In this document: positions 1 through 64,000 of the stretch, piece after piece | Position numbering within the stretch: the first letter of the stretch is position 1 | Layout of the letters: each line of letters begins with the position of its first letter | From: Patescibacteria group bacterium | GTDB lineage: Bacteria > Patescibacteriota > JABMPQ01 > JAQVVF01 | Direction of reading: 5' to 3' | Assembly (NCBI GenBank): GCA_041662665.1 | Contig: JBAZSC010000001.1 | Span: forward strand, 257,511-321,510 | Length of the DNA: 64,000 nucleotides | Made by a program: the position numbers and the translations under genes | The notes under the pieces: model-generated | The model's input: only the letters and a program-made list of their open reading frames with translations | The model's database searches: none | Told to the model about the DNA's origin: nothing

Positions 1-852
1 AATGTTAATTGCATTTTTGCTCTTCCGGAATCAAAATTGATTTTAACTCATATTAGAATACCAAAAAGTACAGACCCTAAAAATTTTTCGAAAACAATTT
101 TAGAAAAAGTTCAAGAAACAATTCCTTTTCAAGCAAAAGATCTTTATTTTGATTATAAAATTGTCCTAACTTATAAAGATTATTATGAAATTCTATTTAC
201 TGGTGTTCAGAAAGGAATTCTTGATGAATTTATAACATCTTTGCAGCAAGCTGGACTAAAAGTTTCAATCGTTGATTTTGAATCAGCCTGCCTTATTAGA
301 TCATTAATTGCAAATTGCAACATGAATGATGCGTATGCTATAATTGATATAGGTGGCAGAACAACAATTGCCACTATTTATGATTTTTGCAATATTAGAT
401 TTTCCGATAATATGCCAATTGCTGGCAATGAATTTACTCAAGCCATAATTTCTAAATGGAATTTATCATTTCAAGAAGCAGAAGAATTCAAAAAAACTTA
501 TGGATTAGATCCCATGGTCGAAGAAGGCAAAGTCATGCTTGTTTTGCAAGAACCAATGCAAGAATTAATTAATTCGATTAAAAAGGATATTAATTTTTAT
601 CAAGGAAAAACTGGCCGAAAAATATCTAAAATCATTCTTTGCGGTGGATCTTCTGACATGCCAAAAATTGTTGATTATTTCTATAAAAATTTAAATATTA
701 AAACAGAATTAGGAAATCCATTTTTAAAAATAAAAACGAATGAACAAATTAGTAGCAAAATAGATTACACAACAGTTGCTGGTTTAGCTTTACGAGGCTT
801 AGAAAAAAAGCCAATTGAATCAGGCATTAATTTATTAAAAAATATAAAATAA
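1..852 (+). CDS. pilM: Type IV pilus assembly protein PilM-like (actin-like ATPase fold); 5' end truncated by window edge
   Basis: Reading frame is open from position 1. Motifs IDIGGRTTIATIY and ILCGGSSDMPKIVDYF resemble the PilM/FtsA phosphate-binding loops. A pilin gene follows immediately. Confidence 0.55.
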   Translation, partial: NVNCIFALPESKLILTHIRIPKSTDPKNFSKTILEKVQETIPFQAKDLYFDYKIVLTYKDYYEILFTGVQKGILDEFITSLQQAGLKVSIVDFESACLIRSLIANCNMNDAYAIIDIGGRTTIATIYDFCNIRFSDNMPIAGNEFTQAIISKWNLSFQEAEEFKKTYGLDPMVEEGKVMLVLQEPMQELINSIKKDINFYQGKTGRKISKIILCGGSSDMPKIVDYFYKNLNIKTELGNPFLKIKTNEQISSKIDYTTVAGLALRGLEKKPIESGINLLKNIK

Positions 853-856
853 AAAA

Positions 857-1354
857 ATGAAAAAACCAACACAAAAAAGCCGTGTCCATCGGCAAGCAGG
901 ATTCACTCTTATCGAGTTAATCTTGGTAATTGCAATCATCATTATTATTGCAGCTGCAATTTTTGTTGCTCTTAATCCAGCAAAAAGATTAGGCGATGCT
1001 AATGATTCAAGAAGATGGAGTGATGTTAATCAAACTTTAAGCGCTGTACATCAATACGTTGTTGACAATAAAGGCGCATTTCCAAATTCAGGAACATGGA
1101 CATCAGGTGTGAATTTTGTATTAGGAACAGCTGGTTCAGGTTGCAATACAACTTGCACTGCTGTTGCAACTCAGGCAGCTTGTTTGAATCTTTCTGATCT
1201 AGTCACAAATAATTATATCGGTGCTATTCCAGCTGATCCAGTTACTGGCACAGCTGCAAATACGGATTATTATGTTTCTAGAAATCCTGGAGGAATTGTT
1301 ACGATTGGCGCTTGTGACCCATATAGCGCTTCTCCAATTAAGGTAATGAGATAA
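857..1354 (+). CDS. Type IV pilin / pseudopilin-like protein with prepilin N-terminal cleavage-methylation motif
   Basis: N-terminus KSRVHRQAGFTLIELILVIAIIIIIAAAIF is a class III signal (G|FTLIE followed by a hydrophobic helix). The C-terminal region has paired Cys (GSGCNTTCTAV...AACLN, GACDPYS). Confidence 0.7.
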   Translation: MKKPTQKSRVHRQAGFTLIELILVIAIIIIIAAAIFVALNPAKRLGDANDSRRWSDVNQTLSAVHQYVVDNKGAFPNSGTWTSGVNFVLGTAGSGCNTTCTAVATQAACLNLSDLVTNNYIGAIPADPVTGTAANTDYYVSRNPGGIVTIGACDPYSASPIKVMR

Positions 1355-1373
1355 TTATTTAATTTTAAAAAAA

Positions 1374-1835
1374 ATGGACAAAATATCAAAAAAAGAAAAA
1401 TTTCCGTTTAGCAAAATAATTATTGTTGCTTTTGTATTTGCAATTCTTGGACAAATTATTCACACAATTGGTGCAATAATTACAATGCCATATTATATTG
1501 ATCCTAAATACTTCAAAATTTGGTCAATCTTAATGATGCCTCATGAAGGACCGCCACCAATCAGTTTTACGATCATCTCTTTGGCATTTGGCCTTATAAA
1601 TGGATTAATTTTTGCTTCAATCTATTCCATTTTGAAAAAATGTCTACCAGGTAGTACCTTGGCAAAGAAAGGAATGTTTTTTGGACTATTAGTTTTTCTT
1701 TTGGCAGGAATTAGCATGTTTTTTACTTTAGCATTATTAATAAATTTGCCATTCGCGCTTTTAATCTATTGGGTCTTTGAATCTTTAATTTTCTACTTGG
1801 TCCTAGGATTAATAACAGCAAATATAATTAAATAG
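1374..1835 (+). CDS. hypothetical multi-pass membrane protein
   Basis: 153-aa ORF with about four hydrophobic helices, sitting tightly downstream of the pilin gene. No recognisable motif. Confidence 0.4.
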   Translation: MDKISKKEKFPFSKIIIVAFVFAILGQIIHTIGAIITMPYYIDPKYFKIWSILMMPHEGPPPISFTIISLAFGLINGLIFASIYSILKKCLPGSTLAKKGMFFGLLVFLLAGISMFFTLALLINLPFALLIYWVFESLIFYLVLGLITANIIK

Positions 1836-1948
1836 TCTTTAAGAAGTTTCAAATATAAGCTATACTTAAGTTGAAAATAAATTTATTAATAATTAAAAAT
1901 CAAGTCTGTTATAAATAATTTATTTTAACAGACGAGAGGAGGTGTACT

Positions 1949-2278
1949 ATGGAAGAAAACAAATCAAATGCTCCTATGGGAGATAGCAAAGACATTGAAG
2001 AAAACAAAATATTCGCTGTCTTGTCTTATTTAGGAGTTTTAGTAATCGTGCCATTATTGGCAAAAAAAGAAAGCAAATTTGCGATGTTTCATGCAAAGCA
2101 AGGTTTAATTTTGTTGATCGGTTGGGTAATCTCATGGCTTTTATCATTCGTTTTTATCGGTTTCATTCTCGATGTCATAATGATTGTCTTCAGTATTTGG
2201 GGAATCGTAAATGCTGCAACTGGAAAATATGCAAAATTGCCAGTGATTGGTGATTTGGCTGAAAAATTCAAATTCTAA
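1949..2278 (+). CDS. small membrane protein, DUF4870-like
   Basis: GAGGAGG lies 7 nt upstream of the ATG. Motif FAVLSYLGVLVIVPLL...FHAKQGLIL is typical of the DUF4870 family. Confidence 0.5.
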   Translation: MEENKSNAPMGDSKDIEENKIFAVLSYLGVLVIVPLLAKKESKFAMFHAKQGLILLIGWVISWLLSFVFIGFILDVIMIVFSIWGIVNAATGKYAKLPVIGDLAEKFKF

Positions 2279-2337
2279 CCGTACTCGAATACTTTTTCGA
2301 ATAACATCGAATTATTTTTCGAATTACATTTAAATCT

Positions 2338-2367
2338 GGGCGAGGTGCTAAAGCCTCGCCCTATTTA
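2338..2367 (+). terminator. rho-independent terminator-like hairpin (GGGCGAGG-tgctaaag-CCTCGCCC followed by a T-rich tract)
   Basis: Perfect 8-bp GC stem followed by tattt, located 60 nt after the stop of the 1949-2278 ORF. Confidence 0.55.
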
Positions 2368-2394
2368 AAATCAAACAAAACTAGTTTAAATAAC

Positions 2395-2433
2395 TTCTGC
2401 GTTTTCTGCGTTCGATTCTGCGTTATTTTGCGA
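2395..2433. repeat. CTGCGTT-unit repeat (family A), half-element with three direct CTGCGTT units
   Basis: cttCTGCGTTttCTGCGTTcgattCTGCGTTattttgcg. The same units recur at 22068, 32553, 34712 and 60618. Confidence 0.7.
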
Positions 2434-2486
2434 AATAAACAGAATGGAATGCGCAAAACATATAAAATATACTTAACTATAAATTT

Positions 2487-3905
2487 ATGATAAAACGTAC
2501 TAAAATAGTTTGTACTATTGGTCCAGCAAGCGAGGATCAAAATATATTAGAAAAAATGGTAATTTCAGGTTTGGATGTTGCCAGGCTTAACTTTTCTCAT
2601 GGAACTCATGGAAATCATTTGCAATTAATTAGTAAAATCAGAACTTTATCAAAAAAACATAATAAGCCAATTGCAATTATTCAAGATTTGCAAGGTCCAA
2701 GAGTCCGAATTGGTTTATTGAAAGAAGAAGGCATTAAATTATGTCATAGCAAAGAAATAATTTTATCATGCCAAAAAGATGCGAAATTTGTAGAAGGCGA
2801 GATAAATATAATTCCAGTTACGCATCAAAATTTATGCTCTGATGTTAAAGTTGGTCAAACTATTTTACTTGATGATGGTCAAATAATTTTAAAAGTAAAA
2901 AAAATCGAAAATCAAAATATCCATTGCTTAATTGAAAGTAATGACTGCAAACTTGTTTCGCACAAAGGCATTAATGTGCCGGAAAGCAAGCTTTCTGTGC
3001 CAACTTTGACAGAAAAAGACAAACAAGATTTGCAATTTGGGATAGAAAATAATGTTGATTTTGTTGCCTTATCTTTTGTTAGAGAATCATCTGATGTTTT
3101 AGGAGCCAAAAAAATAATTGGCGATCATAATATCAAAATAATTTCTAAAATAGAAAAAAGAGAAGCTATCAAAAATTTTGACGAGATTTTAGAAGCAAGC
3201 GATGCCATCATGGTTGCCAGAGGCGATTTAGGTATTGAAATGCCAGCTGAAGAAGTTCCAATTTTACAGAAAAAAATAATTGATAAATGTCTAAAAGCAG
3301 CTAAGCCTGTAATTGTCGCAACTCAGATGCTAGATTCAATGATTAGAAATCCAAGACCAACCAGAGCCGAAGTTTCTGATGTTGCTAATGCAGTAATTGA
3401 TCATGCTGATGCAGTTATGCTTTCTGGAGAGTCAGCTTCTGGAAAATATCCTATTCAGGCAGTTGAAACAATGAACAAAATAATTTTGGAAACAGAAAAA
3501 TCACATTATGATGATTTGGTTTTCAAAGATTCAATCAAAAAAATTCCGATAGATTCCGCAATTTCCGAAGTCGCCAATATTCTAGCAAAAAGCGTTGATG
3601 CCAAATTAATTTTAGCTGCGTCATTATCTGGCGATACTGGCAGAATAATTTCTCGCTATCGTCCAGAATTGCCAATTTTTGTTGCAACAGATTCAGAAAA
3701 AGTTCAGCGTCAAGTCAACCTTTCTTGGGGCACTTTTCCATTTATAATTAAGACTTGCAAAACTGTTGAAGAATTAATTGAAGTTTCAATTAATCATATC
3801 AAAGAAAATAAGATTGTCATTGTAAAAGACAAAATAATAATCATCGCTGGCGAGCCTGTTGGCAAGTCAGGCGTGAACTTAGTTGAGATTAAAGAGATTG
3901 AATAA
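2487..3905 (+). CDS. pyk: pyruvate kinase
   Basis: 472 aa. N-terminus MIKRTKIVCTIGPAS...LNFSHG and the downstream MVARGDLGIEMP motif are canonical pyruvate kinase signatures. Confidence 0.9.
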   Translation: MIKRTKIVCTIGPASEDQNILEKMVISGLDVARLNFSHGTHGNHLQLISKIRTLSKKHNKPIAIIQDLQGPRVRIGLLKEEGIKLCHSKEIILSCQKDAKFVEGEINIIPVTHQNLCSDVKVGQTILLDDGQIILKVKKIENQNIHCLIESNDCKLVSHKGINVPESKLSVPTLTEKDKQDLQFGIENNVDFVALSFVRESSDVLGAKKIIGDHNIKIISKIEKREAIKNFDEILEASDAIMVARGDLGIEMPAEEVPILQKKIIDKCLKAAKPVIVATQMLDSMIRNPRPTRAEVSDVANAVIDHADAVMLSGESASGKYPIQAVETMNKIILETEKSHYDDLVFKDSIKKIPIDSAISEVANILAKSVDAKLILAASLSGDTGRIISRYRPELPIFVATDSEKVQRQVNLSWGTFPFIIKTCKTVEELIEVSINHIKENKIVIVKDKIIIIAGEPVGKSGVNLVEIKEIE

Positions 3906-3973
3906 GTCTAAAGTCTAAAATCTTAAATTAAAAATAAAGTCAAAAATTAGAAATAAAATCTAAAATAAAAAAT

Positions 3974-4349
3974 ATGACCGAAGAAAATAAATCTTTTGGC
4001 GAGAAAATGAAAGTAAGGATTTATAATCTTATTCTAAAAATTATTAAATTTACGGAATCTTTGCCCAAAAATGATGAAGTCTGTAGAGTAGCAATAAATC
4101 AATTGATCAGAAGTGGGACAAGCATTTGCGCTAATTATGTAGAAGCTACAGCCGGAACAAGTAAAAAAGATTTTTCCAATTTTTAAAGCTATTCATTAAA
4201 ATCAGCAAATGAATCAAATTTTGGCTAGCTTTATTAAGAGATACGAAAAAAGGAAACAAAAAAACAATTGAAGAATTACTAAAAGAATTAATTGAAATTT
4301 CTAATATCTTAGGAGCGAGTATTGGCACAATGAAAATGAAAAAGAAATA
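3974..4349 (+). pseudogene. four-helix-bundle protein gene (TIGR02436-like, 23S-IVS-type) interrupted by an in-frame TAA
   Basis: Frame 3974 reads ...ICANYVEATAGTSKKDFSNF then TAA at 4184-4186. The same frame continues as SYSLKSANESNFWLALLRDTKK...ILGASIGTMKMKKK. Family members have Leu at the stop position, so a TTA to TAA change is likely. Confidence 0.5.
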
Positions 4350-4422
4350 ATTATTTTTAACTTTTAACTTTACTTTTAATTTTTAATTCTATTTTAGACT
4401 TTAGACTTTAGACTAAAAACTT

Positions 4423-6783
4423 ATGCAACATATTCTTTGGTTCAACGAAATTAATATCAAAAATGTCAACGAGGTTGGCGGTAAAAACGCATCATTGGGC
4501 GAAATGTACCAAAATTTAACTAAGCAAGGAGTCAGAATTCCAAATGGCTTTGCAATCACAGCTGATGCTTATTGGTATTTTTTAGAGTCTGCCAAAATCA
4601 AAGACAAAATTAAAGAAATATTAAAAAATTTTTCCAAAAAAGATTTAGTTGCAAAAGGCACTTTAATTCGAGGCACGATTTTGAATGCTGATTTTCCAAA
4701 AGATTTAAAACAAGAAATAATTTCTGCTTACAAAAAATTAAGTTCCGAATCAAAAAAAGAAAATGTTGATGTTGCAGTTAGATCAAGCGCAACTGCTGAA
4801 GACGCGCCAGATGCTTCTTTTGCTGGACAGCAAGAATCATATCTCAATATTAAAGGTGAAAAAGAATTATTATTAGCCTGCAAAAGATGTATTTCATCTT
4901 TATTTACCGACCGCTCAATTTCATATCGCTTAGATAAAAAAATCAGTTTATTTAATGTTGCCTTGTCAGTTGGCGTTCAAAAAATGGTTCGTTCTGACAA
5001 AGCAAGTGCTGGCGTTATGTTTACTTTAGATCCAGAATCAGGTTTTAAAAATGTTATTGTAATAAATGGAGCTTTTGGATTAGGTGAAAACGTAGTTAAA
5101 GGCCGAGTCATTCCAGATGAATTTTGCGTCCACAAAGAATTATTGAAAAAAGGTTTCAAGCCAATCGTTGGAAAAACTTTAGGCAAAAAAGAAAAAACTT
5201 TAATTTATACCGACAATCCAAATTCACCAACAATAAACATTAAACTTAGCGATGAAAAAAGAAACATTTTTGTTTTAAATGACAAAGAAATTTTGGAATT
5301 AGCAAAATTCGGTTTGGCAATTGATGAGCATTACAAAAGACCAATGGATATCGAATGGGCAAAAGATGGCAATAATAATAAATTATATATCGTTCAAGCT
5401 CGTCCAGAAACAATTCACAAAAAAGAAAATGAAAAAGTTTTTAACGAATATTATTTAGCTAAAAAAGGCAAAGTCTTATTAGAAGGCGCTGCCATTGGTT
5501 CAAAGATAGGTCAAGGAAAAGTCCAATTAATTTTAGATGTCAAAAATATTGAAGAATTTAAAGAGGGCGAAATTTTAGTTACAACAAGCACTGATCCTGA
5601 TTGGGAGCCAGTAATGCGCAAAGCCAAAGCAATTATTACAGATACTGGTGGCAGGACATGTCATGCAGCAATCGTTTCACGCGAATTAGGAATTCCATGT
5701 ATTGTTGGTACTAACAAAGCCACAGAAATCTTGAAAGATAATCAAGAAATCACAGTCAGTTGTGCTGAAGGGGAGATTGGAAAGATTTATCAAGGATTAT
5801 TAGAAATAAAAACTCGTAAAATAGATTTAACAAATTTAAAAAAACCAAAGACAAAAATAATGATGAATGTCGGCGTGCCATTAGAGGCATTTGCGCTAAC
5901 TTCAATTCCAAATGATGGCATTGGTTTGGCTCGAGAAGAATTTATAATCGCTAATTCTATAAAAATTCATCCTAAAGCATTATTAAATTTTTCAACTTTG
6001 AAAGATAAAGATGCGAAAGAAAAAATAGCCGAAATTACAAAAAATTATAAAAATAAGTCAAAATTTTTTATTGATCATTTAGCTTGGGATATGGGCAGAA
6101 TTGCTGCAGCATTTTATCCAAATGATGTTATTGTTCGAACTTCAGATTTTAAGACTAATGAATACGCACAACTTTTAGGCGGAAAAGAATTTGAACCAAA
6201 AGAATCAAATCCAATGATTGGCTGGCGTGGAGCATCTCGCTATTATGATGAAAAATATAAAGATGCATTTGTTATGGAATGCGAGGCTTTAAAAAAATTG
6301 CGTGAAGAAATGGGATTTAGTAATGTAAAAATAATGATTCCTTTTTGCCGGACAGTAGATGAAGGCAAAAAAGTTTTAGCAATAATGAAAGAACATGGAC
6401 TAGAACGAGGTAAAAATAAATTAGAAGTTTACGTTATGGTTGAGATTCCATCTAACGTAATTCTAGCAGATCAATTTGCCAAAATTTTTGATGGTTTTTC
6501 AATTGGCACCAATGATTTAACTCAATTAACTTTAGGAGTTGATCGCGATTCTTCACTAGTTGCCCATGTTTATGACGAAAGAAATGAGGCTGTCAAAACT
6601 TTAGTTAAACAAGTGATCAAAGTTGCTCATGAAAATAAAATAAAAATTGGCATCTGTGGTGATGCGCCATCTACATTTCCAGATTTTGCTCAATTTTTAA
6701 TTGATAATAAAATTGATTCAATATCATTGTCGCCAGATGCAGTTTTTAAAACTACTTTAGAAATCCAGAAAAAAGAAAAATAA
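4423..6783 (+). CDS. ppsA: phosphoenolpyruvate synthase (pyruvate, water dikinase)
   Basis: 786 aa. N-terminus WFNEINIKNVNEVGGKNASLGEM is the PpsA ATP-grasp start. The phosphohistidine region GGRTCHAAIVSRELGIPCIVG and the C-terminal PEP-utilising domain are present. Confidence 0.9.
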   Translation: MQHILWFNEINIKNVNEVGGKNASLGEMYQNLTKQGVRIPNGFAITADAYWYFLESAKIKDKIKEILKNFSKKDLVAKGTLIRGTILNADFPKDLKQEIISAYKKLSSESKKENVDVAVRSSATAEDAPDASFAGQQESYLNIKGEKELLLACKRCISSLFTDRSISYRLDKKISLFNVALSVGVQKMVRSDKASAGVMFTLDPESGFKNVIVINGAFGLGENVVKGRVIPDEFCVHKELLKKGFKPIVGKTLGKKEKTLIYTDNPNSPTINIKLSDEKRNIFVLNDKEILELAKFGLAIDEHYKRPMDIEWAKDGNNNKLYIVQARPETIHKKENEKVFNEYYLAKKGKVLLEGAAIGSKIGQGKVQLILDVKNIEEFKEGEILVTTSTDPDWEPVMRKAKAIITDTGGRTCHAAIVSRELGIPCIVGTNKATEILKDNQEITVSCAEGEIGKIYQGLLEIKTRKIDLTNLKKPKTKIMMNVGVPLEAFALTSIPNDGIGLAREEFIIANSIKIHPKALLNFSTLKDKDAKEKIAEITKNYKNKSKFFIDHLAWDMGRIAAAFYPNDVIVRTSDFKTNEYAQLLGGKEFEPKESNPMIGWRGASRYYDEKYKDAFVMECEALKKLREEMGFSNVKIMIPFCRTVDEGKKVLAIMKEHGLERGKNKLEVYVMVEIPSNVILADQFAKIFDGFSIGTNDLTQLTLGVDRDSSLVAHVYDERNEAVKTLVKQVIKVAHENKIKIGICGDAPSTFPDFAQFLIDNKIDSISLSPDAVFKTTLEIQKKEK

Positions 6784-6868
6784 TATAAATATAATATATT
6801 GTTTTGATTAAGTCAGGTTTAATACTTGACTTAATTTAATTAATATATTAATATATTTTTATTGGTTT

Positions 6869-7125
6869 GCACCTTTCCCGGAGCCAGCAAGAGGCTCCAT
6901 CACCAGGAGGAAAAGCAGAATGGCAGCTGAGACCAAGACCCCGTCCTACGACTTCGTTCCCGCAACCTCCGCCAACGGTGGTCGGATCTTCGCAGTGGTC
7001 GAGACCACCAAGATCGCTACCCCCCATGAAGGAGGTTCGGACAAGCCGGAGAACGTGAGGCCCTGCAAGAGCAGGACGATTCACGGGCGGGGCAAGAAGC
7101 AGTAAGCTTCAGCTCTAGATTAATT
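6869..7125. other. GC-anomalous island (about 60% GC in a 30% GC context); candidate structured RNA or acquired micro-gene
   Basis: Every frame on both strands is open (ORFs 6848-7084, 6867-7058, 6920-7105, 7017-7253). AGGAGG at 6905-6910 sits 9 nt before the ATG at 6920 of a 61-codon ORF with GC-rich third positions. Local hairpins include GGAGCC/GGCTCC and GGTGGTC/GACCACC. Confidence 0.4.
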
Positions 7126-7245
7126 GTTTTTTGTAAAATACACGTTCTTTTTTTAACCATATAGTCCGATTCGTCGGGCTCTTTTTTTGGCCTCACTCGA
7201 ATGCTTTTTCGAATATTTCGAATGCCATAGTATTGTAATTTATCA

Positions 7246-7270
7246 TTTTTCATTTATAATTTAGTTATTC
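7246..7270 (+). promoter_or_regulatory. conserved 24-nt tRNA-associated motif ATTTTTCATTTATAATTTAGTTATT (contains a perfect TATAAT); copy 1
   Basis: Sits 6 nt upstream of tRNA-Ser(GGA). An identical 24-mer is at 12185-12211 and a close variant at 8215-8243. Confidence 0.5.
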
Positions 7271-7275
7271 GCAAT

Positions 7276-7360
7276 GGAGAGGTCGCATAGTGGCCTAGTG
7301 CGCAGGCTTGGAAAGCTTGTATATCGAAAGATATCGAGGGTTCGACTCCCTCCCTCTCCG
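7276..7360 (+). tRNA. tRNA-Ser (anticodon GGA)
   Basis: Manual fold: acceptor GGAGAGG/CCTCTCC, anticodon stem CAGGC/GCTTG with loop TTGGAAA, long variable arm, T-arm GAGGG-TTCGACT-CCCTC, discriminator G. CCA is not encoded. Confidence 0.85.
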
Positions 7361-7495
7361 TCTTCGCCCGCCGAAGCTTTAGCAAAAGCGAAGGCGGGAA
7401 AGATGAGTATTTAAATTAATATCTGTTTTTTTATAATTCTTGGGCGGGCTTCGACGGACAAAGTCCGCTTCTACTGATGCTTTAGCGAAGGTGGA
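7361..7495 (+). repeat. tRNA-Ser 3'-flank unit with GCTTTAGC-type hairpins (family B); copy 1
   Basis: The flank contains CCCGCCgaaGCTTTagcAAAGCgaaGGCGGG, then atatctgttttttt, then GGCGGGCTTCGACGGACAAAGTCCG. A near-identical block follows the second tRNA-Ser at 8336-8450. Confidence 0.7.
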
Positions 7496-7528
7496 TTCAA
7501 TAATAAAAATTATAGAATTTTAAAAGTT

Positions 7529-8158
7529 ATGTTTAGCAATACAAAAACAAAGATTAAAGAATTATCGTCTTATAATTTTTTTGCTACATTAATTGTTGTT
7601 AATGTAGTTTTTATTTTTCTTGGACTAATTTTTTATAATGGCAATTTTAATTTTTGGTCATATCCGTTTAGTTATCTCAGCGATGTCAAAACAGTTGACG
7701 GAATACAAAATAATATATCATCAATTATTTACAGTTTTGAGATGTTTACTAGTGGAATGATAATGATCAGCTTATTTTACAAATTCTACAAAAATAATTA
7801 TAGAAAAAAAGATCTTTTTATTCTAATATTTACATTTCTATGTTCTTCAGGTTTTTTGATTGCATGTTTTAGTCCAGATGATTCTCGGCAATATCTTCAT
7901 ATCTTTGGTTCAGCTCTAGTTGTAGCTTCACTTTGGCTAATTGCTACAAAATATTTATTTAATTTAAAAAAAGATTTAAAACAATTCAAGTATTATTTTT
8001 GGCAGACAATTTTGCAATTTTCCGTTTTTTCTTATGGTCTGACATATTTATTCAGAATCGAACCTCTTGCAACAATCTTGCAAAAATTTGCCTTTCTTGG
8101 GCTTGGCCTAGCTTTACTTTATGCTACTTATTTTGAAAAAAAGTTAAAAAATAAATAA
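7529..8158 (+). CDS. hypothetical membrane protein (about 6 TM helices)
   Basis: 209-aa ORF lying between the two tRNA-Ser units. Hydrophobic segments throughout and no motif recognised. Confidence 0.4.
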   Translation: MFSNTKTKIKELSSYNFFATLIVVNVVFIFLGLIFYNGNFNFWSYPFSYLSDVKTVDGIQNNISSIIYSFEMFTSGMIMISLFYKFYKNNYRKKDLFILIFTFLCSSGFLIACFSPDDSRQYLHIFGSALVVASLWLIATKYLFNLKKDLKQFKYYFWQTILQFSVFSYGLTYLFRIEPLATILQKFAFLGLGLALLYATYFEKKLKNK

Positions 8159-8214
8159 ACTCTTGAAAAATCGATTATACTAAGGTACCATTGACTTAGT
8201 CGAGAAGTTAATTT

Positions 8215-8243
8215 TGTTATTTTTCATTTAGTTATTTAAAATT
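8215..8243 (+). promoter_or_regulatory. tRNA-associated motif, variant copy (tgttaTTTTTCATTTAGTTATTtaaaatt)
   Basis: Sits 6 nt upstream of tRNA-Ser(TGA) and shares TTTTTCATTTA..TTAGTTATT with copies 1 and 3. Confidence 0.45.
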
Positions 8244-8248
8244 ATTCT

Positions 8249-8335
8249 GGAGAGGTGCCTGAGCGGCCGAAAGGACTAGTCTTGAAAACTAGCGCAGCCT
8301 CACGGTTGCCGTGGGTTCGAATCCCACCCTCTCCG
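8249..8335 (+). tRNA. tRNA-Ser (anticodon TGA)
   Basis: Acceptor GGAGAGG/CCTCTCC, anticodon stem CTAGT/ACTAG with loop CTTGAAA, long variable arm, T-arm GTGGG-TTCGAAT-CCCAC. It is a paralog of the tRNA at 7276. Confidence 0.85.
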
Positions 8336-8450
8336 TCTTCGCCCGCCGTAGCTTTAGCAAAAGCGAAGGCGGGATAGCTAAGTAAAAAAGTCAATATCTG
8401 TTTTTTTGTATTTCACAGGCGGGCTTCGACGGACAAAGTCCGTTTTTTGG
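8336..8450 (+). repeat. tRNA-Ser 3'-flank unit (family B); copy 2
   Basis: tcttcGCCCGCCgtaGCTTTAGCaaaagcgaaGGCGGG ... GGCGGGCTTCGACGGACAAAGTCCG. It is collinear with 7361-7495. Confidence 0.7.
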
Positions 8451-8461
8451 AGGGTGAAATA

Positions 8462-8709
8462 ATGCATTATGTTTATATTTTAGAAACGAAATTTAACAAA
8501 TTGTATATTGGATGTACTTCAGATATTAAAAAAGATTAATCCGGCATCAAAATGGTCACGTAATAGCAACAAAGAATCTCAGACCAATAAAATTAATAAG
8601 TTATATTGTTTTAAAAAATAAATATACAGCCTTTAAGCTTGAAAAATATTTTAAATCTGGATCCGGTAGAGCATTTATAAGAAAACATTTTTTTTATGAA
8701 AATCATTAA
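8462..8709 (+). pseudogene. small GIY-YIG nuclease family gene with a -1 frame break inside an A6 run
   Basis: Frame 1 reads MHYVYILETKFNKLYIGCTSDIKK then stops. After the A-run at 8528-8533, frame 2 continues RLIRHQNGHVIATKNLRPIKLISY...FKSGSGRAFIRKH. Together these give the GIY-(10)-YIG...R..H.N architecture. Confidence 0.55.
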
Positions 8710-8953
8710 AAAAGCATGGCCAGATTTATTTAAACAAGTCAAAGCTGGTAATAAAAATTTTGATCTTCGGCTTGCTGATTTTAAAATTAAAAAAGGCGAT
8801 ACCTTAATTTTAAAAGAATATAATCCAAAGACAAAAAAATATACTGGCAAAGAAATTTCCAAAAAAGTAAAATTCATTTTAAAAACAAAAGACATCAAAT
8901 TTTGGACTCAAAAAGAAATTAAAAAACATGGTTTTCAAATAATTTCATTTTAA
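8696..8953 (+). CDS. DUF3850 / ASCH-like small protein
   Basis: 85 aa. KAWPDLFKQVKAGNKNFDLRLADFKIKKGDTLILKEY matches the DUF3850 pattern (E.IKSGKKTFE.R.ND..F..GD.L.L.E). Confidence 0.5.
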   Translation: MKIIKKAWPDLFKQVKAGNKNFDLRLADFKIKKGDTLILKEYNPKTKKYTGKEISKKVKFILKTKDIKFWTQKEIKKHGFQIISF

Positions 8954-8979
8954 AAATAAAAATAATTAACAAAAAAATT

Positions 8980-9717
8980 ATGTTAAAAAACAAAACCGCT
9001 ATTGTAACTGGCGCTGGCCAAGGAATTGGCAAGGGAATAGCTTTGGCATTAGCAAAAGAAGGCTGTAATGTTGTCGTTTCAGACATTAATCAAGAAACTT
9101 GCGAACAAGTTGTTGCAGAAATCGTAAAATTAGGAGTCCAATCTATTGCCATAAAATGTGATGTTTCAAAAAAGGCAGAAGTTGATAATCTTGCAAAAGT
9201 TGCTTCTGAAAAATTTAATCAAATCAATATTTTAGTTAACAATGCTGGTATTTTTCCGTCTATACCATTTGCCAAAATGACTGAAGCTGATTGGGACAAA
9301 GTGATAGACATTAATTTAAAGAGCATGTTTTTAACTTCCCAAGCAATATCTTCAGAAATGCCAGAAGGTGGAAAAATAGTTGATATTTCGTCGATCGCAT
9401 CAATTGTTGGTTTTGAAGGATTAGTCCATTATTGTGCTTCGAAAGGTGGAGTGAATGGTATGATTAGAGCCTTAGCTCTTGAACTAGCTCCAAAAAAAAT
9501 CAATGTTAATGCTGTTGCGCCAGGTATGATTAAAACTCCAGGAGCGACACAAGTAATGGATGAAAAAGCCCTGGCGCAAATGATTGCCATGGTTCCTCAA
9601 AAAAGAATTGGAACACCTGAAGATATTGCTAATGCAGTTGTCTTTTTAGCTTCTGATAAATCAGATTATATCACTGGCCAAGTAATTGTTGTCGATGGTG
9701 GCTGGACATTAAGATAA
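8980..9717 (+). CDS. SDR-family NAD(P)-dependent oxidoreductase (FabG-like)
   Basis: Cofactor motif TGAGQGIGKG at the N-terminus, NNAG motif, and YCASKGG (catalytic Y..K). Length 245 aa. Confidence 0.8.
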   Translation: MLKNKTAIVTGAGQGIGKGIALALAKEGCNVVVSDINQETCEQVVAEIVKLGVQSIAIKCDVSKKAEVDNLAKVASEKFNQINILVNNAGIFPSIPFAKMTEADWDKVIDINLKSMFLTSQAISSEMPEGGKIVDISSIASIVGFEGLVHYCASKGGVNGMIRALALELAPKKINVNAVAPGMIKTPGATQVMDEKALAQMIAMVPQKRIGTPEDIANAVVFLASDKSDYITGQVIVVDGGWTLR

Positions 9718-9720
9718 TTA

Positions 9721-11046
9721 TTGTATTTCATGTCTCACAAAGAAAAAGTTTTAGATATCATAAAACAACTTAAAAATCTTAAATCGCAAAATCAGCCAAT
9801 CTCTTTTTCAAAAAAAACAGTTTCTCATTTTGTTCCATTGGCTCATACAAAAAAAGAAAAGCTTCCAAAGATAAATTTAAAATCTTTGGATTCTTTAATT
9901 AAAATTGATCCTCAAAAAAATATTGGAGTTGCTGAACCAGGCCTAACATTTTCGGAATTACTTAAAGAATCTTTGAAGCATAATTTAATTCCGGCAGTTG
10001 TTCCAGAATTAAAAACAATTACATTAGGTGGCGCAATTTCTGGTTGTTCAATAGAATCAATGTCTTACAGATATGGCGGTTTTCATGATAGCTGTTTAGA
10101 ATATGAAATAATTACAAGCAACGGTGAAATTGTCACTTGTTCAAAAGAAAAAAACCAAGATATTTTTGACATGATTCATGGATCTTATGGAACATTAGGA
10201 ATAATTTCAAAAATAAAGTTTAAACTTTTACCTGCAAAACCATTCGTCCATTTAACTTATAAAAAATATAATAATTTTAAAAAGTTTTGGTCTGTTTTAC
10301 AAAAATATTGCCAAGAAAAACAATATGATTTTATTGACGGCATAATTTATAACAAAAATTTATTTATTTTATGTTTAGGTAATATGGTAGATGAGGCGCC
10401 ATATACTTCAAGGTACGATTGGTTAAAAATATTTTATAAATCAGTTGTCAAAAAAGAGGAAGATTATTTCAAAATTTACGATTATTTTTACCGTTACGAT
10501 GCTGATTGCCATTGGTTATCAAAAAAAATTCCGTTAATGGAAACACTTTTTGGCAGATTGTTTTTTGGAAAATTTGTTCTAGGTTCAACAAATTTAATAA
10601 AATTATCTAAAAAATTTGGTCCAAAAATTAATAAAGGCAAAAATCCAGATGTTGTAGTTGATGTCTTTATTCCTCATAATAATTTTCCAAAATTTTACGA
10701 TTGGTATAAAACAGATTTTGATTTTTTTCCATTATGGATTGTGCCATACAAAGCTCCAAAAATTTATCCTTGGATTTCAGATGATCTAGCTAGTAAAAAT
10801 GATGATGCTTTTTTCATTGATGCTGCAATTTATGGCAAGGAAAATAATGAAAAAAATATTAATTATGCTAAAATATTAGAGGACAAAGTTTTTGAACTTA
10901 ATGGCATCAAGACTTTAATTTCACAAAATTATTATTCCAAAGACAGATTTTGGGAAATCTATAATCAAGAAAATTTTAATAAAGTTAAACAAAAAACGGA
11001 TCCAAATAATTTGTTTAATGGTCTATATTTAAAGATGGTGAAATAA
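9721..11046 (+). CDS. FAD-binding (PCMH-type) oxidase, DprE1/alditol-oxidase-like
   Basis: FAD-binding domain signatures GGAISGCSIESMSYRYGGFHDS and GSYGTLGIISKIKFKL. Length 441 aa, immediately after an SDR gene. Confidence 0.6.
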   Translation: MYFMSHKEKVLDIIKQLKNLKSQNQPISFSKKTVSHFVPLAHTKKEKLPKINLKSLDSLIKIDPQKNIGVAEPGLTFSELLKESLKHNLIPAVVPELKTITLGGAISGCSIESMSYRYGGFHDSCLEYEIITSNGEIVTCSKEKNQDIFDMIHGSYGTLGIISKIKFKLLPAKPFVHLTYKKYNNFKKFWSVLQKYCQEKQYDFIDGIIYNKNLFILCLGNMVDEAPYTSRYDWLKIFYKSVVKKEEDYFKIYDYFYRYDADCHWLSKKIPLMETLFGRLFFGKFVLGSTNLIKLSKKFGPKINKGKNPDVVVDVFIPHNNFPKFYDWYKTDFDFFPLWIVPYKAPKIYPWISDDLASKNDDAFFIDAAIYGKENNEKNINYAKILEDKVFELNGIKTLISQNYYSKDRFWEIYNQENFNKVKQKTDPNNLFNGLYLKMVK

Positions 11047-11051
11047 ATTTT

Positions 11052-11909
11052 ATGACAAATCCTGAAATAATAAAAGAACAGCCTGAAGAAACAAAAGAAT
11101 TTCATTTCGAGGATTTGGCTAAAATTGAAGTAGCTATGACATCTTTATCTTCACAGCTCAAAGAAAAAATTGATAATCAAGAATATGATACATTGATAAG
11201 TGATGAAGTTGGCGGCAGAATTCCAACTTTAGTGTTAAGAAAGATAATAAAAACAGTAAATCCTTATCAAGATCTAAAAACTTATTTTTTGGCCAGTGGA
11301 CAGCTATATTTTCCTAGGCAAGGACAAATGAACTATTATGAACTACAAAAAAAATTACAAATAATTGCTGGTAAAACAAAAAGAACATTATTAGTTACAC
11401 AGTTTGTTTTTCATGGAACAACAATTAAAAAAATGGTCACAGCTTTAAAAGATTCTGGAATTGAAAATCTAGATGTTGCTGCAGTTGAATCAACCGGTTT
11501 TGAATACCAGGATAAAATAAAAGAAGTTCTTGGTCCAAATAATCAATATGTTGTTGGCGAAGTAGGTGGCAGATCAAACCTTCATGAAAAACATGAAAGA
11601 TTTGCTGGAGTCAGAAAAACAAAGAAATATTCCACATTTCCTAAAAAAGCAAACGATGTATTTCAAGAGGAGGGGAGAGAAATTTCAGAAGAAGAATTTA
11701 ATGAAATTTTTGGCATAAAAAAAGATGACTCAGGAAAAATAATTATAGAAAAAACATCTAATACAGAGAAAATTAAAACATATGAAAGAAGAAAACATGA
11801 GCCACTTTCAGAAGAAGAAAAACAAAAAATTCAGCAAGATATTAATTTTGCCAGAGAAGATGTTGATTTGTTGGCTGGTAATATTGTAAAAAAAGTTTGG
11901 AAAAAATAA
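11052..11909 (+). CDS. hypothetical protein with phosphoribosyltransferase-like (PRTase type I) motif
   Basis: TLLVTQFVFHGTTIKKMVTALKDSG resembles the PRPP-binding loop (hhhVDDvhaTGgT) in a degenerate form. The C-terminal tail is acidic and K-rich. Confidence 0.35.
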   Translation: MTNPEIIKEQPEETKEFHFEDLAKIEVAMTSLSSQLKEKIDNQEYDTLISDEVGGRIPTLVLRKIIKTVNPYQDLKTYFLASGQLYFPRQGQMNYYELQKKLQIIAGKTKRTLLVTQFVFHGTTIKKMVTALKDSGIENLDVAAVESTGFEYQDKIKEVLGPNNQYVVGEVGGRSNLHEKHERFAGVRKTKKYSTFPKKANDVFQEEGREISEEEFNEIFGIKKDDSGKIIIEKTSNTEKIKTYERRKHEPLSEEEKQKIQQDINFAREDVDLLAGNIVKKVWKK

Positions 11910-11920
11910 TTAAGAAATAA

Positions 11921-11952
11921 AAAAATCTGTCAAATAATCGGCAGATTTTTTA
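11921..11952 (+). terminator. terminator-like hairpin (AAAATCTG-loop-CAGATTTTTT)
   Basis: A-T rich 8-bp stem plus T-tract, 12 nt after the stop of the 11052-11909 ORF. It could also terminate the convergent tRNA transcript. Confidence 0.45.
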
Positions 11953-11975
11953 TTTAAAATAATTTTTTTAACAAA

Positions 11976-12049
11976 CGGACTCGACCGGATTCGAACCGGC
12001 GATCTTCGCCGTGACAGGGCGACGTGTTGGGCCTCTACACCACGAGTCC
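11976..12049 (-). tRNA. tRNA-Asp (anticodon GTC)
   Basis: Reverse complement folds as GGACTCG-TG-GTGTAGAGGCCCAACAC-G-TCGCC-CTGTCAC-GGCGA-AGATC-GCCGG-TTCGAAT-CCGGT-CGAGTCC-G. Confidence 0.85.
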
Positions 12050-12060
12050 ATGTTTTATAA

Positions 12061-12134
12061 TAGCAGGGGACGGATTCGAACCGTCGACCGCCACTTTATG
12101 AGTGTGGTGCTCTAACCAACTGAGCTACCCTGCC
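12061..12134 (-). tRNA. tRNA-Met (anticodon CAT); elongator type, or possibly lysidine-modified tRNA-Ile2
   Basis: Reverse complement GGCAGGG-TA-GCTCAGTTGGTTAGAGC...CTCATAA...GACGG-TTCGAAT-CCGTC-CCCTGCT-A. There is a 31/39 A-A mismatch at the loop base. CAT alone cannot separate Met from Ile2. Confidence 0.75.
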
Positions 12135-12184
12135 CAAAAAAATAACAAAATTATAAATTAAAAATAACAAAATTTAGAATCGTA

Positions 12185-12211
12185 AATTTTTCATTTATAA
12201 TTTAGTTATTT
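12185..12211 (+). promoter_or_regulatory. tRNA-associated 24-nt motif, copy 3 (identical to copy 1)
   Basis: ATTTTTCATTTATAATTTAGTTATT lies immediately 3' of the minus-strand initiator tRNA and points toward it on the + strand. This argues against a simple promoter role for this copy. Confidence 0.4.
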
Positions 12212-12222
12212 CTAATTCAATA

Positions 12223-12296
12223 TTGCGGGGGGCGGATTTGAACCGCCGACCTTCAGGTTATGAGCCTGACGAGCTTCCAAGCTGCTCTACCCCGCG
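12223..12296 (-). tRNA. initiator tRNA-fMet (anticodon CAT)
   Basis: Reverse complement CGCGGGGTAGAGCAGCTTGGAAGCTCGTCAGGCTCATAACCTGAAGGTCGGCGGTTCAAATCCGCCCCCCGCAA. It has a C1:A72 mismatch, a TTCAAAT T-loop and near-identity to E. coli tRNA-fMet. Confidence 0.9.
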
Positions 12297-12360
12297 CCGT
12301 GTCCGCCGATTTATCTGCCGAAGCTTTAGCATAGGCAGAAGCTTTAGCGAAGGCGGAATA
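12297..12360. repeat. family B repeat block (two GAAGCTTTAGC units with GGCGG/CCGCC stems)
   Basis: gtgTCCGCCgatttatctgccGAAGCTTTAGCataggcaGAAGCTTTAGCgaaGGCGGAatac. Confidence 0.6.
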
Positions 12361-12405
12361 CATATATTATATATTAAACAAATAAAAAAGCAAGTTAAGT
12401 ACTTG

Positions 12406-14007
12406 CTATAGGTGCGATCGCTTGATCATGGCGTATCTCTCCATTGCTTCAACCAAGATAACAGGCAACAACTCCAGATGATCCATCCAAATGTATTCAG
12501 AAGTTCCATGAATATTCTGTGCTCCATTCCACATGTTTGGTCCAGGCAAATCTGGCAAATCCATATTCGCTATGCCAACATCTGTACCACCTCGAGCATC
12601 AAATTCTTTCATGATCATATCAAACATTGCCATCGCTTCACGCAATGGCTCCAGTACCCAAGGATGAGCCTGAATTGCATACTTGATATTTCGGTAATAC
12701 TTTTTCTTGTTAGTCAAAACTTCCAAAAGTCCAGAAAAATGATCATTTGTTTTCAGATCATCTGCCAGTTTACAGAGCAGTGCTACTAGCTGTTCAGCTT
12801 CCTCTTCATCAAATGTCCTTGGAATAGAATTCACCACAACCTTTTCCGGATTTTCCATCTTCACGCTATCAACCCAGCAAAATGACTGCTTATCCTTGCT
12901 CCTCCATGGCGGTACTGTATTATGGTGAACTGCCGACACGTAATAACACGCAGCAAGCAAAGCAGGCCAGACTTGAAATTCTTTCTCGCCAGAATATTCC
13001 GAAATAATATATTCAAGACCAACATTCAAAGCATCAGCTTCTCGCGTAAAGCTCTTCAACAAATTAACACTAATGCATGCTTTGTCAAAGAAAATATCAA
13101 CTTCAGATTTCACAGTTGACAAACTCTTGATCTGAATATAGAAACCAAGCTTTTTTGTGTCCAATACTTTTCTGACAAAATGCGACGCTGCATACTTGGC
13201 ATCAGCCAGATTACCGCCATCTAGTCCAGGATGAGCGCTTCTTCCAGTAAAGACCAAAGACATCTTTGTATTAACTCTGTCTTTGCTAACTTTAATGCCT
13301 TTGCTTTCAAAAGTTGCTGTTACCTTATTGCCGATGAAACAACCAACATCAACGATCGGTGGTTTTCCGCCATCAACTGTCAACAAAACATCGCGGTGGC
13401 GATCGGGCAACATGTTCGCATTGAATATGCCTTGCTCTTCATCAGGAAAGAAAAGAAGCTCAATTGGTCCATGCGGATGCTCTTCTTCATCGCTCAACAA
13501 TCTGGCAACTGCTTCCATAATTCCAGCCAATCCAGCTTTACAGTCAGCACCAAGCAAAGAGTCTCCACTACTTGTGATGATTCGCTGACCAAAACGATGC
13601 TCTCGATTCTTGCCATCGTCAAACAATACAACCTTTTTGCCTGTCTCTGGATCTGCGAGTGGGAGCTCAATTGGCTTGCCATCAAATCGATGAATCAACG
13701 GCTTGACATCTCCAGAAGCATCTGGAGCAGTATCAAAGTGTGCTGACAAAGTTACAACAACAGCAGCATTAAAACCAGGTGTTGCTGGAATCAAACAATC
13801 CAAAATACAAGTATCACTCAAATGCGGCTTCAGACCCATTGCTTCCAATTCAGATTTGACGAGTCTTGCCAATGTCCATTGTCCTTCGCTTGATGGTGAA
13901 GTTTCTGATTCGCAAGATTGAGTATTAATTCGAACACAGTCCAAAAAACGATTTACAACCGGTGACCACATTCCAAACATCGGATCTCTTTCGTCAACTT
14001 CGATCAT
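12406..14007 (-). CDS. M20-family metallopeptidase, peptidase T (tripeptidase)-like; GC-elevated gene
   Basis: HFDTAPDASGDV, SLLGADCKAGLAGIMEA, LLFFPDEEQG and FDARGGTDVG...NIHGTSEYI match PepT/M20B metal-binding blocks. GC is about 45% against a 30% background. GAGGAGGAAGAGAG lies immediately upstream of the ATG, with the hairpin ACGCTCCTA-AGG-TAGGAGCGT upstream of that. Confidence 0.6.
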   Translation of the reverse strand: MIEVDERDPMFGMWSPVVNRFLDCVRINTQSCESETSPSSEGQWTLARLVKSELEAMGLKPHLSDTCILDCLIPATPGFNAAVVVTLSAHFDTAPDASGDVKPLIHRFDGKPIELPLADPETGKKVVLFDDGKNREHRFGQRIITSSGDSLLGADCKAGLAGIMEAVARLLSDEEEHPHGPIELLFFPDEEQGIFNANMLPDRHRDVLLTVDGGKPPIVDVGCFIGNKVTATFESKGIKVSKDRVNTKMSLVFTGRSAHPGLDGGNLADAKYAASHFVRKVLDTKKLGFYIQIKSLSTVKSEVDIFFDKACISVNLLKSFTREADALNVGLEYIISEYSGEKEFQVWPALLAACYYVSAVHHNTVPPWRSKDKQSFCWVDSVKMENPEKVVVNSIPRTFDEEEAEQLVALLCKLADDLKTNDHFSGLLEVLTNKKKYYRNIKYAIQAHPWVLEPLREAMAMFDMIMKEFDARGGTDVGIANMDLPDLPGPNMWNGAQNIHGTSEYIWMDHLELLPVILVEAMERYAMIKRSHL

Positions 14008-14490
14008 CTCTCTTCCTCCTCTCTCGTTGTGACAAAGAACAACGCTCCTACCTTAGGAGCGTTATATCAGAATATAATTAAATTATAATTTCGTCAACTT
14101 ATTTCGGTCCCAAAAAATATTTCAGCAATGGCAAAAAAGCATAAAAAATAAATGCTATAATTGCGACCATAATTAAATAAACTCTTAAAATTTTTGCTTC
14201 TTCTAACATTTGACCCAAAGACTAATTACATAAATCAACGTAAACAACAAAATAATTGTTGAACAGGCAAAAGTTAATAATAATTTTTCAGTAATGTCCA
14301 TAACTTTAGTGATTAGTAAATAAGTAATCAGTAACTAGTAGATATCTATATTATAAATAATATTTAAAAAGATGGCAACCTTTTAAAGATAGTTAATATT
14401 TGTTAAAATAAACGAGTAGCAAGTAGAAAGCAGTATGTAGCTGGCAACTTTCTACTTTCTACATTCTACTCGCTACTAATAACAAAAATC

Positions 14491-15735
14491 ATGTTAACAT
14501 TTTTAATCATTCTTACTTCCATCCTAACCTTAATTTGCTCAGGCCTTGCTTATTATCTTATTAAGATTAATAAAAAGCTAGCGGAGCCAGAAAGCAATGA
14601 AAATGACAAAATCTTGCATGAGCGAATTGATAATTTAAATCAATATGTTTCTCAAAATTTAAATCAAACTAACAAATCAATTTCCGAAAATTTAAATCAA
14701 GTCACAAAAACAATGCTTGCTCAAATTAGTTCTCAAACTAGTCAGCTAAATGCCAGGTTAAATGATCAGACAGGTCAGCTTAATGAAAGATTAAAAGAAA
14801 ATAGCGAGCTAATCCAAAAATCTCAAGGCAATGTTGGCTCGCGTCTTGATAATGCTGCCAAAGTTGTAAGTTCTGTTCAATCAAAATTAGCCCAAATGGA
14901 AGAATCCAACAAAAAGATTTTTGAAGTTGGCAAAGATATTAGGGGATTGCAAGAAATTTTGAAAGCTCCAAAATTAAGAGGCTCTTTGGGAGAATTATTT
15001 TTGGGCGATTTATTATCTCAGACTTTTTCTAAAAATCATTATCAAGAACAATACATGTTTAAATCTGGTGAAAAAGTTGATGCTGTTATCAAATTAAAAG
15101 ATAATATGCTTGTTCCAATTGATGCTAAATTTCCTTTAGAAAATTTTCACAAAATGATTAATTTAGCCAAGAATGATCAAGAGAGAAAACAATATAAAAA
15201 AATGTTTAAAGATGATGTCAAAAAACATATTACTGCAATTTCCAAAAAATATATTTTACCTGATGAAGGCACAATTGATTATGCTTTGATGTATATTCCA
15301 GCAGAAAATGTTTATTATGAAACAATAATCAGAGACGAAGATGAAAATAATTTAGTTAATTTTGCTTATACGAAAAAAGTTTTTCCAGTCTCACCAAATT
15401 CATTATATATTTATGTCCAAGCAATTTTGCTTGGCTTAAAAGGCATGCAAATTGAAGAAGGAGCTAAAGAAATTTTGCATAATTTAAAAAGACTGCAAGG
15501 CGATTTTTCAAGATTTGGCGAGGAATTCAAAGTCTTAGGCAGTCACTTAAATAATGCAACAAAAAAATATAATGAAAGTGATAAAAGATTAGGCAAGTTT
15601 AATGATAAATTAGCTGAGATAAATTATGATGTTACAAACAAACCAGAAAAATTAGTTGAAACAAAAGCTTTGCCAATCAAACCAGAAGTTGCAGTACCTG
15701 TCAGTACACAAGAAAGTATAAATTTATATAATTAA
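14491..15735 (+). CDS. rmuC: DNA recombination protein RmuC-like
   Basis: N-terminal TM helix, then a long coiled-coil. Motif LKAPKLRGSLGELFLGDLL resembles the RmuC nuclease-fold core. Length 414 aa. Confidence 0.6.
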   Translation: MLTFLIILTSILTLICSGLAYYLIKINKKLAEPESNENDKILHERIDNLNQYVSQNLNQTNKSISENLNQVTKTMLAQISSQTSQLNARLNDQTGQLNERLKENSELIQKSQGNVGSRLDNAAKVVSSVQSKLAQMEESNKKIFEVGKDIRGLQEILKAPKLRGSLGELFLGDLLSQTFSKNHYQEQYMFKSGEKVDAVIKLKDNMLVPIDAKFPLENFHKMINLAKNDQERKQYKKMFKDDVKKHITAISKKYILPDEGTIDYALMYIPAENVYYETIIRDEDENNLVNFAYTKKVFPVSPNSLYIYVQAILLGLKGMQIEEGAKEILHNLKRLQGDFSRFGEEFKVLGSHLNNATKKYNESDKRLGKFNDKLAEINYDVTNKPEKLVETKALPIKPEVAVPVSTQESINLYN

Positions 15736-15736
15736 A

Positions 15737-16384
15737 ATGATCACTGCAATAATTTTTGACATGAATGGGGTAATAATAAATGATGAAGCCATTCATGAAT
15801 TAGCTTTTAAAGAAGTTTGTAAAAAATACAATATTATTTTAACGTCTCAAGGCTACAAGGATTTATGCATGGGCAAAACTGATGAGCAAGGTTTTATTGA
15901 AATAATTAAAAAATACAAATTAGATAATGTTAAAATAAGTAATTTAGTTGAACAAAAATCAACAAAATATTTAGAATTAATTCCAAAAAATATCAAAAGT
16001 TATCCAGGAGTTATTGATCTAATAAAAAAACTTCATAAAAAATTTATTTTAGCTTTAGCATCTAGTTCTAGTCGCCAAGAAATTGAAATGGTTTTGAATT
16101 ATTTTAAAATTAAAAAATTATTTAAAATAATTATTAGCGCTGATGATATTTCAAAAAGCAAGCCAGACCCAGAACCTTATCTTTTAACTACCAAAAAAAT
16201 TAACCAAAAACCAGAAAATTGTTTAGTTATTGAAGATTCAAAAAGTGGAATAATGTCAGCAAAAAGAGCTGGTATGAAATGTATTGCCATAACAACAACA
16301 CATAATGAAAAAGAATTAGTCGGTGCTGATGTTATCATAAATAAATTTTCAGAAATTACCGAAAAAATGATTCAAAATGTTTAA
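15737..16384 (+). CDS. HAD-superfamily hydrolase (subfamily IA, beta-phosphoglucomutase-like)
   Basis: DxD motif I IIFDMNGVII, motif II ALASSSS, and motif III-IV K...EDSKSG. Confidence 0.7.
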   Translation: MITAIIFDMNGVIINDEAIHELAFKEVCKKYNIILTSQGYKDLCMGKTDEQGFIEIIKKYKLDNVKISNLVEQKSTKYLELIPKNIKSYPGVIDLIKKLHKKFILALASSSSRQEIEMVLNYFKIKKLFKIIISADDISKSKPDPEPYLLTTKKINQKPENCLVIEDSKSGIMSAKRAGMKCIAITTTHNEKELVGADVIINKFSEITEKMIQNV

Positions 16385-16396
16385 AAAATAGCAATT

Positions 16397-16489
16397 TCTA
16401 CCCAGCTTTAGCTGAGGGGTGTTGGAGCTTTAGCTCCAGCGAACGAATAGGGCTAAAGCCCTGCGACCCCTTGGCTAAAGCCAGGTAGA
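16397..16489. mobile_element. MITE-like element (93 bp) with about 21-bp terminal inverted repeats; copy 1
   Basis: TIRs TCTACCCAGCTTTAGCTGAGG ... CCTTGGCTAAAGCCAGGTAGA. The interior is made of GGAGC-ttta-GCTCC and GGGC-taaa-GCCC hairpins. A second copy with the same TIRs and a different interior is at 49927-50033. Confidence 0.55.
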
Positions 16490-16505
16490 AAATAAATAAA
16501 ATCTT

Positions 16506-17324
16506 ATGCCCGAAAAACCACAAATAGAATTACAAGATATTCAACAAAATCCTGAACAAAAATCTGAAACAGGTTTAGAAATTGTAAAAACTCCAGAATC
16601 AGAACAATTTGTTGAACATGTCAATGAAATTCATGAAGCAGTACAACGTGATAGGAAAGTTACATATGGCCAAGTTGCAGATTTAAGAAAAGATTTAGAA
16701 GGATTTAAATTAGATGTTTGTGGCGAGCAAATGACTTTGGCAGAAATCAGAGAAATTCCAGATTTCGGATATAATTATGAAATTTGGAAATCTATAATGG
16801 AAGGAAATATTTTTTTACATAACCAAGTTACTGGTCTTATTCCTAACGTAACTCGAAAGTTAGTTGATGAAAATAATAAAAAAAACGAAAAGATCAGTAA
16901 TCAGGATGATTGGAAAGCTTTATATTTTGATTCTTTAAAAAAAATTTCACCTAAGATAGCAAAGGAATTTAGAAGTCTTAAGTCAGGAATCTATTTGAGT
17001 ACATTTACAGAACTTTCCGATGAAGTTATATTCGAGTTGTCCCATTCAGCTAGTTTATTTATTTCTTTAAGTCATCTAGTATCATTATCTGATCAGCAAG
17101 CAGAATATTTGTCTCAATTTCAAGGTAGGCTCAATTTAAACGGTGTCAATTCTTTATCGGACAATGCTGCGCGATTTATCGGGCAACGTGGTTCTTATAC
17201 TTGGTTAGATAGTCTAGTCCATATCTCTGATAATGGATTGAAATTTTTAGGTAAAGGGAGAATCGATCTATCTCCAGAGTTGGGAAAAAGATTAAAGAAA
17301 TTAAAAGCTGAACAAAATGCTTAA
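16506..17324 (+). CDS. paralog family P (conserved about 95-aa N-domain plus RI-type LRR-like about 25-aa repeats), member 1
   Basis: N-domain PEKPQIELQDIQQ..ETGLEIVKTPESEQFVEH.NEIHEA....K.TYGQVADLRKDLE is shared by five genes. C-terminal repeats follow L..L.SLSD..A..LS...G.L.LN...SLSD.AA. Confidence 0.6.
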   Translation: MPEKPQIELQDIQQNPEQKSETGLEIVKTPESEQFVEHVNEIHEAVQRDRKVTYGQVADLRKDLEGFKLDVCGEQMTLAEIREIPDFGYNYEIWKSIMEGNIFLHNQVTGLIPNVTRKLVDENNKKNEKISNQDDWKALYFDSLKKISPKIAKEFRSLKSGIYLSTFTELSDEVIFELSHSASLFISLSHLVSLSDQQAEYLSQFQGRLNLNGVNSLSDNAARFIGQRGSYTWLDSLVHISDNGLKFLGKGRIDLSPELGKRLKKLKAEQNA

Positions 17325-17375
17325 AGATTTTAACTTACAATAACGCCAAGCCGTCATAAAAAATAAATTAAAATT

Positions 17376-18239
17376 ATGTCCGAAAAACCACCAATAGAAT
17401 TAAAAGATATCGCCCAAGAATCAGAACCAAAATCTGAAACAGGTTTAGAAATTGTTGAAACTCCAGCATCAAAACAATTTGTTGAACATGCCAATGAAAT
17501 TCATGAAGCAATAGAACATGATAAAAAAATTACATATGGCCAAGTTGCAGATTTAAGAAAAGATTTAGAGCAATTTAAATTTGATGTATGTGGTGAGCAA
17601 ATGACTATTGCAGAAATAAAACAAATACCAGATTTTCAACATAATTATGAAATTTGGAAAAAAATAATGTCTGGAGAATTAATTAGTCGATGGAGCCAAA
17701 ATGAAGAAGATCTTACTTATCTTTTGCCAAAGGTGGCACAAGTTCTAGTTGAAGAATATAATAAAAAAAATGAAGAAACTTTCAAAATACATGATTATGG
17801 CGTTGAAGATCTTATGGACTTAAAGCTAAGCAACATCAAAAGAATCACTCCTGATACAATAAAAAATTTTAAAGATTTTAAAGCTAATATTTTTTTAGAT
17901 GGTTTGACCGAAATATCTGACGAATCAATGCTCGAATTATCAAAATCTTCAAGTTACCTTATTTCATTATCAAGCTTAACGTCTTTATCGGACAAACAAG
18001 CAGAATATTTATCTCAATTCAATGGCGGTAGATTATACTTAAATAGTATAAAATCACTTTCAGATTATGCTGCAAATAAATTTGCGCACAGCAAAGTTAC
18101 GTACGTATTATTAAGAGGTGTAGAAACTATTTCCGATTCTGCTCTTTTGCAGTTAGAAGGAACAAAAGTTGTTCTATCTGATACACAAAAAGAAAGGCTA
18201 AAAAGTTTAAAAGCCAAACAAAATGCTTCAAGATCTTAA
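17376..18239 (+). CDS. paralog family P, member 2
   Basis: About 85% nucleotide identity to member 1 over the first 300 nt. The same LRR-like C-terminal repeats are present. Confidence 0.6.
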   Translation: MSEKPPIELKDIAQESEPKSETGLEIVETPASKQFVEHANEIHEAIEHDKKITYGQVADLRKDLEQFKFDVCGEQMTIAEIKQIPDFQHNYEIWKKIMSGELISRWSQNEEDLTYLLPKVAQVLVEEYNKKNEETFKIHDYGVEDLMDLKLSNIKRITPDTIKNFKDFKANIFLDGLTEISDESMLELSKSSSYLISLSSLTSLSDKQAEYLSQFNGGRLYLNSIKSLSDYAANKFAHSKVTYVLLRGVETISDSALLQLEGTKVVLSDTQKERLKSLKAKQNASRS

Positions 18240-18282
18240 TCTAGAACAAACGCCAAGCCGTCATAAAAAATAAATTAAAACT

Positions 18283-18921
18283 ATGCCAGAACAACCATCG
18301 CAAGTAGAATTAAAAGATATTCAACAAACGAAAGAAACAGAATCTGAAACAGGTTTAGAAATTGTTAAAACTCCTGAATCAGAACAATTTGTTGAACATG
18401 CCAATGAAATTCATGAAGCAATGCAAGCTGATGGGAAAATAACTGCTGGCCAAGTTGCAGATTTAAGAAAAGATTTAGAAGGATTAAAATATGATTTTTA
18501 CGGAGAACAATTATCAATTGCCGAAATCAGGCAAATCCCAGATCTTCAACATAATTTAAAAATTTGGCAAGAAATTTCTAATGGAAAATTTCGTAATTAT
18601 AAGGAATTAACTTATTTAACTCCAGAAATTGCTCAGAAAATTGTTTATCCCGCCTCAATCAAAAGAGTCGGTCACGCACCTATTCCACTTATCGATTTTC
18701 CACCCAGAGATTTATATTTAAACAACTTAAAAACATTATCTGTCGAATCGGCAAGGATATTGTTGAGGAGATTGTCAACAGGTGATCGAATACTTTCTCT
18801 TCAAGGTTTAGTAGATTTCCCTGAAGAAGAATTAGGATTATTAGATGATCCAAATATTCATTTGTCCCGAGAGCTTACATTAAAGTTGATTGAAAAAAAA
18901 GAAGAGATGGGTTTAATTTAA
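18283..18921 (+). CDS. paralog family P, member 3 (shorter, divergent C-terminus)
   Basis: Shares the N-domain with members 1 and 2. The stop lies 3 nt before the helicase ATG. Confidence 0.55.
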   Translation: MPEQPSQVELKDIQQTKETESETGLEIVKTPESEQFVEHANEIHEAMQADGKITAGQVADLRKDLEGLKYDFYGEQLSIAEIRQIPDLQHNLKIWQEISNGKFRNYKELTYLTPEIAQKIVYPASIKRVGHAPIPLIDFPPRDLYLNNLKTLSVESARILLRRLSTGDRILSLQGLVDFPEEELGLLDDPNIHLSRELTLKLIEKKEEMGLI

Positions 18922-18924
18922 AAT

Positions 18925-21900
18925 ATGTTAAAAGATCTTAATACAGAACAACTCCAAGCCGTCAAACACGAAACAGGTCCACTACTTATCGTTGCCGGCG
19001 CTGGCACAGGAAAAACAACAGCCATTACTAAAAAATTGGCTTATTTAATTTTGGAAAAAAAAGTAAAGCCAGAAAATATTTTAGCGTTAACTTTTACTGA
19101 AAAAGCAGCTGCTGAAATGGAGGAGCGAGTAGACAAATTAATGCCTTATGGTTATACAGATTTATGGATTGAAACCTTTCATGGTTTTTGTGATCGAATT
19201 TTAAAAGATAACGCCTTAGATGTTGGCTTAGACCCAAATTACAAATTATTAACTTCTGCAGAACAATGGATGTTCATCAAATCCAAAATTTTTGATTTTG
19301 ATTTGAAATATTATAGACCATTAGGCAATCCTAATTCATTTATTTCAGAATTAATCAAACATTTTTCTCGCGCTAAAGATGAAAATATCTTGCCAGAAGA
19401 TTATTTGAAATTCGTCAAAAAACTATCCGCCTCCGCTCCTGCGGGAGCTTCGGCGGACAAAGAAACCATAGACAAAATGTCAGAAGTTGCCAAATCTTAC
19501 AAAAAATATCAAGAATTAATGGTCGCCGAAAGTCAGATGGATTTTGGTGATTTAATTATTGAAACATTAAAATTATTTAAAAAAAGAAAAAATATTCTAA
19601 AAAAATATCAAAAACAATTCCAATATATTCTAGTTGATGAATTTCAAGATACTAATTTTGCCCAATATCAATTATTGCAACTTTTAGCACCGCCACAAAA
19701 TAATTTAACTGTTGTCGGCGATGATGACCAATGCCTGCCTCCTGATTCCAAAATTGAAACAAAAACTGGAATAAAGAAAATAAATAAAATAAAAAAAGGA
19801 GAATTAGTTTTATCAGCAGTGGGCAAGGGACATACCTCTTATTATCAAGTTAATAAAGTTATCAAAAATAAAAAAAATGCTCGTTTCCTAAATATTTCAA
19901 CAAAAAATGGAAATAAAATTACAATTACTGATAATCACAAAATGTTTTGCTTTGTACCTTTAAAATCAGATAAAAAATATTACTATGTTTATTTAATGGA
20001 AAAAAGAAATTTAGGATATAGGCTTGGCATAACTAACGATTTAGCGACGCGATTAAGATTAGAACGAGGGGCTGATCGAATTATTGGTATTAAGTCCTTT
20101 AAATCAGAAATTGAAGCAAGATATTATGAAACATTGCTTTCATTAAAATATCAAATTCCTTTAACCTGTTTTTGTTTCCGTCCTGGAGTTTTTATGAATA
20201 AGGAACTGTTAGAAAAACTTTACCAAGAATTTGATACTTATAAAAATGCGGAAAGATTAGCCAAAGATTTAAAAATTGATTTATCAGCTCATCATTTTGC
20301 GTTAGATGCAGTTAATCGCGGTAGCAGTTTAAGAATAAAAATCATAATTGAACAGTGTTACCGTAAACATGTTAGCAAAGTCAGAAGAGGCATCCTTTTT
20401 GGACCCAAAATCAGTCATTCTGTAATAGTAGAAACATCGGACAAGAAAACTATTGAAACACTAAAGAAAAATGGTTTTAATTTAAGAAAAGCAAGAAAAA
20501 ATGGTTTTAGGTTTAAATATACAGATCAAGATTTTCAAAAAGTTGGACAAATCGCTTTAAAATTAGAAAAAATTACAGGCGGTATTTTAGAAACCAGATT
20601 TGAAGTTGGCGCATTAAATATTAAACACCGAAAAGCCTTGATGATGCCAGCCAAAAATTTGCTTGTTGGACATTTTTTACCTGTATTAAAAAAAGACAAT
20701 AAAGAAATTATTTATGATGAAATAATTGATATCAAAGAAAAAAATAAGACTAGCAATGTCTATGATTTAGAAATCGAAAAAACACATAATTTCATTGCTG
20801 ATAATATTGTTGTGCATAATTCTATCTATAAATTTCGCGGCGCTTCTGTTAGCAATATTTTGCAATTCCAAAAAGATTTTCCCAAAAGCAAAAAAATAGT
20901 TTTGACAGAAAATTATCGATCAGTTCAGCCAATTCTCGATTTAGCATATAATTCAATTCAATTAAATAATCCAGATCGGTTAGAAGCAAAATATAAAATC
21001 AATAAAAAATTAAAATCACAAATTAAATCTAAAAGCGATTTAGCAATCAATCATATCCATAAGGCAACATATGAGCAAGAAGCAGTTGATGTCATCAAAA
21101 ATATTATTAATCTAAAACAAAAAGATAAATCAACTTGGTCAGATTTTGCAATTCTAGTGCGCGCAAATTCTTCTGCTGAAATATTCATCAATCTTTTATC
21201 TTCAAAAAAAATTCCATATCAATTCATTGCATCTCGCGGACTTTATTCTCGCCCAGAAATTATGGATTTAATTTCGTATTTGCGTGTTGTTGCAAATTTT
21301 TATGATAATATTAATTTTTATCGCGTTTTAAGTTTGCCAATTTTTAAATTAAATTCAGAAGATATAATTAGACTTGTTGCCTATAGCCGTCGTAAAAATT
21401 TAAGCATTTTTGATTTAGCTTGCACACCAAGTCGAATTGTCGGACTGAATAAAGATAGTGTTGAAAAATTTAAAGTTGTTGTTGAACTAGTTAAAAAACA
21501 TGCAAAACTTAGTTTGGAAAAAAATGCCGCTGAAGTTTTGTTAGACTTTTTAAAAACATCCGGTTATTTAAAATATTTGCAAACCAATAAAGATTTAGAA
21601 GCAGAAAAAAAGATTTTGAATATCTCATTATTTTTCAAAAGAATCCAAGAATTGCAGGAAAATAAAAAATTAACTGTTCCAGAATTTATTGATCAATTAG
21701 ATTTGATGATTGAAGCAGGCGAGGATCCATCGCCAATCCAATTAGATGAAGGCCCAGATTCAATCAAAATTTTGACTATCCATTCTTCAAAAGGATTAGA
21801 ATTTGATAATGTTTTTGTCGTCAATATGGTTGAAGGAAAATTTCCATCTCGAAACAGAAAAGATTTAATTGAATTGCCAGAAAAATTAATTAAAGAGCAA

Positions 21901-22902
21901 TTGCCAGATTCAAATTCCAATATTCAAGAAGAAAGAAGACTATTTTATGTAGCAATGACTCGTGCAAAGAAAAGGTTATTTTTTACATCTGCCAATGATT
22001 ATGGCGGAAAAAGAAAAAAGAAAATTTCTAGATTTTTAGTTGAAATTAAAAAACATTTTGATAAAAATTCCGCGTTTTCTGCGTTAGATTCTGCGTGTTT
22101 CCGCGATAACAATATTTTAACGCAGAATAACGCTGAACCTAACGCAGAAAACGCGAAAAAGAAAATAAGATATTCTTTACCAAGTAAATTTTCATACACT
22201 CAGCTTAAAGCATTTGAAACTTGTCCGCATCAATACCGTTTCCGCCATATTATTGGTTTGCCAAGTTCAGGCGCTTCTTCTCAAAGTTATGGAAAAACAA
22301 TGCATGCAGTTTTGCAAAACTTTTTCGCTGATTTGCAAAAAGGAAAAAGTCCGACAGAAAAAGATTTATTAAGTTATTATGACAGTTTTTGGATCGATGA
22401 TTTTTATCAAGACAAAAAGCACGAACAAAAAAGATTTGAAGAAGGCAAGAAAGCTTTGCAAGAATTTTACAAAATAAATAATAAAAATTTAAAAGCGCCG
22501 TTATTTTTAGAAAAAGGCTTTAACCTAAGAATTAAAGACACATGTCTAAAAGGCCAGATTGATCGCATTGATAAATTAGATGATGGCACAGTTGAGATCG
22601 TTGATTATAAAACAGGCAAATTGCCAAAGAATGAAAAGGAAGTAGAGAAAAATGAGCAATTATTGATTTATTCTTATGCCTGCCAAAAAGTATTAAATTT
22701 AAAACCATCAAAACTAAGCCTTTATTTTATTGACCAAAACAAAAAATATTCTGCTAAACAAAATTCAATTAAAGAAGAAAAGATAATTCAAAAAGTCCAA
22801 GAACTAATTGCTAAAATTAAAGAATCAGAATTTATTGCCAAGCCAGGCTTTGCATGCAAATTTTGTGACTATAAGGATATCTGTGAACATGCTAAACATT
22901 GA
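18925..22902 (+). CDS. UvrD/PcrA-type SF1 helicase fused to a C-terminal RecB/Cas4-like PD-(D/E)xK nuclease with Cys cluster; intein-containing
   Basis: Walker A GAGTGKTT, motif III VVGDDDQ|...|SIYKFRGA split by the intein, and TENYRS. The C-terminal CPHQYRF...IDRIDKL...IVDYKTGK...CKFCDYKDICEH is an AddB/Cas4-like nuclease with four Cys. Confidence 0.8.
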   Translation: MLKDLNTEQLQAVKHETGPLLIVAGAGTGKTTAITKKLAYLILEKKVKPENILALTFTEKAAAEMEERVDKLMPYGYTDLWIETFHGFCDRILKDNALDVGLDPNYKLLTSAEQWMFIKSKIFDFDLKYYRPLGNPNSFISELIKHFSRAKDENILPEDYLKFVKKLSASAPAGASADKETIDKMSEVAKSYKKYQELMVAESQMDFGDLIIETLKLFKKRKNILKKYQKQFQYILVDEFQDTNFAQYQLLQLLAPPQNNLTVVGDDDQCLPPDSKIETKTGIKKINKIKKGELVLSAVGKGHTSYYQVNKVIKNKKNARFLNISTKNGNKITITDNHKMFCFVPLKSDKKYYYVYLMEKRNLGYRLGITNDLATRLRLERGADRIIGIKSFKSEIEARYYETLLSLKYQIPLTCFCFRPGVFMNKELLEKLYQEFDTYKNAERLAKDLKIDLSAHHFALDAVNRGSSLRIKIIIEQCYRKHVSKVRRGILFGPKISHSVIVETSDKKTIETLKKNGFNLRKARKNGFRFKYTDQDFQKVGQIALKLEKITGGILETRFEVGALNIKHRKALMMPAKNLLVGHFLPVLKKDNKEIIYDEIIDIKEKNKTSNVYDLEIEKTHNFIADNIVVHNSIYKFRGASVSNILQFQKDFPKSKKIVLTENYRSVQPILDLAYNSIQLNNPDRLEAKYKINKKLKSQIKSKSDLAINHIHKATYEQEAVDVIKNIINLKQKDKSTWSDFAILVRANSSAEIFINLLSSKKIPYQFIASRGLYSRPEIMDLISYLRVVANFYDNINFYRVLSLPIFKLNSEDIIRLVAYSRRKNLSIFDLACTPSRIVGLNKDSVEKFKVVVELVKKHAKLSLEKNAAEVLLDFLKTSGYLKYLQTNKDLEAEKKILNISLFFKRIQELQENKKLTVPEFIDQLDLMIEAGEDPSPIQLDEGPDSIKILTIHSSKGLEFDNVFVVNMVEGKFPSRNRKDLIELPEKLIKEQLPDSNSNIQEERRLFYVAMTRAKKRLFFTSANDYGGKRKKKISRFLVEIKKHFDKNSAFSALDSACFRDNNILTQNNAEPNAENAKKKIRYSLPSKFSYTQLKAFETCPHQYRFRHIIGLPSSGASSQSYGKTMHAVLQNFFADLQKGKSPTEKDLLSYYDSFWIDDFYQDKKHEQKRFEEGKKALQEFYKINNKNLKAPLFLEKGFNLRIKDTCLKGQIDRIDKLDDGTVEIVDYKTGKLPKNEKEVEKNEQLLIYSYACQKVLNLKPSKLSLYFIDQNKKYSAKQNSIKEEKIIQKVQELIAKIKESEFIAKPGFACKFCDYKDICEHAKH
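19426..19462 (+). repeat. family B nested-hairpin repeat inserted in-frame in the helicase CDS
   Basis: TCCGCCtccGCTCCtgcgGGAGCttcGGCGGAcaaag encodes SASAPAGASADKE. It is architecturally identical to the intergenic 27905-27941 CCCGCCttcGCTCCtcgtcatttGGAGCtacGGCGGG. Confidence 0.55.
19732..20820 (+). mobile_element. intein (363 aa) inserted in helicase motif III, with putative homing-endonuclease domain
   Basis: Begins with Cys (CLPPDSKIETKTG) right after VVGDDDQ and ends VVHN before S of SIYKFRGA, so excision restores the canonical VGDDDQSIYKFRGA. The internal YYYVYLMEKRNLGYRLGITNDLATRL is GIY-YIG-like. Confidence 0.75.
22068..22158 (+). repeat. CTGCGTT-unit palindromic repeat (family A) inserted in-frame in the helicase CDS
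   Basis: ccgCGTTttCTGCGTTagattCTGCGTgtttccgcg...AACGCAGAAtaacgctgaacctAACGCAGAAAACGcg. It translates in-frame as SAFSALDSACFRDNNILTQNNAEPNAENAKK, lying between the helicase and nuclease parts. Confidence 0.65.
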
Positions 22903-23037
22903 TTTTCGTCAGTAGACAATTCCAATTTTTTTCGTTATAATAGCAATAGATATTCGGATATTATGATATTCGGAAATTGTTTTGATATCGACAATATCCG
23001 CAATATCTCAATTTCCGAATATCTTAAATATTAAATA

Positions 23038-23415
23038 ATGACACTTCGTTCTTATCTCCTCGGCATGTTTCTATCCACAATCGTCTGCTGGCTTGCTTTC
23101 GGTCTGATTTTGTATTATGTTAATCCATTCAATACTGGAGCATTAGGATTGATTGCTTTTTATATCAGCTTGTTTTTTGCAAGTATTGGAACTTTAACTA
23201 TTGCAGGTTTTTATTTGCGTGTCTGGTTTTCCAAAAACGAAATTTTATTCGCTCATGTCAATCCATCTTTTCGTCAAGCAATTTTATTGTCAATCATTTT
23301 AGTCGGCTCATTAGTTTTGCAAGCGTTTAGATTATTAACTTGGTGGGATGGTGCATTATTTGTTTTAAGTATTGTGCTAATAGAATTTTATTTTATATCG
23401 CGCAATACTGCTTAA
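23038..23415 (+). CDS. hypothetical membrane protein (4 TM helices)
   Basis: 125-aa hydrophobic ORF preceded by an AT-rich inverted repeat (ATTCGGAAATTG...CAATTTCCGAAT). No motif recognised. Confidence 0.4.
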   Translation: MTLRSYLLGMFLSTIVCWLAFGLILYYVNPFNTGALGLIAFYISLFFASIGTLTIAGFYLRVWFSKNEILFAHVNPSFRQAILLSIILVGSLVLQAFRLLTWWDGALFVLSIVLIEFYFISRNTA

Positions 23416-23431
23416 GTTTATTTTTAAAAAT

Positions 23432-23824
23432 ATGGACAATGAATATGGTCAATCTATAGAGGAAACAGTATTGGAAAAAGAAAAACCAACTGAAAAAGAA
23501 TGGGAAGATTATAAAACAGAAATTGAAAATTTTAGAGGACAGATTTATCAAAAAGCTGAAGAAGTTTTAGGAAATGACGATGGTGGTGATTGGGTTTTTC
23601 GCAAAGTGCAGGATTTTACATATGATGTTTCAGCAAATATCCCAAACTATCGTTTCTTTATTGCTTTTCATGGGTTGATTGGTAGTGGCGTCAGTATTGA
23701 AAAAGTTCCGTTTTTAGATTTGCCATCGCCATACAATGTTAAAGATTTTTGCAACAAACTTTTACTTGAGCTTGATGACAAAGAAAGTTGCCAAAAATAT
23801 TTGCGTGAAAGAAAAGAAAAATAA
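23432..23824 (+). CDS. hypothetical protein
   Basis: 130-aa ORF packed tightly after the previous gene. No motif recognised. Confidence 0.35.
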   Translation: MDNEYGQSIEETVLEKEKPTEKEWEDYKTEIENFRGQIYQKAEEVLGNDDGGDWVFRKVQDFTYDVSANIPNYRFFIAFHGLIGSGVSIEKVPFLDLPSPYNVKDFCNKLLLELDDKESCQKYLRERKEK

Positions 23825-23881
23825 AGAATTATATATATTAGCATTAAGTTAAAATTCATTAATTAGTAATACATAAAAATT

Positions 23882-24127
23882 ATGTCATTTGACGAAAAAG
23901 GACCTAGCGCACAAGAAGTAGAACCAAAGAAAAAATTTATGGTTAGAGCTGAAATGGAGGCTTGGGGAAAAGATGGTTCCGCAATTGACGATTTATGGCG
24001 AGAAGTTAATATAGAGGTTGAAGCAGAAGATGACGATGATATTGATGACGAAATCGTAGACAAGCTTTTTGACATGGATTTTGGAAACGCAAAACCGACA
24101 GGACGTTTTGAAAAAACTGAAATTTAA
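23882..24127 (+). CDS. hypothetical small acidic protein
   Basis: 81 aa with a poly-D/E stretch (EAEDDDDIDDEIVD). No motif recognised. Confidence 0.3.
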   Translation: MSFDEKGPSAQEVEPKKKFMVRAEMEAWGKDGSAIDDLWREVNIEVEAEDDDDIDDEIVDKLFDMDFGNAKPTGRFEKTEI

Positions 24128-24150
24128 TTAAAACTTATTTGTGAAAATAT

Positions 24151-25173
24151 ATGAACATAACAGAATTAAAACAGCAAGCCTTAACTGAAATCCAAAACGC
24201 AAATTCAACACAACTGGTTGAGCAAATTAGAATTAAATTTTTAGGCCGAAAATCTGGTTTGCTTACAAAAATAATTCAAACCTTGCCAACATTAAATGTT
24301 GATCAAAGAAAAAAACTTGGTTCGCAAAGCAATCAAGTTAAGCATGAAATAAATCAGGCTTTGAATAATAAAATTATTGCTTTGAAATCAAAAAGCCATC
24401 AAACTGGCGAATTTTTTGACACAACCTTGCCAGGCATCAGACCAGAGATCGGACATTTGCATCCTATTACATTAGTTTCGCGCGAAGTTGAAGAAATTTT
24501 TAAATCAATGGGCTTCGAAGTCCATGAAGGTGCTGAACTAGTTACTGATTATTATAATTTTGAATCATTAAATATTCCCAAAGATCATCCAGCACGAGAT
24601 TCACAAGATACTTTTTTTGTCAATTTTAAACCTGAAGAAAAATATGTCATGCGTACCCAAACATCTGCAATGCAAGTGAAGATTATGGAAAATAGAAAAC
24701 CTCCTCTCAAAATAGTAGTCCCAGGACGCTGTTTTCGAAATGAATCAACTGATGCATCTCATGAACATACTTTTTATCAATGCGAAGGTTTTATCGTTTC
24801 TGAAAAAATTTCTGTCGCTAATTTAATTTGTACTCTAAAAGAATTTCTAAAAGCCTATTTCAAAAAAAATGATGTTAAAGTAAGACTCCGTCCAGGATAT
24901 TTTCCTTTTGTTGAACCAGGCTTTGAGCTTGATTTTCAATGTGCAATTTGTGGTGGTAAAGGCTGTCCTGTCTGCAAACAAACTGGCTGGGTAGAATTAA
25001 TTCCTTGTGGCATGATTCATCAGAAAGTTTTTCAATTTGCAGGTTATCCAAAAAACAAATATACAGGTTTTGCTTTTTGTATAGGTTTAACAAGATTAGC
25101 GATGATGAAATATGGAATTAATGATATCAGATTATTTATGGCTGGTGATTTAAGATTTATAAATCAATTTTAA
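24151..25173 (+). CDS. pheS: phenylalanine--tRNA ligase alpha subunit
   Basis: FDTTLPGIRPEIGHLHPIT...FFVNFKPEEKYVMRTQTS and class II motif 3 GFAFCIGLTRLAM. Confidence 0.9.
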   Translation: MNITELKQQALTEIQNANSTQLVEQIRIKFLGRKSGLLTKIIQTLPTLNVDQRKKLGSQSNQVKHEINQALNNKIIALKSKSHQTGEFFDTTLPGIRPEIGHLHPITLVSREVEEIFKSMGFEVHEGAELVTDYYNFESLNIPKDHPARDSQDTFFVNFKPEEKYVMRTQTSAMQVKIMENRKPPLKIVVPGRCFRNESTDASHEHTFYQCEGFIVSEKISVANLICTLKEFLKAYFKKNDVKVRLRPGYFPFVEPGFELDFQCAICGGKGCPVCKQTGWVELIPCGMIHQKVFQFAGYPKNKYTGFAFCIGLTRLAMMKYGINDIRLFMAGDLRFINQF

Positions 25174-25174
25174 A

Positions 25175-25555
25175 ATGCAAAAATATAATGGGAAAATTTT
25201 TACAGGAATTGGTGATTTTTCAAAAAAAATGTCTGGCATACCAGGATTAATGCAGGCGTATGAAAAAAAATTAGGAATTAAACTCTATCCTGGTACCTTG
25301 AACGTTAAAATTGAAAAGCCTTTTTCCTTCCCCAAAAAAAGAATGAGGTTGGAAAAAGAAGAATATAAAGGTAAAGTATCAATAAATATTTTACCTTGCA
25401 AAATAAATGGCGTAAAAGCCTTTATTTTAAGAACTGATAAAAACGAAGAAGAAAAAGGAATTTATCCTAAAACAGTTTTAGAAATTGCTAGTGGTTTTCG
25501 ATTACGGGATAAATTAAATATTAAAGATGGCGATGAAGTAATAATAGAAATATAA
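25175..25555 (+). CDS. archaeal-type CTP-dependent riboflavin kinase-like (DUF120/RibK) protein
   Basis: 126 aa. GIGDFSKKMSGIPG...LGIKLYPGTLNVKIEK...LNIKDGDEVIIEI parallels MJ0056-type RibK (G.G.G...PYPGTLN...LKDGD.V.I). Inserted between pheS and pheT. Confidence 0.5.
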   Translation: MQKYNGKIFTGIGDFSKKMSGIPGLMQAYEKKLGIKLYPGTLNVKIEKPFSFPKKRMRLEKEEYKGKVSINILPCKINGVKAFILRTDKNEEEKGIYPKTVLEIASGFRLRDKLNIKDGDEVIIEI

Positions 25556-25568
25556 TTTTATAACGATT

Positions 25569-27902
25569 ATGAAAATATCTGTTAATTGGCTAAAAGACTA
25601 TGTTAAGATTTCTGATCCACAAAAAACTGGAGATGATTTAACTATGTCCATTGCTGAAGTAGAAGAAATCGAAGATCTTTCTCAAAAATTTTATGGCATA
25701 ATCATTGGCGAAGTTATTGAAAAAAAGAAGCATCCAAATGCAGATCGTTTGAATTTAGCAAAAGTAAATATAGGCAAAGAAATTTTAGACATTGTTTGTG
25801 GCGCTCCAAATTTGGAAGAAGGCCAAAAAGTTCCAGTTGCTGTCATTGGCACAAAATTACAAAATGGCATGGTTATCAAACCAGTTGCCATCAGAGGCCA
25901 AAAATCTTTTGGCATGATTTGCTCTGAAGAAGAATTGGGCTTAGCCAAAAAATCAGAAGGCATTTTAGCTTTGGACAAAGGCGCAAAAGTCGGTGAGGAA
26001 TTCAGCAAATACCAGAATTTAGACGATATTATTTTTAATATTGATAACAAATCATTAACTCATCGATCTGACTTATTTTGCCATATTGGTATTGCCAGAG
26101 AAATTGCAGCAGCAGAATCGAAAAAATTATCTTTGCCAAAATTACCAAAAATAAAAAAAGTTAACAAAAAAATTGCAGTTGAAATCAAAGACAAAAATCT
26201 TTGTTTTCGCTACATGGCAATTAAATTAGACGATATTAAAATAGGGGAATCGCCATTGTGGATGCAATCAAGACTAACTTCAGCAGGCATGCGACCAATT
26301 AACAATATTGTTGATATTACTAATTATGTCATGTTGGAATTCGGCCAGCCATTACATGCTTTTGATGCTGATAAAATTGGCGATAAAATTGTAGTTCGCA
26401 AAGCCAAGAAAGGCGAGAGCTTAAAAACAATTGATGCCAAAGTTAGACAGTTAGATTCTGAAATGTTAATTATCGCAGATTCCAAAAAACCAATTGCAGT
26501 TGCTGGTGTAATGGGAGGATTTGATTCTGAAGTTTCCAAAAATACTAAATCAATAATTTTAGAATCAGCTAATTTTTATGCTTATTCAATAAGACAAACA
26601 GCCAGAAAATTAGGTTTGCATTCTGAAGCTGCAACAAGATTTGAAAAAAATATTGCCCCAGAATTAGCTTCTTATGCAATGCTTCGAGCTGTCCAATTAT
26701 TCCAAGAAATTTGTAAAGCTAAAATCGCAAGTTCAGTCAGCGATGTTTATTCCTCAAAACACAAAGCAATCAAAATTAAATTGGATCCAGAAAAAGCAGA
26801 TGAATTTTTAGGCGAGAAGATTCCTTTATCAAAAATCAAATCAATTTTAAAATCATTGGAATTCAAAATTACTGGCACAAAGAATTTAATTGTTGAAGTG
26901 CCATATTTCAGAATGGATATTCATAATCAAGAAGATCTATTTGAAGAAATCGCCAGAATTTATGGTTATGACAATATCAAGCCTCAAGCTTTAATCCAAA
27001 TATTAGAACCAGTTGCCAATTTAGCAGATTTGAAATTAGGAAATAATGCCCGAGATATTTTAGCTGGTTTTGGTTTTTCTGAAACTTACAATTATTCTTT
27101 TGTCTCGCAGAATTTATTGCAAAAATCAGGATTTAATTTTACGCAAAATATAAAAGTCTTGAATCCGCAATCAAAAGATCTGCAATATTTGCGTACTTCG
27201 CTTTTACCAGGTTTATTAGAAAATGTTCGCTTAAATTCCAAAAGATTTGAAAGCATTAAAATTTTTGAAATCGGCCATGTTTATCAAGATATCGAAAAAA
27301 AATATTTATCTGGAATAATTAGCGGTAAAAAAGAAAAAATATTTTATAATCTAAAAGGTGTTTTAGAAGGCTTGTTAATAAAATTAAATATTACTTGCCA
27401 ATTTGCCCAATTAGAAGAAACACCAAAATATTTAATTAACGGCAAATCAATCGAAATAAAGCAAGGACAAAAAATAATTGGCAAAATGGGATTAATTAAT
27501 CAAAACAATCTTGATCAAATGGGAATCAAAAAAATAAAAGTTGCTTTCTTTGAATTAGATATTAATGAATTAGTTGATGCATCAAAAAAAGACAAGAAAT
27601 TTCAGGCTATTCCAAAATTTCCAGAAGTTACGTTAGATCTTGCATTTATCTTAGATAAAACAATTCCTGCAGCAACAATTGAAAGAGAAATTTTAAAAGC
27701 TGGTCATCCATTATTGATAAAAGCAAAATTATTCGATGTCTATACTGGCAAGCCATTACAGTCAAATGAAAGAAATTTAGCCTATCATCTAATTTATCAA
27801 GATCCAAACAAAACTTTGCAGGATCAAGAAGTCAAAATAATTCAACAAAAAATTATCAATCAGCTTAGCCAGAAATTCCAAGCCAAGGTCAGAAAACAAT
27901 AA
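25569..27902 (+). CDS. pheT: phenylalanine--tRNA ligase beta subunit
   Basis: 777 aa. N-terminus MKISVNWLKDYV, tRNA-binding domain GIIIGEVIEKKKHPNADRLNLAKVNIG, plus B3/4, B5 and FDX-ACB regions. Confidence 0.9.
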   Translation: MKISVNWLKDYVKISDPQKTGDDLTMSIAEVEEIEDLSQKFYGIIIGEVIEKKKHPNADRLNLAKVNIGKEILDIVCGAPNLEEGQKVPVAVIGTKLQNGMVIKPVAIRGQKSFGMICSEEELGLAKKSEGILALDKGAKVGEEFSKYQNLDDIIFNIDNKSLTHRSDLFCHIGIAREIAAAESKKLSLPKLPKIKKVNKKIAVEIKDKNLCFRYMAIKLDDIKIGESPLWMQSRLTSAGMRPINNIVDITNYVMLEFGQPLHAFDADKIGDKIVVRKAKKGESLKTIDAKVRQLDSEMLIIADSKKPIAVAGVMGGFDSEVSKNTKSIILESANFYAYSIRQTARKLGLHSEAATRFEKNIAPELASYAMLRAVQLFQEICKAKIASSVSDVYSSKHKAIKIKLDPEKADEFLGEKIPLSKIKSILKSLEFKITGTKNLIVEVPYFRMDIHNQEDLFEEIARIYGYDNIKPQALIQILEPVANLADLKLGNNARDILAGFGFSETYNYSFVSQNLLQKSGFNFTQNIKVLNPQSKDLQYLRTSLLPGLLENVRLNSKRFESIKIFEIGHVYQDIEKKYLSGIISGKKEKIFYNLKGVLEGLLIKLNITCQFAQLEETPKYLINGKSIEIKQGQKIIGKMGLINQNNLDQMGIKKIKVAFFELDINELVDASKKDKKFQAIPKFPEVTLDLAFILDKTIPAATIEREILKAGHPLLIKAKLFDVYTGKPLQSNERNLAYHLIYQDPNKTLQDQEVKIIQQKIINQLSQKFQAKVRKQ

Positions 27903-27978
27903 AACCCGCCTTCGCTCCTCGTCATTTGGAGCTACGGCGGGCAGGCAAAAAAAACAAGACCTAAAAAGTCTTGTTTTG
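27903..27978. terminator. family B nested hairpin followed by a bidirectional terminator hairpin
   Basis: CCCGCCttcGCTCCtcgtcatttGGAGCtacGGCGGG, then CAAGACctaaaaaGTCTTGtttt, sitting between convergent pheT and the DHH-like gene. Confidence 0.5.
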
Positions 27979-28066
27979 TATTAGAAAAAGTATTCGCTGT
28001 ATTCGAAAATTTATTAGAGTGAGACCAAAAAAAAGACCGACGTAAATCGGTCAAAAAAGGTGCAAC

Positions 28067-29689
28067 TTATTCTGTCACTGCAATTGATGGAATTTCATCA
28101 GATCCGCGATCTGAAGTCATCTGGAAAAAGATCATCATTGCGAGCGATTGCTTGTCAGAGGTCAGGCTGTGGTAGAATTCACGCCAAGCCTTGCCTTGCT
28201 GTGAAGCATTTCGCATCTCAATGATTTCTTCAATCTGTGTTTGCAATTCTTGCTTTCCGGAAAGCATCTGATTGATGAACGTATCACGACGCTCTTCAAT
28301 CAAATCTTCGACTACAGAAGCAAGATAATCAAAATCCACAACATTCGAATCAACATGAAGACAAAAATCTCGATCGTCAGTATAGACCTCGAGCTCAATC
28401 TCGGGATAATGAGCTCTGATCCTAGCGACGATTTCTGCAGTATCCAAAAGGTCAACGCTCTGGAAGCCGGTGTTATAGATCACGAGCTGATTACGCTCTT
28501 TGTGACCAGTAACAACGAAATCCACGCGCTTTTTTCCAATTGGATACAAATCATTTGGTTCAATGTAAGGAGGCTTGCTGAAAAAGAATCTTGCAGTCTG
28601 TCCATTTACTCTGGACTGACTGAAATCTCCAACAAAATAGCTGATGCCATAACGGTTTACATAGCGACCCTTCTGCGATTCATTCAAGTTATAGCCAAAC
28701 ATTTCTCGAACTGAAAAGAAAGCTTCGATGCAGTAAAAAGCAGCTTGAACAGATTCTGCATAGAAGGCATGATCTCTTGAGCCGCCTGGTGTTACGCGAT
28801 AATTCATCCCTCGCATCAGGTTAGTGATGCCATAGAGATTATTCATCTCGTAATGAGGCCTGCCATCAAAAGGTCTGCCGTTGTCTTTTGCATCAATGAA
28901 ATCAGTCATGATTTGGATATGCTCGAAATTCGGAAGCTTAGTCAAGCGATCATTGTGAGCTCTGAATACCAGTCCAGTTGCAGACCAAGGCTGGTAGTAG
29001 AAAACTCTTCTGCCCTTCTGAAATTCTTCAGTACTGTAAGGGATATATTCATCTCCAATGCCCTTGCAGATAACAAGAGTCTGATCATCATATTCAGGGA
29101 AATGTCCATCATCATCTACGAATTCAACAAATACTTTGTCACGATCGAAAGAGAAAAGTTTGAAACTTTCGATCATTTTGTTCTTTACTGCAGACAGTCG
29201 CTTTGTTCTCAATGAGTTATCATTCAAAACAAAAACAACTCTCTTTGCATCTTCATTTGTTACTGTCTTAAGATTGGCATGATGATCATAATGAAACACT
29301 CTTTGTCCAGCCTTGAACTTTTCAGCAGTCCATGGGTCGAACTTGCATCCTGTATCAAGGTTAATGATCATTACGCGCGATCTTTTGACCGTGTTTCGAG
29401 CTACTGAAATTTCTGACTTTCCATCTGATTCTTCTTCATCATCAACATATGAAAGAAAACGTCCGAGTCCTGCATGGAAAAATCCATATTCAGTGTATGT
29501 CTCTCCGTTTTTCACAAACAACAAAATAATTCTAGCATCCATATTCGACAAACCAAAAGCTCGGCAAAACATGTCAAATGCACCTGCAACATCTCGATCT
29601 GGTGAGACATGTCCAACGAGAAGAATGAAATCCAAATGCAAATAATAAAACAAGTCTTTCAGTGCCATCTCGTCCTCCTTTGGATTCAA
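28067..29689 (-). CDS. DHH-family phosphoesterase-like protein with long uncharacterised C-terminal region; GC-elevated gene
   Basis: N-terminal motifs HLDFILLVGHVSPDRDVAGAFDM (DHH motif I, with PDRD in place of PDGD), VMIINLD and VFHYDHHAN (DHH motif III). A possible degenerate DHHA1 GGSRDH is present. GC is about 45%. AAAGGAGGACGAG lies immediately before the ATG. Confidence 0.45.
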   Translation of the reverse strand: MNPKEDEMALKDLFYYLHLDFILLVGHVSPDRDVAGAFDMFCRAFGLSNMDARIILLFVKNGETYTEYGFFHAGLGRFLSYVDDEEESDGKSEISVARNTVKRSRVMIINLDTGCKFDPWTAEKFKAGQRVFHYDHHANLKTVTNEDAKRVVFVLNDNSLRTKRLSAVKNKMIESFKLFSFDRDKVFVEFVDDDGHFPEYDDQTLVICKGIGDEYIPYSTEEFQKGRRVFYYQPWSATGLVFRAHNDRLTKLPNFEHIQIMTDFIDAKDNGRPFDGRPHYEMNNLYGITNLMRGMNYRVTPGGSRDHAFYAESVQAAFYCIEAFFSVREMFGYNLNESQKGRYVNRYGISYFVGDFSQSRVNGQTARFFFSKPPYIEPNDLYPIGKKRVDFVVTGHKERNQLVIYNTGFQSVDLLDTAEIVARIRAHYPEIELEVYTDDRDFCLHVDSNVVDFDYLASVVEDLIEERRDTFINQMLSGKQELQTQIEEIIEMRNASQQGKAWREFYHSLTSDKQSLAMMIFFQMTSDRGSDEIPSIAVTE

Positions 29690-29905
29690 AAATTGAGGGT
29701 ACGGTCCTGTCCCTTCGAACGTATTATATTAGCATATCTTTTTTATTTTGTCAATGAAATGCTGATGATTTGTCTCAAATAAGCCAAAATGAGAATTTAA
29801 TATTAATAATATTTATGCACAATTTGAGAGACCATTCTTGCAGAATTTATATATATTTGCTATACTTAAATTGTTTAGAAAACACATATTTTTTGTATTA
29901 AATTT

Positions 29906-31966
29906 ATGGCTATAAAGAAAGACACCAAAAAAAACGCTCCTAAAAATCCATCAGAAAGCTATGGAGCTTCTTCAATTACAGTTTTAAAAGGCCTTGATCC
30001 TGTCCGCAAACGTCCAGGTATGTATATTGGCGGTACTGGCATTGAAGGCCTTCATCATTTAATTTGGGAAGTTGTAGATAACTCAATTGATGAAGCTATG
30101 GCTGGATATTGTAAAAATATTAAAGTTACTTTATTCGAAGGTAACAAAGTTACAGTTTATGATGATGGCCGTGGTATTCCAGTCGAAATTCACAAAGCTA
30201 CCAAGAAATCAACACTTGAAACTGTCTTGACTGTTTTGCACGCTGGTGGAAAATTCGGTGGTGGCGGTTATAAAGTTTCTGGTGGCTTGCATGGTGTTGG
30301 TGTTTCTGTTGTTAATGCATTATCACAATATTTGAAAGCTGAAGTTACAAGAGATGGTTATCTTTGGGAGCAAGAATATAAACGAGGCAAGGCACAAGGA
30401 AAAATTAAAAAAGTAAAAAAAGCTTCTGGCACTGGCACAGCAATTACTTTTGATCCAGATCCAGAAATTTTTCCAAAGATAGAATTTGATTGGAAAACAA
30501 TTGTTACTCATTTGCGCCAACAAGCTTATTTAACAAAAGGCGTCAAAATTTCCATCACTGATGAAAGAAAAGGACATGAATTAGCGCCAAATATTCCACG
30601 CGCTCTGACTTTTTATTTTGAAGGTGGAATTTTATCATATGTAAAATTTTTAAATCGCACTGAAAAAGTAGTTCATCCAAATCCTTTTTATATTGAAAAA
30701 GCAAAAGGCGATTGTTTGGTAGAAGTAGCGTTGCAATATACTGAAGAGATCAAAGGTATTGAAATGACTTTCGCCAATAATATTTATACTCCAGAAGGTG
30801 GTACTCATCTGATGGGTTTCAGAACTGCTCTAACTCGTGTTATTAATGATTATGCTCGAAAAAATGGTTACCTCAAAGAAAAAGAAGACAATTTAACTGG
30901 TGATGATGTTCGTGAAGGACAGACAGCAGTTGTTTCTCTAAAACTTCCAGAGCCTCAATTTGAAGGCCAAACAAAAGCAAAATTAGGCAATTCCGAAATT
31001 AGGCCAATTGTTAGTTCAATTGTTTATGAATATTTCTCTCAATTCTTAGAAGAGCATCCGCAAGATGCGCGAGCTATTATGGCAAAAACTTTGCTAGCTT
31101 GCAAAGCCAGACTCGCTGCTAAAGCTGCCAAAGAAACAGTAATTAGAAAAGGCATTATGGAAGGTCTGACTTTGCCAGGAAAATTAGCCGATTGTTCATC
31201 AAGAAAACCAGAAGAATCTGAATTATACATTGTTGAGGGCGACTCCGCTGGTGGTTCTGCCAAACAAGGTCGTGATCGAAATTTCCAAGCCATTCTTCCT
31301 CTTCGCGGTAAAATTTTAAATGTCGAAAGAGCAAGAATTGACAAAATGCTAGGTTCAAAAGAAATCAAAGCTTTGATTATTGCTATGGGTATGGGAGTTG
31401 GTGAAGAAAAAGAAATTGAAAAAATGCGTTATCACAGAATAATTATCATGACTGATGCTGATGTTGATGGCGCTCACATCAGAACTTTGCTATTAACTTT
31501 TTTCTATCGCTATTATGCAGAAATAATCGAAAAAGGCTATCTTTATATTGCTCAACCGCCATTATATCGAGTTGAAAAGAATAAAAAAGTCGATTATGCC
31601 TATACTGATCAAGATAAAGAAAGAATCTTAAAAGAAATTGAAAAAACATCTGTTGCCAAAAAAACTAAAAAAAGCAAAATAGAAAAAGCTGGATTTACTG
31701 TTAAAGAATTGGAAACAGGTGAAGAAAATGGTGAAGAAAAAGTCGCTGGCGTTAATATTCAGCGTTACAAAGGTTTGGGTGAAATGAATCCTGAACAATT
31801 ATGGGAAACAACAATGGATCCAAAAAATCGCGTTATGCTTCAAGTTAAAGTAGAGGACGCAGCAAAAGCTGATGAAACTTTTGATATTTTGATGGGCAAT
31901 GAAGTTGAGCCTCGCAAACGTTTTATTCAAACTCATGCTGCCAAAGTTAAAAATTTGGATATCTAA
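29906..31966 (+). CDS. gyrB: DNA gyrase subunit B (type IIA topoisomerase ATPase subunit)
   Basis: GHKL ATPase motifs LHHLIWEVVDNSIDEAMAG and GGLHGVGVSVVNALS. Toprim EGDSAGG and PLRGKILNVE, then C-terminal QRYKGLGEM. Confidence 0.88.
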   Translation: MAIKKDTKKNAPKNPSESYGASSITVLKGLDPVRKRPGMYIGGTGIEGLHHLIWEVVDNSIDEAMAGYCKNIKVTLFEGNKVTVYDDGRGIPVEIHKATKKSTLETVLTVLHAGGKFGGGGYKVSGGLHGVGVSVVNALSQYLKAEVTRDGYLWEQEYKRGKAQGKIKKVKKASGTGTAITFDPDPEIFPKIEFDWKTIVTHLRQQAYLTKGVKISITDERKGHELAPNIPRALTFYFEGGILSYVKFLNRTEKVVHPNPFYIEKAKGDCLVEVALQYTEEIKGIEMTFANNIYTPEGGTHLMGFRTALTRVINDYARKNGYLKEKEDNLTGDDVREGQTAVVSLKLPEPQFEGQTKAKLGNSEIRPIVSSIVYEYFSQFLEEHPQDARAIMAKTLLACKARLAAKAAKETVIRKGIMEGLTLPGKLADCSSRKPEESELYIVEGDSAGGSAKQGRDRNFQAILPLRGKILNVERARIDKMLGSKEIKALIIAMGMGVGEEKEIEKMRYHRIIIMTDADVDGAHIRTLLLTFFYRYYAEIIEKGYLYIAQPPLYRVEKNKKVDYAYTDQDKERILKEIEKTSVAKKTKKSKIEKAGFTVKELETGEENGEEKVAGVNIQRYKGLGEMNPEQLWETTMDPKNRVMLQVKVEDAAKADETFDILMGNEVEPRKRFIQTHAAKVKNLDI

Positions 31967-32035
31967 ATTTAGGTACTTAGTTTCTCAGGCACTTAGGGAT
32001 TTTAAAACAATAAAAAAAGAGAGACAATTCTCTCT

Positions 32036-32380
32036 CTACCAATATAGTACAATTATCAAAGTATCAGAATCACCAAAGGTTTCAGGAATATCAAGCACTC
32101 CAGTGATCAGAAGATAGCATTTTTCTTCTTGAAAACCATCAATGTCATGCCAACAACAAACTCTGTTCGAAAAGCTCTCATCAGAAAAACAACCAATTGC
32201 GCATTCAGAATCATCTTCTAGATTTCCAGACCAAGCCTGCATTTCAAAAACGGGAAATTGTCCACAAGCACTTTCCATTTCATCTTCATCTTTATCAAAC
32301 ATTGCTTCAGAATTGTTAACAAAAGAACAAACCATCAAAATGCACATCACTGAAATCACCAAGAGCCCTGTTTTCCTCAT
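32036..32380 (-). CDS. small secreted Cys-rich acidic protein (signal peptide plus 6 Cys)
   Basis: N-terminus MRKTGLLVISVMCILMVCSFVNNSEA is a signal peptide. The mature part is D/E-rich with CG..C.IGC...CC.H...C. GAGGAGGAGGAAAAA lies immediately upstream of the ATG. GC is about 40%. Confidence 0.45.
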   Translation of the reverse strand: MRKTGLLVISVMCILMVCSFVNNSEAMFDKDEDEMESACGQFPVFEMQAWSGNLEDDSECAIGCFSDESFSNRVCCWHDIDGFQEEKCYLLITGVLDIPETFGDSDTLIIVLYW

Positions 32381-32552
32381 TTTTTCCTCCTCCTCAAGGT
32401 GCTACAGAAAAAATATCATTGTTTTTGATTTTTGTCAATATCATCCCAAAAAATAAAAAACTCTTGACAATCTAATTATTTATTAATATAATGGAACTAA
32501 TAAATAGTGGTTCCAGCCGCTGTTTTTTTAAACATAAATTACTGATTGGAAA

Positions 32553-32645
32553 TCTTTCTGCGTTTTCCGCGTTGGATTCCGCATTTTCCGCGTTAAAAAC
32601 TTTATCGCAGAAAAACGCAGAATTGAACGCAGAAAACGCGGAATA
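32553..32645. repeat. CTGCGTT-unit palindromic repeat (family A), intergenic copy
   Basis: tttCTGCGTTttccGCGTTggattccgcattttccGCGTTaaaaactttatcGCAGAAaAACGCAGAAttgAACGCAGAAAACGCGgaa. Confidence 0.7.
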
Positions 32646-32666
32646 AGAACAATCAAAAAAAATATT

Positions 32667-32864
32667 ATGAAGATCAAAGAAATTTTTCCAAAAGTTATCA
32701 ATTATTTTAAGGAATCCAGAGAAGAATTAAAAAAAGTTGTATGGCCAACTAGACAAGAATTATTTCGCCATACTTTAATCGTTATCGGCGTTTCACTTGT
32801 AACAGCTGCATTTTTGGGAGTTTTCGATTACGGATTTTCTAAATTATTGCAATTATTTATTTAA
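32667..32864 (+). CDS. secE: preprotein translocase subunit SecE
   Basis: 65 aa. EELKKVVWPTRQEL plus one C-terminal TM helix. Sits immediately upstream of nusG, the conserved gene order. Confidence 0.8.
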   Translation: MKIKEIFPKVINYFKESREELKKVVWPTRQELFRHTLIVIGVSLVTAAFLGVFDYGFSKLLQLFI

Positions 32865-32906
32865 TTTCTAGTTACTTATTACTAGTTACTAATTACTATA
32901 TTTTTT

Positions 32907-33452
32907 ATGCCAAAGCAAATAGGCCCAAAGGAAAGACAATGGTATGTTTTGCACACTTATTCTGGTTATGAAGAAAATGTCTCAGAAAATTTAAAACAGA
33001 GAATTGAGTCCATGAATATGCAGGACAAGATTTTTAATGTTTTAGTTCCAAAAGAAAAAAAGATCAAAATTAAGAATGGTAAAAGAAAAACAGTTGAAGA
33101 AAAAGTTTATCCTGGCTATGTTTTAGTTGAAATGATTGTAACTGATGAGTCATGGTATGTTGTAAGAAATACTCCGAATGTAACAGGCTTCATTGGTTCT
33201 GGCACAATTCCACTTCCTATTTCTGAAAAAGAATATGAATCATTGAAAAAGAGAATGGGAGTTGAAGAGCCAAAATTCAAGATTGATGTTGCAATTGGCG
33301 AGACTGTTAAAATCACTGATGGCCCATTCAAAGATTTTGATGGCAAAGTCAACAAAATTGATGAAGAAAAAGGAACAGTCAAAGTCCTTGTTAATATGTT
33401 TGGCAGAGAAACTCCAGTTGAATTAGACTTTTTGCAGATAAAGAAAATATAA
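32907..33452 (+). CDS. nusG: transcription termination/antitermination factor NusG
   Basis: NGN domain WYVLHTYSGYEENV and KOW motif GETVKITDGPFKDFDGKV. Confidence 0.9.
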   Translation: MPKQIGPKERQWYVLHTYSGYEENVSENLKQRIESMNMQDKIFNVLVPKEKKIKIKNGKRKTVEEKVYPGYVLVEMIVTDESWYVVRNTPNVTGFIGSGTIPLPISEKEYESLKKRMGVEEPKFKIDVAIGETVKITDGPFKDFDGKVNKIDEEKGTVKVLVNMFGRETPVELDFLQIKKI

Positions 33453-33460
33453 ACAAAAAA

Positions 33461-33570
33461 GAATCTGGAATCTAGAATCTCGAATCTAGAATAGAATTTA
33501 GAATGTGAAATATTCTAAATTCTACATTCTTTATTCATTCTAGATTCTAAATTCAAGATTCCAGATTCTC
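33461..33570. repeat. long AT-rich perfect-ish palindrome (GAATCTAGAAT / ATTCTAGATTC arms)
   Basis: aatctggaatctagaatctcgaatctagaatagaatttagaatgtgaaatattc | taaattctacattctttattcattctagattctaaattcaagattccagattc. Confidence 0.7.
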
Positions 33571-33586
33571 GTATTAAAATAATAAA

Positions 33587-34126
33587 ATGTTAATTATCCA
33601 AGCTCTATATTTTATTCTGCCAGCCGGAATAGCCAACATGGCTCCAGTTTTCGCGAAGAAGATTAATTTTTTAAATATACCTGTTGATTTCGGTCAAAGT
33701 TTTCGCGGTCAAAGAATTTTTGGTGATCACAAAACTTGGCGAGGATATTTTGCTGCAATTCTAGTTGGTGTTATCATCGCCGGTATCCAAGCATATCTAT
33801 ATTTCAATTTCGAATTCTTTCAATCCTTGACAATCTTCCCATTTCGGGCGTATAATTTTATACTATTCGGTTTTTTATCAGCTTTAGGTGCAATGGTTGG
33901 GGATACAGTTAAAAGTTTTTTCAAACGTCAAGCACATGTACAGCCTGGACAAAAATTTGTTCCTTGGGATCAAATTGATTTCATCCTCGGCGCATTAATC
34001 TTTATCTCATTCTATTTTCGACCAAATTGGTTAGTCTATGTCATTTTATTAATCCTAGTTCCATTCTTCCATATCTTAATTAATAGAATTGGATTCTGGT
34101 TAGGAATACATAAGACGAAGTGGTAA
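33587..34126 (+). CDS. CDP-archaeol synthase family (CarS/DUF46-like) membrane protein
   Basis: 179 aa, multi-TM. GDHKTWRGYF matches the CarS G.NKTWEG motif. It lies between nusG and rplK. Confidence 0.5.
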   Translation: MLIIQALYFILPAGIANMAPVFAKKINFLNIPVDFGQSFRGQRIFGDHKTWRGYFAAILVGVIIAGIQAYLYFNFEFFQSLTIFPFRAYNFILFGFLSALGAMVGDTVKSFFKRQAHVQPGQKFVPWDQIDFILGALIFISFYFRPNWLVYVILLILVPFFHILINRIGFWLGIHKTKW

Positions 34127-34284
34127 ATGTAATACGAATTTACGAAATTAATTTGCGACCTTAGAAGCAAATTAATGCTAATATAGCGAAAATACGAATC
34201 GACGTATTCGCATATTCGCAGATTGGCATAAATTCGTAGATTCGTATTATATATAAATTATTAACTAAGTATTAAACAATATTT

Positions 34285-34707
34285 ATGGCAAAAATCAAGA
34301 CAGTGATCAAACTTCAAATTCCAGCTGCAAAAGCAAATCCAGCTCCTCCAATTGGTCCAGCATTAGGCCAACATGGTTTGAATATTCAGGAATTTTGTAC
34401 AAAATTTAATGCTGCAACAAAAGACAAAGCTGGAGATATTATTCCAGTAGAAATTACTGTTTACGAAGATCGAACTTACGATTTTATTTTAAAAACTCCT
34501 CCAGCAGCTGAATTATTAAAAAAAGCTGCAAAAATTAAAAAAGGTTCAGGAACTCCAAATAAACAAAAAGTTGGAGTAGTCACAAAAGCTCAATTGCAAG
34601 AAATTGCAAAAGTAAAAATGCCTGACCTAAATACTGATAATGTTGAACAAGCAATGAAAATCATTGAAGGTACAGCAAAAAATATGGGACTTACCATTAA
34701 AGGTTAG
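34285..34707 (+). CDS. rplK: 50S ribosomal protein L11
   Basis: [34 protein letters not shown] is the canonical uL11 N-terminus. Confidence 0.92.
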
Positions 34708-34711
34708 TTTT

Positions 34712-34808
34712 TCTTTCTGCGTTTTTCTGCGTAAGTTTTTGCGTGATTCTGCGTTCAAGATTTTAACGCAGAGATACGCAGAATTTGACGCAGAAGACGC
34801 AGAATTAA
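34712..34808. repeat. CTGCGTT-unit palindromic repeat (family A), intergenic copy
   Basis: tttCTGCGTTtttCTGCGTaagtttttGCGTgattCTGCGTTcaagattttAACGCAGAgatACGCAGAAtttgACGCAGAAgACGCAGAAtt. Confidence 0.7.
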
Positions 34809-34831
34809 TATAAACGTCAATCAAAAATAAA

Positions 34832-35419
34832 ATGTTTATCAAAGAAATAAAAAAGTATTCTGATAATATTTTACCGCTTAAGTTTTATAAATTCTTAGAG
34901 CGAATAGGGTTGTCTCCAAACAAGCTTACCCTTATCGCTCTTTTTTTTAAGATTTTAGTACTATATTTTTTTTATAATGGACAAATCGTTTTAGGCGGAA
35001 TTTTCATCGTCTGTGATTATCTTTTTGATTATATGGATGGCACAATGGCAAGACGTTTAGACAAAGTTACGCCATTTGGTACTTTTTATGATACTGTTTT
35101 AGATAGATTTTTTCGAACTGCAGGCTGGCCATTATCTTTGGCATTTGGTAATATAATTACCTTCAAAATTGCTGCATTAGTAGTTGCCTTCAATTTACTC
35201 TTGATTTTTTCATCTAGCGTGGTAGAATCATATAAGTTGCGTCATTTCCCATACATGCTAAATGTATTTTACTTAATTCCTTATGGCGCATTGTTAAATC
35301 AAGTTGAGTTATTTGCTACATTAGAAGCTATTGTTGCCTTTATCTTACTTATTTTTAACACTATTACAATAATCGTTTTAAATTTTAATTATAATAGTGG
35401 AAGCTTGAAAAAGCGTTAA
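34832..35419 (+). CDS. CDP-alcohol phosphatidyltransferase family protein
   Basis: Signature D-x2-DG-x2-AR-x8-G-x3-D-x3-D is present as DYMDGTMARRLDKVTPFGTFYDTVLD. Multi-TM protein lying between rplK and rplA. Confidence 0.7.
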   Translation: MFIKEIKKYSDNILPLKFYKFLERIGLSPNKLTLIALFFKILVLYFFYNGQIVLGGIFIVCDYLFDYMDGTMARRLDKVTPFGTFYDTVLDRFFRTAGWPLSLAFGNIITFKIAALVVAFNLLLIFSSSVVESYKLRHFPYMLNVFYLIPYGALLNQVELFATLEAIVAFILLIFNTITIIVLNFNYNSGSLKKR

Positions 35420-35491
35420 AACCACACACTTTAAGTTAATTAATTAATCTTTATTTATAAAATTAATTAAGAAATCTTAAAGCAAATCACA

Positions 35492-36319
35492 ATGGCAAAA
35501 GAAAAAGAAATCAAAGAGAAAAAAGTTAAAGAAGTTGAGGATAAGAAAGAAGCTAAGGAAGAAAAAACTGCAACCACAAAAGCACCAAAAGAAGAAGAAA
35601 AGACACCAAAGAAAGTAAAGAAAGTTGTTAAAAAACAACCTCGCAAAAGAAGCAAGAGGTATTTAGCTTTGAAAAAAGAAGTTAAAAATCAACGCTATTC
35701 TGTAGAAGAAGCAATTGAATTAGCTAAAAAAACTTCAACAACAAAATTTGATGGTTCAATCGAAGTTCATGTTAGATTAGGAATTGATATCGGAAAATCT
35801 GATCAAATGGTCAGAGGATCAGTAAAATTTCCAAATCCAACAGGCAGAAAAATCAGAATTGCAGCATTTGTTGAAGAACAAAATCAAAAAGCAGCTAAAG
35901 AAGCTGGTGCAGAAGTAGTTGGTGGCGAAGAATTAATTAAACAAATTAAAGAAACAAAGAAATGCGATTTTGATGTTGCAGTAGCTGAACCAAAGATGAT
36001 GCCAAAATTAGGCCAAATTGCTAAAATTTTGGGTCCAAAAGGTTTAATGCCAACACCAAAAAATCAAACTGTTTCTATAACTCCAGATAAAACAATTAAA
36101 GAATTAATGGGCGGAAAAACAGCTTTCAAAAATGATGCAAATGGCATTATTCATATTATGATTGGCAAGGCTTCATTTGATTCCAAAAAATTAGTTGATA
36201 ACTTGAATATCTTTATTGAAGAATTAAAAAAATTAAAACCAGAAAAAGTTAAAGGTGATTTTATAAAAAGACTTACAGTTTGTTCCACAATGGGACCTGG
36301 TGTAAAAGTCAGAGTTTAA
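35492..36319 (+). CDS. rplA: 50S ribosomal protein L1 with about 50-aa K/E-rich N-terminal extension
   Basis: RYSVEEAIELAKK...FDGSIEVHVRLGIDIGKSDQMVRGSVKFPNPTGRKIRIAAF is the uL1 core. The N-terminal extension is lysine/glutamate-rich. Confidence 0.9.
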   Translation: MAKEKEIKEKKVKEVEDKKEAKEEKTATTKAPKEEEKTPKKVKKVVKKQPRKRSKRYLALKKEVKNQRYSVEEAIELAKKTSTTKFDGSIEVHVRLGIDIGKSDQMVRGSVKFPNPTGRKIRIAAFVEEQNQKAAKEAGAEVVGGEELIKQIKETKKCDFDVAVAEPKMMPKLGQIAKILGPKGLMPTPKNQTVSITPDKTIKELMGGKTAFKNDANGIIHIMIGKASFDSKKLVDNLNIFIEELKKLKPEKVKGDFIKRLTVCSTMGPGVKVRV

Positions 36320-36346
36320 TAAAATTAAATCAAAATTTAGTATAAA

Positions 36347-36375
36347 TAAAAAAAGGCTAGCAATAGCCTTTTTGG
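36347..36375. terminator. bidirectional rho-independent terminator (AGGCTA-gcaa-TAGCCT flanked by A/T runs)
   Basis: aaaaaAGGCTAgcaaTAGCCTtttt sits between convergent rplA and the HD-domain gene. Confidence 0.7.
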
Positions 36376-36388
36376 TTAAAGTGCGTTT

Positions 36389-36967
36389 TTAATGTAAGTC
36401 AGCAAGAAATTCTTGAATCGGTTCAAACATAATTTTCAAGCCCTTGAATTCTTCCAAAAATGGTTGAATCTTTTTATATTCTGTCCATAGCGGTTTATAG
36501 AATAAAACATTTCCAGCATCAATCTCTCTTAAACAATAATACAATCTTACAAAAAGTTCACTTGCTCTAAACAGTCGACTTTCGATAGAAGATCCTTTTT
36601 GAATATCATATAGACTTAGCAGTTTTCCTTGAAAATCGATCGGCAAGAATACAACCATTTCTTGGAACTTAACTTTTTCAAGTCTTTCATCTTCTTCTGT
36701 CTTATAAGGCTCTTGAATATCTCCAAAATCATCTGCAGCTTCTCCAAAATCATGGATAGTTGCTAAGTCTGAAAGTATTTCGCCATCAAATTCAATTTCT
36801 GAATCATATTTCCTTACCATCATTTTTACAAGTTGGACAATGACCAAAAGCTTGAGTGTATGTTGAGCAACATTCTCTGGAAATAGACGAGGATCCTTCT
36901 TCCATCTTTGTTCGTCTTGTAAGCCTTGCGCGATTTTCACTAAGCCTTCTTCGATCCGGTGCGGCAT
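36389..36967 (-). CDS. HD-domain 5'-deoxynucleotidase YfbR-like protein
   Basis: ENVAQHTLKLLVIV...LATIHDFGEAADDFGD...RASELFVRLYYCLREIDAGN parallels YfbR (ENVSEHSLQVAMVA...MYHDASEVLTGD...[20 protein letters not shown]). AAAGGAGGAAAGGAAG lies immediately upstream of the ATG. Confidence 0.6.
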   Translation of the reverse strand: MPHRIEEGLVKIAQGLQDEQRWKKDPRLFPENVAQHTLKLLVIVQLVKMMVRKYDSEIEFDGEILSDLATIHDFGEAADDFGDIQEPYKTEEDERLEKVKFQEMVVFLPIDFQGKLLSLYDIQKGSSIESRLFRASELFVRLYYCLREIDAGNVLFYKPLWTEYKKIQPFLEEFKGLKIMFEPIQEFLADLH

Positions 36968-37150
36968 CTTCCTTTCCTCCTTTTCCCTCTTGTTTTTTTC
37001 TTAATTTTTTTTTAAAATATAAAGAACACCTAAATTCCTTTTTCATCAAAATAAATGAACAATCATTTCAAATTAACATTTTTTCGAAAACATATCAACA
37101 ATATTTTTAAATATTTTTCACTTTTAGTTTTTCATTTTTAATTTTAAAAT

Positions 37151-38590
37151 ATGCCAAGTAAAAACAGTTGTCAAATCTATGCGTTAGAAGGATTATCGCC
37201 AGAAGTACGAGCCGTCACTTTTGCCAAGTGCTCGCGTTCAGACAAATCTTTTAGAGAAATTGCTGCCGGTTTAACTGCCGAAAATTCTTCAAAGTTTCAT
37301 GAAAAATGGGTTGTTGGTTATGGCCATTCTTCAGTAGCTGAACACGCGCCAATTTCAATTGCCATGGAAAATATTTCTCTTTTAGCAGTTGAAGCAATTG
37401 AATCAAATAGACTAGCATCATATACTGAAAAATCTTCTCGTTACCAAATTTACGACGAAGATAGAGTTTATTATCCATCTGAATTTAAAGCTGATAAAAC
37501 AGTTGATAAATTATTTAGAGATACAATAAAATTGCAATTTGCTTTGTACAAAAAAAGTGCAAAGCCAGTCCAAGAAATTATCTTTAAAGAAAATCCAAAA
37601 GAAAAAGACGAAGACCAAAAAGGTTACGAAGCTAGAGTTCGTTCCAAATGGATTGATATGTGCCGTTATCTTTTGCCAAATGCTTGTTTTGCAAATTTAG
37701 GCATGACTGCAAATGCAAGAACTTTTGAAAATGCTTTAATGAAATGGTTTTCGAATCCTCTGTCAGAAGTTCAAGATATTGCCAAGCAAGTCAAAAAAGA
37801 AGCCTTGAGAATTACTCCAACATTAGTTAAATATGCTGATCCAAATCAATATTTAATTGATTCCTATAAAATTTTACCTAAAAAAGTAAAAACAATTTTA
37901 GGTGCTGAAAAAAAATATTTAGGCAAAGAAACTTTAGTTGAATTAGTTGATTTTGATAAAGATGTCGAGAATAAAGTTTTAGCTGCAGTTATTTATCAAT
38001 TCTCAAATATTCCATACAAAAAAGCTTATCAAAAAGCAAGAAGTTTAAAGAGAGCAGACAAAGAAAAATTGCTTGATAATATTTTAAAAAGAATCGGCAG
38101 GCATGACAAGCCATTACGAGCAGTTGAACTACCATATTTCACTTTTGATTGTCTAATCGATCAAGGCGCTTACTTTGATTTAAAGAGAAATAGAATTATG
38201 ACTCAGCTTCCTCAATCTGTCACAACAAAACATGGCTATTTTATTCCAAGAGCAATGATTTTAGCAGGTCTTGAAAAAGAGTACAAAGAAGTCATGGAGA
38301 AAACAGACAAAGCCTTTAAAACAATTTCGAAAAAATTTCCAAATGAAGCAGGCTATATTGCAACCAAATCTTTTGCCCGCAGATTTTTAATGAAAATGAA
38401 TTTGCGTGAATTATATTATTTTTGCTATTATCGCGGCGCAAATCCAGGTGGTCATGTTTCTTACCGTTTTGTTGGCACAAAAATGTATGAAATAACAAAC
38501 AAAAAATTTCCGACATTAATGAAATATTTGCCATTTATTTTTGATATGAATAGCAAAGAATTAAATAAATATTTTGAATATATTGATTAA
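37151..38590 (+). CDS. ThyX-like flavin-dependent thymidylate synthase homolog, unusually long (479 aa) with variant catalytic motif
   Basis: GYGHSSVAEHAPISIA...ESNRLASYTEKSSRYQ aligns to the ThyX signature RHR-x7-S-x-RY, but here it reads SNR-x7-S-S-RY. A second half shows ThyX-like ...NARTFENALMKW. tmk follows. Confidence 0.5.
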   Translation: MPSKNSCQIYALEGLSPEVRAVTFAKCSRSDKSFREIAAGLTAENSSKFHEKWVVGYGHSSVAEHAPISIAMENISLLAVEAIESNRLASYTEKSSRYQIYDEDRVYYPSEFKADKTVDKLFRDTIKLQFALYKKSAKPVQEIIFKENPKEKDEDQKGYEARVRSKWIDMCRYLLPNACFANLGMTANARTFENALMKWFSNPLSEVQDIAKQVKKEALRITPTLVKYADPNQYLIDSYKILPKKVKTILGAEKKYLGKETLVELVDFDKDVENKVLAAVIYQFSNIPYKKAYQKARSLKRADKEKLLDNILKRIGRHDKPLRAVELPYFTFDCLIDQGAYFDLKRNRIMTQLPQSVTTKHGYFIPRAMILAGLEKEYKEVMEKTDKAFKTISKKFPNEAGYIATKSFARRFLMKMNLRELYYFCYYRGANPGGHVSYRFVGTKMYEITNKKFPTLMKYLPFIFDMNSKELNKYFEYID

Positions 38591-38595
38591 AAATT

Positions 38596-39228
38596 ATGAA
38601 CAAAAATAGCTTCATTACTAATCCGTACAAAGGTCTATTTATCGCTTTTGAAGGATTGGACGGTTCTGGCCTTTCGACCCAAGCCGATTTATTGAATAAA
38701 TATTTAAACAAACAAGGCTATAAAAGTTTTGCGACAAAAGAGCCGACAAATAATATTATCGGCGGTTTGATTCGTGGTTTATTAACCCATATTTGGAAAG
38801 CGAGTAATGAATGTTCGCAACTTTTATTTACTGCAGATCGTGCTTTGCACTTAGAAAAAGAAATCATTCCAGCCTTAAAAAAGAAAAATATTATTATTAC
38901 TGATCGCTATTTTTTTTCAACTGTTGCATTTGGTTCATTAAATATCAGAGATTTAGATTGGCTTGTTTCATTAAATCAGCATTTCATTTTGCCAGATATT
39001 ATTTTCTTAATTAAAGTTCCGCCAAAAGAATGTGTCAAAAGAATTAAATCATCTAGATTCAGCAAGGAATTATTTGAGGAAGAAATTAAGCTAAAAAAAA
39101 TCTGGCGAACATATAACAAATTAGCCAAGATATTTCCTAATATTTATGTTATTGATGGAAATAGAGACAAGAAAGAAGTTTTTAAGGATGTTTTTGATAT
39201 AGTGGTTAAAAAGCTGAAAAAGAAGTAG
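38596..39228 (+). CDS. tmk: thymidylate kinase
   Basis: P-loop FIAFEGLDGSGLSTQ, DRY motif ITDRYFFS, and a lid region. Length 210 aa. Confidence 0.88.
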   Translation: MNKNSFITNPYKGLFIAFEGLDGSGLSTQADLLNKYLNKQGYKSFATKEPTNNIIGGLIRGLLTHIWKASNECSQLLFTADRALHLEKEIIPALKKKNIIITDRYFFSTVAFGSLNIRDLDWLVSLNQHFILPDIIFLIKVPPKECVKRIKSSRFSKELFEEEIKLKKIWRTYNKLAKIFPNIYVIDGNRDKKEVFKDVFDIVVKKLKKK

Positions 39229-39257
39229 TTCGTTATTTTTTGTTATGTTATAATTTA

Positions 39258-39388
39258 TGTAGAATCATGAATTATGAATTATGAATCATGATTAGAATAA
39301 TGAATTAAGAATCCTGAATTCATTATTCTTTATTCTAAATTCAAATCATAATTCATAATTCATAATTCTTGATTCATAATTCACATTC
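39258..39388. repeat. long AT-rich palindrome (ATGAATTATGAAT / ATTCATAATTCAT arms)
   Basis: tgtagaatcatgaattatgaattatgaatcatgattagaataatgaattaagaatcctgaattcattattctttattctaaattcaaatcataattcataattcataattcttgattcataattcacattcta. Confidence 0.7.
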
Positions 39389-39392
39389 TAAA

Positions 39393-40886
39393 ATGCCCAA
39401 ACTTGAAACCATAATCGGCTTGGAAATCCACGTTCAGCTCAAAACAAAATCAAAAATGTTTTGTAGTTGTGATAATAATGCTGAAAACGCAAAACCAAAT
39501 ACCTTAGTTTGCCCAGTTTGTATGGCCCATCCTGGTACATTGCCAGTGATTAATCGCCAAGCAGTTGAATGGACAGTTATGACTGGTCTTGCTTTGAATT
39601 GTGAAATTCCAGAAAATTCAAAATTTGATCGTAAGAATTATTTTTATCCAGATCTTCCAAAGGGTTATCAAATTTCACAATATGACGAGCCATTATGCTT
39701 GGCCGGATATTTTGATATCTTAGTTAACGGTCAAAACAAAAGAATTAATTTAGAAAGAATACATTTAGAAGAAGACGCTGGAAAATTAACTCATTCCAAA
39801 AGCTTAGGTGCAAGTTTAGTTGACTACAATCGAGCTAGCACTCCATTAATGGAAATTGTAACTAAGCCAGATTTTAGAAGTCCATTAGAAGCAAAAATAT
39901 TTTTGCAAGAACTTCGCAATTTAGTTCGCTATATTAATGTTTCCAATGCTGATATGGAAAAAGGTCATATGCGTTGTGATGCCAATATTTCTTTAAGACC
40001 AGAAGGAACAACAGAACTGTCAGCTAAAACAGAATTAAAAAATATGAATTCATTCAAGGCTGTAGAAAAAGCTTTGACATATGAAGTCAATCGCCAGACC
40101 AAGCTTTGGCAAGAAAATAATCCGCCAAAATTTTCCACAACTAGACTTTGGAATGACGATCAAGGAATAACATCAGAAATGAGAACTAAAGAAGCTTCGC
40201 ATGATTATCGCTATTTTCCAGAGCCAGATTTACCACCATTGCAATTGGATAAAAAATGGATCGATGATTTGAAACAAAAGTTGCCAGAGCTTCCACAAGC
40301 AAAAAAAGTAAGATTTATCAATCAATTTGGCTTGTCAGAAAAAGAAGTTGATTTGTTAATTTCAAATCGTTTGATTTCGGAATATTTTGAAAATGTTTTG
40401 ACAGAGGCTAGAGAATGGGTAGATGATTTGAAACAAAAAGATGACAATTCAGAAAAGACTTACAAAGAATTAGTTAAGCTGGTTTCAAATTGGCTGACTT
40501 CAAAATTGTTTGCATTATTAAATTCTGAAAAAATTTCTATTTCAAATTGCAAAATAACTCCAGAAAATTTCGCAGAATTATGTGCAATGATTTATACTAA
40601 CAAAATTTCTTCTACTGCTGGCCAGCAAATTTTAAAAATAATGTTTGATAAAGGTTCAGATCCTTCCCAAGTTGCAAATGAGCAAAATCTTGGTCAAGTT
40701 TCAGATGAAAAAGAATTGGATATTATTTTAGACAAATTAATATCTGAAAATCCAAAGCCAGTTGCTGATTTTAAGGCAGGCAACAAAAATGCTTTGCAAT
40801 TCTTTATCGGCTTAGCAATGAAAGAAACAAAAGGCAAGGCAAATCCAAAAATAGTCATGGATATGTTGAAGAAAAAGTTGTCTTGA
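39393..40886 (+). CDS. gatB: Asp-tRNA(Asn)/Glu-tRNA(Gln) amidotransferase subunit B
   Basis: MPKLETIIGLEIHVQLKTKSKMFCSC and CPVCMAHPGTLPV are the canonical GatB start. The ORF-track start at 39369 lies inside the upstream palindrome, so the second Met is preferred. Confidence 0.88.
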   Translation: MPKLETIIGLEIHVQLKTKSKMFCSCDNNAENAKPNTLVCPVCMAHPGTLPVINRQAVEWTVMTGLALNCEIPENSKFDRKNYFYPDLPKGYQISQYDEPLCLAGYFDILVNGQNKRINLERIHLEEDAGKLTHSKSLGASLVDYNRASTPLMEIVTKPDFRSPLEAKIFLQELRNLVRYINVSNADMEKGHMRCDANISLRPEGTTELSAKTELKNMNSFKAVEKALTYEVNRQTKLWQENNPPKFSTTRLWNDDQGITSEMRTKEASHDYRYFPEPDLPPLQLDKKWIDDLKQKLPELPQAKKVRFINQFGLSEKEVDLLISNRLISEYFENVLTEAREWVDDLKQKDDNSEKTYKELVKLVSNWLTSKLFALLNSEKISISNCKITPENFAELCAMIYTNKISSTAGQQILKIMFDKGSDPSQVANEQNLGQVSDEKELDIILDKLISENPKPVADFKAGNKNALQFFIGLAMKETKGKANPKIVMDMLKKKLS

Positions 40887-40984
40887 TATAATTTTAAGAA
40901 TGTATTATCCTGTTAATAATGACAAACAGACGAATCCGTACAACTTATTTTTTTAAAGGGGTCATGTTTTAATTTTCTACTAAG

Positions 40985-41006
40985 TCCGCATAACAGCGGA
41001 TTTTTT
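40985..41006 (+). terminator. rho-independent terminator after gatB (TCCGC-ataaca-GCGGA-TTTTTT)
   Basis: Hairpin plus T6, about 100 nt after the gatB stop. Confidence 0.6.
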
Positions 41007-41104
41007 GATACACGCGCACCTTAGACAAACCGCCTACGCTCTGCGGAGCTTCCACCTTCGCTTACGCTTCGGTGGACAAGTCGGCGGTCGAGGGAGGAAA
41101 AGGG

Positions 41105-42121
41105 ATGACAGTAGCTCTCGAGAGAGTTAGTCTCGATGGACATGAACAGCATGGACAGACAAATTGGTGGCAGAGCTATACAGTAACTTTCGATTTGCTT
41201 TGCAAAGAATTTGGTCAAGAAAATCTTCCTGCTGGTTTGCCTCCAAGAATTTTTGTTGTTGACAGTGAAGCTGGACGCAGATTTTTGACTGGCCGTCATC
41301 TTTGGGGTTGGCGCAAGATTAAGCTGATTAAGGAAGTTACTCGTTCTTTGGTTCAGCCATTGGTTGATATTTTCAAAGAATCAAATGGCGAAGTAACACA
41401 GTTTGTTCCATTGAGCGGCGCTGATCCAATGAAAATCGGAAAGGCTTTGCATCATGCTTTGATTTATCCATTCACTGTTGCGCCAATGGCAACAGCATAT
41501 ATTGAAGCAGATCGAAAAGAACAGAAAGATGGTAGCTTCAAAGCAAGGGTCAGAAAACCTTTGAAGAAATTCCCGAAACATCCAGTCGCAGTCATTGTTG
41601 ACACATGTTGCGCCTCTGGTTCTACTCTTCAAGAAACTGTCCGAAGAATTATTGACTGGTACAAGACTGATAAGAAGCCATTGCGCAAGATTATTTTCTT
41701 TACTGCCTGCGGATCACTGGAAGCGCTTCAAGGAATCTGGGCATATTGTCAAAGAAGATGCATCGAATTCATTCCAGTTTTTTCTGTTGGTCTTCATCGA
41801 GTATTTGATGAACCTGGAGTTCTTGGCAAGAGATTTACTGATCTTTCGCCAATTTCGGAAACTGCAATAATGCCTGCCTCATTCATTCCATCAGCAAATG
41901 TTTATTTTCAAGAGAAACCAATGTGTGCTGTTGGCGATGTTGGGGACAGCTTGAGTATGAAATTCGAACTTTATCTTTTTGAAACACTTCGCGAGCTTGC
42001 AATCTTAAAAATGGACTTGAACCGTTCTCCTTGGTGTGAAATGAGAAGTCAAATCCCAACAACTGTTTACTTAAAATTGCAGTCTGAACATATTGGAGAA
42101 TTTTTGTACTATCGTCATTGA
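41105..42121 (+). CDS. hypothetical PRTase-fold protein (PRPP-binding loop motif); GC-elevated gene with GC-rich leader
   Basis: VAVIVDTCCASGSTLQETV matches the type I phosphoribosyltransferase PRPP loop. GC is about 48%. GAGGGAGGAAAAGGG precedes the ATG at 41105, preferred over the ORF-track start at 41072. An 80-nt GC-rich leader carries the hairpin CCACCttcgcttacgcttcGGTGG. Confidence 0.45.
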   Translation: MTVALERVSLDGHEQHGQTNWWQSYTVTFDLLCKEFGQENLPAGLPPRIFVVDSEAGRRFLTGRHLWGWRKIKLIKEVTRSLVQPLVDIFKESNGEVTQFVPLSGADPMKIGKALHHALIYPFTVAPMATAYIEADRKEQKDGSFKARVRKPLKKFPKHPVAVIVDTCCASGSTLQETVRRIIDWYKTDKKPLRKIIFFTACGSLEALQGIWAYCQRRCIEFIPVFSVGLHRVFDEPGVLGKRFTDLSPISETAIMPASFIPSANVYFQEKPMCAVGDVGDSLSMKFELYLFETLRELAILKMDLNRSPWCEMRSQIPTTVYLKLQSEHIGEFLYYRH

Positions 42122-42206
42122 TCTTTGTTTGAAACACAAAACCGACTCTCGTCGGTTTTTTCTTTGTCCGCCGTAGCTTTAGCGGAGGCGGATTCTTTGT
42201 AACTAT

Positions 42207-42264
42207 TCTACCTTGCCCATGGCAAGGGTCATGAGTTTATTCTACCTCTGCCATGGGCAGAGTA
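42207..42264. repeat. GCCCATGGCAAGG palindrome-pair repeat (family C), intergenic copy
   Basis: ctaCCTTGCCCATGGCAAGGgtcatgagtttattctaCCTCTGCCATGGGCAGAGtag. A homologous copy lies in-frame inside miaB at 45138-45196. Confidence 0.65.
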
Positions 42265-42267
42265 GAA

Positions 42268-43215
42268 CTATTTCAAAAATTCTTTCACTAATTTATTCGC
42301 TTCACTATATTTTTCAATCCATTTTATTTTCTCATCTCTTTTAAACCAGCTTTCCTGTCGTCTCGCATATTGATGCGTATGGTATTTGATTTGTTGAATA
42401 ATTTCTGTTAAGACTTTTTCATCTTTAATTTTATTCAATTTTCCTTTGAACTCACCATAGCCAATTCCAGTCATTGCTGGTAGTCTCCAGGAATATTTTT
42501 TATTCAATTTTTTAACTTCTCTAATCAAGCCATCATCAATCATTTGGTCAACTCTTTTATCAATTCTTTTATATAGTTTTTCGCGATCTACTTTTATTCC
42601 AATTTGTAAAAAATTATATTTTGGTTCTCCTTTTTTTTGAAAAGAAGAAAAAGGTTTGCCTGTCTTAATGCAAACTTCGAGAGCTCGAATAATTCTTCTT
42701 TTATTTTGTCTTTGCACAAAGCTAGCAGATTTTGGATCTAATTTTATTAATCTTGCCCATAATTTTTCGATATCAATTTTTTCAAATTTTTTACGCAATT
42801 TAAAATCTGGAGGTACTTCTGGGATTGACAAGTTGTCAACTATAGCTTGAATATATAATCCAGTTCCACCAACTATTATTGGCAACTTTTTTCGTCTCAA
42901 AATATCATTAATAATTTCCTCAGCTTGTTTTTTGAATTCTGCAACAGAAAAGTCTTGATCTGGCTTAATTATATCTATCATGTAATGAGCAATATTTTCA
43001 CTATAAACAATCTTTTGTTTTCGATCGGCAATATTTTTGACTTTAGATTTTAGACTTTTAACCTTAGCAGTACCCACATCCATGCCAATATAAAACTGTC
43101 TTGAATCACAAGAAATTATTTCGCCATTATATTTTTTTGCAAATTTAATACCCATTCCGGATTTACCGGAAGCAGTCGGACCTAAGATAACGATAACTTT
43201 TGATAGTATTGACAT
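42268..43215 (-). CDS. miaA: tRNA dimethylallyltransferase
   Basis: MSILSKVIVILGPTASGKSGMGIKFAKKYNGEIISCDSRQFYIGMDVGTAK is the MiaA P-loop start. The ORF-track start at 43434 adds 73 non-conserved residues overlapping the divergent gene, so the ATG at 43215 is preferred. Confidence 0.85.
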   Translation of the reverse strand: MSILSKVIVILGPTASGKSGMGIKFAKKYNGEIISCDSRQFYIGMDVGTAKVKSLKSKVKNIADRKQKIVYSENIAHYMIDIIKPDQDFSVAEFKKQAEEIINDILRRKKLPIIVGGTGLYIQAIVDNLSIPEVPPDFKLRKKFEKIDIEKLWARLIKLDPKSASFVQRQNKRRIIRALEVCIKTGKPFSSFQKKGEPKYNFLQIGIKVDREKLYKRIDKRVDQMIDDGLIREVKKLNKKYSWRLPAMTGIGYGEFKGKLNKIKDEKVLTEIIQQIKYHTHQYARRQESWFKRDEKIKWIEKYSEANKLVKEFLK

Positions 43216-43275
43216 AATAATTGTAAAATGGTAGTTTGTATAGAAAGAAAATGCCTTAAAGGAAGGAGGAGAAGG

Positions 43276-43569
43276 ATGTCCATTTCCGAATTCATAATCC
43301 TGCTCATTATAGGTATTGTAGGTTGCTGTGTTATCTTTCTCGTAATGGTTGCAGTAATTATTGTACTTTTCGATCATGTTTTGCCCAAGTACGATAATTG
43401 GCGAGATAGAAGAGAAGCTCAAAGAAGAGCTCACAGAATTATTAGCTTAATAGGTATTTTTGTAAAGGAAGATGCTGAAGAAGATGTTTTACTAGCAAAA
43501 CGCAAACGAGTATTGGAAAATAGTTCGAAATTAGCTGATGCGAAGCAAAAAAGTAATATGTTAAACTAA
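43276..43569 (+). CDS. small hydrophobic membrane protein (SD-driven accessory gene)
   Basis: GGAAGGAGGAGAAGG precedes the ATG at 43276. Sequence MSISEFIILLIIGIVGCCVIFLVMVAVIIVLF, then a basic tail. Antisense to the miaB-miaA operon. Confidence 0.4.
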   Translation: MSISEFIILLIIGIVGCCVIFLVMVAVIIVLFDHVLPKYDNWRDRREAQRRAHRIISLIGIFVKEDAEEDVLLAKRKRVLENSSKLADAKQKSNMLN

Positions 43570-43615
43570 ATAATTAAGAATTCGATTTCGTACATTTTTT
43601 ACTAGACTTTTCTGT

Positions 43616-43646
43616 CTAGTTTTTTATTTCTCCTTCCAAAATCAAG
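43616..43646. repeat. 31-bp direct repeat, copy 1 (duplicate of the 3' end of miaB), preceded by terminator-like hairpin CTAGAC-ttttct-GTCTAG
   Basis: CTAGTTTTTTATTTCTCCTTCCAAAATCAAG matches 44198-44229 (CTAGTTTTTTATTTCTCCTTCCAAAATCCAAG) at 30/31 positions. Confidence 0.7.
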
Positions 43647-43749
43647 TTAAATATTAACAAATTTATAATGACTTTTGGTAAGCTGTTTGACATAAATTAT
43701 TTAACAGGATAATATTTAATATCGTACCCTTAGAAAAAGGAGGAGAAAA

Positions 43750-44163
43750 ATGAATTCAATAATTTTTTCTAGTGTTGTTGTTATAATATTTATTACGATC
43801 ATCTTGGTTTTGATTTTAGCATACAAAGGTAAAATCAATAAATTGAATCTTGATAATTATTATCTGTCTGAAATATGCAGACTCAATAGAACATTACTTG
43901 AAACAGCAAGACTTGAAACAAACAAAGAAGAAAAAACAAAGCAACAATTAGAAATAATTAAGAAATTTGCAAGCAAATTTGGAAGAGAAATTGCAAAAGC
44001 AGAATATTCTTATCGAAGACTTGAAGATTTGTTAACCTTTGCTTTAGAATTATGTGAAGAATTGCAAGAAATTGAAGAAAAGGAAAAAATAACAAATTTG
44101 ATCCAATACTTACAAGACATCAGAGTTGCAGTAAAAACTAAAGAGAGAGAAGGACGTTTTTAA
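43750..44163 (+). CDS. small membrane / coiled-coil protein carried on the DR-flanked cassette
   Basis: AAAGGAGGAGAAAA lies immediately upstream of the ATG. One N-terminal TM helix (IIFSSVVVIIFITIILVLILAY), then a helical, charged C-terminus. Confidence 0.45.
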   Translation: MNSIIFSSVVVIIFITIILVLILAYKGKINKLNLDNYYLSEICRLNRTLLETARLETNKEEKTKQQLEIIKKFASKFGREIAKAEYSYRRLEDLLTFALELCEELQEIEEKEKITNLIQYLQDIRVAVKTKEREGRF

Positions 44164-44197
44164 CAAAGTTTTAATAGCACCCTCAACTAGCATTAAG

Positions 44198-44229
44198 CTA
44201 GTTTTTTATTTCTCCTTCCAAAATCCAAG
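44198..44229. repeat. 31-bp direct repeat, copy 2 (the genuine last 10 codons plus stop of miaB, on the minus strand)
   Basis: The reverse complement encodes AWILEGEIKN*. It is also preceded by a hairpin (CTAGC-attaa-GCTAG). Confidence 0.7.
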
Positions 44230-45529
44230 CTAGAGATTTAGTAATCTTTGCTTTCACAATTTGTCCAATCAAATCTTTATCACTTTCAAATTTAACTAGC
44301 TTAAAAGTTTTTGTTCTGCCAAGATTTTTCTTTTCAACCAAAATATCAACAGTCTTTCCTAAATATTTTTTATTATTATTTAAAGCAGTTTTTCTCAAAA
44401 TATCATTCAAATAATTTTCTCGTCTTTTCTTTTCAGTCATTAAAACATTATCTTTCATTTTAAAAGAAATTGTTCCAGGTCTTGGTGAATATTTAGCTAA
44501 AAAAGCCATGTCGTATTTTACTTCTTTAAACAATTTACAAGTATCTAAAAATTGTTTTTTAGTTTCGCCTGGAAAACCAACAATAATATCCGTTGACAAA
44601 CAAACATCAGATAAATTCTTTTTTATCAATTTAACAAGCTTTAAATATTTTGCATGTGTATATTTTCTGTTCATCTTTTCCAAAATCAGATCATTTCCAG
44701 CTTGAGCAGGCAAGTGAATATAATGGCAGACTTTTTTGCAACTTTTTATTGTCTTAATTAACTTAAGACTCATATCTTTAGGATGTGATGTTACAAACCA
44801 AATCCAATAGTCATTTTCAATTAAATTCAACAATTTTAAAAGTGTTGCGAAATCACAATATTTTCCGAATTTAATTTTGGGATATTCGGATATTAAGATA
44901 TTAGATATTGTACCTTTATAACTGTTTACGTTCTGTCCTAATAAAGTAATCGCGTTGTAGCCATGTTTTAATAAAAATTTAACTTCGTCTAGAATTTCAT
45001 TGACTGGCCTAGATACTTCTCGTCCTCTTGAATATGGCACAACACAATATGAACAAAAATTATTACAGCCAGTCATAATCGGAACATAGGCATGAAATTT
45101 ACTTGAATAATTAGGATTAATTTTGAAATAGTTAGTTTCTACTTTGCCCATGGCAAAGGTTCGTTTCTTACGCGACCCCTGCCACGGGCAGGGTAGAATG
45201 CTTGGCCATTTTTTCAAATCCTTAATATCCAAAACAAAATCAGCAAAATTTTCAAATCTCTTTTTTTCTTTAACAGCAGAACATCCAGTTATAATTGCAA
45301 CTTGTTTATTCTTGCGAGCCAATTTCAAAGTTGAAATCGCTCTATTTTCCGCAGCCTGTCTAACTGAACATGAATTAACAATTACAAAATCAGCCAAATT
45401 TTCGCAATATACTTTCTTAAATTTTGCATTCAACAAAACAGACTCGATTCTTTCTGAATCAGAAATATTCATTTGACATCCAAATGTTTTAATAAAAAAT
45501 TTATTTTTCATATCCAAATAATTTACCAT
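44198..45529 (-). CDS. miaB: MiaB/RimO-family radical-SAM methylthiotransferase (tRNA 2-methylthio-adenosine synthase-like)
   Basis: MTTase N-domain FFIKTFGCQMNISDSERI, radical-SAM CxxxCxxC as TGCNNFCSYCVVP, and a TRAM-like C-terminus. Sits upstream of miaA on the same strand. Confidence 0.82.
   Translation of the reverse strand: MVNYLDMKNKFFIKTFGCQMNISDSERIESVLLNAKFKKVYCENLADFVIVNSCSVRQAAENRAISTLKLARKNKQVAIITGCSAVKEKKRFENFADFVLDIKDLKKWPSILPCPWQGSRKKRTFAMGKVETNYFKINPNYSSKFHAYVPIMTGCNNFCSYCVVPYSRGREVSRPVNEILDEVKFLLKHGYNAITLLGQNVNSYKGTISNILISEYPKIKFGKYCDFATLLKLLNLIENDYWIWFVTSHPKDMSLKLIKTIKSCKKVCHYIHLPAQAGNDLILEKMNRKYTHAKYLKLVKLIKKNLSDVCLSTDIIVGFPGETKKQFLDTCKLFKEVKYDMAFLAKYSPRPGTISFKMKDNVLMTEKKRRENYLNDILRKTALNNNKKYLGKTVDILVEKKNLGRTKTFKLVKFESDKDLIGQIVKAKITKSLAWILEGEIKN
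45138..45196 (-). repeat. family C palindrome-pair repeat inserted in-frame in the miaB inter-domain linker
   Basis: The + strand reads tctaCTTTGCCCATGGCAAAGGttcgtttcttacgcgacCCCTGCCACGGGCAGGGtagaa. In miaB it encodes ...LPCPWQGSRKKRTFAMGKVE..., lying between the MTTase and radical-SAM domains. Confidence 0.6.
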
Positions 45530-45607
45530 GAATTTTAAGTCTTGACAAGATAAGTTAAATATAATAATCTAATTTATTGCTCTTTCCAACCCAGAGGAGG
45601 GAAGAAG

Positions 45608-46168
45608 ATGAGAGAGATGTCTATTGTAAGATTGGATAGCTTTCCTGAACTTGCAGAAATCAAGAAAATGATAAATGAAGCTGACAAAAAATTCCGAAAT
45701 TGGCTTCTTTATGTTGTATTGTTCCTTCTTGTTATTTCTTACATTACATTTATCAATTTTGATTTTGGAATGTTTACGTCTGCTAATTTCACTATCTTTT
45801 TCCTTCTGTTGATAGCGTCCATGATTTTAGTGGTTCAGAAATTCGAACATGTTATGGCCAGAAATTCCATTTTGCGTCCTCGTTCTGATTTTGAAAAATA
45901 CTGCATTTTGATTTGTCAATATGCAAAAATTGTAAATGGACAAATCACTGAATTCAACACTTTGTTTTCTAATCTAAGAGAAGATCCGCATGGTACTGAC
46001 ATAAAAGATCATTATCATAGTGATAAGCTTGAAGTTGCGACAATCCTAGCAGAAAAGAAACGCTTTTTGGAAAATATTCTCAGCAATTTAGGCAAAGAAA
46101 AATCAAATCCAACTACTCTTCTAGTTGCAATTGCAATTATTGCAGAAAGAATCAAAAAGGAAAAGTAA
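45608..46168 (+). CDS. 2-TM small membrane protein, family M member (SD-driven)
   Basis: AGAGGAGGGAAGAAG lies immediately upstream of the ATG. Two TM helices, then a conserved block ARNSILRPRSDFEKYCILICQYAKIVNGQITEFN. Followed by terminator AGACCAtaattTGGTCTttttttt. Confidence 0.5.
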   Translation: MREMSIVRLDSFPELAEIKKMINEADKKFRNWLLYVVLFLLVISYITFINFDFGMFTSANFTIFFLLLIASMILVVQKFEHVMARNSILRPRSDFEKYCILICQYAKIVNGQITEFNTLFSNLREDPHGTDIKDHYHSDKLEVATILAEKKRFLENILSNLGKEKSNPTTLLVAIAIIAERIKKEK

Positions 46169-46285
46169 GCTAAAGCAAACGTACTTTTAGACCATAATTT
46201 GGTCTTTTTTTATTTCATCTTGCAAATTAATTCAAAACATCTTATCATAATACGTCGCACTCTACAATCAAAGGAGGAGGAGAAA

Positions 46286-47002
46286 ATGCCAAATCAACGA
46301 TCCGGTATTGAAATTTGTCAAGTACGCAATTTATGGGAATTAACAATATTCAAATTCGATCAAGATGATTTGAAAAAAATTGATAAAAAGATTAAGTTAG
46401 TTAAAGATGATGTCTCAAGAAAAGTATTTTTCATTACTTGTGTGATTTTAGTAATGTGCCTTGGCGGAATATTCATCCAGCCTAATGAAATATTGAAAAT
46501 CATTTCAGTCATTTTTGGCATTATTGATCTCATTGTCCTAATTTTTCATTTCTGTTTTGAAATTGAAAATATGCTTGCTAAGAATTATATTTCAAAGCCA
46601 AAAGATGCTTATGCAAAATATTGCCTTCAACTTTATCAATTGATCGTAATTATTAATAAGCAAATTACGAGATATAATCTTGCCGTTAGAAATATGATTA
46701 TGATCAGATCTAGCGAAGGCGAAAGTATTTACGATGAAAATCTCTACAAACTCAAAAAGAAGCTATCAAAAAAAATAGAAAGGATTTCCATTATTGTTGA
46801 ATCTTTGCCTGAAATCAAAAGAACAATCATCGATCAAGAATCGAGTGCCTTAATTGCCGAACTTAGTCATCTTGCAATTTCAGAAGTAGACCAAGCCAAT
46901 CCACTTTTATCATGTCCAATTAGTCCAGAAGGCTTAGAAGAAGAGATTGAGCGAGAAGAGGAAGTTCTGGCAAGTTTTCAAGAACCTAATCAAAACCAAT
47001 AA
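46286..47002 (+). CDS. 2-TM small membrane protein, family M paralog
   Basis: AAAGGAGGAGGAGAAA precedes the ATG at 46286. The block AKNYISKPKDAYAKYCLQLYQLIVIINKQITRYN is paralogous to the previous gene. Followed by terminator AGACCAtttcGGTCTtttttt. Confidence 0.5.
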   Translation: MPNQRSGIEICQVRNLWELTIFKFDQDDLKKIDKKIKLVKDDVSRKVFFITCVILVMCLGGIFIQPNEILKIISVIFGIIDLIVLIFHFCFEIENMLAKNYISKPKDAYAKYCLQLYQLIVIINKQITRYNLAVRNMIMIRSSEGESIYDENLYKLKKKLSKKIERISIIVESLPEIKRTIIDQESSALIAELSHLAISEVDQANPLLSCPISPEGLEEEIEREEEVLASFQEPNQNQ

Positions 47003-47181
47003 CGTACTTTCAAGACCATTTCGGTCTTTTTTTAATTATCAACAGTTTATTTGTTTTTAAAGCCGATTTATTGTATAATAAATTAAAGTTTATAAATATT
47101 TAAAATAAAAATACAAGCTTAAAAAAGTATATCTAGAAATTATATATTTTTAGATGATCTTAATTTAAGTTTTTAAACAAA

Positions 47182-48018
47182 ATGGCAAACGGAGTACCTC
47201 CAACAAATTTACCAACAGACGATCAAAACAAAACAACAAATGAACCACCAAAAAGAGAATTCAAACCATCTCAAGACAGAGTGCAGAATTTTCGTCAGCA
47301 AATGGGCAGAATAAATCCAGATCCAGGAATGCCAAATCGTCCAACGCCTCCAGCTCCACCAAAGCCACCAACACCGCCAGCACCACGTCCACAAGCACCA
47401 AGACCACAGCCTCCTATGCCTCCAAAGTCTCAGCCTCCAGTTCCTCAATTTAAACCAAAAGCGCCTACACCTGCACCGATGCCTCCAAAACCTCAACCTC
47501 AACCTCAGCCGATGACCAAACCTCAAGCTCCGATGCAACCAAAATCACCAGAAATGCCACAACATGCTGATGGACCATCAATTGAGCAAGTAGAGAAAAA
47601 GAATTTAGTCGTTAAAATTATAATTTTAATTCTTGTTGTTGCTGCTTTAGCTGGATTAGTTTTAGGTGGAGTTTTCGCCTACAACAAATGGCTTAATCCA
47701 TCTTCAAAAACAAACACTAATATTGTAGTTAATACTAATCAGCAAGTTGTACCGGAAAATGTGATCATAAAAGAGCAGATTAAAATTAAAGATACTGATG
47801 GTGATACAATGACTGATGAATGGGAAATAAAATATGGATTAGATCCAAACGATCCAGCAGATGCTCAAAAAGATAATGATAAAGACAAGCTAATAAATAT
47901 TGAAGAATTTAAATACAAAACAAATCCAAATAGTCAAGATACAGATGGTGACACATTCAGCGATTATGTTGAGATCCAAAAAGGTTTTAATCCAAATGGA
48001 CAAGGCAAACTTAAATAA
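47182..48018 (+). CDS. membrane-anchored Pro-rich surface protein with Ca-binding thrombospondin-type-3-like repeats
   Basis: PTPPAPPKPPTPPAPRPQAPRPQPPMPP tract, one TM helix, then DTDGDTMTDEWE..GLDPNDPAD..DNDKD and DTDGDTFSDYVE (DxDxDG repeats). Confidence 0.5.
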   Translation: MANGVPPTNLPTDDQNKTTNEPPKREFKPSQDRVQNFRQQMGRINPDPGMPNRPTPPAPPKPPTPPAPRPQAPRPQPPMPPKSQPPVPQFKPKAPTPAPMPPKPQPQPQPMTKPQAPMQPKSPEMPQHADGPSIEQVEKKNLVVKIIILILVVAALAGLVLGGVFAYNKWLNPSSKTNTNIVVNTNQQVVPENVIIKEQIKIKDTDGDTMTDEWEIKYGLDPNDPADAQKDNDKDKLINIEEFKYKTNPNSQDTDGDTFSDYVEIQKGFNPNGQGKLK

Positions 48019-48023
48019 TATAT

Positions 48024-48551
48024 ATGCAAAATTCTGGATTTCACAAATCAGCACCACCAATCAATATTCCTACTAATCAAAAACCAAATCTAGAATTTAA
48101 ATATCTGGAAACTGATAACAACAAGAAGCATCCCATTCTTGTTGTTTTACTTATCTTATTCTTCATTGCAATTTTAGTCGTTGCTTTCATTATTGCTTAT
48201 GATTTTTTTCAAAAAAATGAGCAAGCAAATTTAACTGCAGATTTATCAAATCAAGATATTGATGGTGATGGATTAACAACAATTGAGGAGCTAAAAAATG
48301 ACACTGATCAAAATCAATATGATTCAGATTTTGACAAAATGTCGGACGGCTGGGAAGTCAGAAACAATCTCAATCCAAAAGATTATCTTGATGCTACAAA
48401 AGATAATGATCAAGATGGATTAACAAATTTACAAGAATTGCAATATAATTCAAATCCAAATAATAAAGATACTGATAATGATGGCGTAAAAGACGGTGAT
48501 GAAGTTGCAAATAATTTAAACCCAAATGGTGATGGTAAAATCATTAAATAA
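48024..48551 (+). CDS. membrane-anchored protein with thrombospondin-type-3-like DxDxDG repeats (paralog of previous)
   Basis: TM helix ILVVLLILFFIAILVVAFIIAY, then DIDGDGLTTIEELKND, DNDQDGLTNLQELQYN and DTDNDGVKDGDE. Confidence 0.5.
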   Translation: MQNSGFHKSAPPINIPTNQKPNLEFKYLETDNNKKHPILVVLLILFFIAILVVAFIIAYDFFQKNEQANLTADLSNQDIDGDGLTTIEELKNDTDQNQYDSDFDKMSDGWEVRNNLNPKDYLDATKDNDQDGLTNLQELQYNSNPNNKDTDNDGVKDGDEVANNLNPNGDGKIIK

Positions 48552-49923
48552 AAATAAATTTTACTTTTTTGAAGCTATTTTAATTTTAGGATTAGCAATA
48601 TTTTTGCCAAAAATTTCTTTTGCAAAAATTCCATTCAATATTTTAGTTAGTACTGGTTTTGGAGTTAATCCACAATTGCACGAATTTTCAAATACTGGAA
48701 AAATTTCTAGCTATCTATCTGATCTCAAAAATTTACCAAGCAACAATAAAGGCATTAATTTAGCTTCCGGCGATGTTGATGGCGATGCTGTTGATGAAAT
48801 TATTGTTTCACAACGAGCCGGCGGAATTCCGCAAGTTTTTGTTTTTGAAAAAAATGGCAAATTAAAAATGGTTTTCAAACCTTATCCCTCAAATTCACAA
48901 ACTGGAATTAATATTGCAACAGGTGACGTTGATAAAGATGGCAAAGATGAAATAGTTACTGTTCCAGCTGAAGGCGGAGTTGCTTTAGTCAAAATTTATC
49001 GTTTTAACAAAAAACAAGAAATTATTAAAGAATTTAAAGCCTTTAGCAATGATAGCTGTGGAGCATCAGTTGCTGCTGGAGATATTGATCATGATGATAA
49101 AGATGAAATAATTGTTGGCAATGGTCCGAAATGTTCGCCAAAAATTCGTGTTTATGAATCAAATGGCGCAAGATTGCCTTTAGAATTTTATGCTTTTAAT
49201 CCAAATTTTCTAGGCGGAATAGATGTCGCAGCTGGCGATGTTGATAAAGATGGAATTGATGAAATCGGTACTTGCCAATCGCAACAACAAGCTTGGTGCA
49301 AGATTTATAAATACAAAAATAATACGCCTTTAATTGGATCCTGGCTAGCTTATAATAATTTTGAAGTTGGTGCCAGAATTGATTTCGCTGATTTAGATTC
49401 TGATGGACGAGACGAGGTTCTTACTGGAACAGCCCATGGCACTCCGCAAGTTCGTTTTTTTGAAGCATCTGGTTCGCCAATTAATATAAATTTTTATCCA
49501 TTTCCAAAAAATTATAATTCAGGAATTGATGTTGCGCCATTTTTTGCCAATAAAAAATCTCAAGAAAAAGTTATTTATGTTGAAGATGGAGATAGCGTTT
49601 ATCTAACAGATGGCCGAGAAATGCGCTATATTGGAGTCAATACACCAGAAGTTGGCAAGAAATTTTATGAAGAAGCAATTAATTTAAATAAAAGATTAGT
49701 CGAAAATAAAAATGTAATTTTAGAATATGATGTTGATCGCGAAGACCATATCGGCAGAGATTTAGCCTATGTTCATGTCGGCAAGAAATTCATCAATAAA
49801 ATTTTAGTTTCAAAAGGTTTAGCTAAAGTAGACACTTTCAAGCCAAATGTTAAATATAGATCAGTATTTAAAAAAGCCCAAGCAAGGGCTCAAAGAATGC
49901 ATCGAGGGATGTGGAGGAGGTGA
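48526..49923 (+). CDS. secreted FG-GAP/VCBS-like repeat protein fused to C-terminal staphylococcal-nuclease (SNase/thermonuclease) domain
   Basis: Signal peptide, then repeated G(D)VD.DG.DEI(IV) units (six or more). The C-terminal DGDSVYLTDGREMRYIGVNTPE...GRDLAYVHV...ARAQRMHRGMW matches the SNase fold. Confidence 0.6.
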   Translation: MVMVKSLNKNKFYFFEAILILGLAIFLPKISFAKIPFNILVSTGFGVNPQLHEFSNTGKISSYLSDLKNLPSNNKGINLASGDVDGDAVDEIIVSQRAGGIPQVFVFEKNGKLKMVFKPYPSNSQTGINIATGDVDKDGKDEIVTVPAEGGVALVKIYRFNKKQEIIKEFKAFSNDSCGASVAAGDIDHDDKDEIIVGNGPKCSPKIRVYESNGARLPLEFYAFNPNFLGGIDVAAGDVDKDGIDEIGTCQSQQQAWCKIYKYKNNTPLIGSWLAYNNFEVGARIDFADLDSDGRDEVLTGTAHGTPQVRFFEASGSPININFYPFPKNYNSGIDVAPFFANKKSQEKVIYVEDGDSVYLTDGREMRYIGVNTPEVGKKFYEEAINLNKRLVENKNVILEYDVDREDHIGRDLAYVHVGKKFINKILVSKGLAKVDTFKPNVKYRSVFKKAQARAQRMHRGMWRR

Positions 49924-49926
49924 AGT

Positions 49927-50033
49927 TTCTACTCAGCTTTAGCTGAGGTTGTGCAACTTTAGTTGCAGTTTAGAACAGCTTTAAACGCACTAAAACTAAA
50001 GTTTTACGAACCCTTGGCTAAAGCTAGGTAGAA
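49927..50033. mobile_element. MITE-like element, copy 2 (same TIRs as 16397-16489, different interior)
   Basis: TTTCTACTCAGCTTTAGCTGAGG ... CCTTGGCTAAAGCTAGGTAGAAA. The interior has GCAACtttaGTTGC and AACAGCTTTAAACgcactaaaactAAAGTTTT hairpins. It overlaps the last 3 codons of folC. Confidence 0.55.
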
Positions 50034-51280
50034 ATCAAAAGTGTTTTATAAGCAGATATAGAATAAATTGATCCGCAAATCAAAATAGGTAGTTTATTTT
50101 TTAAAGCCAATTCCTTGGCTTTTTTGATTGCCAAATTCAATTCCATAATCTGTCCATTTTTATAATATTTTTTTAGCTGTTCTGGTTCAAACATCATATC
50201 AAGATCTAGTTTTGGAAAAATAATCTCTGAAATTATTGGTTTTAAAATTTTTAAATTTTGTTTTGCATCTTTAGTTATCTTAGCAGAAAACAAAACGATC
50301 GCTTTTTTATATTTTAAATCTTTGAAAGTTTTAACTAAAGTTTTAAATCCTCCAGGATTATGAGCAGAATCGATGATAATGGGAAATGGGAAATGAGAAG
50401 TGGGAGGTGTGATCTGAAAACGCATCTGCCATTTTACCTCAAGAAATCCTTTTTTAATTGCGTCTTCAGAAATTTTATACTTTTTTTGCAATTCTTTTAT
50501 TGCCGAGAAAACAATTCCAGCATTTCGCATTTGATGTTCGCCAAGTAACGAAAGCTTATAAATTTTACTTATTTTACCGCTTTTTACTAGTCTCGCTTTT
50601 TTATTTTTGCAAACTTTTTTAATAACATTTAAAGCAGTACCAGAATTAGAAGTAACAACAATAGAATTTTCTTTTATAATTCCAGCTTTTTCTTTAGAAA
50701 TTTTTGCAATTGTATTTCCTAGATATTCTTTATGATCAATTGAAATGTCGGTTATTGCTTCAATGCCTAAATTTAAAACATTTGTCGCATCAAGTCTGCC
50801 ACCCAAACCAACTTCAAAAATAACAAAATCAACTTTCTCTTCTTTAAAATATAAAATAGCAATGCAAGTTAAAATCTCAAACCAAGTTGGCTGATCATTA
50901 ATTTCTTTTTTAACTTGCAAAACATATGGCTTAATTCTTTCAAAATATTTCGCCAATTCTTTTTCTGAAATATCAATATAATCAATTCTAATTCTTTCAG
51001 TCATTTTGAAAATATGTGGAGAAGTAAAAAGACCGCATTTATAGTGAGCTTGAGTTAAAATGCTTTGCAAACTTGCAGAAACAGATCCCTTGCCATTTGT
51101 TCCAGCCACATGCACACCTTTTAAATCTTTTTCTGGATTGCCTAATAATTCCAACAATTTTTCAACTCTTTTCAAATTTAACCAAGTCCTCTTTTTTGGA
51201 GGAGTATCAAAAAGTTTTTCGTATTTTAATAAAATATTTTTCATAAACCTAAAAATAGCATAAAGCGATGATGTTGACAA
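50024..51280 (-). CDS. folC: Mur-ligase family protein, folylpolyglutamate synthase/dihydrofolate synthase-like
   Basis: GTNGKGSVSA P-loop. The MurC/FolC central-domain architecture is present. Length 418 aa. Confidence 0.65.
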   Translation of the reverse strand: MSTSSLYAIFRFMKNILLKYEKLFDTPPKKRTWLNLKRVEKLLELLGNPEKDLKGVHVAGTNGKGSVSASLQSILTQAHYKCGLFTSPHIFKMTERIRIDYIDISEKELAKYFERIKPYVLQVKKEINDQPTWFEILTCIAILYFKEEKVDFVIFEVGLGGRLDATNVLNLGIEAITDISIDHKEYLGNTIAKISKEKAGIIKENSIVVTSNSGTALNVIKKVCKNKKARLVKSGKISKIYKLSLLGEHQMRNAGIVFSAIKELQKKYKISEDAIKKGFLEVKWQMRFQITPPTSHFPFPIIIDSAHNPGGFKTLVKTFKDLKYKKAIVLFSAKITKDAKQNLKILKPIISEIIFPKLDLDMMFEPEQLKKYYKNGQIMELNLAIKKAKELALKNKLPILICGSIYSISAYKTLLIST

Positions 51281-51341
51281 GACATTTAATTTATGATAGA
51301 CTCAAAAGCTAGCTAAGCGCAGCTGGAGGAGGAGGAAGGAC

Positions 51342-51959
51342 ATGAATCGAAGAGAGATTGAAATCGCCAGAGCAAGTTTTTCAGATGACTGTAGAAGAAT
51401 TCGAGAAAATACTATCAAGCCAATTCCTCTGCATTGGAAAACTGATGAAATCGTCAAGAACTATCAACGGTTTCCTTGGTTGCCATCTTGCCTTAGTTTT
51501 TCTGCTATCTGTTTTTCAATCGCAGTATTTGTGTTTGGTGACAGCACATTTGCATTATTGATTACTGCCATATCGCTAATACTTGGGATAGTTGCTTTGA
51601 CAAATGCTTTCTCCGGCTATTGCAAGAATTGGAAGCTCACACCGGAAATAAAGTTTCATCTTGAACTTGCTGAAAAAGTTGCGCAATTGAATGCTAAAAT
51701 TGAAAGGCATAATACACTGTATCTTCGGTCTTTGCACAATCCAGAAATGCAAACAAATCTAGCAATTATCAAAGGTGACATCCTGAAAGCCCAAGAAAGG
51801 ATGTCTCGAATATACCAAGCAGTACCGCTTGTTAATGAAGCAAACGCACTATCTGCGCTTGACGACCCAACGGCAATTCCTGCTCAGGAAATTCAAGCTC
51901 TTCAAGATGATCTGGAAAGAACTCGACTCTTGCTTGAAGCTTACGACGAATTAAGATAG
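51342..51959 (+). CDS. 2-TM small membrane protein with C-terminal coiled-coil (SD-driven, GC-elevated)
   Basis: GGAGGAGGAGGAAGGAC lies immediately upstream of the ATG. Two TM helices at residues about 45-95, then a helical C-terminus. It has the same architecture as 45608 and 46286. Followed by hairpin GTAGCGACAGGGCAGTGCCCTGTCGCTAC. Confidence 0.45.
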   Translation: MNRREIEIARASFSDDCRRIRENTIKPIPLHWKTDEIVKNYQRFPWLPSCLSFSAICFSIAVFVFGDSTFALLITAISLILGIVALTNAFSGYCKNWKLTPEIKFHLELAEKVAQLNAKIERHNTLYLRSLHNPEMQTNLAIIKGDILKAQERMSRIYQAVPLVNEANALSALDDPTAIPAQEIQALQDDLERTRLLLEAYDELR

Positions 51960-52144
51960 CGATTGTACATTCTTAAGGTTCTCATAGAGCCTTTTTTTAT
52001 TTCTCAAATTTTATCAGTAGCGACAGGGCAGTGCCCTGTCGCTACGTGTTATAAATCAAAAAACCAGCATTATTTTTTGCTGGTTTTATGTTCAAAAAGT
52101 TTCGAAACTCGGTTTTTCTTAAAACCGAGTTTCTTGAGAATGTA

Positions 52145-52843
52145 TTATGCCCATTTTCTAAAAAAATCTTTATTAAAACTATATCTTTTTGAAATCCTTA
52201 ATCCTGATAAATCAATCTTTTTAGATAGCAAATAATTTAATCCAGTATTAAAAATTGTATAGCTTGCCCAAATACCAGAAGCAAACAAACCTCGTTCAAC
52301 TGCAACAACAGGAATCAACGCAATCCAAACTGATGCTGGAAGATTGAATGCGTACAAAAATGCAACTGATCCAACAGCATGAGCAGTAAAAGTTGAGCCT
52401 AAGCTTTTTAAAATTAATCTATCAGCTTTAAAAGCACAGGCAATAGGAATCAACCAATACAATGCAAAAAACCAAGCTTGTCTTCCTTCTGGTTTCAACC
52501 AAAAAAGAATCATGCAAATAACTGGAATAGAAATTCTGAAAAGTTTGCTGTCTTTTTTAATTCCAAAATAAATCGCTGCAAATACCATTGGAAATAATCT
52601 AATTATATTTGTCACATCAAAAGCTTGATGATGGAATATAGTGTTAAACAATTTTACTGCCAGAACAGAAATCGCTGCAGGAATTGCTCCTAAAAATCCT
52701 CCAGACATTGGAGCAAAAAAATCAAAACCAGTGAATGCTTGTGAAGATCCCATTATTTTCGTAAAAGGAAATTGCAACAAAATATAGCCGATAATTGTGA
52801 ATAGCGTTACGAACACGATTTTTCTAAATACATTTGATTTCAT
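52145..52843 (-). CDS. hypothetical membrane protein (6 TM; ECF-S-component-like topology)
   Basis: 232-aa hydrophobic ORF. No diagnostic motif. Confidence 0.35.
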   Translation of the reverse strand: MKSNVFRKIVFVTLFTIIGYILLQFPFTKIMGSSQAFTGFDFFAPMSGGFLGAIPAAISVLAVKLFNTIFHHQAFDVTNIIRLFPMVFAAIYFGIKKDSKLFRISIPVICMILFWLKPEGRQAWFFALYWLIPIACAFKADRLILKSLGSTFTAHAVGSVAFLYAFNLPASVWIALIPVVAVERGLFASGIWASYTIFNTGLNYLLSKKIDLSGLRISKRYSFNKDFFRKWA

Positions 52844-52926
52844 AAAAAAAATATTAGATATTAAGAAATTCGGATATTCGGAAATTAACTATTAATTTAG
52901 TAAGTCATTTGTTTGTTATTTTAGTA

Positions 52927-54672
52927 TTATAAACTTCGTTCCAAAATCTCTTTCTTAACTTTTTCGATAAAATCTGTTAGCGGGAAATTTTCAACTTTTC
53001 CGTCTCTCATTCTAATTGGCAATTCTTCCGATTTTTCTTCACGTTCGCCGAAAACAATTGTATAAGGCACCTTTTGTTTTCTTGATCCGGCGATTTTCTT
53101 GCCAACACTTTCTTCGCGATTATCAACTTCTACTCTTATGCCTTGTTTTTTAAATTTATCTGCTAATTCATTAGCTTTATCTCCAAATTTTTCCGAAACA
53201 GACAAAATAGAAACTTGGACAGGAGAAAGCCAGACCGGAAGATTACCATTAAGATGCTCAAGAAGGATCATAATCATTCTTTCTGTAGAACCAAGGATCG
53301 CTCTATGAAGCATCACTGGTTGACTTTTTTTACCTTCCTTATCCGTATATGTTAATCCAAATCGTGCAGGCATAACAAAATCAATCTGAACAGTTGATAA
53401 TTGCCATTCTCTACCAAGTGAATCAGTCGCCATCAAATCCATTTTTGGCGCATAAAAAGCCGCTTCACCAGGTCCATCAAAATAATCTATTTTATTTCTT
53501 TTCATAATCTCTACTGCCCATTTTTCAACTCGATCCCAGACTTTAGGATCGCCCAAGTATTTTTCGGGATGTTTTGGATCTCGAGTAGAAAGTCTATATC
53601 GATATTTTAATCCCAAAGTTTCCATCACTTTTTTAATCAAGCCTAATGCTTTATCTATTTCTTCATCAACTTGATCTTCGCGACAAAAAATATGTAAGTC
53701 ATCTTGGGAAAAGGATCTTACTCTAGCTAAACCGTTAAGTTCGCCTGGTTTCTCATCACGATAGAGCATAGCAAAATCAGAATAACGCAAAGGAAGATCT
53801 TTGTAAGAACGCTGTTGGCTTGCATATATTTGTGTATGTTGCGGGCAATTCATTGGCTTAAGAAAAAATTCATCATCTGTGTAATGAGAATGTACTGTAA
53901 ACATATCATTTTTGTATTTATCGTAATGGCCAGATATTTTGAAAAGCTCAGCTTTAGCAATTTGTGGAGTCCATACTTGTGTATAACCAAGCTGTATTTG
54001 TTCTTCCTCTATATAATCATTCAAAAGTTTCCTAATAATTGTTCCTTTTGGAGTATATAAAGGCATGCCACTCCCAATAAGATCAGAAAAAGTGAACAAA
54101 TCCATTTCTTTTCCTAATTTTCGATGATCTCTTTTTTCAGCTTCAGCTTTTTGAGCTTCATATTTTCTTAATTCTTTTGCATCAGAAAATGCTAAGCCAT
54201 AAATTCTTTGCAGCATTTTATTTTTTTCATCGCCTCGCCAATATGCGCCAGCAACACGTTCCAATTTAAAACTTTTCGGATTAATTTCAGACGTATTTTT
54301 TACATGAGGTCCTTTGCATAAATTTTCAAACCAATCTGATTTGTAAAAGCTGACATCTTTTTCGCCAGATTTTTTTAGATCATTAATCAATTCAGTCTTA
54401 TATGGATCATCTTTATAAATTTTCAAAGCTTCATCAAATGACATTTGATGCTGAACAAAAGTCATTTTTTGCTTAATTAATTCTTGCATTCTTTTTTCTA
54501 TCCATTCAAAATCTTTTTCAGAAAATTTTTCAGGCAAATCATAATCTTGATAAAAGCCATTTTCAATAGTTGGCCCAACGCCAAGTTTCGCTTTTGGATA
54601 TTTTTCCAAAATCGCCATAGTCATTAAATGGGATAAAGAATGTCTAATTTTTTGTATTTGATTATTTTCCAT
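52927..54672 (-). CDS. thrS: threonine--tRNA ligase
   Basis: Class II core FHRAILGSTERMIMILLEH, zinc-site motif CPQHTQIY, editing-domain remnants, and the C-terminal anticodon-binding domain. Confidence 0.88.
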   Translation of the reverse strand: MENNQIQKIRHSLSHLMTMAILEKYPKAKLGVGPTIENGFYQDYDLPEKFSEKDFEWIEKRMQELIKQKMTFVQHQMSFDEALKIYKDDPYKTELINDLKKSGEKDVSFYKSDWFENLCKGPHVKNTSEINPKSFKLERVAGAYWRGDEKNKMLQRIYGLAFSDAKELRKYEAQKAEAEKRDHRKLGKEMDLFTFSDLIGSGMPLYTPKGTIIRKLLNDYIEEEQIQLGYTQVWTPQIAKAELFKISGHYDKYKNDMFTVHSHYTDDEFFLKPMNCPQHTQIYASQQRSYKDLPLRYSDFAMLYRDEKPGELNGLARVRSFSQDDLHIFCREDQVDEEIDKALGLIKKVMETLGLKYRYRLSTRDPKHPEKYLGDPKVWDRVEKWAVEIMKRNKIDYFDGPGEAAFYAPKMDLMATDSLGREWQLSTVQIDFVMPARFGLTYTDKEGKKSQPVMLHRAILGSTERMIMILLEHLNGNLPVWLSPVQVSILSVSEKFGDKANELADKFKKQGIRVEVDNREESVGKKIAGSRKQKVPYTIVFGEREEKSEELPIRMRDGKVENFPLTDFIEKVKKEILERSL

Positions 54673-54912
54673 AAGTTTATTTAAGTTTTATAATTATACG
54701 TCTAGATTAGCATTATTACAAGATAAATTCAAATTATTAAGTTTGTTAAAAGCCAAATAATTTGCTAAAATAAACAAAAGACAAAAATAACATCGTCATC
54801 CTGAGCCGAAGCGAAGGATCCCATTAATGAGCAAATATTCATGGGATTCTTCACTGATTAAATTTATTAATATTAATAAATTTAATCAGAATGACACTTA
54901 TTTAAAACAAAA

Positions 54913-55485
54913 ATGAGACCAGAACAACCAATTCAAGAAAATCTAGCTGATATTAAAGAGCCTTCAAAGCAAACAGAAGGCGGTCTTGAAATTGCAAAAA
55001 CGCCTGAATCAAAAACAGTTGTAGATTTAGCCAATGAATTTCATGAAGCAATACAAAATGATTCACCAATTACTTATGGGAAAGTTGAAGATTTTAGAGA
55101 AGCTTTAGGAAAAATGAAATTTAATATTGATGGAGAATTAATGACAATAGAGGAAGCCAGAAAAATTCCCAATCTAAAAGAAAACCTAAAAATAATGAAA
55201 GAAATTGAAGCTGGAAATTTCAATAATATTTACAAGCTTACTTATTTAACAGATAGAATCGCCGAATCTCTAAGTCGTTCTCAAAATGACCTTCGCTTAA
55301 ATCGCCTGACATCATTATCTGATCTATCTGCTGCATCTCTAAGTCATCATCAAGGTAATCTTTATCTTAATAGTCTCAACTCCATCTCAAACAAAGCCGC
55401 AAAATTTTTAAGCCATCATCGAGGCAACGTTTACGCGAATGATGAAATTACACAGCAAATAAACAAATTTAAAGTTAGAAAATAA
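54913..55485 (+). CDS. paralog family P, member 4
   Basis: N-domain RPEQPIQENLADIKEPSKQTEGGLEIAKTPES. Its first 85 nt are 100% identical to the start of member 5. LRR-like tail LTSLSDLSAASLSHHQGNLYLNSLNSISNKAAKFL. Confidence 0.55.
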   Translation: MRPEQPIQENLADIKEPSKQTEGGLEIAKTPESKTVVDLANEFHEAIQNDSPITYGKVEDFREALGKMKFNIDGELMTIEEARKIPNLKENLKIMKEIEAGNFNNIYKLTYLTDRIAESLSRSQNDLRLNRLTSLSDLSAASLSHHQGNLYLNSLNSISNKAAKFLSHHRGNVYANDEITQQINKFKVRK

Positions 55486-56651
55486 TGCCAAATCCAGAAC
55501 AACCAATTCAAGAAAATCTAGCTGATATTAAAGAGCCTTCAAAGCAAACAGAAGGCGGTCTTGAAATTGCCAAAACAGAAGCTTCAGAAAGAGTTGTTAA
55601 AACTGCCGATCAAATTCATAATGCAATGGAAGCAAATGAACCAGTCTATAAAAAAACAGTTGATGAACTAAGAGAGGCATTATCAAAGCTTGAGTATAAT
55701 TTTTATGGCGAAAAAATGACGTTGCAAGAGATAAAAGAGATTCAAGAACAAAATAAAGAAGCTTGGGAAATGATTACAACTGGAAGAAATTTCAATGTTT
55801 GGCTGCTAAATCGCATCCTAACATTTCTGACTCCTGATGTTGCTAAACGCTTAGTAGAAAGAATGAAGCCAAATCAAAATTCATTATTATATCTTGATAG
55901 CTTAAAAAGTATCTCTACAAAAGTCGCCCAAGAATTAATAAAACATGAAGGTCCATTATATCTAGATGGAGTAGAAGAAATGTCTCTTGATGTCTTAAAA
56001 AGCTTATGTCAAAAAGAACACAAAACAGGATTAAGTCTAGGACTAAAATCTATATCTAAAGAGCAAGCCGAAGTTATCAAAAATTACAAAGGTCCAATTA
56101 GCTTAACAAAGCTTACAGAAATGGATTCTGCTTCTGCGCATGAACTAGGCGAATTACAAGGTTATTCATTAAGATTAGGTTTAGAAAGCTTGCCTCCAGA
56201 TGTCGCGCAAGAATTAGCAAATTTTAAAAGCGATGAAAGCAATTCTTACAAAAAATTATCTTTTATTTCATTGCAATATATTTCTCCAGAATCTGCCCAA
56301 AAATTTGATTCTTACGTTCAAGAATTAAATTTTGTCACAATGGAAAAAATAGATTTAGAAACAGCAAAAGGATTTAGAAATTTTTCCGGCACATTGGAAT
56401 TTGGTGATTTTATAGAATTTGACGATGAAACAGCCAAAGCTCTTTCAGAAAGCGATGCAGATTTAGGATTGAATATTTTAAAAGAAATTTCTCTACAAGC
56501 TTTACGATATTTTGCCAGCCGACAGAAAAAAGTTTATTTAACTGGCTTAGAAGCAGAGAATCTAACACCAGAACATTTGCGCATTATTGCCAATTCCGAA
56601 AATATTGTAGTTGATAATGAAATCAAAGAATTAGCAGCCAAACATAAATAA
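55485..56651 (+). CDS. paralog family P, member 5 (longest LRR-like repeat region)
   Basis: TAATG stop/start overlap with member 4. It carries more than 8 repeats of L.L..L.SIS...A..L....G.L.L. Confidence 0.55.
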   Translation: MPNPEQPIQENLADIKEPSKQTEGGLEIAKTEASERVVKTADQIHNAMEANEPVYKKTVDELREALSKLEYNFYGEKMTLQEIKEIQEQNKEAWEMITTGRNFNVWLLNRILTFLTPDVAKRLVERMKPNQNSLLYLDSLKSISTKVAQELIKHEGPLYLDGVEEMSLDVLKSLCQKEHKTGLSLGLKSISKEQAEVIKNYKGPISLTKLTEMDSASAHELGELQGYSLRLGLESLPPDVAQELANFKSDESNSYKKLSFISLQYISPESAQKFDSYVQELNFVTMEKIDLETAKGFRNFSGTLEFGDFIEFDDETAKALSESDADLGLNILKEISLQALRYFASRQKKVYLTGLEAENLTPEHLRIIANSENIVVDNEIKELAAKHK

Positions 56652-56677
56652 TTTTATATATTAAATTTTTTAAAACT

Positions 56678-58567
56678 ATGGCAACAGAACAAGGACCAAA
56701 ACCAGAACAAAAAGAAATTGATCGAAACAAAGAATTAACGCCAGATGAATTAAGACAAGGATTAAGCGATCTTAAAACAGAATTTTGCACAAAATTAGGC
56801 GAGGAGCTTGGCATGCAACTAACTTTGCCAGCTGGAACAAAAATTGGTGAATTAGATCTTAGTGGTAAAACTTTAGCTGAACTTTTTGATAGCTTAATGC
56901 GACCATTGGAAACTTATGAGCCTCCAATAATCAGAGAAGAACAACAAGAAGTGCAAGAAAAACCAACCGAAATTCCAGAATGGCTAATTGGCCATGAAGA
57001 TTTAATCTGGAAGGGAACACATGATAATCCAAGATGGCAAGCTAAAGCAACACAATCTGGCAGTGAAGTCAGTGTTACATACAAAAGACGCAATAAAGAA
57101 TACAAACCAGGAAAAACAAAAGAAGAACAAGGAAAGGCATTAGAACCAGTTGAAAATACTTTTACACTAAAAGAATGGAAAGTCGCCAAACAAATTTTTG
57201 ATGGCTATGATGATTTAATGAAGCGTTATGAACAAGGTGATAGAGAAGCAAGAAAAGAATTCTTAGCAATTTTACGAGAAGAAAATAAATTTAGACGAGG
57301 TAGTGGTGAAACGCCAGCAATTTTAGCGCAAAAAGTTGAAGATGCTGTTAATACAACTGCTGAAACAACCAGAGGTTTTAGGCGCGATTCAATAGATCAA
57401 GAAGCATTAACTCAAAAAATTGCGGAATTATTAAGTCAATTAGTCGTTTTAAATGCTACCAGAGGCGAAGGTAAAGAACGTGTACCTGTCGTAAAAAAAA
57501 GCATTAAAGAATTTCCAACGTTTATATTAGGACTAGAAAAAATAGCAAAAGCTTTAGATACTCAACTAAAAAGCAATAAAGGTCTGACATTAATAATTGG
57601 CGAGGCTGGAACTGGAAAAAATGAGGCTGCAAGTCATTTAGCTGGAAATACAAATCGACCATATTTTTGGTTTCCTTGCGCTCGCGGTATGGAGTCAATT
57701 GAATTAGTTGTCCATTATGAATTTGATTCTAAAGAAGGTACAAAAAAATTCTTAACAGATCTTGCAGAAGGTGTCCAAACTCCAGGCGCAATTGTTATGA
57801 TTGATGAAGCCAATGCTTTGAAACAAGAAGTTCAAGCCATGTTTCATGGTTTAGGCGATGAAAACAGAAGCTTGAATTATGACGGCGTCCATATTCCTGT
57901 TGCTGAAGGCGTTGTTATAATTATTGCTGTCAATCCTGCAACTTATGGTTCAGCTGGAAATATTGGCCAAGCATTACTTTCTAGAACTAGAGGTCAAGCA
58001 GTGGTTATGGAATATCCAGCTTTGAGAAAAGGTGAATTTCAGAAAAATAAAAATAAATGGTCAGATGCTGTTTTGGCGCAAAAAGAAGGAGAAGATAATA
58101 CTTTGCGTGATTATGCTTGTGATGAAGTCCAAGTTACTCGCAGTCAATTTAATGAGCTAGCAGAACTTTCAGATTCAGAATTTGCTTTGCTTTGGGATGT
58201 CGTAATTAATGAAACAACTCAAGGTCAAAAAGTTACAGATCTAGAAAAAGATGAAAAATTAAAATATTTATTAAGTGAAAATCTAAAAGAGCATACTACT
58301 AAATTGCTAAGAGATCTTCGCGATATTGAAAGAATTGCTGATACTTGGCGAAAATATTATGAAAAAAGGGCAGGCGGAATGGATATCATTGGTGTCAGCA
58401 TGCGTGATACAATTGCAGTTGCCAAAGAATACAAGGACACCGGCGATGTTCGCAAGGCTTATCTAGAAGTTATGGATGATTTTAGAAAGAATCCAATCGA
58501 AGGATTAGATGTAACTTTAAAAGCTTTGGAAGAATTGATTGAAAAGACTTTGGGAGAACAAGCTTAA
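56678..58567 (+). CDS. MoxR/AAA_5-type AAA+ ATPase with about 290-aa N-terminal extension
   Basis: Walker A GEAGTGKN, Walker B IVMIDEAN and sensor-2-like LLSRTRGQAVVMEYP. It pairs with a downstream vWA protein. Confidence 0.6.
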   Translation: MATEQGPKPEQKEIDRNKELTPDELRQGLSDLKTEFCTKLGEELGMQLTLPAGTKIGELDLSGKTLAELFDSLMRPLETYEPPIIREEQQEVQEKPTEIPEWLIGHEDLIWKGTHDNPRWQAKATQSGSEVSVTYKRRNKEYKPGKTKEEQGKALEPVENTFTLKEWKVAKQIFDGYDDLMKRYEQGDREARKEFLAILREENKFRRGSGETPAILAQKVEDAVNTTAETTRGFRRDSIDQEALTQKIAELLSQLVVLNATRGEGKERVPVVKKSIKEFPTFILGLEKIAKALDTQLKSNKGLTLIIGEAGTGKNEAASHLAGNTNRPYFWFPCARGMESIELVVHYEFDSKEGTKKFLTDLAEGVQTPGAIVMIDEANALKQEVQAMFHGLGDENRSLNYDGVHIPVAEGVVIIIAVNPATYGSAGNIGQALLSRTRGQAVVMEYPALRKGEFQKNKNKWSDAVLAQKEGEDNTLRDYACDEVQVTRSQFNELAELSDSEFALLWDVVINETTQGQKVTDLEKDEKLKYLLSENLKEHTTKLLRDLRDIERIADTWRKYYEKRAGGMDIIGVSMRDTIAVAKEYKDTGDVRKAYLEVMDDFRKNPIEGLDVTLKALEELIEKTLGEQA

Positions 58568-58569
58568 AT

Positions 58570-58652
58570 CAGTTTCAAAGTTATAAAGTTATAAAGTTCT
58601 TAAAGCTATGACGACTTTATGAACTTTATTAACTTTACAAACTTTATAACTT
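58570..58652. repeat. AT-rich palindrome (AAGTTATAAAGTT / AACTTTATAACTT arms)
   Basis: cagtttcaaagttataaagttataaagttcttaaagctatgacgactttatgaactttattaactttacaaactttataacttaat. Confidence 0.6.
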
Positions 58653-58659
58653 AATCTTT

Positions 58660-60591
58660 ATGTCATATTTAAACCCATTTGAAAGAGTACCACAATTTCA
58701 AGAGCTTGGCGATCCTGATTTATTTCGCCAAGAAATAGCAGAGCGTGCCAAAACAGCAACTCCAGAAGAAACAGAAAGATTATTATCAAATCTTGAAAGA
58801 TATTCTCAAGCTCCAGACCGAAATATTGAGCTTTATACAGATCCAAATTTAGATACTTTTTGTTGCGCCGAAGTGCCAGCACAAAAAGTTATACAGTCAG
58901 GAGAAATAGTTGATGATCCTGCAAAAAAGACATATTTAATTGGCGTACCATTTATTTATGCAGCCGGCAAAGCACCAGAAAAATTTTTACGTGGTGAAAT
59001 TTTACATGAACGTGGACACGCTGAATTCTCGCAATTTAGTATGTTTGAAAGATTAAGAAAATTAGCAAGGCAAGAAGGGTATGATGAAGGAGAAATAATG
59101 AGTGGAATAAATTGTGCTGAAGATCCAAGAATGGAGAGACTAGTTGGCGGACCATTGCATCCAAATGAACGAGAGCAAATGTTTGAAAAAAATCGTCAGT
59201 TAATTATTCCAAGTATTGCCAAGGGTTTAGATGAAATGCAACCAGCTGAACAATTTAAATTTATTTTGAAACTAGAAGGTCTATGGAATATTTATGGTAA
59301 AGATTTAAAGGATACTCCAAAGCCTTGGTCAATTGACAAATTACATCCAGATGTTGCCAAAGAATTTAAAGCAGTTGAATCTTCTTTGAGGAAAATAACT
59401 GGCGATGCAACAAATCCAGCAATGAAAGTCATGGCATTAGTTGAAAAAACTTTTGTTGATAATATTTGGCAAGCTCAAAAAAGATTACTTGATAAATATC
59501 CGCCAAAAAAAGAAGAAGGAAAAACAGGCAAAGGCCAAGGAAAAGGACAGCCAGGACAAGGCGAGCCTCAACCAGGCGAGCCAACAGAGCCGTTAGATCC
59601 AACTAATACTGACAATTGGCCACCAGAATTAAAAAAAATTATTGAAAAATTCAAGAATGAACATCAAAAGAAGCTAGAACAAAAAGCTGATCAAGCAAAA
59701 GCTGATGCAGAAAAAGGTAAAGAAAATGCTGAAAATTTAGCACAAGAAAAACATGAGCTTTTGAAAACTCGCGATCAATTTGATACTCCAGAAATGCGTG
59801 AAAGATATAATACTTTAAGCGCAGAAGTTAGTCCAATTACCGGACAATTAAAAAGATCATTTAAAAGATTTGTCCCAAAAGTTACAGAACCAGGACTTGA
59901 ATGGGGCAGAAAAGGCGGACGTTATTCAGAACGAAGAAGAATCATGCGAGCAGGATCAGGTCATGAAAAGCCAATGGGCAAAAGAGAGCATCCAGAAGAA
60001 ACAGCTCTTGCTTTACAATTATTAGTCGATGTTAGCGGTTCAATGTACGGACAAAATAAAGAAAGAATTAAAAATGCGATCAAAGCTTGCATTGCAATTA
60101 GTGAAGCTGCAAAAGACAATAATATCGTAATTGAGATTTTAGCTAATGATGAAAAAAATGTTTCAAATGATATTAGATATCAGATCAAAGGTTTTAATGA
60201 GCCTTATGATGGCAGAACAAAATCAAGAATAGTACAAATGATGGAAGCTTTTGGCGGAGATAATAAAGATGCCGACGCAATCATGGCAGCAGTTCCAAGA
60301 ATACGTAAAAGAATTCAAACATTGCGCGCTGAAGCAGATCGAGTTGGCTCTTTGATTATTGATATAACTGATAGCACAACTCAGAGTCCTGATACAAGGG
60401 ATGCTGTTGAACAAGCAAGAAAATTTAGTCCAATGGAGGGAACAGCGATTACTCCAGAAGGTGAGATCCCAGGAATGGTTAAATTTCATTTTGGACCGCA
60501 GAGCATTATTCCAAGATCGCTTAATGAATTTCCAGACGCAATTCAGCAAATTCTAGAGCGACATGTTAGAAGATTGAGACCAAGACAATAA
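58660..60591 (+). CDS. vWA-domain (MIDAS) protein with N-terminal HExxH zincin-like motif and central low-complexity acidic linker (CobT/NorD-like partner of AAA+)
   Basis: C-terminal LLVDVSGSMYG (DxSxS MIDAS). N-terminal ILHERGHAEF (HExxH) with a downstream E. Central GKGQGKGQPGQGEPQPGEPTEP followed by a K/E-rich coiled-coil. Confidence 0.55.
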   Translation: MSYLNPFERVPQFQELGDPDLFRQEIAERAKTATPEETERLLSNLERYSQAPDRNIELYTDPNLDTFCCAEVPAQKVIQSGEIVDDPAKKTYLIGVPFIYAAGKAPEKFLRGEILHERGHAEFSQFSMFERLRKLARQEGYDEGEIMSGINCAEDPRMERLVGGPLHPNEREQMFEKNRQLIIPSIAKGLDEMQPAEQFKFILKLEGLWNIYGKDLKDTPKPWSIDKLHPDVAKEFKAVESSLRKITGDATNPAMKVMALVEKTFVDNIWQAQKRLLDKYPPKKEEGKTGKGQGKGQPGQGEPQPGEPTEPLDPTNTDNWPPELKKIIEKFKNEHQKKLEQKADQAKADAEKGKENAENLAQEKHELLKTRDQFDTPEMRERYNTLSAEVSPITGQLKRSFKRFVPKVTEPGLEWGRKGGRYSERRRIMRAGSGHEKPMGKREHPEETALALQLLVDVSGSMYGQNKERIKNAIKACIAISEAAKDNNIVIEILANDEKNVSNDIRYQIKGFNEPYDGRTKSRIVQMMEAFGGDNKDADAIMAAVPRIRKRIQTLRAEADRVGSLIIDITDSTTQSPDTRDAVEQARKFSPMEGTAITPEGEIPGMVKFHFGPQSIIPRSLNEFPDAIQQILERHVRRLRPRQ

Positions 60592-60617
60592 TTTACCATA
60601 ATAAAAAAGCTCCGTAT

Positions 60618-60690
60618 AATATTCCGCGTGTAATCCGTCGTATCCGCGTTTTTAACGCAGATTTAACGGATTGCACGCGGACATTATGGA
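60618..60690. repeat. CGCG/ACGC-unit palindromic repeat (family A variant)
   Basis: aatattCCGCGTgtaatCCGTcgtatCCGCGTttttAACGCAGAtttAACGGattgCACGCGGAcatt. Confidence 0.5.
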
Positions 60691-60694
60691 GCTT

Positions 60695-61822
60695 TTATTT
60701 TACTGTAATTTCAGTATTTCCAGACGGCACTGTCTTTTGCCAGAACGGCGAAAAATAAACTTCAACAGTTTCTATATCCTCTTTATATTTATTATAATAA
60801 GTTTTAACTTCATCATTATTAAATCCCGTAATTTTTTCTTTATCCAAAGCTTCTTTTGCTAAAACAGGTTTTAAAAAAGCTGAGCAATAAATTTTAAAAA
60901 CTGCTTGGTTTTTTTTAGGATCAATTTCAATAATTTCTGCTTTAAAATTTTCATCATCAAGTTCAGAAAATTCTTTTTCACCGATTATCTGATCTTTTAG
61001 TTTTGCAATTGCTAAATTTTCCAGCATTTCTTTATTTAAAATCACACCAGTTATTTTTAATTTTAAATCAGCCTTTAGACTATCCGCTTCAGTATTTGCA
61101 TCGACTGATGATTTGAAGCTAGAAATTTCTTTTTTAAATAATTGATCCCAGAGCTCTTCATTTTCTTTTTGCTCATTTTTTGTATCATCCAAAAATTTTG
61201 CAAATAAACTATCAGAAATTTTAACTCTTAAATTATTTAGATCTTCTTCAGAAACAATCTTGCCAGTTTTTTCTCCGCCAGTAAATTCTTGTTTATTTTC
61301 AGCATAAACCAAATTTTTCCATCCATCCCAAAGTTTTACAAAATTAAATTTAGTTGGCGCCAAATTTCCGGCAACTCCTTTTTGTGTTGCCACAATTTTC
61401 ATTTCTACTTTATCATTCGGTTTTAAAACCAATGGTCCTGTTGTCTTAAAAATTATATCCGAATCTACAGGCTTTAATTGCGAAGAAGCTAAAAGAGTTA
61501 AGCTTTTTGTTTGTTTATTATAAATTGTCACTTTGCCAGTAGCAAAATCATCAACTGTTTTGCTTTTGATTTCACTCGTTTCATCAGAACCAGAAATTTC
61601 TTTTTCAATAAACCTGCCGCTTACTGAAGTTGCATTAATTTTGTCTTTGCCAACTGCAATTTCAAAATTTGTCTCAATCTTTTCTTTTCTCAAATTCAAA
61701 ATTATTTTAGCTTTAGAAAAAGAAGTATAGAAAACAAAAATCAGAATCAAAAAACTAATAATTCCAAAAATAAATATTGCTTTGTATGGTGAACGCGATG
61801 GTCCAATTCTACCTAGATTCAT
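60695..61822 (-). CDS. hypothetical N-terminally membrane-anchored protein
   Basis: 375-aa ORF with TM helix AIFIFGIISFLILIFVFYTSF near the N-terminus. The rest is K/E-rich and soluble. No motif recognised. Confidence 0.35.
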   Translation of the reverse strand: MNLGRIGPSRSPYKAIFIFGIISFLILIFVFYTSFSKAKIILNLRKEKIETNFEIAVGKDKINATSVSGRFIEKEISGSDETSEIKSKTVDDFATGKVTIYNKQTKSLTLLASSQLKPVDSDIIFKTTGPLVLKPNDKVEMKIVATQKGVAGNLAPTKFNFVKLWDGWKNLVYAENKQEFTGGEKTGKIVSEEDLNNLRVKISDSLFAKFLDDTKNEQKENEELWDQLFKKEISSFKSSVDANTEADSLKADLKLKITGVILNKEMLENLAIAKLKDQIIGEKEFSELDDENFKAEIIEIDPKKNQAVFKIYCSAFLKPVLAKEALDKEKITGFNNDEVKTYYNKYKEDIETVEVYFSPFWQKTVPSGNTEITVK

Positions 61823-61834
61823 GAGCTTAAAAAA

Positions 61835-62329
61835 CTAAAAATTTAAAAATCTAAAAAAATTAAAAACGTTTACGCGACGGCGTCTTATTTTATATTTATG
61901 ATTTTTGACTTTAGATTTGACAACACTTGGCCAATTTTGTTTCAACCAGATTTTTGATTTCACAAAATATTCTTCTAAACCGCGTTTTGCCATTTCACTT
62001 CGTATAATTCCGCCTTTATGCGGATGGCGAAAAGACTGAGCAAGTGGGGAATTGAATCCATGCGCATAATGAACAAGTTCATGTATAATTGTGCCATCTA
62101 CAACAAATTGTGGAATTTTTTCATCTTTGAAATAAGAAGTCAAAGTAATAACAGTCTGATTATTTTTAGGATTTAATTTAATAGATCCCAACCTTGCTTT
62201 TGCTTTTCTTCCAAACAAAATAACAATCTCATTTTTAATCGGCACATCAGAAAAATGATTTTGTAAAAAAAATAAAAGTCTTTGTTTTAACCAATTATTA
62301 TCACGCATAATCGAGTTAACTAGTAACAA
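61835..62329 (-). CDS. DUF45/YgjP-family predicted metal-dependent hydrolase (HExxH)
   Basis: KARLGSIKLNPKNNQTVITL...IIHELVHYAHGFNS parallels YgjP (RWGSC....I.LN..L...P..L.DYVVVHELCHL..NHS). Confidence 0.55.
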   Translation of the reverse strand: MLLVNSIMRDNNWLKQRLLFFLQNHFSDVPIKNEIVILFGRKAKARLGSIKLNPKNNQTVITLTSYFKDEKIPQFVVDGTIIHELVHYAHGFNSPLAQSFRHPHKGGIIRSEMAKRGLEEYFVKSKIWLKQNWPSVVKSKVKNHKYKIRRRRVNVFNFFRFLNF

Positions 62330-62384
62330 GTAATTAGTAACTAGAAAACGACAGTTACTAGTTACAGGTTACTAGTTACCAATT

Positions 62385-64000
62385 TTACTTCGTCATTGTC
62401 ACGTTTCCACTACCTACAACCATCTCAATCTGGCTCAAAACTTTCGGATCGTACAAGATTTTTGATTTTGCTTTAATCTTTTTAAAACTTCCATCATGAT
62501 AAGGAATATTTAAAAAAACATCAGTTGATCCTAAATTATTTAAAATAATCGGTTTTAAATCTTCAATAATTTTGGAATTTGCGTTTTTTGGAATATTTAT
62601 TTCGATTGATTTTGGAATTTCCTCTTTTGCAACTTCAATATCTTTATCAGAAATAATTTTTACTTTGTCAGCCAAAATTTTAACCTCGCCATCTCGATCA
62701 TTGACCTTGCCATCAATCAAAACAACTTTTTCTTCCTGCCAAATCAGAGGATATTTTTTTAAAACAGATGGAAAAACAACAATCTCGCAACTGCCAGTCA
62801 TATCTTCAATTTCCACAAACAGCATTGGATCATTTTTTTTCGTAAATATTTTTTTAGTCTTTGCAATTACACCTCCAACCTTAATTTTTTGTTCATTCAT
62901 GCTGATATTCAGTTGATTTATTGGAATAGCAACAGCATTCAAATAATCTTTATATTCATCAACTGGATGCTCTGAAACATAAAGCCCAAGTAATTCCTTT
63001 TCCCATGCCAATCTCATTTTTTTTGTTGCAGGTTCTGCTTGATCTAATTTTAAATTGATAGTTGAAACTTCATTTTTTTTATTACCAAATAAATCTGTTT
63101 GACCAGAATCTAATTCCTTTTGAACTGATTTAGAAAAAGTTAAAATCTTATCAATATTTTGCAGGACTTGATTTCTCTCAATTAAAGAATCTAAAGCGCC
63201 AGCTTTTGCCAATGCCTCAATTGATTTTTTATTCAAATCTTTGTGTCGCACTCTTCTAACAAATTCAGTAAAGTCTTTAAATTTTCCAGCTTTCTTTCTT
63301 TCTTTATAAATTGCTTCTGCAATAGTTGCGCCAACATTTTTTATAGCATTAAAAGCAAATCTAATACATTTTCCACGCTCTTTTACTACACCAAAATTTG
63401 GAAAACTTTCATTAACATCAGGAGGCAAAACTTCTATTCCCATTTCTTCGCATTCAGTAATCTCAATTGCAATTCTATCCATATTCTGCTGATCAGAAGT
63501 CAGCAATGAAGCCATGAATTCAACTGGATAATGAGATTTTAAATAAGCAGTTCGATAACCAATCAAAGCATAGCAAGCAGCATGAGATCTATTAAAACCA
63601 TAGCCAGCAAAAGGCTCGATAAAAGCAAAAACTTTTCTGGCAACTTCTTCTGCAATTCCATTCGCAACACAACCCTTGATAAATTTATCCTTTTGCTCTT
63701 CCAATAATTTTTTTATTTTCTTGCCAACAGCTTTTCTCAAAACATCAGCTTCGCCTAAAGTAAAGCCAGCCAAGTCTCTCGCAATTTGCATCAATTGTTC
63801 CTGATATACAGCAATACCAAAAGTTTTATTTAAGATCGGTTCAAGCTTTGGATGTACATATTCAACTTGCTTTCTGCCATGTTTGCCATCAATGTAAGAA
63901 GGAATCCATTCCATTGGACCTGGACGATATAAAGCAACCATAGCAATTAAATCTTCAAAATTAGTTGGTTTTAACAATTTTAAATATCTTCTCATGCCCG
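62385..64000 (-). CDS. dnaE: DNA polymerase III alpha subunit, C-terminal portion (gene continues beyond window end)
   Basis: LIAMVALYRPGPMEWIPSYI and FNRSHAACYALIGYRTAYLKSHYP are finger/beta-binding regions. The OB-fold tail is present. The reading frame is open to position 64000. Confidence 0.8.
   Translation of the reverse strand, partial: GMRRYLKLLKPTNFEDLIAMVALYRPGPMEWIPSYIDGKHGRKQVEYVHPKLEPILNKTFGIAVYQEQLMQIARDLAGFTLGEADVLRKAVGKKIKKLLEEQKDKFIKGCVANGIAEEVARKVFAFIEPFAGYGFNRSHAACYALIGYRTAYLKSHYPVEFMASLLTSDQQNMDRIAIEITECEEMGIEVLPPDVNESFPNFGVVKERGKCIRFAFNAIKNVGATIAEAIYKERKKAGKFKDFTEFVRRVRHKDLNKKSIEALAKAGALDSLIERNQVLQNIDKILTFSKSVQKELDSGQTDLFGNKKNEVSTINLKLDQAEPATKKMRLAWEKELLGLYVSEHPVDEYKDYLNAVAIPINQLNISMNEQKIKVGGVIAKTKKIFTKKNDPMLFVEIEDMTGSCEIVVFPSVLKKYPLIWQEEKVVLIDGKVNDRDGEVKILADKVKIISDKDIEVAKEEIPKSIEINIPKNANSKIIEDLKPIILNNLGSTDVFLNIPYHDGSFKKIKAKSKILYDPKVLSQIEMVVGSGNVTMTK

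Follow-up and report, generated by a model that had tools for sequence, protein, structure and literature searches.

Layout of the locus and its relatives

The stretch of Patescibacteria DNA analysed here, 64,000 nucleotides in length and hereafter called the window, has a GC content of 32.4%. Between ppsA and the gene for tRNA-Ser(GGA), it carries an island of 60.3% GC, in which a 61-codon open reading frame (ORF) is found on the + strand. The neighbouring genes encode PilM, pilins, pyruvate kinase, PpsA, a 23S-rRNA-IVP fragment, the tRNA-Ser, an SDR, an FAD-binding protein and an M20 peptidase. The coordinates of the island and of the unit that contains it are reported in Table 1.

Table 1. 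Features of the GC island and of the surrounding + strand unit, in window coordinates.
Feature	Position	Strand	Basis and remarks
Sigma-70-type promoter, TTGACT-17 nt-TAATAT	6826-6854	+	Promoter scan; predicted transcription start ~6861
GC island	6869-7115	.	60.3% GC in a 32.4% GC window; maximal-scoring segment and sliding windows
5'-UTR hairpin GGAGCC-N7-GGCUCC	6880-6898	+	Sequence; 5' UTR ~59 nt
Shine-Dalgarno (SD) AGGAGG	6905-6910	+	9 nt before the ATG
61-codon ORF (MAAETKTPSYDFVPATSANGGRIFAVVETTKIATPHEGGSDKPENVRPCKSRTIHGRGKKQ), TAA stop	6920-7105	+	ORF list and orthologous ORFs
Small hairpin GAAGC-AGUAA-GCUUC, stop codon inside the loop	7096-7110	+	Stem invariant in the three close sequences
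3'-UTR motif GTTCTTTTT	7144-7152	+	Invariant alignment columns in all four lineages, including L094
Intrinsic terminator, 7-bp stem AGUCCGA-UUCG-UCGGGCU, then U-run	7163-7188	+	Terminator scan; kept in all orthologues
tRNA-Ser(GGA)	7275-7362	+	ARAGORN; constant downstream neighbour

Specifically, the SD and the ORF were recovered exactly where the initial annotation had placed them, and the translation is identical to the peptide that it quoted. The two perfect local hairpins that it had described were also located, GGAGCC-N7-GGCTCC in the 5' UTR and, within the ORF, GGTGGTC (6977-6983) with GACCACC (7003-7009). The reported 60%-GC island in an AT-rich background corresponds to the best-scoring segment of the window. 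As for the claim that no other stretch of the 64 kb departs so far from the background, it holds in sliding windows of 150 and 250 nt, in which the island is the highest GC peak (0.627 and 0.60, with runners-up at 0.573 and 0.536, respectively), whereas in 100-nt windows two tRNA regions equal it at 0.63 GC. The preference for G/C-ending codons, proposed to be unlike that of any host gene, is clearly evident: the third-position GC content (GC3) of the ORF is 0.79 (0.77 if the stop codon is counted), compared to 0.225 ± 0.054, with a maximum of 0.38, for 55 host ORFs. It is not true, however, that all six frames are open: across the island, stops are absent only from the ORF frame and from one antisense frame, and each of the other four contains 1-2. 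That an antisense frame should be open is expected when the codons of the sense frame end in G/C.

Mis-assembly had been indicated beforehand as an outcome that would overturn the observation. An independent Logan assembly (L001) is identical over both junctions, and islands orthologous to that of the window were found at the same position in assemblies of four other samples. We conclude that the original observation was mostly right and that an artefact is excluded.

The loci compared belong to four lineages, namely the window, L089/L093, L090/L091/L092 and L094. The PpsA homologues recovered from a large protein collection showed identities of 90, 89, 90, 73 and 70%. Judging from the database names of its nearest PpsA homologues, the contig belongs to the Patescibacteria (CPR). 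In the three lineages other than that of the window, the order of the elements is ppsA, GC-rich island, terminator and tRNA-Ser(GGA); among the island carriers ppsA is 73-90% identical, and the orthologous islands have 57-62% GC within contigs of 34-36% GC. The orthologous ORFs, located between ppsA and tRNA-Ser(GGA) in all four lineages, are 61, 62, 61 and 63 codons long. The synonymous divergence (dS) of the flanking genes is 0.8-1.3 within the trio formed by the window, L089 and L090, and reaches 1.5-1.9 when these are compared to L094. The island is single-copy: neither the window nor any of the other loci contains a second copy or a paralogue.

Most elements of the unit are found again in the orthologues. 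The promoter reads TTGACT-17-TACTAT in L089 and L090 and TTGACA-16-TATCAT, with 11/12 matches, in L094. The 5' hairpin has an invariant stem and a variable loop in the window, L089 and L090, and is missing from L094; located at the 5' end of the mRNA, this stem-loop probably has a stabilising role. The SD is kept in all four lineages with a spacing of 4-9 nt. In the 3' UTR, the motif GUUCUUUUU pairs with the SD region in minimum-free-energy folds of the whole transcript, through a helix that is weak. The terminator begins 58 nt past the stop codon. In L094, the tRNA-Ser(GGA) gene starts 1 nt beyond the U-run of the terminator, with no space for a promoter of its own; read-through co-transcription with the tRNA is therefore possible. 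On the minus strand, a consensus scan found no promoter-like site reading into the island.

Outside of these lineages, the island appears to be absent. Among GTDB species representatives, in which the best PpsA is 62% identical, it was found in none of the corresponding loci, and L095/L096 (PpsA 70%) carry other genes downstream of ppsA and no island. In L098 (PpsA 66%), a small ORF in the same slot has normal GC and is unrelated, a 'DFV...G.R.F' likeness having been dismissed on the basis of an hhalign probability of 0.1%. The sequence of L097 stops 24 nt past ppsA. Being absent from the more distant loci and syntenic in the close ones, the element is old within a narrow clade.

JGI annotates the ORF as a hypothetical protein (P0122), as does NCBI for its orthologue (P0121). 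The protein family counts two called members among 5.8e9 protein clusters, and a profile search of 1.84e9 representatives returned no distant homologue beyond the two clade members. No match to the ORF product was found in Pfam, NCBIfam, PHROG or PDB, nor, when the peptide was searched by tblastn, in phage and plasmid collections. At the nucleotide level, blastn of the island against plasmids and phages gave one chance match of 29 nt and nothing more, and viral contigs scanned with a 26-mer gave none. Scanning metagenomes with the 22-mer AGGAGGAAAAGCAGAATGGCAG led to six chance matches, all in ordinary translation-start regions of unrelated genes. The suggestion that the gene is foreign finds no support, given this lack of homologues outside the clade in the protein clusters, in the representatives and in the phage and plasmid collections.

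Coding signatures and third-position G/C

Two criteria for small ORFs (sORFs) were applied to the island, namely conserved start and stop codons (PMC11109978) and a conservation pattern fitting a coding sequence. The window, L089/L093, L090/L091 and L094 all have GGAGG ahead of an ATG, as well as a stop codon at the equivalent place. The L094 ORF is beyond recognition by nhmmer and tblastn, yet its ATG, SD and stop codon are retained. When the nucleotides of the three close sequences were aligned without recourse to the protein, the two indels that fell inside the ORF were of 3 nt each, whereas those just outside of it, in the SD-ATG spacer and at or directly after the stop codon, in the region of the small hairpin, were of 1 nt.

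A second signature is the distribution of G/C over the three codon positions. GC1, GC2 and GC3 are 0.53, 0.50 and 0.87 in L089 (33, 31 and 54 G/C of 62; chi-square p=1.3e-5), 0.52, 0.54 and 0.79 in the window (p=0.004) and 0.52, 0.49 and 0.74 in L090 (p=0.011); in L094, GC3 is lower (0.51). This period-3 pattern argues for coding, since there is no reason for such a periodicity in a non-coding RNA.

Other measures are less sharp. Given the composition, an open frame of this length is expected in shuffled sequences with a frequency of 0.12-0.24 per sequence, and the probability of the frame staying open within the close trio is 0.33-0.56 per pair, which is not improbable. The dN/dS of the ORF is 0.4-0.8, compared to 0.05-0.09 for ppsA and pyk, so that purifying selection at the protein level is weak. 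Substitutions are flat over the codon positions (e.g. 24, 20 and 19), and the in-frame translation of the alignment scores only marginally above the out-of-frame ones. A coding test based on column shuffles gave z values of about 3-4 and was discounted because clustered conservation inflates this score; a fairer comparison of frames gave a small in-frame advantage. Considering these data together, the ORF is quite probably translated.

The predicted product is basic and hydrophilic in all four lineages. Its pI is 9.7-11.3, the net charge over the last 15 residues is +5 to +6, the GRAVY index lies between -0.35 and -0.93, and the maximal 19-residue Kyte-Doolittle mean does not exceed 0.66, with no transmembrane segment. 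An AlphaFold2 model built from two input sequences shows a beta-hairpin with strands at residues 8-16 and 22-30 (pLDDT ~90), followed by a disordered tail. The C-terminal region contains the conserved motif VRPxxSRxIHxRGKKQ, which in L094 takes the form VRPC.S.RI with a tail charge of +5, the overall architecture being shared as well. Candidate tryptic peptides of the ORF product are IFAVVETTK and TPSYDFVPATSANGGR.

The third positions of the ORF were then compared to those of the flanking genes, after polarising the changes on a three-taxon tree. In the ORF, 9 of the 47 third-position G/C (S) sites changed to A/T, while in ppsA and pyk 128 of 207 did (Fisher p=9.5e-8), a rate three times slower for the ORF. 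Among the third-position changes starting from G/C, 10 of 19 end in G/C again in the ORF, compared to 3 of 131 in the flanking genes (p=1.9e-8). Most of these G<->C changes fall in codons with an altered amino acid, indicating that codons that were replaced end in G/C once more. The lineages available number only four, and the alignment of the N-terminal third of the ORF is uncertain, which inflates the G<->C count; either way, third positions stay G/C during sequence turnover. There is also a small net loss of third-position G/C (S>W 9, W>S 1), and the composition may be eroding slowly and not be at equilibrium.

These data bear directly on the proposal that the gene was recently acquired. 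The unit is syntenic in lineages whose ppsA genes differ by a dS of 0.8-1.8, and its G/C-ending codons resist A/T drift. As the flanking dS of 0.8-1.9 represents ample time for drift towards the host composition, a recent transfer is unlikely. Rather, selection at the level of the nucleic acid appears to favour G/C.

Competing readings of the island

The reading that we favour, and to which we attach a moderate probability, is that the island is a real, separately transcribed orphan small-protein gene of a narrow Patescibacteria clade, whose mRNA composition would be under selection. Of the two options offered by the initial annotation, a structured RNA or a micro-gene, the latter is the best supported, with ORF, SD, ATG and stop codon in four lineages, indels in multiples of three and a period-3 GC pattern. 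The further suggestion of a RiPP-like precursor does not hold, because no modifying enzyme (YcaO, radical SAM, lanthionine synthetase etc.) is encoded nearby, either in the window or in the orthologous loci.

On the basis of the sequence features described above, the near-consensus promoter would give rise to a monocistronic transcript of about 330 nt, starting with the 5' hairpin and followed by a strong and mostly unpaired AGGAGG-ATG start site. The 61 codons would then be translated into a hydrophilic basic protein that begins with a beta-hairpin and ends in a disordered tail rich in Lys/Arg; the probable binding partner of this protein is nucleic acid or the ribosome. The intrinsic terminator would close the unit right before tRNA-Ser(GGA). 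Of this scheme, the anatomy of the unit, its conservation, the coding signatures and the retention of G/C are observed, and translation, mRNA stability and the role of the protein are inferred. The high GC content most likely derives from a property of the mRNA, such as a compact fold and resistance to degradation among A/U-rich transcripts, to which the 5' hairpin would contribute. It is strongest at third codon positions, which the protein does not constrain, and persists in a genome that pushes all other genes towards A/T. A more far-reaching version of this idea, which we put forward tentatively, is that of an 'armoured' or bifunctional CPR RNA, in which G/C itself would be selected, either through a second, non-coding job of the transcript or for the persistence that a G/C-rich fold would confer in an A/U-rich, RNase-exposed cell, for instance on a long-lived message.

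The readings that assign a role to the RNA were weighed against searches for known families and against its folding. With Rfam 15, the window gave only tRNAs at the gathering threshold, the region 6750-7280 gave nothing credible at E<=10, and the orthologous islands of L089, L090 and L094 gave no match at E<=1; in addition, ARAGORN found no tmRNA. The failure of the initial annotation to match RNase P, tmRNA or SRP by eye is thus reproduced by dedicated tools, and a known or housekeeping RNA, for which the Rfam search had been named beforehand as the check, is refuted as far as Rfam 15 and ARAGORN reach. By eye, the SD region resembles SRP helix 8 and the P4 helix of RNase P; both were dismissed, the former for lack of the tetraloop hairpin, the latter for lack of P4 pairing, and each for lack of a covariance-model match.

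Folding of the + strand gave a mixed picture. The z scores of the single-sequence folds are -2.0 for the window, -2.1 for L089, -4.6 for L090 and +0.5 for L094. Compared to column shuffles, the consensus fold of the trio has a z of -4.05, which becomes -2.8 for the ORF alone and -1.95 when L094 is added. The consensus comprises 66 pairs, 24 of which are variable; only 2 are compensatory, 14 are broken in one sequence, and the RNAalifold covariation term is +0.19. When compared to synonymous-codon permutations, the window and L089 are no more stable (z -0.5 to -1.1), L090 is more stable (z -2.7 to -3.2) and L094 is less stable (z +0.6 to +1.5). Local hairpins recur, but in shifted registers. 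Together with the fold tests, these shifts support G/C richness or a general compactness and not an architecture of the ribozyme or riboswitch type. A specific conserved RNA fold is not supported. For the novel structured RNA that the initial annotation had considered, the scarcity of compensatory pairs and the number of broken ones leave a possibility and no support.

Among the alternatives, the one that survives best is that of a dual-function RNA, in which the transcript would encode the 61-residue protein and also act as a structured or base-pairing RNA, the latter role selecting for high GC. In line with this, substitution at every codon position proceeds about half as fast as under neutrality (ORF dS 0.47-0.63 and dN 0.19-0.44; ppsA dS 0.81-0.89), G/C is maintained at synonymous sites, and nucleotides are conserved outside of the ORF, in the 5' hairpin, in the stop-codon hairpin and in the 3' UTR. 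The trio consensus fold and the stability of L090 relative to its synonymous-codon permutations point in the same direction. This reading is nonetheless unlikely: compensatory changes affect just 2 of the 24 variable pairs, against 14 pairs broken in one sequence, the covariation term lends no support, the window and L089 fold no better than their permutations and L094 folds worse, and no target or partner is known.

Less probable still, and in our opinion improbable, is a novel structured non-coding RNA, GC-rich as tRNAs are, in which the ORF would be a by-product of the small number of stop codons. The tRNAs of the window are indeed just as GC-rich as the island (60%), 12-24% of sequences with such a composition would be expected to contain an open frame, and both the flat distribution of substitutions over codon positions and the high dN/dS would be natural for an RNA gene, as would the z of -4.05 for the consensus fold and the minimum-free-energy z of -2.0 to -4.6 in the three close sequences. 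Such an RNA, however, leaves the period-3 GC pattern (p=1.3e-5) without explanation, as well as the confinement of 3n indels to the ORF and the persistence of SD, ATG and stop codon in four lineages, including L094, in which there is neither detectable nucleotide similarity nor a stable fold (z +0.5). Furthermore, no Rfam match appeared even at E<=10, and covariation is nearly absent.

It is very improbable that the island is the decaying remnant of a gene captured from a GC-rich donor, evolving neutrally or almost neutrally and with a composition that has yet to reach that of the host. Such a relic would account for a codon usage resembling that of a genome of about 60% GC, for the net loss of third-position G/C (S>W 9, W>S 1), for the lower GC3 of L094 (0.51) and for the weak constraint on amino acids. 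Against it, no homologue exists among the 1.84e9 representative proteins or in the phage and plasmid collections, and synteny of the unit extends to lineages in which the flanking genes have reached, or nearly reached, synonymous saturation (dS 0.8-1.8). Moreover, at third positions the flanking genes undergo S>W decay three times faster than the ORF (p=9.5e-8), replaced codons end in G/C, and a host-type promoter, SD and terminator are conserved. Finally, an assembly chimera or a contaminant fragment, which the compositional jump alone would suggest, can practically be discarded in view of the identical junctions in the independent assembly and of orthologues from four other samples, at the same position, whose divergence tracks that of the flanking genes.

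Significance and relation to known systems

A stretch of deviant composition in an AT-rich genome is routinely taken for a structured RNA or for foreign DNA; this island is apparently neither. If the small-protein gene under mRNA-level selection were confirmed, it would represent a clean natural case of selection on mRNA composition or structure atop coding constraint, would add a new orphan small protein to the poorly understood Patescibacteria, and would call for caution in GC-island screens that seek non-coding RNA. Should the idea of an 'armoured' RNA turn out to be true, it would mean that local selection on base composition overrides the genome-wide mutational pressure in a reduced genome. 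On the present evidence from four lineages, the island is a modest curiosity and not a discovery.

The island shares traits with several known systems. With the genes for tRNA, RNase P RNA, tmRNA, SRP RNA and 6S RNA it has in common a GC content of about 60% against about 32%, and it adjoins tRNA genes; unlike these GC-rich structured RNA genes, it has no covariance-model match and is no tmRNA, and the period-3 GC pattern and the conserved ORF indicate coding.

Type I toxin mRNAs, such as hok, tisB and fst, resemble the unit in having a small ORF, a compact, GC-rich and stable-looking mRNA and a 5' hairpin, and the 3' UTR of the unit may pair with the SD region. In contrast to type I toxins, the peptide lacks a transmembrane segment and is basic and hydrophilic, and the consensus scan revealed no antisense promoter; a type I toxin is therefore not indicated.

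RNAs with a dual function that encode a small protein include SgrS/SgrT, RNAIII/delta-haemolysin and SR1/SR1P. Like them, the unit would be a short, structured transcript with its own promoter, its own terminator and a small ORF, in which nucleotide-level and coding constraints coexist. Unlike them, it has no demonstrable base-pairing target, seed region or conserved fold, and it is related to them neither in sequence nor by family.

As regards sORF candidates in GC-rich intergenic regions (GC-IGRs), we know of no report of a third-position G/C enrichment that resists A/T drift. Such candidates were described in AT-rich bacteria by the GC-IGR/DIMPL screens of the Breaker laboratory (PMC11109978, PMC8723152), in which sORFs are a rare category, with 3 candidates in a tally totalling 4714 (PMC11109978). 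In conclusion, the sORF candidates of the GC-IGR screens (PMC11109978) are the category to which the island comes closest; it stands apart from them in that its G/C is concentrated at third codon positions and resists A/T drift, and in that its host belongs to the Patescibacteria (CPR).

Gene content around ppsA in the window and in related loci

In the loci of related Patescibacteria, we compared the slot between ppsA and tRNA-Ser(GGA), which in the window holds the GC-rich 61-codon ORF (the small ORF). In L094, one of the loci carrying an orthologue, tRNA-Ser(GGA) starts a single nucleotide past the U-run of the small-ORF terminator. With no space left there for a separate promoter, the tRNA gene may rely on transcripts that start at the promoter of the small ORF and read through the terminator. 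The more distant relative L098, whose PpsA is 66% identical, carries in the same slot a different orphan ORF equipped with its own SD and terminator. No similarity between this ORF and the 61-residue family was detected.

The spacer between pyk (pyruvate kinase) and ppsA also differs among loci. Specifically, the window spacer contains a truncated ORF flanked by inverted repeats, L089 and L093 carry an orphan ORF of 287 residues, and the spacers of L090 and L094 are empty. In addition, intein or LAGLIDADG domains (PF14528, PF14890) occur in several of the PpsA homologues from the protein database search; these proteins (P0008, P0009, P0018 and P0079) are about 1200-1320 residues long.

The tRNA-Ser pair

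Downstream of the small ORF there are two copies of a direct repeat, formed by the 3' portions of the genes for tRNA-Ser(GGA) and tRNA-Ser(TGA) together with a GC-rich element downstream. The orphan ORF that they bracket gave no match in Pfam or NCBIfam. In L089, and likewise in L094, about 100 nt separate the tRNA-Ser pair, with nothing in between. On this comparison, the ORF region looks like an insertion between the two tRNA genes that is specific to the window.

Repeats and GC-rich elements elsewhere in the window

The second-highest GC peak is a low-complexity, proline-rich and CCA-rich coding stretch, not an RNA gene. The arrays of short AT-rich repeats belong to two families, the TTCTGCGTTTTCTGCGTT type and the GAATCTAGAATC type, and some of them form long inverted repeats.

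Positions of the features in the window and in related loci
Feature	Position	Remark
tRNA-Ser(GGA) start and small-ORF terminator	L094 7783-7812	1 nt past U-run
Orphan ORF, 76-83 residues	L098 5229-5480	normal GC content
pyk-ppsA spacer	window 3905-4414; L089 4106-4969; L090 4995-5001	
23S-rRNA-IVP / four-helix-bundle ORF, truncated	window 3974-4186	70 residues
Inverted repeats, 64 nt	window 3905-3968 and 4351-4414	
Direct repeat, 136 nt	window 7335-7470 and 8310-8445	copies 87% identical
Orphan ORF, 209 residues	window 7529-8158	
Second GC peak	window 47290-47540	54%; inside ORF 47182-48018
AT-rich repeat arrays	window 2377-2433, 22050-22158, 32538-32643, 34757-34804; 33460-33569, 39250-39380	intergenic
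GC-rich palindromic element, ~35 nt	window 7361-7397, 8336-8365, 12308-12337, 42161-42190; 19427-19463	last copy inverted
GC-rich leader	window 41010-41105	5' of ORF starting near 41072-41106

Finally, a dispersed palindromic element, TCTTCGCCCGCCGAAGCTTTAGCAAAAGCGAAGGCGG, to which a GC-rich leader is related, is frequently positioned directly 3' of tRNA genes or other genes and resembles REP sequences or terminators.

Follow-up and report, generated by a model that had tools for sequence, protein, structure and literature searches.

In MoxR/vWA pairs, the target protein supplies the MIDAS with an acidic residue (PMC9976466), and in the MoxR-vWA ternary conflict systems a MoxR-class ATPase and an adjacent vWA protein with a MIDAS are accompanied by a conserved third component (Kaur et al. 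2020). Leucine-rich repeat (LRR) proteins of the CC class that belong to the GALA or GALA-like type have a repeat of 24 residues, instead of the classical 26, with an aliphatic residue, T/G/S and D at positions 5-7 (Kajava et al. 2008, PMC2244805). Tandem duplications, in turn, can leave boundary scars: the duplicated unit ends inside a neighbouring gene, of which a truncated 5' copy is left behind, and this junction is then passed on to later copies by unequal crossing-over. Here we describe a family of LRR proteins, designated P, encoded at two loci of a 64,000-nucleotide stretch of DNA from a Patescibacteria group bacterium; this whole stretch is referred to as the window. One locus is an array with duplication scars and the other is an operon encoding an ATPase and a vWA protein, and we think it probable that the P proteins diversify, evolve in concert and serve as third components (adaptors or clients) of that ATPase/vWA system.

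The array consists of three consecutive P open reading frames directly upstream of a helicase gene, arranged as follows:

16388-16500, no strand assigned: structured element of ~110 nt, G+C-rich and palindromic, between a HAD gene and P1
16506-17324, + strand: P1, 272 aa; N-domain (HMM E 4e-43), 24-residue LRRs and basic tail
17317-17356, + strand: stub 1, dead copy of helicase nt 1-40; mini-ORF MLKDFNLQ*
17357-17375, + strand: junction and leader TAAAAAATAAATTAAAATT, left end of the duplicated unit
17376-18239, + strand: P2, 287 aa; predicted LRR fold
18223-18263, + strand: stub 2, dead copy of helicase nt 1-40 with a 1-nt insertion; MLQDLNLEQTPSRHKK*
18264-18282, + strand: second copy of junction and leader, same sequence as after stub 1
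18283-18921, + strand: P3, 212 aa; C-region shorter and different
18925-22902, + strand: helicase, UvrD/PcrA-type, fused to a PD-(D/E)XK nuclease; nt 18925-18964 gave rise to the stubs (repeat family D2)
19732-20820: intein within the helicase gene

The array is not an assembly artefact, because an independent MEGAHIT contig is 100% identical to it in a 5316-nt overlap that takes in part of P1, P2, P3 and the helicase. An earlier reading of this DNA from its letters (hereafter, the sequence-only reading) had noticed three consecutive paralogs with a common N-terminal domain. This domain is ~100 aa long and corresponds to a 300-nt 5' block (repeat family D1) whose ungapped identity is 85% and 77% (81-85% in global alignments). 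At the other end, the last ~28 residues of P3, read by eye, match the end of L040_Pa, a P protein of the related genome L040; over the whole C-region, the identity matrix gives this pair only 37%, no higher than other pairs. The structured element upstream of P1 (RNA fold -59.8 kcal/mol, z -9.0) has a second copy at 49919-50040 and another upstream of the P gene of the relative L013, and is absent upstream of the L040 array. It matches no Rfam family and its copies show compensatory changes in the inner hairpins; it is a member of a small repeated intergenic family and lies outside the duplicated unit.

The copies of the helicase start that had been proposed to follow the first two members were found at 17317-17356 and 18223-18263. 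The P1 stop codon lies 8 nt within stub 1 and that of P2 17 nt within stub 2, and P3 stops 3 nt ahead of the helicase ATG. Stub 1 agrees with the live helicase start at 31/40 positions and with the helicase starts of L013, L036 and L040 at 35/40; for stub 2, the values are 34/41 with the live start and 37/41 with those of L013 and L040. Direct reading of stub 2 (ATG CTT CAA GAT CTT AAT CTA GAA CAA) gives MLQDLNLEQ, as had been claimed. The sequence-only reading had allowed that the resemblance might be confined to low-complexity A/T sequence. This is not so, because the G+C-rich 11-mer CCAAGCCGTCA is present exactly in both stubs and in the live start, its only three occurrences in the window, against 0.42 matches expected even with one mismatch allowed. 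The leader TAAAAAATAAATTAAAATT recurs after stub 2, a related sequence follows the stub in L040, and it is similar to the leaders that precede P1 and the L013 P gene.

These comparisons show that the stubs are scars, left when a single P gene located between RmuC and the helicase was duplicated, and that the duplicated unit began ~19 nt before the P ATG and extended to helicase nt 40; the unit proposed before, a paralog plus a helicase 5' stub, is thereby supported in the form of leader, P gene and the first 40 nt of the helicase gene. In the relatives, the stop codon of the last P gene falls 8-17 nt into the helicase ORF: 17 nt in the one-copy relative L013, which is the arrangement of P2 and stub 2, and 8 nt in L040, which is that of P1 and stub 1. 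Because the ancestral P stop was inside the helicase ORF, a stub in every complete duplicate was unavoidable. L040 has two P genes with a 40-nt stub between them and the same right-hand junction as the window, and in L036, whose helicase is the closest relative by identity (90% aa), RmuC abuts an intact helicase gene. The number of P copies between RmuC and the helicase is thus 0, 1, 2 or 3 in L036, L013, L040 and the window, respectively, which bears out the copy-number variation that had been anticipated. The stubs are fossils retaining the ancestral AACGCC (Arg), the live helicase gene here having since changed to AACTCC (Leu). Since its origin, the array has grown, shrunk and been lost; the same junction is present in another species, and the data support recombination between units as the way in which its size changes. 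A second P array of the same organism (L004) contains two stubs of another gene, which is cytidylyltransferase-like (Pfam CTP_transf_like, E 8e-4). The scars differ in no essential respect from other tandem-duplication boundary scars; they are unusually clear because of the ancestral stop/start overlap and the existence of genomes with 0, 1, 2 and 3 copies. An integron-type cassette array was considered and rejected: no attC-like palindrome follows each gene, the only palindromic element being the one upstream of P1, and there is no integrase among the about 45 annotated ORFs of the window. As regards a diversity-generating retroelement, a Pfam scan of window ORFs revealed no reverse transcriptase, and 16300-19100 contains no template-like repeat of the LRR region. 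The P array described here is a satellite, that is, a copy-number-variable tandem array of a CPR-specific protein family.

The P proteins are built of a disordered acidic N-terminal peptide, an alpha/beta N-domain of ~80 residues, an LRR solenoid and a short basic tail. The family comprises 137 sequences (representative clusters plus this organism's own paralogs); the N-domain is present in 134 representative clusters (50% identity), nearly always at the N-terminus of proteins of 74-438 aa, and the family was detected solely in ultra-small CPR/Patescibacteria. At least 12 paralogs are present in the ~645-kb genome of this organism, and tandem arrays occur elsewhere, for example one of six genes in L044. 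The N-domain is a novel alpha/beta domain with no relative or fold match in Pfam, NCBIfam or PDB, and 82% of the 137 members share Glu25, which lies in the disordered N-terminus. The C-terminal region has the tandem 20-30-residue units, the LxxLxLxx(N/C/S/T)xL pattern and the strand/helix solenoid of the LRR superfamily, and more specifically consists of 24-residue repeats of the CC/GALA-like type, with frames such as LISLSSLTSLSDKQAEYLSQFNGG and the family-wide consensus L.GLTSLSD.AAE.LS.H.G. The sequence-only reading had described repeats of ~25 residues resembling those of the RI type. The LRR assignment stands, with a period of 24 and a predicted LRR fold (AlphaFold model of P2, mean pLDDT 85.8, a prediction which that reading had suggested), but the RI type, which needs alternating repeats of 28 and 29 residues, is rejected.

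The two halves of the P genes have evolved differently. N-domains group by genome (81-85% identity within the window vs 72-76% to L013 and L040), and the dS between P1 and P2 is 0.24 in the N-domain vs 1.8 in the LRR region; dN/dS is 0.5-0.7 in the N-domain and below 1 throughout. The 5' parts encoding the N-domain have been homogenised within the genome, which indicates gene conversion, and the LRR parts have diverged to saturation. This saturated synonymous divergence, which is explained in part, could reflect repeat shuffling or alignment register.

The second P locus of the window is organised as follows:

54913-55485, + strand: P4, 190 aa, family member at the core locus
55485-56651, + strand: P5, 388 aa, family member whose 5' end is identical to that of P4 at 82/83 nt
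56678-58567, + strand: MoxR-class AAA_5 ATPase, 629 aa, with a ~290-aa N-terminal extension (Pfam AAA_5, 1.4e-14)
58660-60591, + strand: vWA partner protein, 643 aa, with HExxH region, linker and C-terminal vWA domain

The presence of the same family upstream of an AAA+/vWA pair had been pointed out before, and both members are genuine. The ATPase has 56 detected homologues, and its best sequence relatives in the PDB are NorQ and CbbQ. In its partner, invariant HExxH and EDPRMER motifs mark the N-terminal region, and a linker that is coiled or of low complexity leads to a C-terminal vWA domain, whose MIDAS (DVSGSM) is intact and invariant. The vWA domain was matched in 4/5 orthologues (best E 7e-5). 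For the HExxH region, neither Pfam nor the PDB gave a match; on the strength of its motifs, it is possibly a peptidase. Orthologues of the partner (40-81% identity) adjoin the AAA gene in every locus inspected. Six AAA loci were inspected; the window, L045 and L046 have a common flanking synteny (ThrRS...DnaE), so that the loci inspected amount to about three independent contexts. P genes lie in or beside the operon in all five loci with an AAA identity of at least 51% (80% down to 51%), being located upstream of or between the two genes in L045 (five copies), L046 (three), L048 (three), L049 (one) and the window, and the linkage claimed in the sequence-only reading is thus retained across these loci. 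In L050 (40% AAA identity), four tandem WD40 paralogs occupy the P position. It should be noted that many P members are located away from the ATPase, as in the P1-P3 array, the L004 array and L044. This consistent gene linkage suggests that the P family and the AAA_5/vWA pair form an undescribed three-part system.

In such a system, the real partner of the P family would be the conserved operon of the MoxR-class AAA_5 ATPase and the HExxH/vWA protein, and the P proteins would be the variable third component of the machine. The common N-domain or the N-terminal peptide would dock on the machine, the near-invariant Glu25 being a candidate for the sixth ligand of the vWA MIDAS metal, and the divergent LRR solenoid would bind different protein targets. 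An hhalign comparison of the N-domain with the N-terminal extension of the ATPase (probability 3%) and with the vWA protein (0.3%) revealed no similarity, so any docking would need to be heterotypic; effector-associated-domain (EAD) logic was rejected, as no copy of the N-domain was detected in a core component. The ATPase might then remodel the complex, with the HExxH domain possibly cleaving it, and satellite arrays would widen the repertoire of LRR specificities. A bolder version, which we regard as speculative and rather unlikely, is that CPR bacteria possess a widespread and undescribed split NLR of innate-immunity-like or quality-control function, in which the MoxR ATPase and HExxH/vWA protein are armed by a scattered repertoire of N-domain/LRR proteins (WD40 proteins in some lineages). 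If this were true, sensor (LRR), NTPase and effector peptidase would be separate polypeptides recognising phage or host proteins, with docking ends homogenised by gene conversion, solenoids that diversify and a copy number that shifts fast.

The sequence-only reading had instead proposed that the P proteins are variable adaptors for ATP-driven machines in general, with the helicase-nuclease as the fixed partner of the array. The adaptor idea is plausible for the MoxR-type ATPase but not for the helicase, and we consider it least probable of all that the P paralogs are interchangeable specificity cassettes diversifying against the latter. The helicase (Pfam UvrD-helicase 1.8e-73, UvrD_C, PDDEXK_1 1.4e-38 and Intein_splicing; NCBIfam PcrA) is adjacent to P genes in three related genomes (window, L013 and L040), and the genes follow each other closely on one strand, their stop and start codons being 3 nt apart or overlapping, with no terminator-like site in 16300-19100, including between the P stop and the helicase start. 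Because of this overlap and the lack of a terminator, co-expression of the P genes and the helicase is likely, and a local role for P is conceivable from this layout. However, the relative L036 has an intact helicase and no P gene, which largely refutes a partnership, and only one of the 34 fetched helicase loci (L013; L040, with two P genes, was found separately) has a P gene within 6 kb. Moreover, the helicase lies in a conserved housekeeping synteny (RmuC-helicase-PheS/PheT-GyrB), and the linkage of the family to the AAA_5/vWA operon spans a far greater evolutionary distance. Since the stubs in L004 derive from an unrelated gene and the copy number varies, we infer that the helicase is a mere neighbour and the adjacency an accident of tight gene packing.

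It is also unlikely, to about the same degree as the split NLR, that the P proteins are effectors, exported or located at the surface, which bind host-cell proteins, with the arrays as a repertoire for host range or antigenic variation and the MoxR/vWA pair serving at most as an assembly or export chaperone. The nearest structures, those of GALA-type LRR effectors of Ralstonia and Legionella, the extreme divergence of the LRR regions behind a conserved N-terminus (as in many effector families), the 0 to 3 copies among close relatives and the large number of paralogs for so small a genome would all fit, and the disordered N-terminus could serve as a non-classical secretion signal. On direct reading, however, the P proteins have no signal peptide or membrane segment and their N-terminus is acidic and polar, secretion genes adjoin none of the arrays, and the conserved operon partner is an AAA+/vWA pair of cytoplasmic type. 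The view that the array is neutral churn, consisting of decaying or functionless duplicates of an orphan gene whose stubs and variable C-termini reflect relaxed constraint, draws on the high dN/dS of the N-domain, the truncation of P3 relative to P1 and P2, and the loss of the whole array from L036 without visible consequence. We judge it very improbable: all P ORFs are intact, every copy has kept the LRR periodicity and fold, dN/dS does not reach 1, the family persists in its 134 clusters with motifs and tail conserved, and a genome of this size rarely retains 12 or more useless genes. Third components of the ATPase/vWA system thus remain our preferred reading of the P proteins.

Compared with known systems, the P solenoids resemble the GALA effectors (the Ralstonia RipG/GALA type III effectors and Legionella LegL1; PMC2244805) in their 24-residue repeat and in the aliphatic-S/T-D sequence after the beta strand (LSD/ISD in P vs Igd, Vtd or ITD), and repeat-only homologues of the P LRR region exist in other uncultured bacteria; identity to the nearest structures is only 12-17%. 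In contrast to these effectors, the P proteins have no F-box or other Pfam domain and no GAxALA (the helix motif is AAExLS), their N-domain is without known relative, and their genes, which belong to CPR organisms, are not tied to a type III or type IV secretion system. NorQ/NorD, CbbQ/CbbO and CobS/CobT are akin to the core pair through NorQ and CbbQ, the best solved relatives of the ATPase, through weak PHROG matches to CobS-like and CobT-like families, and, for the partner, through a C-terminal vWA domain with DxSxS that follows a long linker, as it does in NorD. They differ from it in that the ATPase described here has a ~290-aa N-extension and its partner a HExxH region, and in that a variable LRR set is encoded nearby instead of a metalloenzyme client. 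P has no match in Pfam, NCBIfam or PADLOC that would place it with VMAP, iSTAND, FtsH or propeller-fused vWA proteins, VMAP and iSTAND having been tested indirectly. The defining parts of the MoxR-vWA ternary conflict systems (Kaur, Burroughs, Iyer and Aravind 2020, PMC7159879) are present: the genes for an ATPase, a MIDAS vWA protein and a third component lie together, the variable parts undergo strong diversification, additional adaptor-bearing paralogs are scattered in the genome, and a metallopeptidase is occasionally fused to the vWA protein. What sets the present system apart is that its hosts are ultra-small unicellular CPR bacteria, which were left out of the statistics of that study, and that its third component is a separate N-domain/LRR protein present in 1-5 copies.

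The three P genes, each of which encodes a common N-terminal domain (N-domain) followed by a leucine-rich repeat (LRR) region, lie in tandem upstream of a helicase gene, in a chromosome with a G+C content of ~30%. The source, a metagenome-assembled genome of Patescibacteria (CPR), has WC663_ locus tags, and its 645,164-bp contig is the longest that carries P-family proteins. The region is arranged as follows:

14491-15735, + strand, RmuC
15737-16384, + strand, HAD hydrolase
16388-16500, G+C-rich palindromic element
16506-17324, + strand, P1 (272 aa)
17376-18239, + strand, P2 (287 aa)
18283-18921, + strand, P3 (212 aa)
18925-22902, + strand, UvrD/PcrA helicase fused to a PD-(D/E)XK nuclease (1325 aa), intein-interrupted

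Housekeeping genes fill the remaining window (PilM, pyruvate kinase, PPDK, tRNAs, PheS/T, GyrB, NusG, L1, ThyX, Tmk, GatB, MiaA/B, ThrRS and DnaE). In the window as a whole, Rfam detected five tRNAs and nothing else. A scan for promoters and terminators gave 9 promoter-like sites, with 11.5 expected, and no terminators, and so told little. The HAD-family hydrolase gene between RmuC and the array occupies that place in this genome only, the related genomes L013, L036 and L040 being without it there. The helicase is split after the motif DDDQ by an intein of 363 residues (window 19732-20820; Pfam Intein_splicing, Hint), which the three nearest orthologues (L036, L013 and L040) lack; many distant helicases carry an intein at apparently the same site, a distribution that suggests that the intein is mobile.

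Other features of the window were also observed. The palindromic element (~110 nt, -59.8 kcal/mol, z -9) has long outer arms and two inner hairpins, the stems of which covary between copies (16388-16500, 49919-50040, a weaker one at 42196-42275, and 5062-5172 of L013), and it has no match in Rfam. It sits upstream of both P1 and the P gene of L013, and also between convergent genes. The L013 copy has AAATATATAAAT and AAAATAAAT on its two sides, possibly a target duplication; for the element itself, a REP- or MITE-like nature or a role as a bidirectional terminator is conceivable. Short G+C-rich hairpins with the apex GCTTTAGC or GCTAAAGC occur at 19 sites against 4.2 expected (among them 7351-7400, 8326-8375, 12310-12360, 2335-2365 and 42165-42200); most are intergenic, with near-identical copies directly 3' of tRNA genes. 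Two minus-strand ORFs, 12406-14007 (an M20-like peptidase) and 28067-29689 (a weak DHH match alone), have a G+C content of 42% and 39%, respectively, against the ~30% background and may be foreign acquisitions. In this bacterial genome, the ORF at 33587-34126 has a match to CarS-like CDP-archaeol synthase (E 9.5e-31) and adjoins a CDP-alcohol phosphatidyltransferase gene.

A common N-terminal block and copies of the helicase start behind P1 and P2 had been described in a sequence-only reading of this DNA, and both are present. Over their first 300 nt, the three genes have identities of 85% and 77% in an ungapped comparison (81-85% by global alignment), and the segments at 17317-17356 (stub 1) and 18223-18263 (stub 2) match the live helicase start (18925-18964) at 31/40 and 34/41 positions, the reading frame of stub 2 spelling MLQDLNLEQ. 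This homology is not a matter of A/T low complexity: the exact 11-mer CCAAGCCGTCA ends all three segments and has three occurrences in 64 kb, solely at the two stubs and the live start, when 0.42 would be expected even with one mismatch. The stubs are closer to the helicase starts of L013, L036 and L040 (35/40 and 35-37/41) than to that of their own genome, and they retain AACGCC (Arg) where the live helicase of the same genome now has AACTCC (Leu). Judged by these comparisons, the stubs are fossils. We also observed that both non-coding stubs end in the same 15 nt, AACGCCAAGCCGTCA (17342-17356 and 18249-18263), which the helicase genes of L013 and L040 carry without any change and which the live helicase of the window genome has altered; chance and constraint are both conceivable reasons.

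A helicase scan of species-representative genomes gave 34 loci, and L040 was added as a fourth syntenic relative via the family member P0035. The number of P genes between RmuC and helicase is 0, 1, 2 or 3 in the four related genomes surveyed.

Table. The RmuC-helicase interval in the window and its three closest relatives (helicase amino acid identity; arrangement)
L036: 90% to window; RmuC stop overlaps helicase ATG, no P genes
L013: 83% to window; one P gene of 279 aa, with the final 17 nt inside the helicase ORF
L040: 88% to window and 95% to L036; two P genes with a 40-nt helicase stub between them
Window: three P genes, two stubs

In L013, ...QNATRS* of the P gene lies over MLQDLN... of the helicase, and the second P gene of L040 overlaps the live helicase by 8 nt. 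The 17-nt arrangement of L013 is kept by P2 and the 8-nt arrangement of L040 by P1; therefore, the stop codon of the ancestral P gene was located within the helicase gene, and any duplicate with a whole P gene necessarily carries the helicase start. The earlier proposal that the duplicated unit includes both thus proved correct. The L040 stub is ATGCTCAAAGATCTTAATCTCCAACAACGCCAAGCTGTCA, followed by ATAAAATATAAAT...ATG, and its right-hand junction matches that of the window. Since this junction is common to two species, it had a single origin, and later copies obtained it by recombination between units. The breakpoint of the original duplication fell by chance at helicase nt 40, and we found no convincing microhomology there. 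The L040 leader after the stub has AAAATATAAAT tentatively in common with the RmuC 3' end, and the duplicated unit may also carry a scrap of RmuC. The helicase proteins of L036 and L040, with no and two copies, respectively, are just 5% apart. We consider this evolutionary account of the array very probable. The stubs are ordinary duplication scars, yet they provide an unusually clean, datable record of array birth, resizing and loss in a maximally compact genome, since a single junction is shared by the genomes with 0, 1, 2 and 3 copies.

An assembly artefact is ruled out by an independent MEGAHIT contig (L003), identical (100%) over 5316 nt of array and helicase, and by the recurrence of the junction in L040. 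Integron cassettes would call for attC-like elements and an integrase, and a DGR for a reverse transcriptase; no attC-like element lies between the P genes, and neither enzyme, nor a transposase, was found among the window ORFs scanned. The helicase had moreover been taken for the partner of the P genes. This view did not hold, as the linkage is limited to one narrow clade and is lost within it, and the stubs of a second array of the same organism (L004), known only from short ENA and JGI contigs, derive from another gene. The gene order in L004 is HD-domain gene, P, P, stub, P, stub, P, and its stubs (1996-2061 and 2895-2960) are dead copies of the 5' end of a cytidylyltransferase-like gene, reading MKK[I/V]LIFGTFDLLHPGHLDFLK... 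(Pfam CTP_transf_like, E 8e-4 over 17 residues). Since these stubs come from an unrelated gene, stubs of downstream genes generally arise as a side effect when genes that abut or overlap their neighbours are duplicated in tandem, and the helicase stubs are no mark of a P-helicase partnership. Locus-tag arithmetic suggests that the public record treats the L004 stubs as genes. Six tandem family members with spacers of 0-30 nt make up the whole of L044 (1-4725), a 4.7-kb contig from a different sample, and the organism of the window has at least 12 P paralogs.

Searches of P1-P5 against Pfam, NCBIfam, PADLOC and PHROGs gave no meaningful match, and no signal peptide or membrane segment was visible in the P proteins by direct reading. 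The AlphaFold model of P2, built on 11 paralogs, has a mean pLDDT of 85.8, with residues 1-19 below 50 and no regular secondary structure (DSSP) before about residue 25. A small alpha-alpha-beta-hairpin-alpha-alpha domain extends to about residue 100, and a long helix and then five or six strand-helix units at 24-residue spacing come after it. The LRR-like nature of the repeats is thereby upheld, with a period of 24 rather than ~25 residues and a CC/GALA-like rather than RI type; the repeats fit the GALA-like CC-LRR type of the LRR superfamily, but the P proteins are not members of the GALA effectors. An exhaustive N-domain profile search of 1.84 billion representatives returned 134 clusters, 76 of them at E<=1e-10, of proteins of 74-438 aa, nearly all with the N-domain at the N-terminus and many with a ...QI.KFKKK tail. 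This ~100-aa N-domain is a new protein domain, without a relative in Pfam, NCBIfam or PDB. Its top-conserved residues are G73, D49, E25 and N90; E25 lies in the stretch ahead of helix 1 (residues 21-30, pLDDT 74 in the full-length model; residues 23-25 below 50 in the N-domain-only model). A metagenome scan for the family returned the source organism's own contig alone, no relatives were found in viral contigs, and our literature search found no paper on LRR families in Patescibacteria.

The two parts of the P proteins evolve differently. N-domain identity is 81-85% among P1-P3, 84-85% among L013_P, L040_Pa and L040_Pb, and 72-76% between these groups, so that N-domains group by genome although the common junction makes the first duplication older than the split. 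The 5' ends of P4 and P5 (54919-55001 and 55494-55576), the family members at a second locus of the window, are identical at 82/83 nt, against ~70% over the first 300 nt, which looks like a recent gene-conversion tract. Several cluster-2 paralogs (P0010 and P0011, for example) have near-identical N-termini and differing C-terminal parts. The LRR regions, at 23-49% protein identity, are far more diverged than the N-domains; between P1 and P2 their synonymous sites are saturated (pS 0.68, dS ~1.8, a value that repeat shuffling or alignment register may inflate), against an N-domain dS of 0.24. The C-regions of P1 and P2 are closest to each other (49%), then to that of L013_P (43-45%). By direct reading, the last ~28 residues of P3 match L040_Pa (...FPEEELGLLDDPNIHLSRELTLKLIEKK and ...MPDESLQLLDSENIKLSSELQKRLQKIK), and identity over the whole C-region is 37%, not above that of other pairs; if this pairing is right, C-region types occupy different array positions. 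On the alignments, the pattern is one of concerted evolution of the 5' ends combined with diversification and reshuffling of the repeat parts.

Downstream of P4 and P5 lie genes for a 629-aa AAA_5 ATPase, whose closest solved relatives are NorQ and CbbQ and which therefore belongs to the MoxR class, and for a 643-aa protein with a C-terminal vWA domain and an intact MIDAS (DVSGSM). The N-terminal third of the latter has invariant GEIxHExGH and NCxEDPRMERxxGGP motifs, which suggest a zinc-peptidase-like domain. We compared the neighbourhoods of five homologous ATPases.

Table. Neighbourhoods of homologous AAA_5 ATPases (ATPase identity; gene order)
L045 (L013 genome): 80%; ThrRS / five P genes / AAA / vWA protein as two separate ORFs
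L046: 61%; P / AAA / P / P / vWA
L048: 56%; AAA / three P-like genes / vWA, with differing flanks (patatin ... IMPDH)
L049 (Peribacteraceae): 51%; AAA / P (411 aa) / vWA, stops and starts overlapping, other flanks again
L050: 40%; vWA / AAA / four tandem WD40 paralogs (4840-9365) with a ~100-aa N-terminal region in common

The P-ATPase linkage persists down to 51% ATPase identity in three flanking contexts, and the ATPase pair is the probable conserved partner, the helicase linkage being confined to one narrow clade. The sequence-only reading is partly supported: its points on the duplicated unit and on the link to the AAA+/vWA pair held, and it erred on the helicase as a partner. The WD40 beta-propeller paralogs of L050 show the architectural logic of the LRR family on a different repeat. 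Homology of their N-terminal region to the P N-domain was not demonstrable (hhalign probability 5%), and an EAIxxDxxVTxxQ-like motif common to both is only suggestive. We found no paper on this AAA_5/vWA operon in CPR bacteria.

In related systems (NorQ/NorD, CbbQ/CbbO, RavA/ViaA, Midasin), the MIDAS metal binds an acidic residue of the target and the ATPase remodels the bound protein (PMC9976466; PMC7159879). For the P family, the structure, origin and dynamics of the array, the LRR fold and the operonic linkage are shown; by analogy with these systems, we infer that the N-terminal peptide or the N-domain of P might dock on the vWA/ATPase pair, with Glu25 as the candidate MIDAS ligand, and that the divergent LRR solenoid would supply target specificity. 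The HExxH region possibly processes P or its cargo, and a larger repertoire would be the outcome of satellite arrays like the one at 16506-18921. Candidate targets are proteins of the cell itself, of a host cell or of phages. We regard this functional account as about equally likely to be right or wrong.

CPR bacteria are poorly understood episymbionts, and to our knowledge few defence or host-interaction systems have been recognised in them; therefore, a diversifying LRR repertoire with an ATPase and a putative peptidase is a concrete, testable candidate for either of these roles. At least 12 genes of a ~645-kb genome are given over to one uncharacterised family, which in different CPR lineages consistently goes together with a MoxR/vWA machine. 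We rate the value of these observations as moderate to high for CPR biology and as low for the stub phenomenon.

Homotypic docking was considered and rejected, as neither the ATPase nor the vWA protein was found to carry the N-domain; consequently, the 'EAD' logic of the ternary systems described so far, which is homotypic, does not apply. CPR genomes are outside the statistics of Kaur et al. 2020 (PMC7159879). Although P as a third component fits none of the four classes described there, the AAA_5/vWA/P operon has the three-component logic in common with the MoxR-vWA ternary conflict systems (Kaur et al. 2020).

What the first reader, a model, noticed from the sequence alone, without database searches (positions are those of the whole stretch)
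18925..22902. Intein splitting helicase motif III of a UvrD-type helicase / Cas4-like nuclease fusion; endonuclease region looks GIY-YIG-like
Seen in the sequence:
- The 1325-aa ORF reads ...LTVVGDDDQ | CLPPDSKIETKTG ...(363 aa)... IVVHN | SIYKFRGA...
- Removing 19732-20820 recreates the universally conserved SF1 motif III VGDDDQSIYKFRGA.
- The insert starts with Cys, ends with HN and is followed by Ser, the full intein splice-junction signature.
- Inside it, YYYVYLMEKRNLGYRLGITNDLATRL resembles the GIY-(9-11)-YIG...N motif. Canonical inteins usually carry LAGLIDADG or HNH endonucleases, so this is atypical.
- A freestanding frameshifted GIY-YIG gene at 8462-8709 shares the YVYIL...LYIGCTSD flavour.
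- The host protein ends in a PD-(D/E)xK nuclease with a four-Cys cluster (CPHQYRF...CKFCDYKDIC).

Inference: this makes it an AddA/AddB-like single-chain helicase-nuclease.
Basis: partly seen in the sequence, partly recalled or inferred. Interest (0 to 1): 0.6.

Follow-up and report, generated by a model that had tools for sequence, protein, structure and literature searches.

The report
Helicase intein carrying GIY-YIG-like endonuclease
A self-splicing protein insert (intein) sits exactly inside a conserved motif of a DNA-repair helicase-nuclease, and its internal "homing" domain is a divergent GIY-YIG-type nuclease, a type the intein papers I could search do not report inside inteins.

Summary
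Every sequence observation checks out. ORF 18925-22902 encodes a 1325-aa UvrD/PcrA-type helicase fused to a Cas4/AddB-type PD-(D/E)xK nuclease with four conserved Cys. Nucleotides 19732-20820 are a 363-aa class-1 intein (Cys1, TxxH, HN|Ser+1). It passes the Pfam and NCBIfam intein thresholds. Removing it restores motif III, VGDDDQ|SIYKFRGA. The closest orthologue (88% aa) lacks exactly these 1089 nt.

The 245-aa nested domain hits no LAGLIDADG, HNH or GIY-YIG model at threshold. It defines a large family (580 clusters at 50% identity, at least 94 species genomes, many phyla). Every case examined sits in an intein of a UvrD-type helicase, nearly always at this junction.

AlphaFold2 (pLDDT 94) gives a beta-beta-alpha-beta-alpha N-subdomain. 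Its top five PDB matches are all GIY-YIG proteins, though the E-values are weak. A profile-profile comparison with bona fide GIY-YIG proteins gives 89.7% probability (P 1.8e-6, well above controls). The Tyr, Arg and Glu catalytic positions are conserved. The YIG Tyr is replaced by an invariant Arg and the His by an invariant Glu.

A C-terminal beta-rich module weakly resembles LAGLIDADG/MotA DNA-binding saddles.

Verdict: a real intein with a divergent GIY-YIG-like homing endonuclease. It is a new variant of a known kind. Nuclease activity is inferred, not shown.

The parts
18925..22902 (+). Host gene: 1325-aa precursor of a UvrD/PcrA-type SF1 helicase fused to a PD-(D/E)xK nuclease, interrupted by an intein
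   Evidence: ORF; Pfam architecture. Identical to P0157, which NCBI names 'UvrD-helicase domain-containing protein [Patescibacteria group bacterium]'.
18925..19731 (+). N-extein (aa 1-269): helicase domains 1A/1B, including the GAGTGKT and DEFQD motifs, ending in the first half of motif III (VVGDDDQ)
   Evidence: PF00580 covers aa 5-270, profile positions 1-251 of 271. The pcrA model covers aa 1-270.
19732..20820 (+). Intein, 363 aa (protein aa 270-632), class-1 signature: Cys1 ... His-Asn, followed by Ser+1
   Evidence: Exactly this segment is missing from the 86%-identical orthologous gene in L084.
19732..19959 (+). N-terminal splicing (Hint) region, intein residues 1-76: block A (Cys1) and block B (T66-D-N-H69)
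   Evidence: TIGR01445 covers aa 270-341. Pfam Hint covers aa 268-344. T66, D67, N68 and H69 are invariant in 8 relatives.
19969..20172 (+). GIY-YIG-like catalytic subdomain (intein residues ~80-147), beta-beta-alpha-beta-alpha. Y87 is nearly invariant. R97, G99, R107, E111, E133 and P143 are invariant (protein numbering Y356, R366, G368, R376, E380, E402, P412)
   Evidence: Conservation. AF2 models. Foldseek top 5 are all GIY-YIG proteins. hhalign against canonical GIY-YIG gives 89.7%, P 1.8e-6. GIY-YIG is the most recurrent weak Pfam hit among relatives.
20200..20271 (+). Two-helix linker (intein residues 157-180)
   Evidence: AF2/DSSP helices 86-95 and 98-109 of the nested-domain model.
20302..20640 (+). 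C-terminal beta-rich alpha/beta module (intein residues 191-303), presumed DNA-binding. No conserved acidic residues; only H229 (nested-domain H158) is nearly invariant
   Evidence: AF2 strands and helices 123-232. Weak local Foldseek matches to LAGLIDADG half-domains and the MotA C-terminal domain: 62-90 columns, rmsd about 4.3-5.4 A, probability about 0.9. No sequence-profile match to LAGLIDADG.
20680..20820 (+). C-terminal splicing region (intein residues 317-363): block F (VYDLEIEKTHNF) and block G (NIVVHN)
   Evidence: TIGR01443 covers aa 612-633. phmmer matches the C-termini of solved DnaB, RadA and RecA inteins.
20821..22902 (+). C-extein (aa 633-1325): starts with Ser+1 of SIYKFRGA (second half of motif III), then helicase domains 2A/2B, then the nuclease
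   Evidence: PF13361 covers aa 658-1023. The rep and uvrD models resume at aa 631-632.
22189..22887 (+). PD-(D/E)xK (RecB/Cas4/AddB-type) nuclease domain with a four-Cys cluster (C1100; C1311-x2-C1314-x5-C1320) and the motifs GxIDR (D1213), DYK (D1227, K1229) and QLxxY (Q1245, Y1249)
   Evidence: PF12705 scores 133.6 bits. The cas4 and addB models give sub-threshold hits. These residues are at least 97% conserved in 120 orthologues.

Best explanation
The gene encodes a precursor in which a class-1 intein interrupts helicase motif III of a single-chain UvrD/PcrA-type helicase fused to a Cas4/AddB-type nuclease.

Splicing (inferred from the intact signature): Cys270 starts an N-S acyl shift. The N-extein is transferred to Ser633. 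Asn632 cyclises. The result is a 962-aa helicase-nuclease with VGDDDQSIYKFRGA restored, plus a free 363-aa intein.

The intein's nested 245-aa domain is not LAGLIDADG or HNH. It is a divergent GIY-YIG-superfamily nuclease subdomain, joined by two helices to a beta-rich module that probably binds DNA.

Proposed action (inferred): the free intein recognises and cuts intein-less alleles of the helicase gene at or near the motif III codons. Recombinational repair then copies the intein in. This is homing.

Shown here:
- intein identity and exact boundaries;
- an intein-less orthologous allele;
- a large family of the nested domain confined to helicase inteins;
- GIY-YIG-like fold and homology;
- invariant putative catalytic residues.

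Inferred only: splicing competence, nuclease activity, the target site, and current mobility.
For: Intein:
- Pfam and NCBIfam intein models are above their cut-offs, and the helicase models are split at consecutive positions.
- Blocks A, B, F and G are present.
- The orthologue in L084 is collinear, with exactly nt 19732-20820 absent.

Mobility pattern:
- Only 4 of the 120 closest orthologues carry an intein. Relatives at 81-88% aa identity lack it.
- The same junction (D..Q|C upstream, HN|S/C downstream) is seen in every one of the 83 loci whose contig reaches it, from many phyla and three viral contigs, with no internal stops.
- In 41 related loci the inteins are 44-58% identical to the window's while their exteins are only 34-51% identical.
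- The same nested domain occurs in inteins at two other sites of UvrD-like genes.

Nested domain:
- 580 clusters have E<=1e-3, and all 20 hits scanned against Pfam lie in intein-bearing UvrD-type helicases or are intein-only fragments.
- AF2 models reach pLDDT 94.4 and 93.7.
- The N-subdomain's top five PDB matches are all GIY-YIG proteins (1zg2; Slx1 7cq2_A with 73 columns, rmsd 3.9 A, probability 0.96).
- Below three closer family members, the viral structure library returns many weak GIY-YIG, T5orf172 and MUG113 hits, mixed with unrelated ones.
- hhalign against 48 canonical GIY-YIG proteins gives 89.7%, P 1.8e-6, against at most 12.4% in 21 controls. It aligns Y87 with the GIY Tyr, R107 with I-TevI R27 and E133 with E75.
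- R97, G99, R107, E111 and E133 are invariant in 49 sequences down to 23% identity.
- GIY-YIG is the most recurrent weak Pfam hit (4 of 49), and the most recurrent PHROGs are annotated 'endonuclease'.
Against: - No curated GIY-YIG model reaches threshold. The window's own domain gives no hit even at E<=10.
- All Foldseek E-values for the GIY-YIG matches are weak (0.07-0.34).
- Two canonical positions are substituted (YIG Tyr to Arg97, His31-equivalent to Glu111), and no equivalent of Asn90 was identified. Catalysis may therefore differ or be absent.
- The whole nested domain's top PDB hits are LAGLIDADG enzymes, though with TM about 0.2.
- The nearest known intein is only 58% identical, and intein GC (28.3%) is close to extein GC (30.4%). 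Recent acquisition is therefore not demonstrated; loss from relatives is equally possible.
- No biochemical evidence exists for splicing or cleavage.
Confidence: 0.75

Rival explanations
1. The intein is real, but the nested domain is a catalytically dead remnant or a purely DNA-binding or structural module. In that case the intein is immobile and vertically inherited, kept only because precise loss is rare.
For: - The YIG Tyr and the His31 position are substituted, and no Asn90 equivalent was found.
- No curated nuclease model reaches threshold.
- Intein GC is similar to host GC.
- The nearest relative's intein is only 58% identical.
- By its Pfam name, T5orf172 is annotated as a DNA-binding domain.
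Against: - Five residues at GIY-YIG active-site positions are invariant across 49 sequences as far apart as 23% identity. A dead remnant would not keep them.
- Presence is sporadic: 4 of 120 orthologues carry an intein, and relatives at 88% identity lack it.
- Spread across many phyla, and to two further insertion sites, argues for ongoing mobility.
Confidence: 0.17
2. The nested domain is a highly divergent LAGLIDADG homing endonuclease, the usual intein type, and the GIY-YIG resemblance is coincidental.
For: Foldseek with the whole nested domain ranks LAGLIDADG enzymes (I-LtrI, I-OnuI, I-CvuI, I-MsoI) first in the PDB. Local matches span 72-90 columns at rmsd about 4.5 A with probability about 0.9. 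A few LAGLIDADG hits also appear in the viral library.
Against: - The global matches have TM about 0.2 and rmsd 15-17 A.
- No LAGLIDADG Pfam model is among the recurrent weak matches at E<=10 across 49 members.
- hhalign of the C-terminal module against four LAGLIDADG intein domains gives 0.5%.
- There is no conserved acidic pair. All invariant residues lie in the N-terminal subdomain, which matches GIY-YIG.
- At most, the C-terminal module reuses a LAGLIDADG-like saddle for DNA binding.
Confidence: 0.05
3. The insert is a non-splicing domain insertion that stays in the mature helicase.
For: Splicing was not tested. The insert is in frame and conserved.
Against: - It splits an essential SF1 motif.
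- It carries the full Cys1/TxxH/HN/Ser+1 signature and passes the curated intein thresholds.
- The Hint termini match solved inteins.
- Orthologues function without it.
Confidence: 0.03

Closest known systems
Canonical bifunctional inteins with LAGLIDADG (e.g. PI-SceI, PI-MtuI) or HNH endonuclease domains
   Same: A Hint splicing fold split by a nested endonuclease domain inserted after block B. It is inserted in a conserved motif of a DNA-metabolism ATPase, distributed sporadically, and always at the same site in different hosts.
   Different: The nested domain matches neither LAGLIDADG nor HNH models. Its conserved core is GIY-YIG-like.
GIY-YIG homing endonucleases of group I introns and free-standing phage genes (I-TevI, I-BmoI, SegA-G)
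   Same: An N-terminal beta-beta-alpha-beta-alpha catalytic module with conserved Tyr, Arg and Glu, a linker, and a separate C-terminal DNA-binding module (the 'beads on a string' layout).
   Different: - Here the module is translated in frame inside an intein.
- The YIG Tyr is Arg and the His31 position is Glu.
- No NUMOD or helix-turn-helix module was recognised. The C-terminal module is instead a beta-rich saddle-like domain.
- The domain stays below the Pfam PF01541 threshold.
'Fractured genes': free-standing GIY-YIG or Vsr-like endonuclease genes lying between split-intein halves (Dassa et al. 2009, PMC2677866)
   Same: A GIY-YIG nuclease associated with an intein at a conserved site of a DNA-metabolism gene. 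That paper proposed this arrangement as a route by which inteins could acquire new endonuclease types.
   Different: There the endonuclease is a separate ORF and the intein is split. The authors state that GIY-YIG is 'not known to be present in inteins'. Here the intein is contiguous and the domain is in frame.
UPF0213/YhbQ, T5orf172 and MUG113 branches of the GIY-YIG (URI) superfamily; Slx1
   Same: These are the best sequence-profile and structure matches (1zg2, Slx1, and the T5orf172/MUG113 viral models). By my recollection, T5orf172 also carries a basic residue in place of the YIG Tyr; this was not tested here.
   Different: Those are small stand-alone proteins or subunits of repair nucleases, not intein-nested, and they lack the C-terminal module.
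Previously catalogued UvrD-helicase inteins (16 counted by Novikova et al. 2016, PMC4760082)
   Same: Same host family. Some may belong to this very intein family (Firmicutes and Actinobacteria are listed as hosts).
   Different: The passages I read in that survey do not describe the endonuclease type of the UvrD inteins. Whether those 16 sit at motif III was not checked.
AddAB / AdnAB / RecBCD helicase-nucleases and Cas4
   Same: The host combines an SF1A UvrD-like motor with a RecB-family nuclease. The nuclease has the Cys-x(n)-Cys-x2-Cys-x5-Cys pattern of the AddB/Cas4 iron-sulfur cluster.
   Different: It is a single chain with no adjacent partner gene. The AddA, AddB, RecB and Cas4 models all score far below their cut-offs, and PcrA is the best match. 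This is the common Patescibacteria 'UvrD-helicase domain-containing protein' of about 960-1000 aa.

Membership tests
Intein (class 1, Hint superfamily) | N-terminal nucleophile (Cys/Ser) at residue 1 and block B TxxH | tested here: met
   Cys270 is intein residue 1. T66-D-N-H69 is invariant in 8 relatives. TIGR01445 scores 32.9 against 24.5.
Intein (class 1, Hint superfamily) | C-terminal blocks F and G ending His-Asn, followed by a Ser/Thr/Cys +1 extein residue | tested here: met
   The sequence reads VYDLEIEKTHNF...NIVVHN|S. TIGR01443 scores 28.2 against 15.6. It matches the C-termini of solved inteins.
Intein (class 1, Hint superfamily) | Curated profile above threshold | tested here: met
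   PF14890 scores 70.7 bits against 35.8. PF01079 scores 34.6 against 29.7.
Intein (class 1, Hint superfamily) | Precise in-frame insertion whose removal restores a contiguous host protein; intein-less alleles exist | tested here: met
   Removal restores VGDDDQ|SIYKFRGA. The helicase models resume at consecutive positions. The L084 orthologue lacks exactly 19732-20820.
Intein (class 1, Hint superfamily) | Protein splicing actually occurs | not testable with these tools
   Needs expression followed by western blot or mass spectrometry.
GIY-YIG nuclease superfamily | Beta-beta-alpha-beta-alpha core fold | tested here: met
   The AF2 N-subdomain model (pLDDT 93.7) has E5-12, E16-22, H25-31, E37-44, H47-61. 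The Foldseek PDB top five are all GIY-YIG proteins, with weak E-values of 0.07-0.34. The best local match has 73 columns, rmsd 3.9 A, probability 0.96.
GIY-YIG nuclease superfamily | 'GIY' Tyr (I-TevI Y6) | tested here: met
   Y87 of YVY is at least 90% conserved and aligns with the YVY of UPF0213 proteins.
GIY-YIG nuclease superfamily | 'YIG' Tyr (I-TevI Y17) and Gly | tested here: not met
   The Gly (G99) is invariant, but the Tyr position holds an invariant Arg (R97).
GIY-YIG nuclease superfamily | Conserved Arg (I-TevI R27) and metal-binding Glu (E75) | tested here: met
   R107 and E133 are invariant in 49 sequences and sit in the aligned columns.
GIY-YIG nuclease superfamily | His/Tyr four residues after the Arg (I-TevI H31), and Asn (N90) | tested here: not met
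   The His position holds an invariant Glu (E111). No conserved Asn equivalent was found in the alignment.
GIY-YIG nuclease superfamily | Curated profile (PF01541 or clan members) above threshold | tested here: not met
   The window's domain gives no hit at E<=10. Four of 49 relatives give weak PF01541 hits (best E 0.045) and one hits MUG113.
GIY-YIG nuclease superfamily | Profile-profile homology to bona fide members | tested here: met
   hhalign gives 89.7%, P 1.8e-6 over 54 columns. The reversed control gives 2.8% and 20 column-shuffled controls give at most 12.4%.
GIY-YIG nuclease superfamily | Metal-dependent DNA cleavage | not testable with these tools
   A biochemical assay is required.
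LAGLIDADG homing endonuclease | LAGLIDADG helices with conserved acidic residues; curated profiles | tested here: not met
   LAGLIDADG is not among the recurrent weak Pfam matches across 49 members. hhalign gives 0.5%. Only weak local structural resemblance of the C-terminal module was seen.
HNH homing endonuclease | HNH (beta-beta-alpha-metal) motif or profile | tested here: not met
   No HNH hit in Pfam, NCBIfam or the structure searches.
UvrD/PcrA/Rep SF1A helicase (host) | Helicase N- and C-terminal domains with motifs I, II and III | tested here: met
   PF00580 scores 248 bits and PF13361 177 bits. The pcrA model scores 486.8 bits but is below the equivalog cut-off of 911, so this is a family member and not a PcrA equivalog.
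AddA / AddB (AddAB helicase-nuclease) | Equivalog-level match and a two-subunit operon | tested here: not met
   addA_Gpos scores 170.5 against 707.65 and addB_alphas 44.5 against 486.5. No partner gene is adjacent in the window or in L084.
Cas4/AddB-type PD-(D/E)xK nuclease with Fe-S cluster | RecB nuclease motifs plus the pattern Cys ... Cys-x2-Cys-x5-Cys | tested here: met
   PF12705 scores 133.6 bits. D1213, D1227, K1229, Q1245, Y1249 and the four Cys are at least 97% conserved. The cas4 model scores 43.6 against 65, so this is not a Cas4 equivalog. Fe-S binding was not tested.

The most novel reading that the evidence does not exclude
This is a member of a widespread but unrecognised class of inteins. 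Their homing endonuclease is a divergent GIY-YIG enzyme, with Arg in place of the YIG Tyr and Glu in place of the His. It is fused to a LAGLIDADG-like beta-saddle DNA-binding module. That would be an endonuclease type not yet documented in frame inside an intein. The class targets the codons of universally conserved SF1 helicase motifs, has spread across many bacterial phyla and phages, and has moved to at least three sites within UvrD-like genes.
Probability: 0.5. Interest if true: 0.7.

Novelty: new variant of a known kind. Interest (0 to 1): 0.6.

Why it matters
Reviews and surveys describe inteins as carrying LAGLIDADG endonucleases, or more rarely HNH ones. Dassa et al. 2009 state that GIY-YIG is not known in inteins. 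A 2025 survey of non-canonical intein endonucleases lists no in-frame GIY-YIG.

An in-frame, conserved GIY-YIG-like domain in hundreds of helicase inteins would matter in several ways:
- It would add an endonuclease type to the intein repertoire.
- It would support the view that inteins acquired endonucleases repeatedly from free-standing homing genes.
- It would offer a compact, sequence-tolerant nuclease that recognises a near-universal helicase motif sequence.
- It shows that current domain libraries leave this domain unannotated, so intein surveys that rely on LAGLIDADG and HNH models would classify these inteins as having no known endonuclease.

The host protein itself is ordinary for Patescibacteria.

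Tried and rejected
- Pfam and NCBIfam scans of the intein and of the nested domain alone at E<=10 found only Hint and intein models. Nothing matched the middle region.
- phmmer and profile searches of PDB sequences matched only the Hint termini. The N-subdomain gave a non-significant top hit to the GIY-YIG protein 1zg2 (E 0.67). A spurious EDS1 match for the whole profile was rejected.
- tblastn of the nested domain against annotated phage and plasmid records found no match.
- The LAGLIDADG hypothesis was considered because. It was rejected for the catalytic core; see the rivals.
- I tested whether the free-standing GIY-YIG gene at 8462 donated the nested domain. It did not: they share only 24% identity over 54 columns, and that gene belongs to the ordinary UPF0213 family.
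- I looked for evidence of recent transfer from composition and nearest relatives. The result was inconclusive: GC is 28.3% versus 30.4%, and the nearest intein is 58% identical.
- Literature searches for intein together with GIY-YIG, T5orf172 or UvrD intein found no description of this arrangement. The library is incomplete, and InBase could not be consulted.

Full report
**1. Observation**

The window has about 31% G+C. It contains a 1325-codon ORF at 18925-22902 on the + strand. The translation reads ...LTVVGDDDQ|CLPPDSK...IVVHN|SIYKFRGA... The segment between the bars is aa 270-632, nt 19732-20820, 363 aa. Deleting it gives VVGDDDQSIYKFRGA, the SF1 helicase motif III.

Pfam places the following domains on the protein:
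- UvrD-helicase on aa 5-270, profile positions 1-251 of 271;
- Intein_splicing, 70.7 bits against a cut-off of 35.8;
- Hint, 34.6 bits against 29.7;
- UvrD_C on aa 658-1023;
- PDDEXK_1 on aa 1089-1321.

NCBIfam's intein_Nterm (32.9 against 24.5) and intein_Cterm (28.2 against 15.6) are also above threshold. The PcrA, Rep and UvrD models stop at aa 270 and resume at aa 631-632 at consecutive model positions. The intein C-terminus matches solved DnaB, RadA and RecA inteins.

**2. The intein is absent from close relatives**

The protein is already in public data. P0157 is 100% identical and NCBI names it 'UvrD-helicase domain-containing protein [Patescibacteria group bacterium]' on a 645-kb contig. 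Its closest orthologues (88, 88, 86 and 81% aa identity) are 953-978 aa and carry no intein domain. Only 4 of the 120 best orthologues are longer than 1250 aa.

The orthologous locus L084 is collinear. Window 18913-19731 aligns with L084 5985-6795, and window 20824-22064 aligns with L084 6799-8039. Exactly nt 19732-20820 are therefore missing there. Across the junction, 76 of 90 nt are identical. The intein-less allele reads DDDQ|AIYKFRGA.

**3. The nested domain**

Intein residues 72-316 give no Pfam or NCBIfam hit at E<=10, whether LAGLIDADG, HNH or GIY-YIG.

A word-indexed search found only 7 relatives, all partial UvrD helicases. An exhaustive profile search of 1.84 billion representative proteins found 580 clusters at E<=1e-3, 275 of them at E<=1e-10. 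All 20 hits scanned against Pfam are UvrD-type helicases carrying intein splicing domains, or intein-only fragments. Most listed hits show the D..Q|C upstream and HN|S/C/T-I-Y-x-F/W-R-G downstream junctions where the sequence reaches them.

A scan of 185,579 species genomes returned 94 loci. They come from Patescibacteria, Omnitrophota, Rokubacteria, Saganbacteria, Margulisbacteria, Aerophobetes, Ignavibacterium, an actinobacterial MAG, MAGs labelled Gammaproteobacteria, and more distantly Clostridia, including the isolate Tissierella simiarum. Three viral contigs were also found. All 83 fetched loci show the same junction wherever the contig reaches it, with no internal stops.

Two proteins carry the same nested domain in inteins at other sites of UvrD-like genes: after ...WMDFE| in P0108 and after DEAQDLNK| in P0116.

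**4. What the nested domain is**

Across 49 sequences, down to 23% identity, the invariant residues are R97, G99, R107, E111, E133 and P143 (intein numbering). Y87 is at least 90% conserved. All of these lie in the first ~75 residues of the nested domain.

AlphaFold2 with this alignment gives pLDDT 94.4 and pTM 0.88. The model has three parts:
- an N-terminal beta-beta-alpha-beta-alpha unit;
- two linker helices;
- a beta-rich alpha/beta module.

The N-terminal part modelled alone has pLDDT 93.7. Its five best PDB matches are all GIY-YIG proteins: UPF0213 BH0048 (1zg2) and four Slx1 chains. The best local match covers 73 columns at rmsd 3.9 A with probability 0.96, but the E-values are only 0.07-0.34. 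The top PDB sequence-profile hit is again 1zg2, at a non-significant E of 0.67.

For an independent test I needed bona fide GIY-YIG proteins. I repaired the window's frameshifted free-standing GIY-YIG gene and collected its 47 intact PF01541 homologues. hhalign of the nested-domain profile against that alignment gives 89.7% probability and P 1.8e-6 over 54 columns. The reversed target gives 2.8% and 20 column-shuffled targets give at most 12.4%.

The alignment makes these assignments:
- Y87 falls on the GIY Tyr;
- G99 falls on the YIG Gly;
- R107 falls on the I-TevI R27 position;
- E133 falls on the E75 position;
- R97 replaces the YIG Tyr;
- E111 replaces the His31 position.

Scanning the 49 members one by one, GIY-YIG is the most recurrent weak Pfam hit (4 members, best E 0.045; MUG113 once). 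The three most recurrent PHROGs are annotated 'endonuclease'. In the viral structure library there are three significant matches: two to phage helicases of the same kind and one to a protein named as a DNA methyltransferase. Below them are many weak hits to GIY-YIG, T5orf172, MUG113 and group-I-intron endonucleases, mixed with unrelated proteins.

I conclude that the catalytic core is a divergent member of the GIY-YIG superfamily. It is not a canonical member.

**5. The C-terminal module**

Foldseek with the whole nested domain ranks LAGLIDADG enzymes first. The global matches are poor (TM about 0.2, rmsd 15-17 A). There are local matches of 72-90 columns at rmsd about 4.5 A, and also a match to the MotA DNA-binding domain.

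No LAGLIDADG profile matches, and the module has no conserved acidic residues. I read it as a DNA-binding saddle of uncertain origin. A LAGLIDADG-derived scaffold is possible but not shown.

**6. The host protein**

The C-terminal domain has the RecB-family motifs (GxIDR, DYK, QLxxY) and the pattern Cys1100 ... Cys1311-x2-Cys1314-x5-Cys1320. All are at least 97% conserved in 120 orthologues. This is the AddB/Cas4-type pattern.

The AddA, AddB, RecB and Cas4 models all score far below their cut-offs, and PcrA is the best match. No partner gene is adjacent in the window or in L084.

The architecture is the standard helicase of about 960-1000 aa in Patescibacteria. 'AddAB-like' is therefore an analogy, not a family membership.

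**7. Mechanism**

Inferred from the intact class-1 signature: an N-S acyl shift at Cys270, transfer to Ser633, cyclisation of Asn632, and release of a 962-aa helicase-nuclease and a 363-aa intein.

Inferred from domain identity, the invariant active-site residues and the distribution: the free intein cuts intein-less alleles near the motif III codons and is copied in by recombinational repair.

In 41 related loci the inteins are 44-58% identical to the window's, while the exteins that carry them are only 34-51% identical. This is what horizontal spread would give, but it does not prove it.

The nearest sampled intein is 58% identical, and intein and extein G+C are similar (28.3% and 30.4%). 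I therefore cannot say whether this lineage gained the intein recently or its relatives lost it.

**8. Comparison with what is known**

UvrD inteins are catalogued: 16 in the 2016 survey PMC4760082.

Dassa et al. 2009 (PMC2677866) found free-standing GIY-YIG genes between split-intein halves. [quoted passage not shown] It reports no in-frame GIY-YIG.

Further searches found no description of this arrangement. The library is incomplete and InBase could not be checked, so the novelty claim is provisional.

**9. Verdict**

This is a real intein in an ordinary helicase-nuclease. Its nested endonuclease is a divergent GIY-YIG-like domain that belongs to a large, unannotated, helicase-specific family. 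It is a new variant of a known kind. Interest is 0.6.

Confidence by step:
- intein: about 0.97;
- GIY-YIG superfamily homology: about 0.8;
- active homing endonuclease: about 0.6.

Noticed in passing
window 8462-8709 (+): Frameshifted free-standing GIY-YIG gene of the UPF0213/YhbQ type, just downstream of tRNA-Ser (8248-8337). Joining frame 1 and frame 3 gives an 82-aa protein that is 80% identical to an intact protein and matches 47 intact PF01541 proteins. It is either a pseudogene or an assembly error.
   Followed up: yes
window 12406-14007 (-), next to tRNA-Asp/Met/Met at 11975-12296: A 533-aa ORF in a 42% G+C block, in a genome of about 31% G+C. The block (about 12296-14096) is absent from the otherwise collinear relative L084, so it looks like a horizontally acquired gene beside a tRNA cluster. 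The protein was not identified.
   Followed up: partly
window 15737-18921 (+): A 215-aa ORF (15737-16384, not identified here) and three tandem paralogues (16506-17324, 17376-18239, 18283-18921) that share an N-terminal region of about 100 aa (M.EKP.IEL.DI...SETGLEIV.TP.S.QFVEH.NEIHEA). They lie between the ORF at 14491-15735, which aligns with L084's RmuC gene, and the helicase gene. In relative L084 the RmuC gene abuts the helicase directly, so this 3.2-kb block is an insertion or expansion. Function unknown.
   Followed up: partly
P0108 (aa ~165-450 and 508-788); P0116 (aa ~1220-1624 and 1664-2007): Some UvrD-like helicases carry two inteins with the same GIY-YIG-like nested domain at different sites (after ...WMDFE| or DEAQDLNK|, plus motif III). 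P0116 also has a LAGLIDADG intein in the P-loop (GSGK|C). This suggests the intein family switches target sites within one gene family.
   Followed up: partly
BFVD entry A0A8S5TZY8: A phage protein named 'adenine specific DNA methyltransferase' (782 aa) matches half of the nested domain very closely: 125 columns, rmsd 2.2 A, 26% identity. The domain may therefore also occur in a non-helicase host.
   Followed up: no
motif III of orthologues P0157-P0276; L084 nt 6796-6798: Thirteen of the 120 closest orthologues, including the 88%-identical intein-less one, have Ala instead of Ser at the +1 position (DDDQ|AIY). An intein inserted there could not splice unless the Ser codon were co-converted.
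   Followed up: partly
L002, L017, L027, L030, L032, L033, L042, L044, L046 and others: Many MAGs labelled 'uncultured Gammaproteobacteria bacterium' carry the Patescibacteria-type helicase-nuclease with this intein (exteins 41-47% identical to the window's). The taxonomic labels look doubtful.
   Followed up: no
window 28001-29000 and 41001-42000: Two further 1-kb blocks with 42-43% G+C in a window of about 31% G+C. No rRNA or other Rfam family except tRNAs was found in the window. These blocks were not examined.
   Followed up: no
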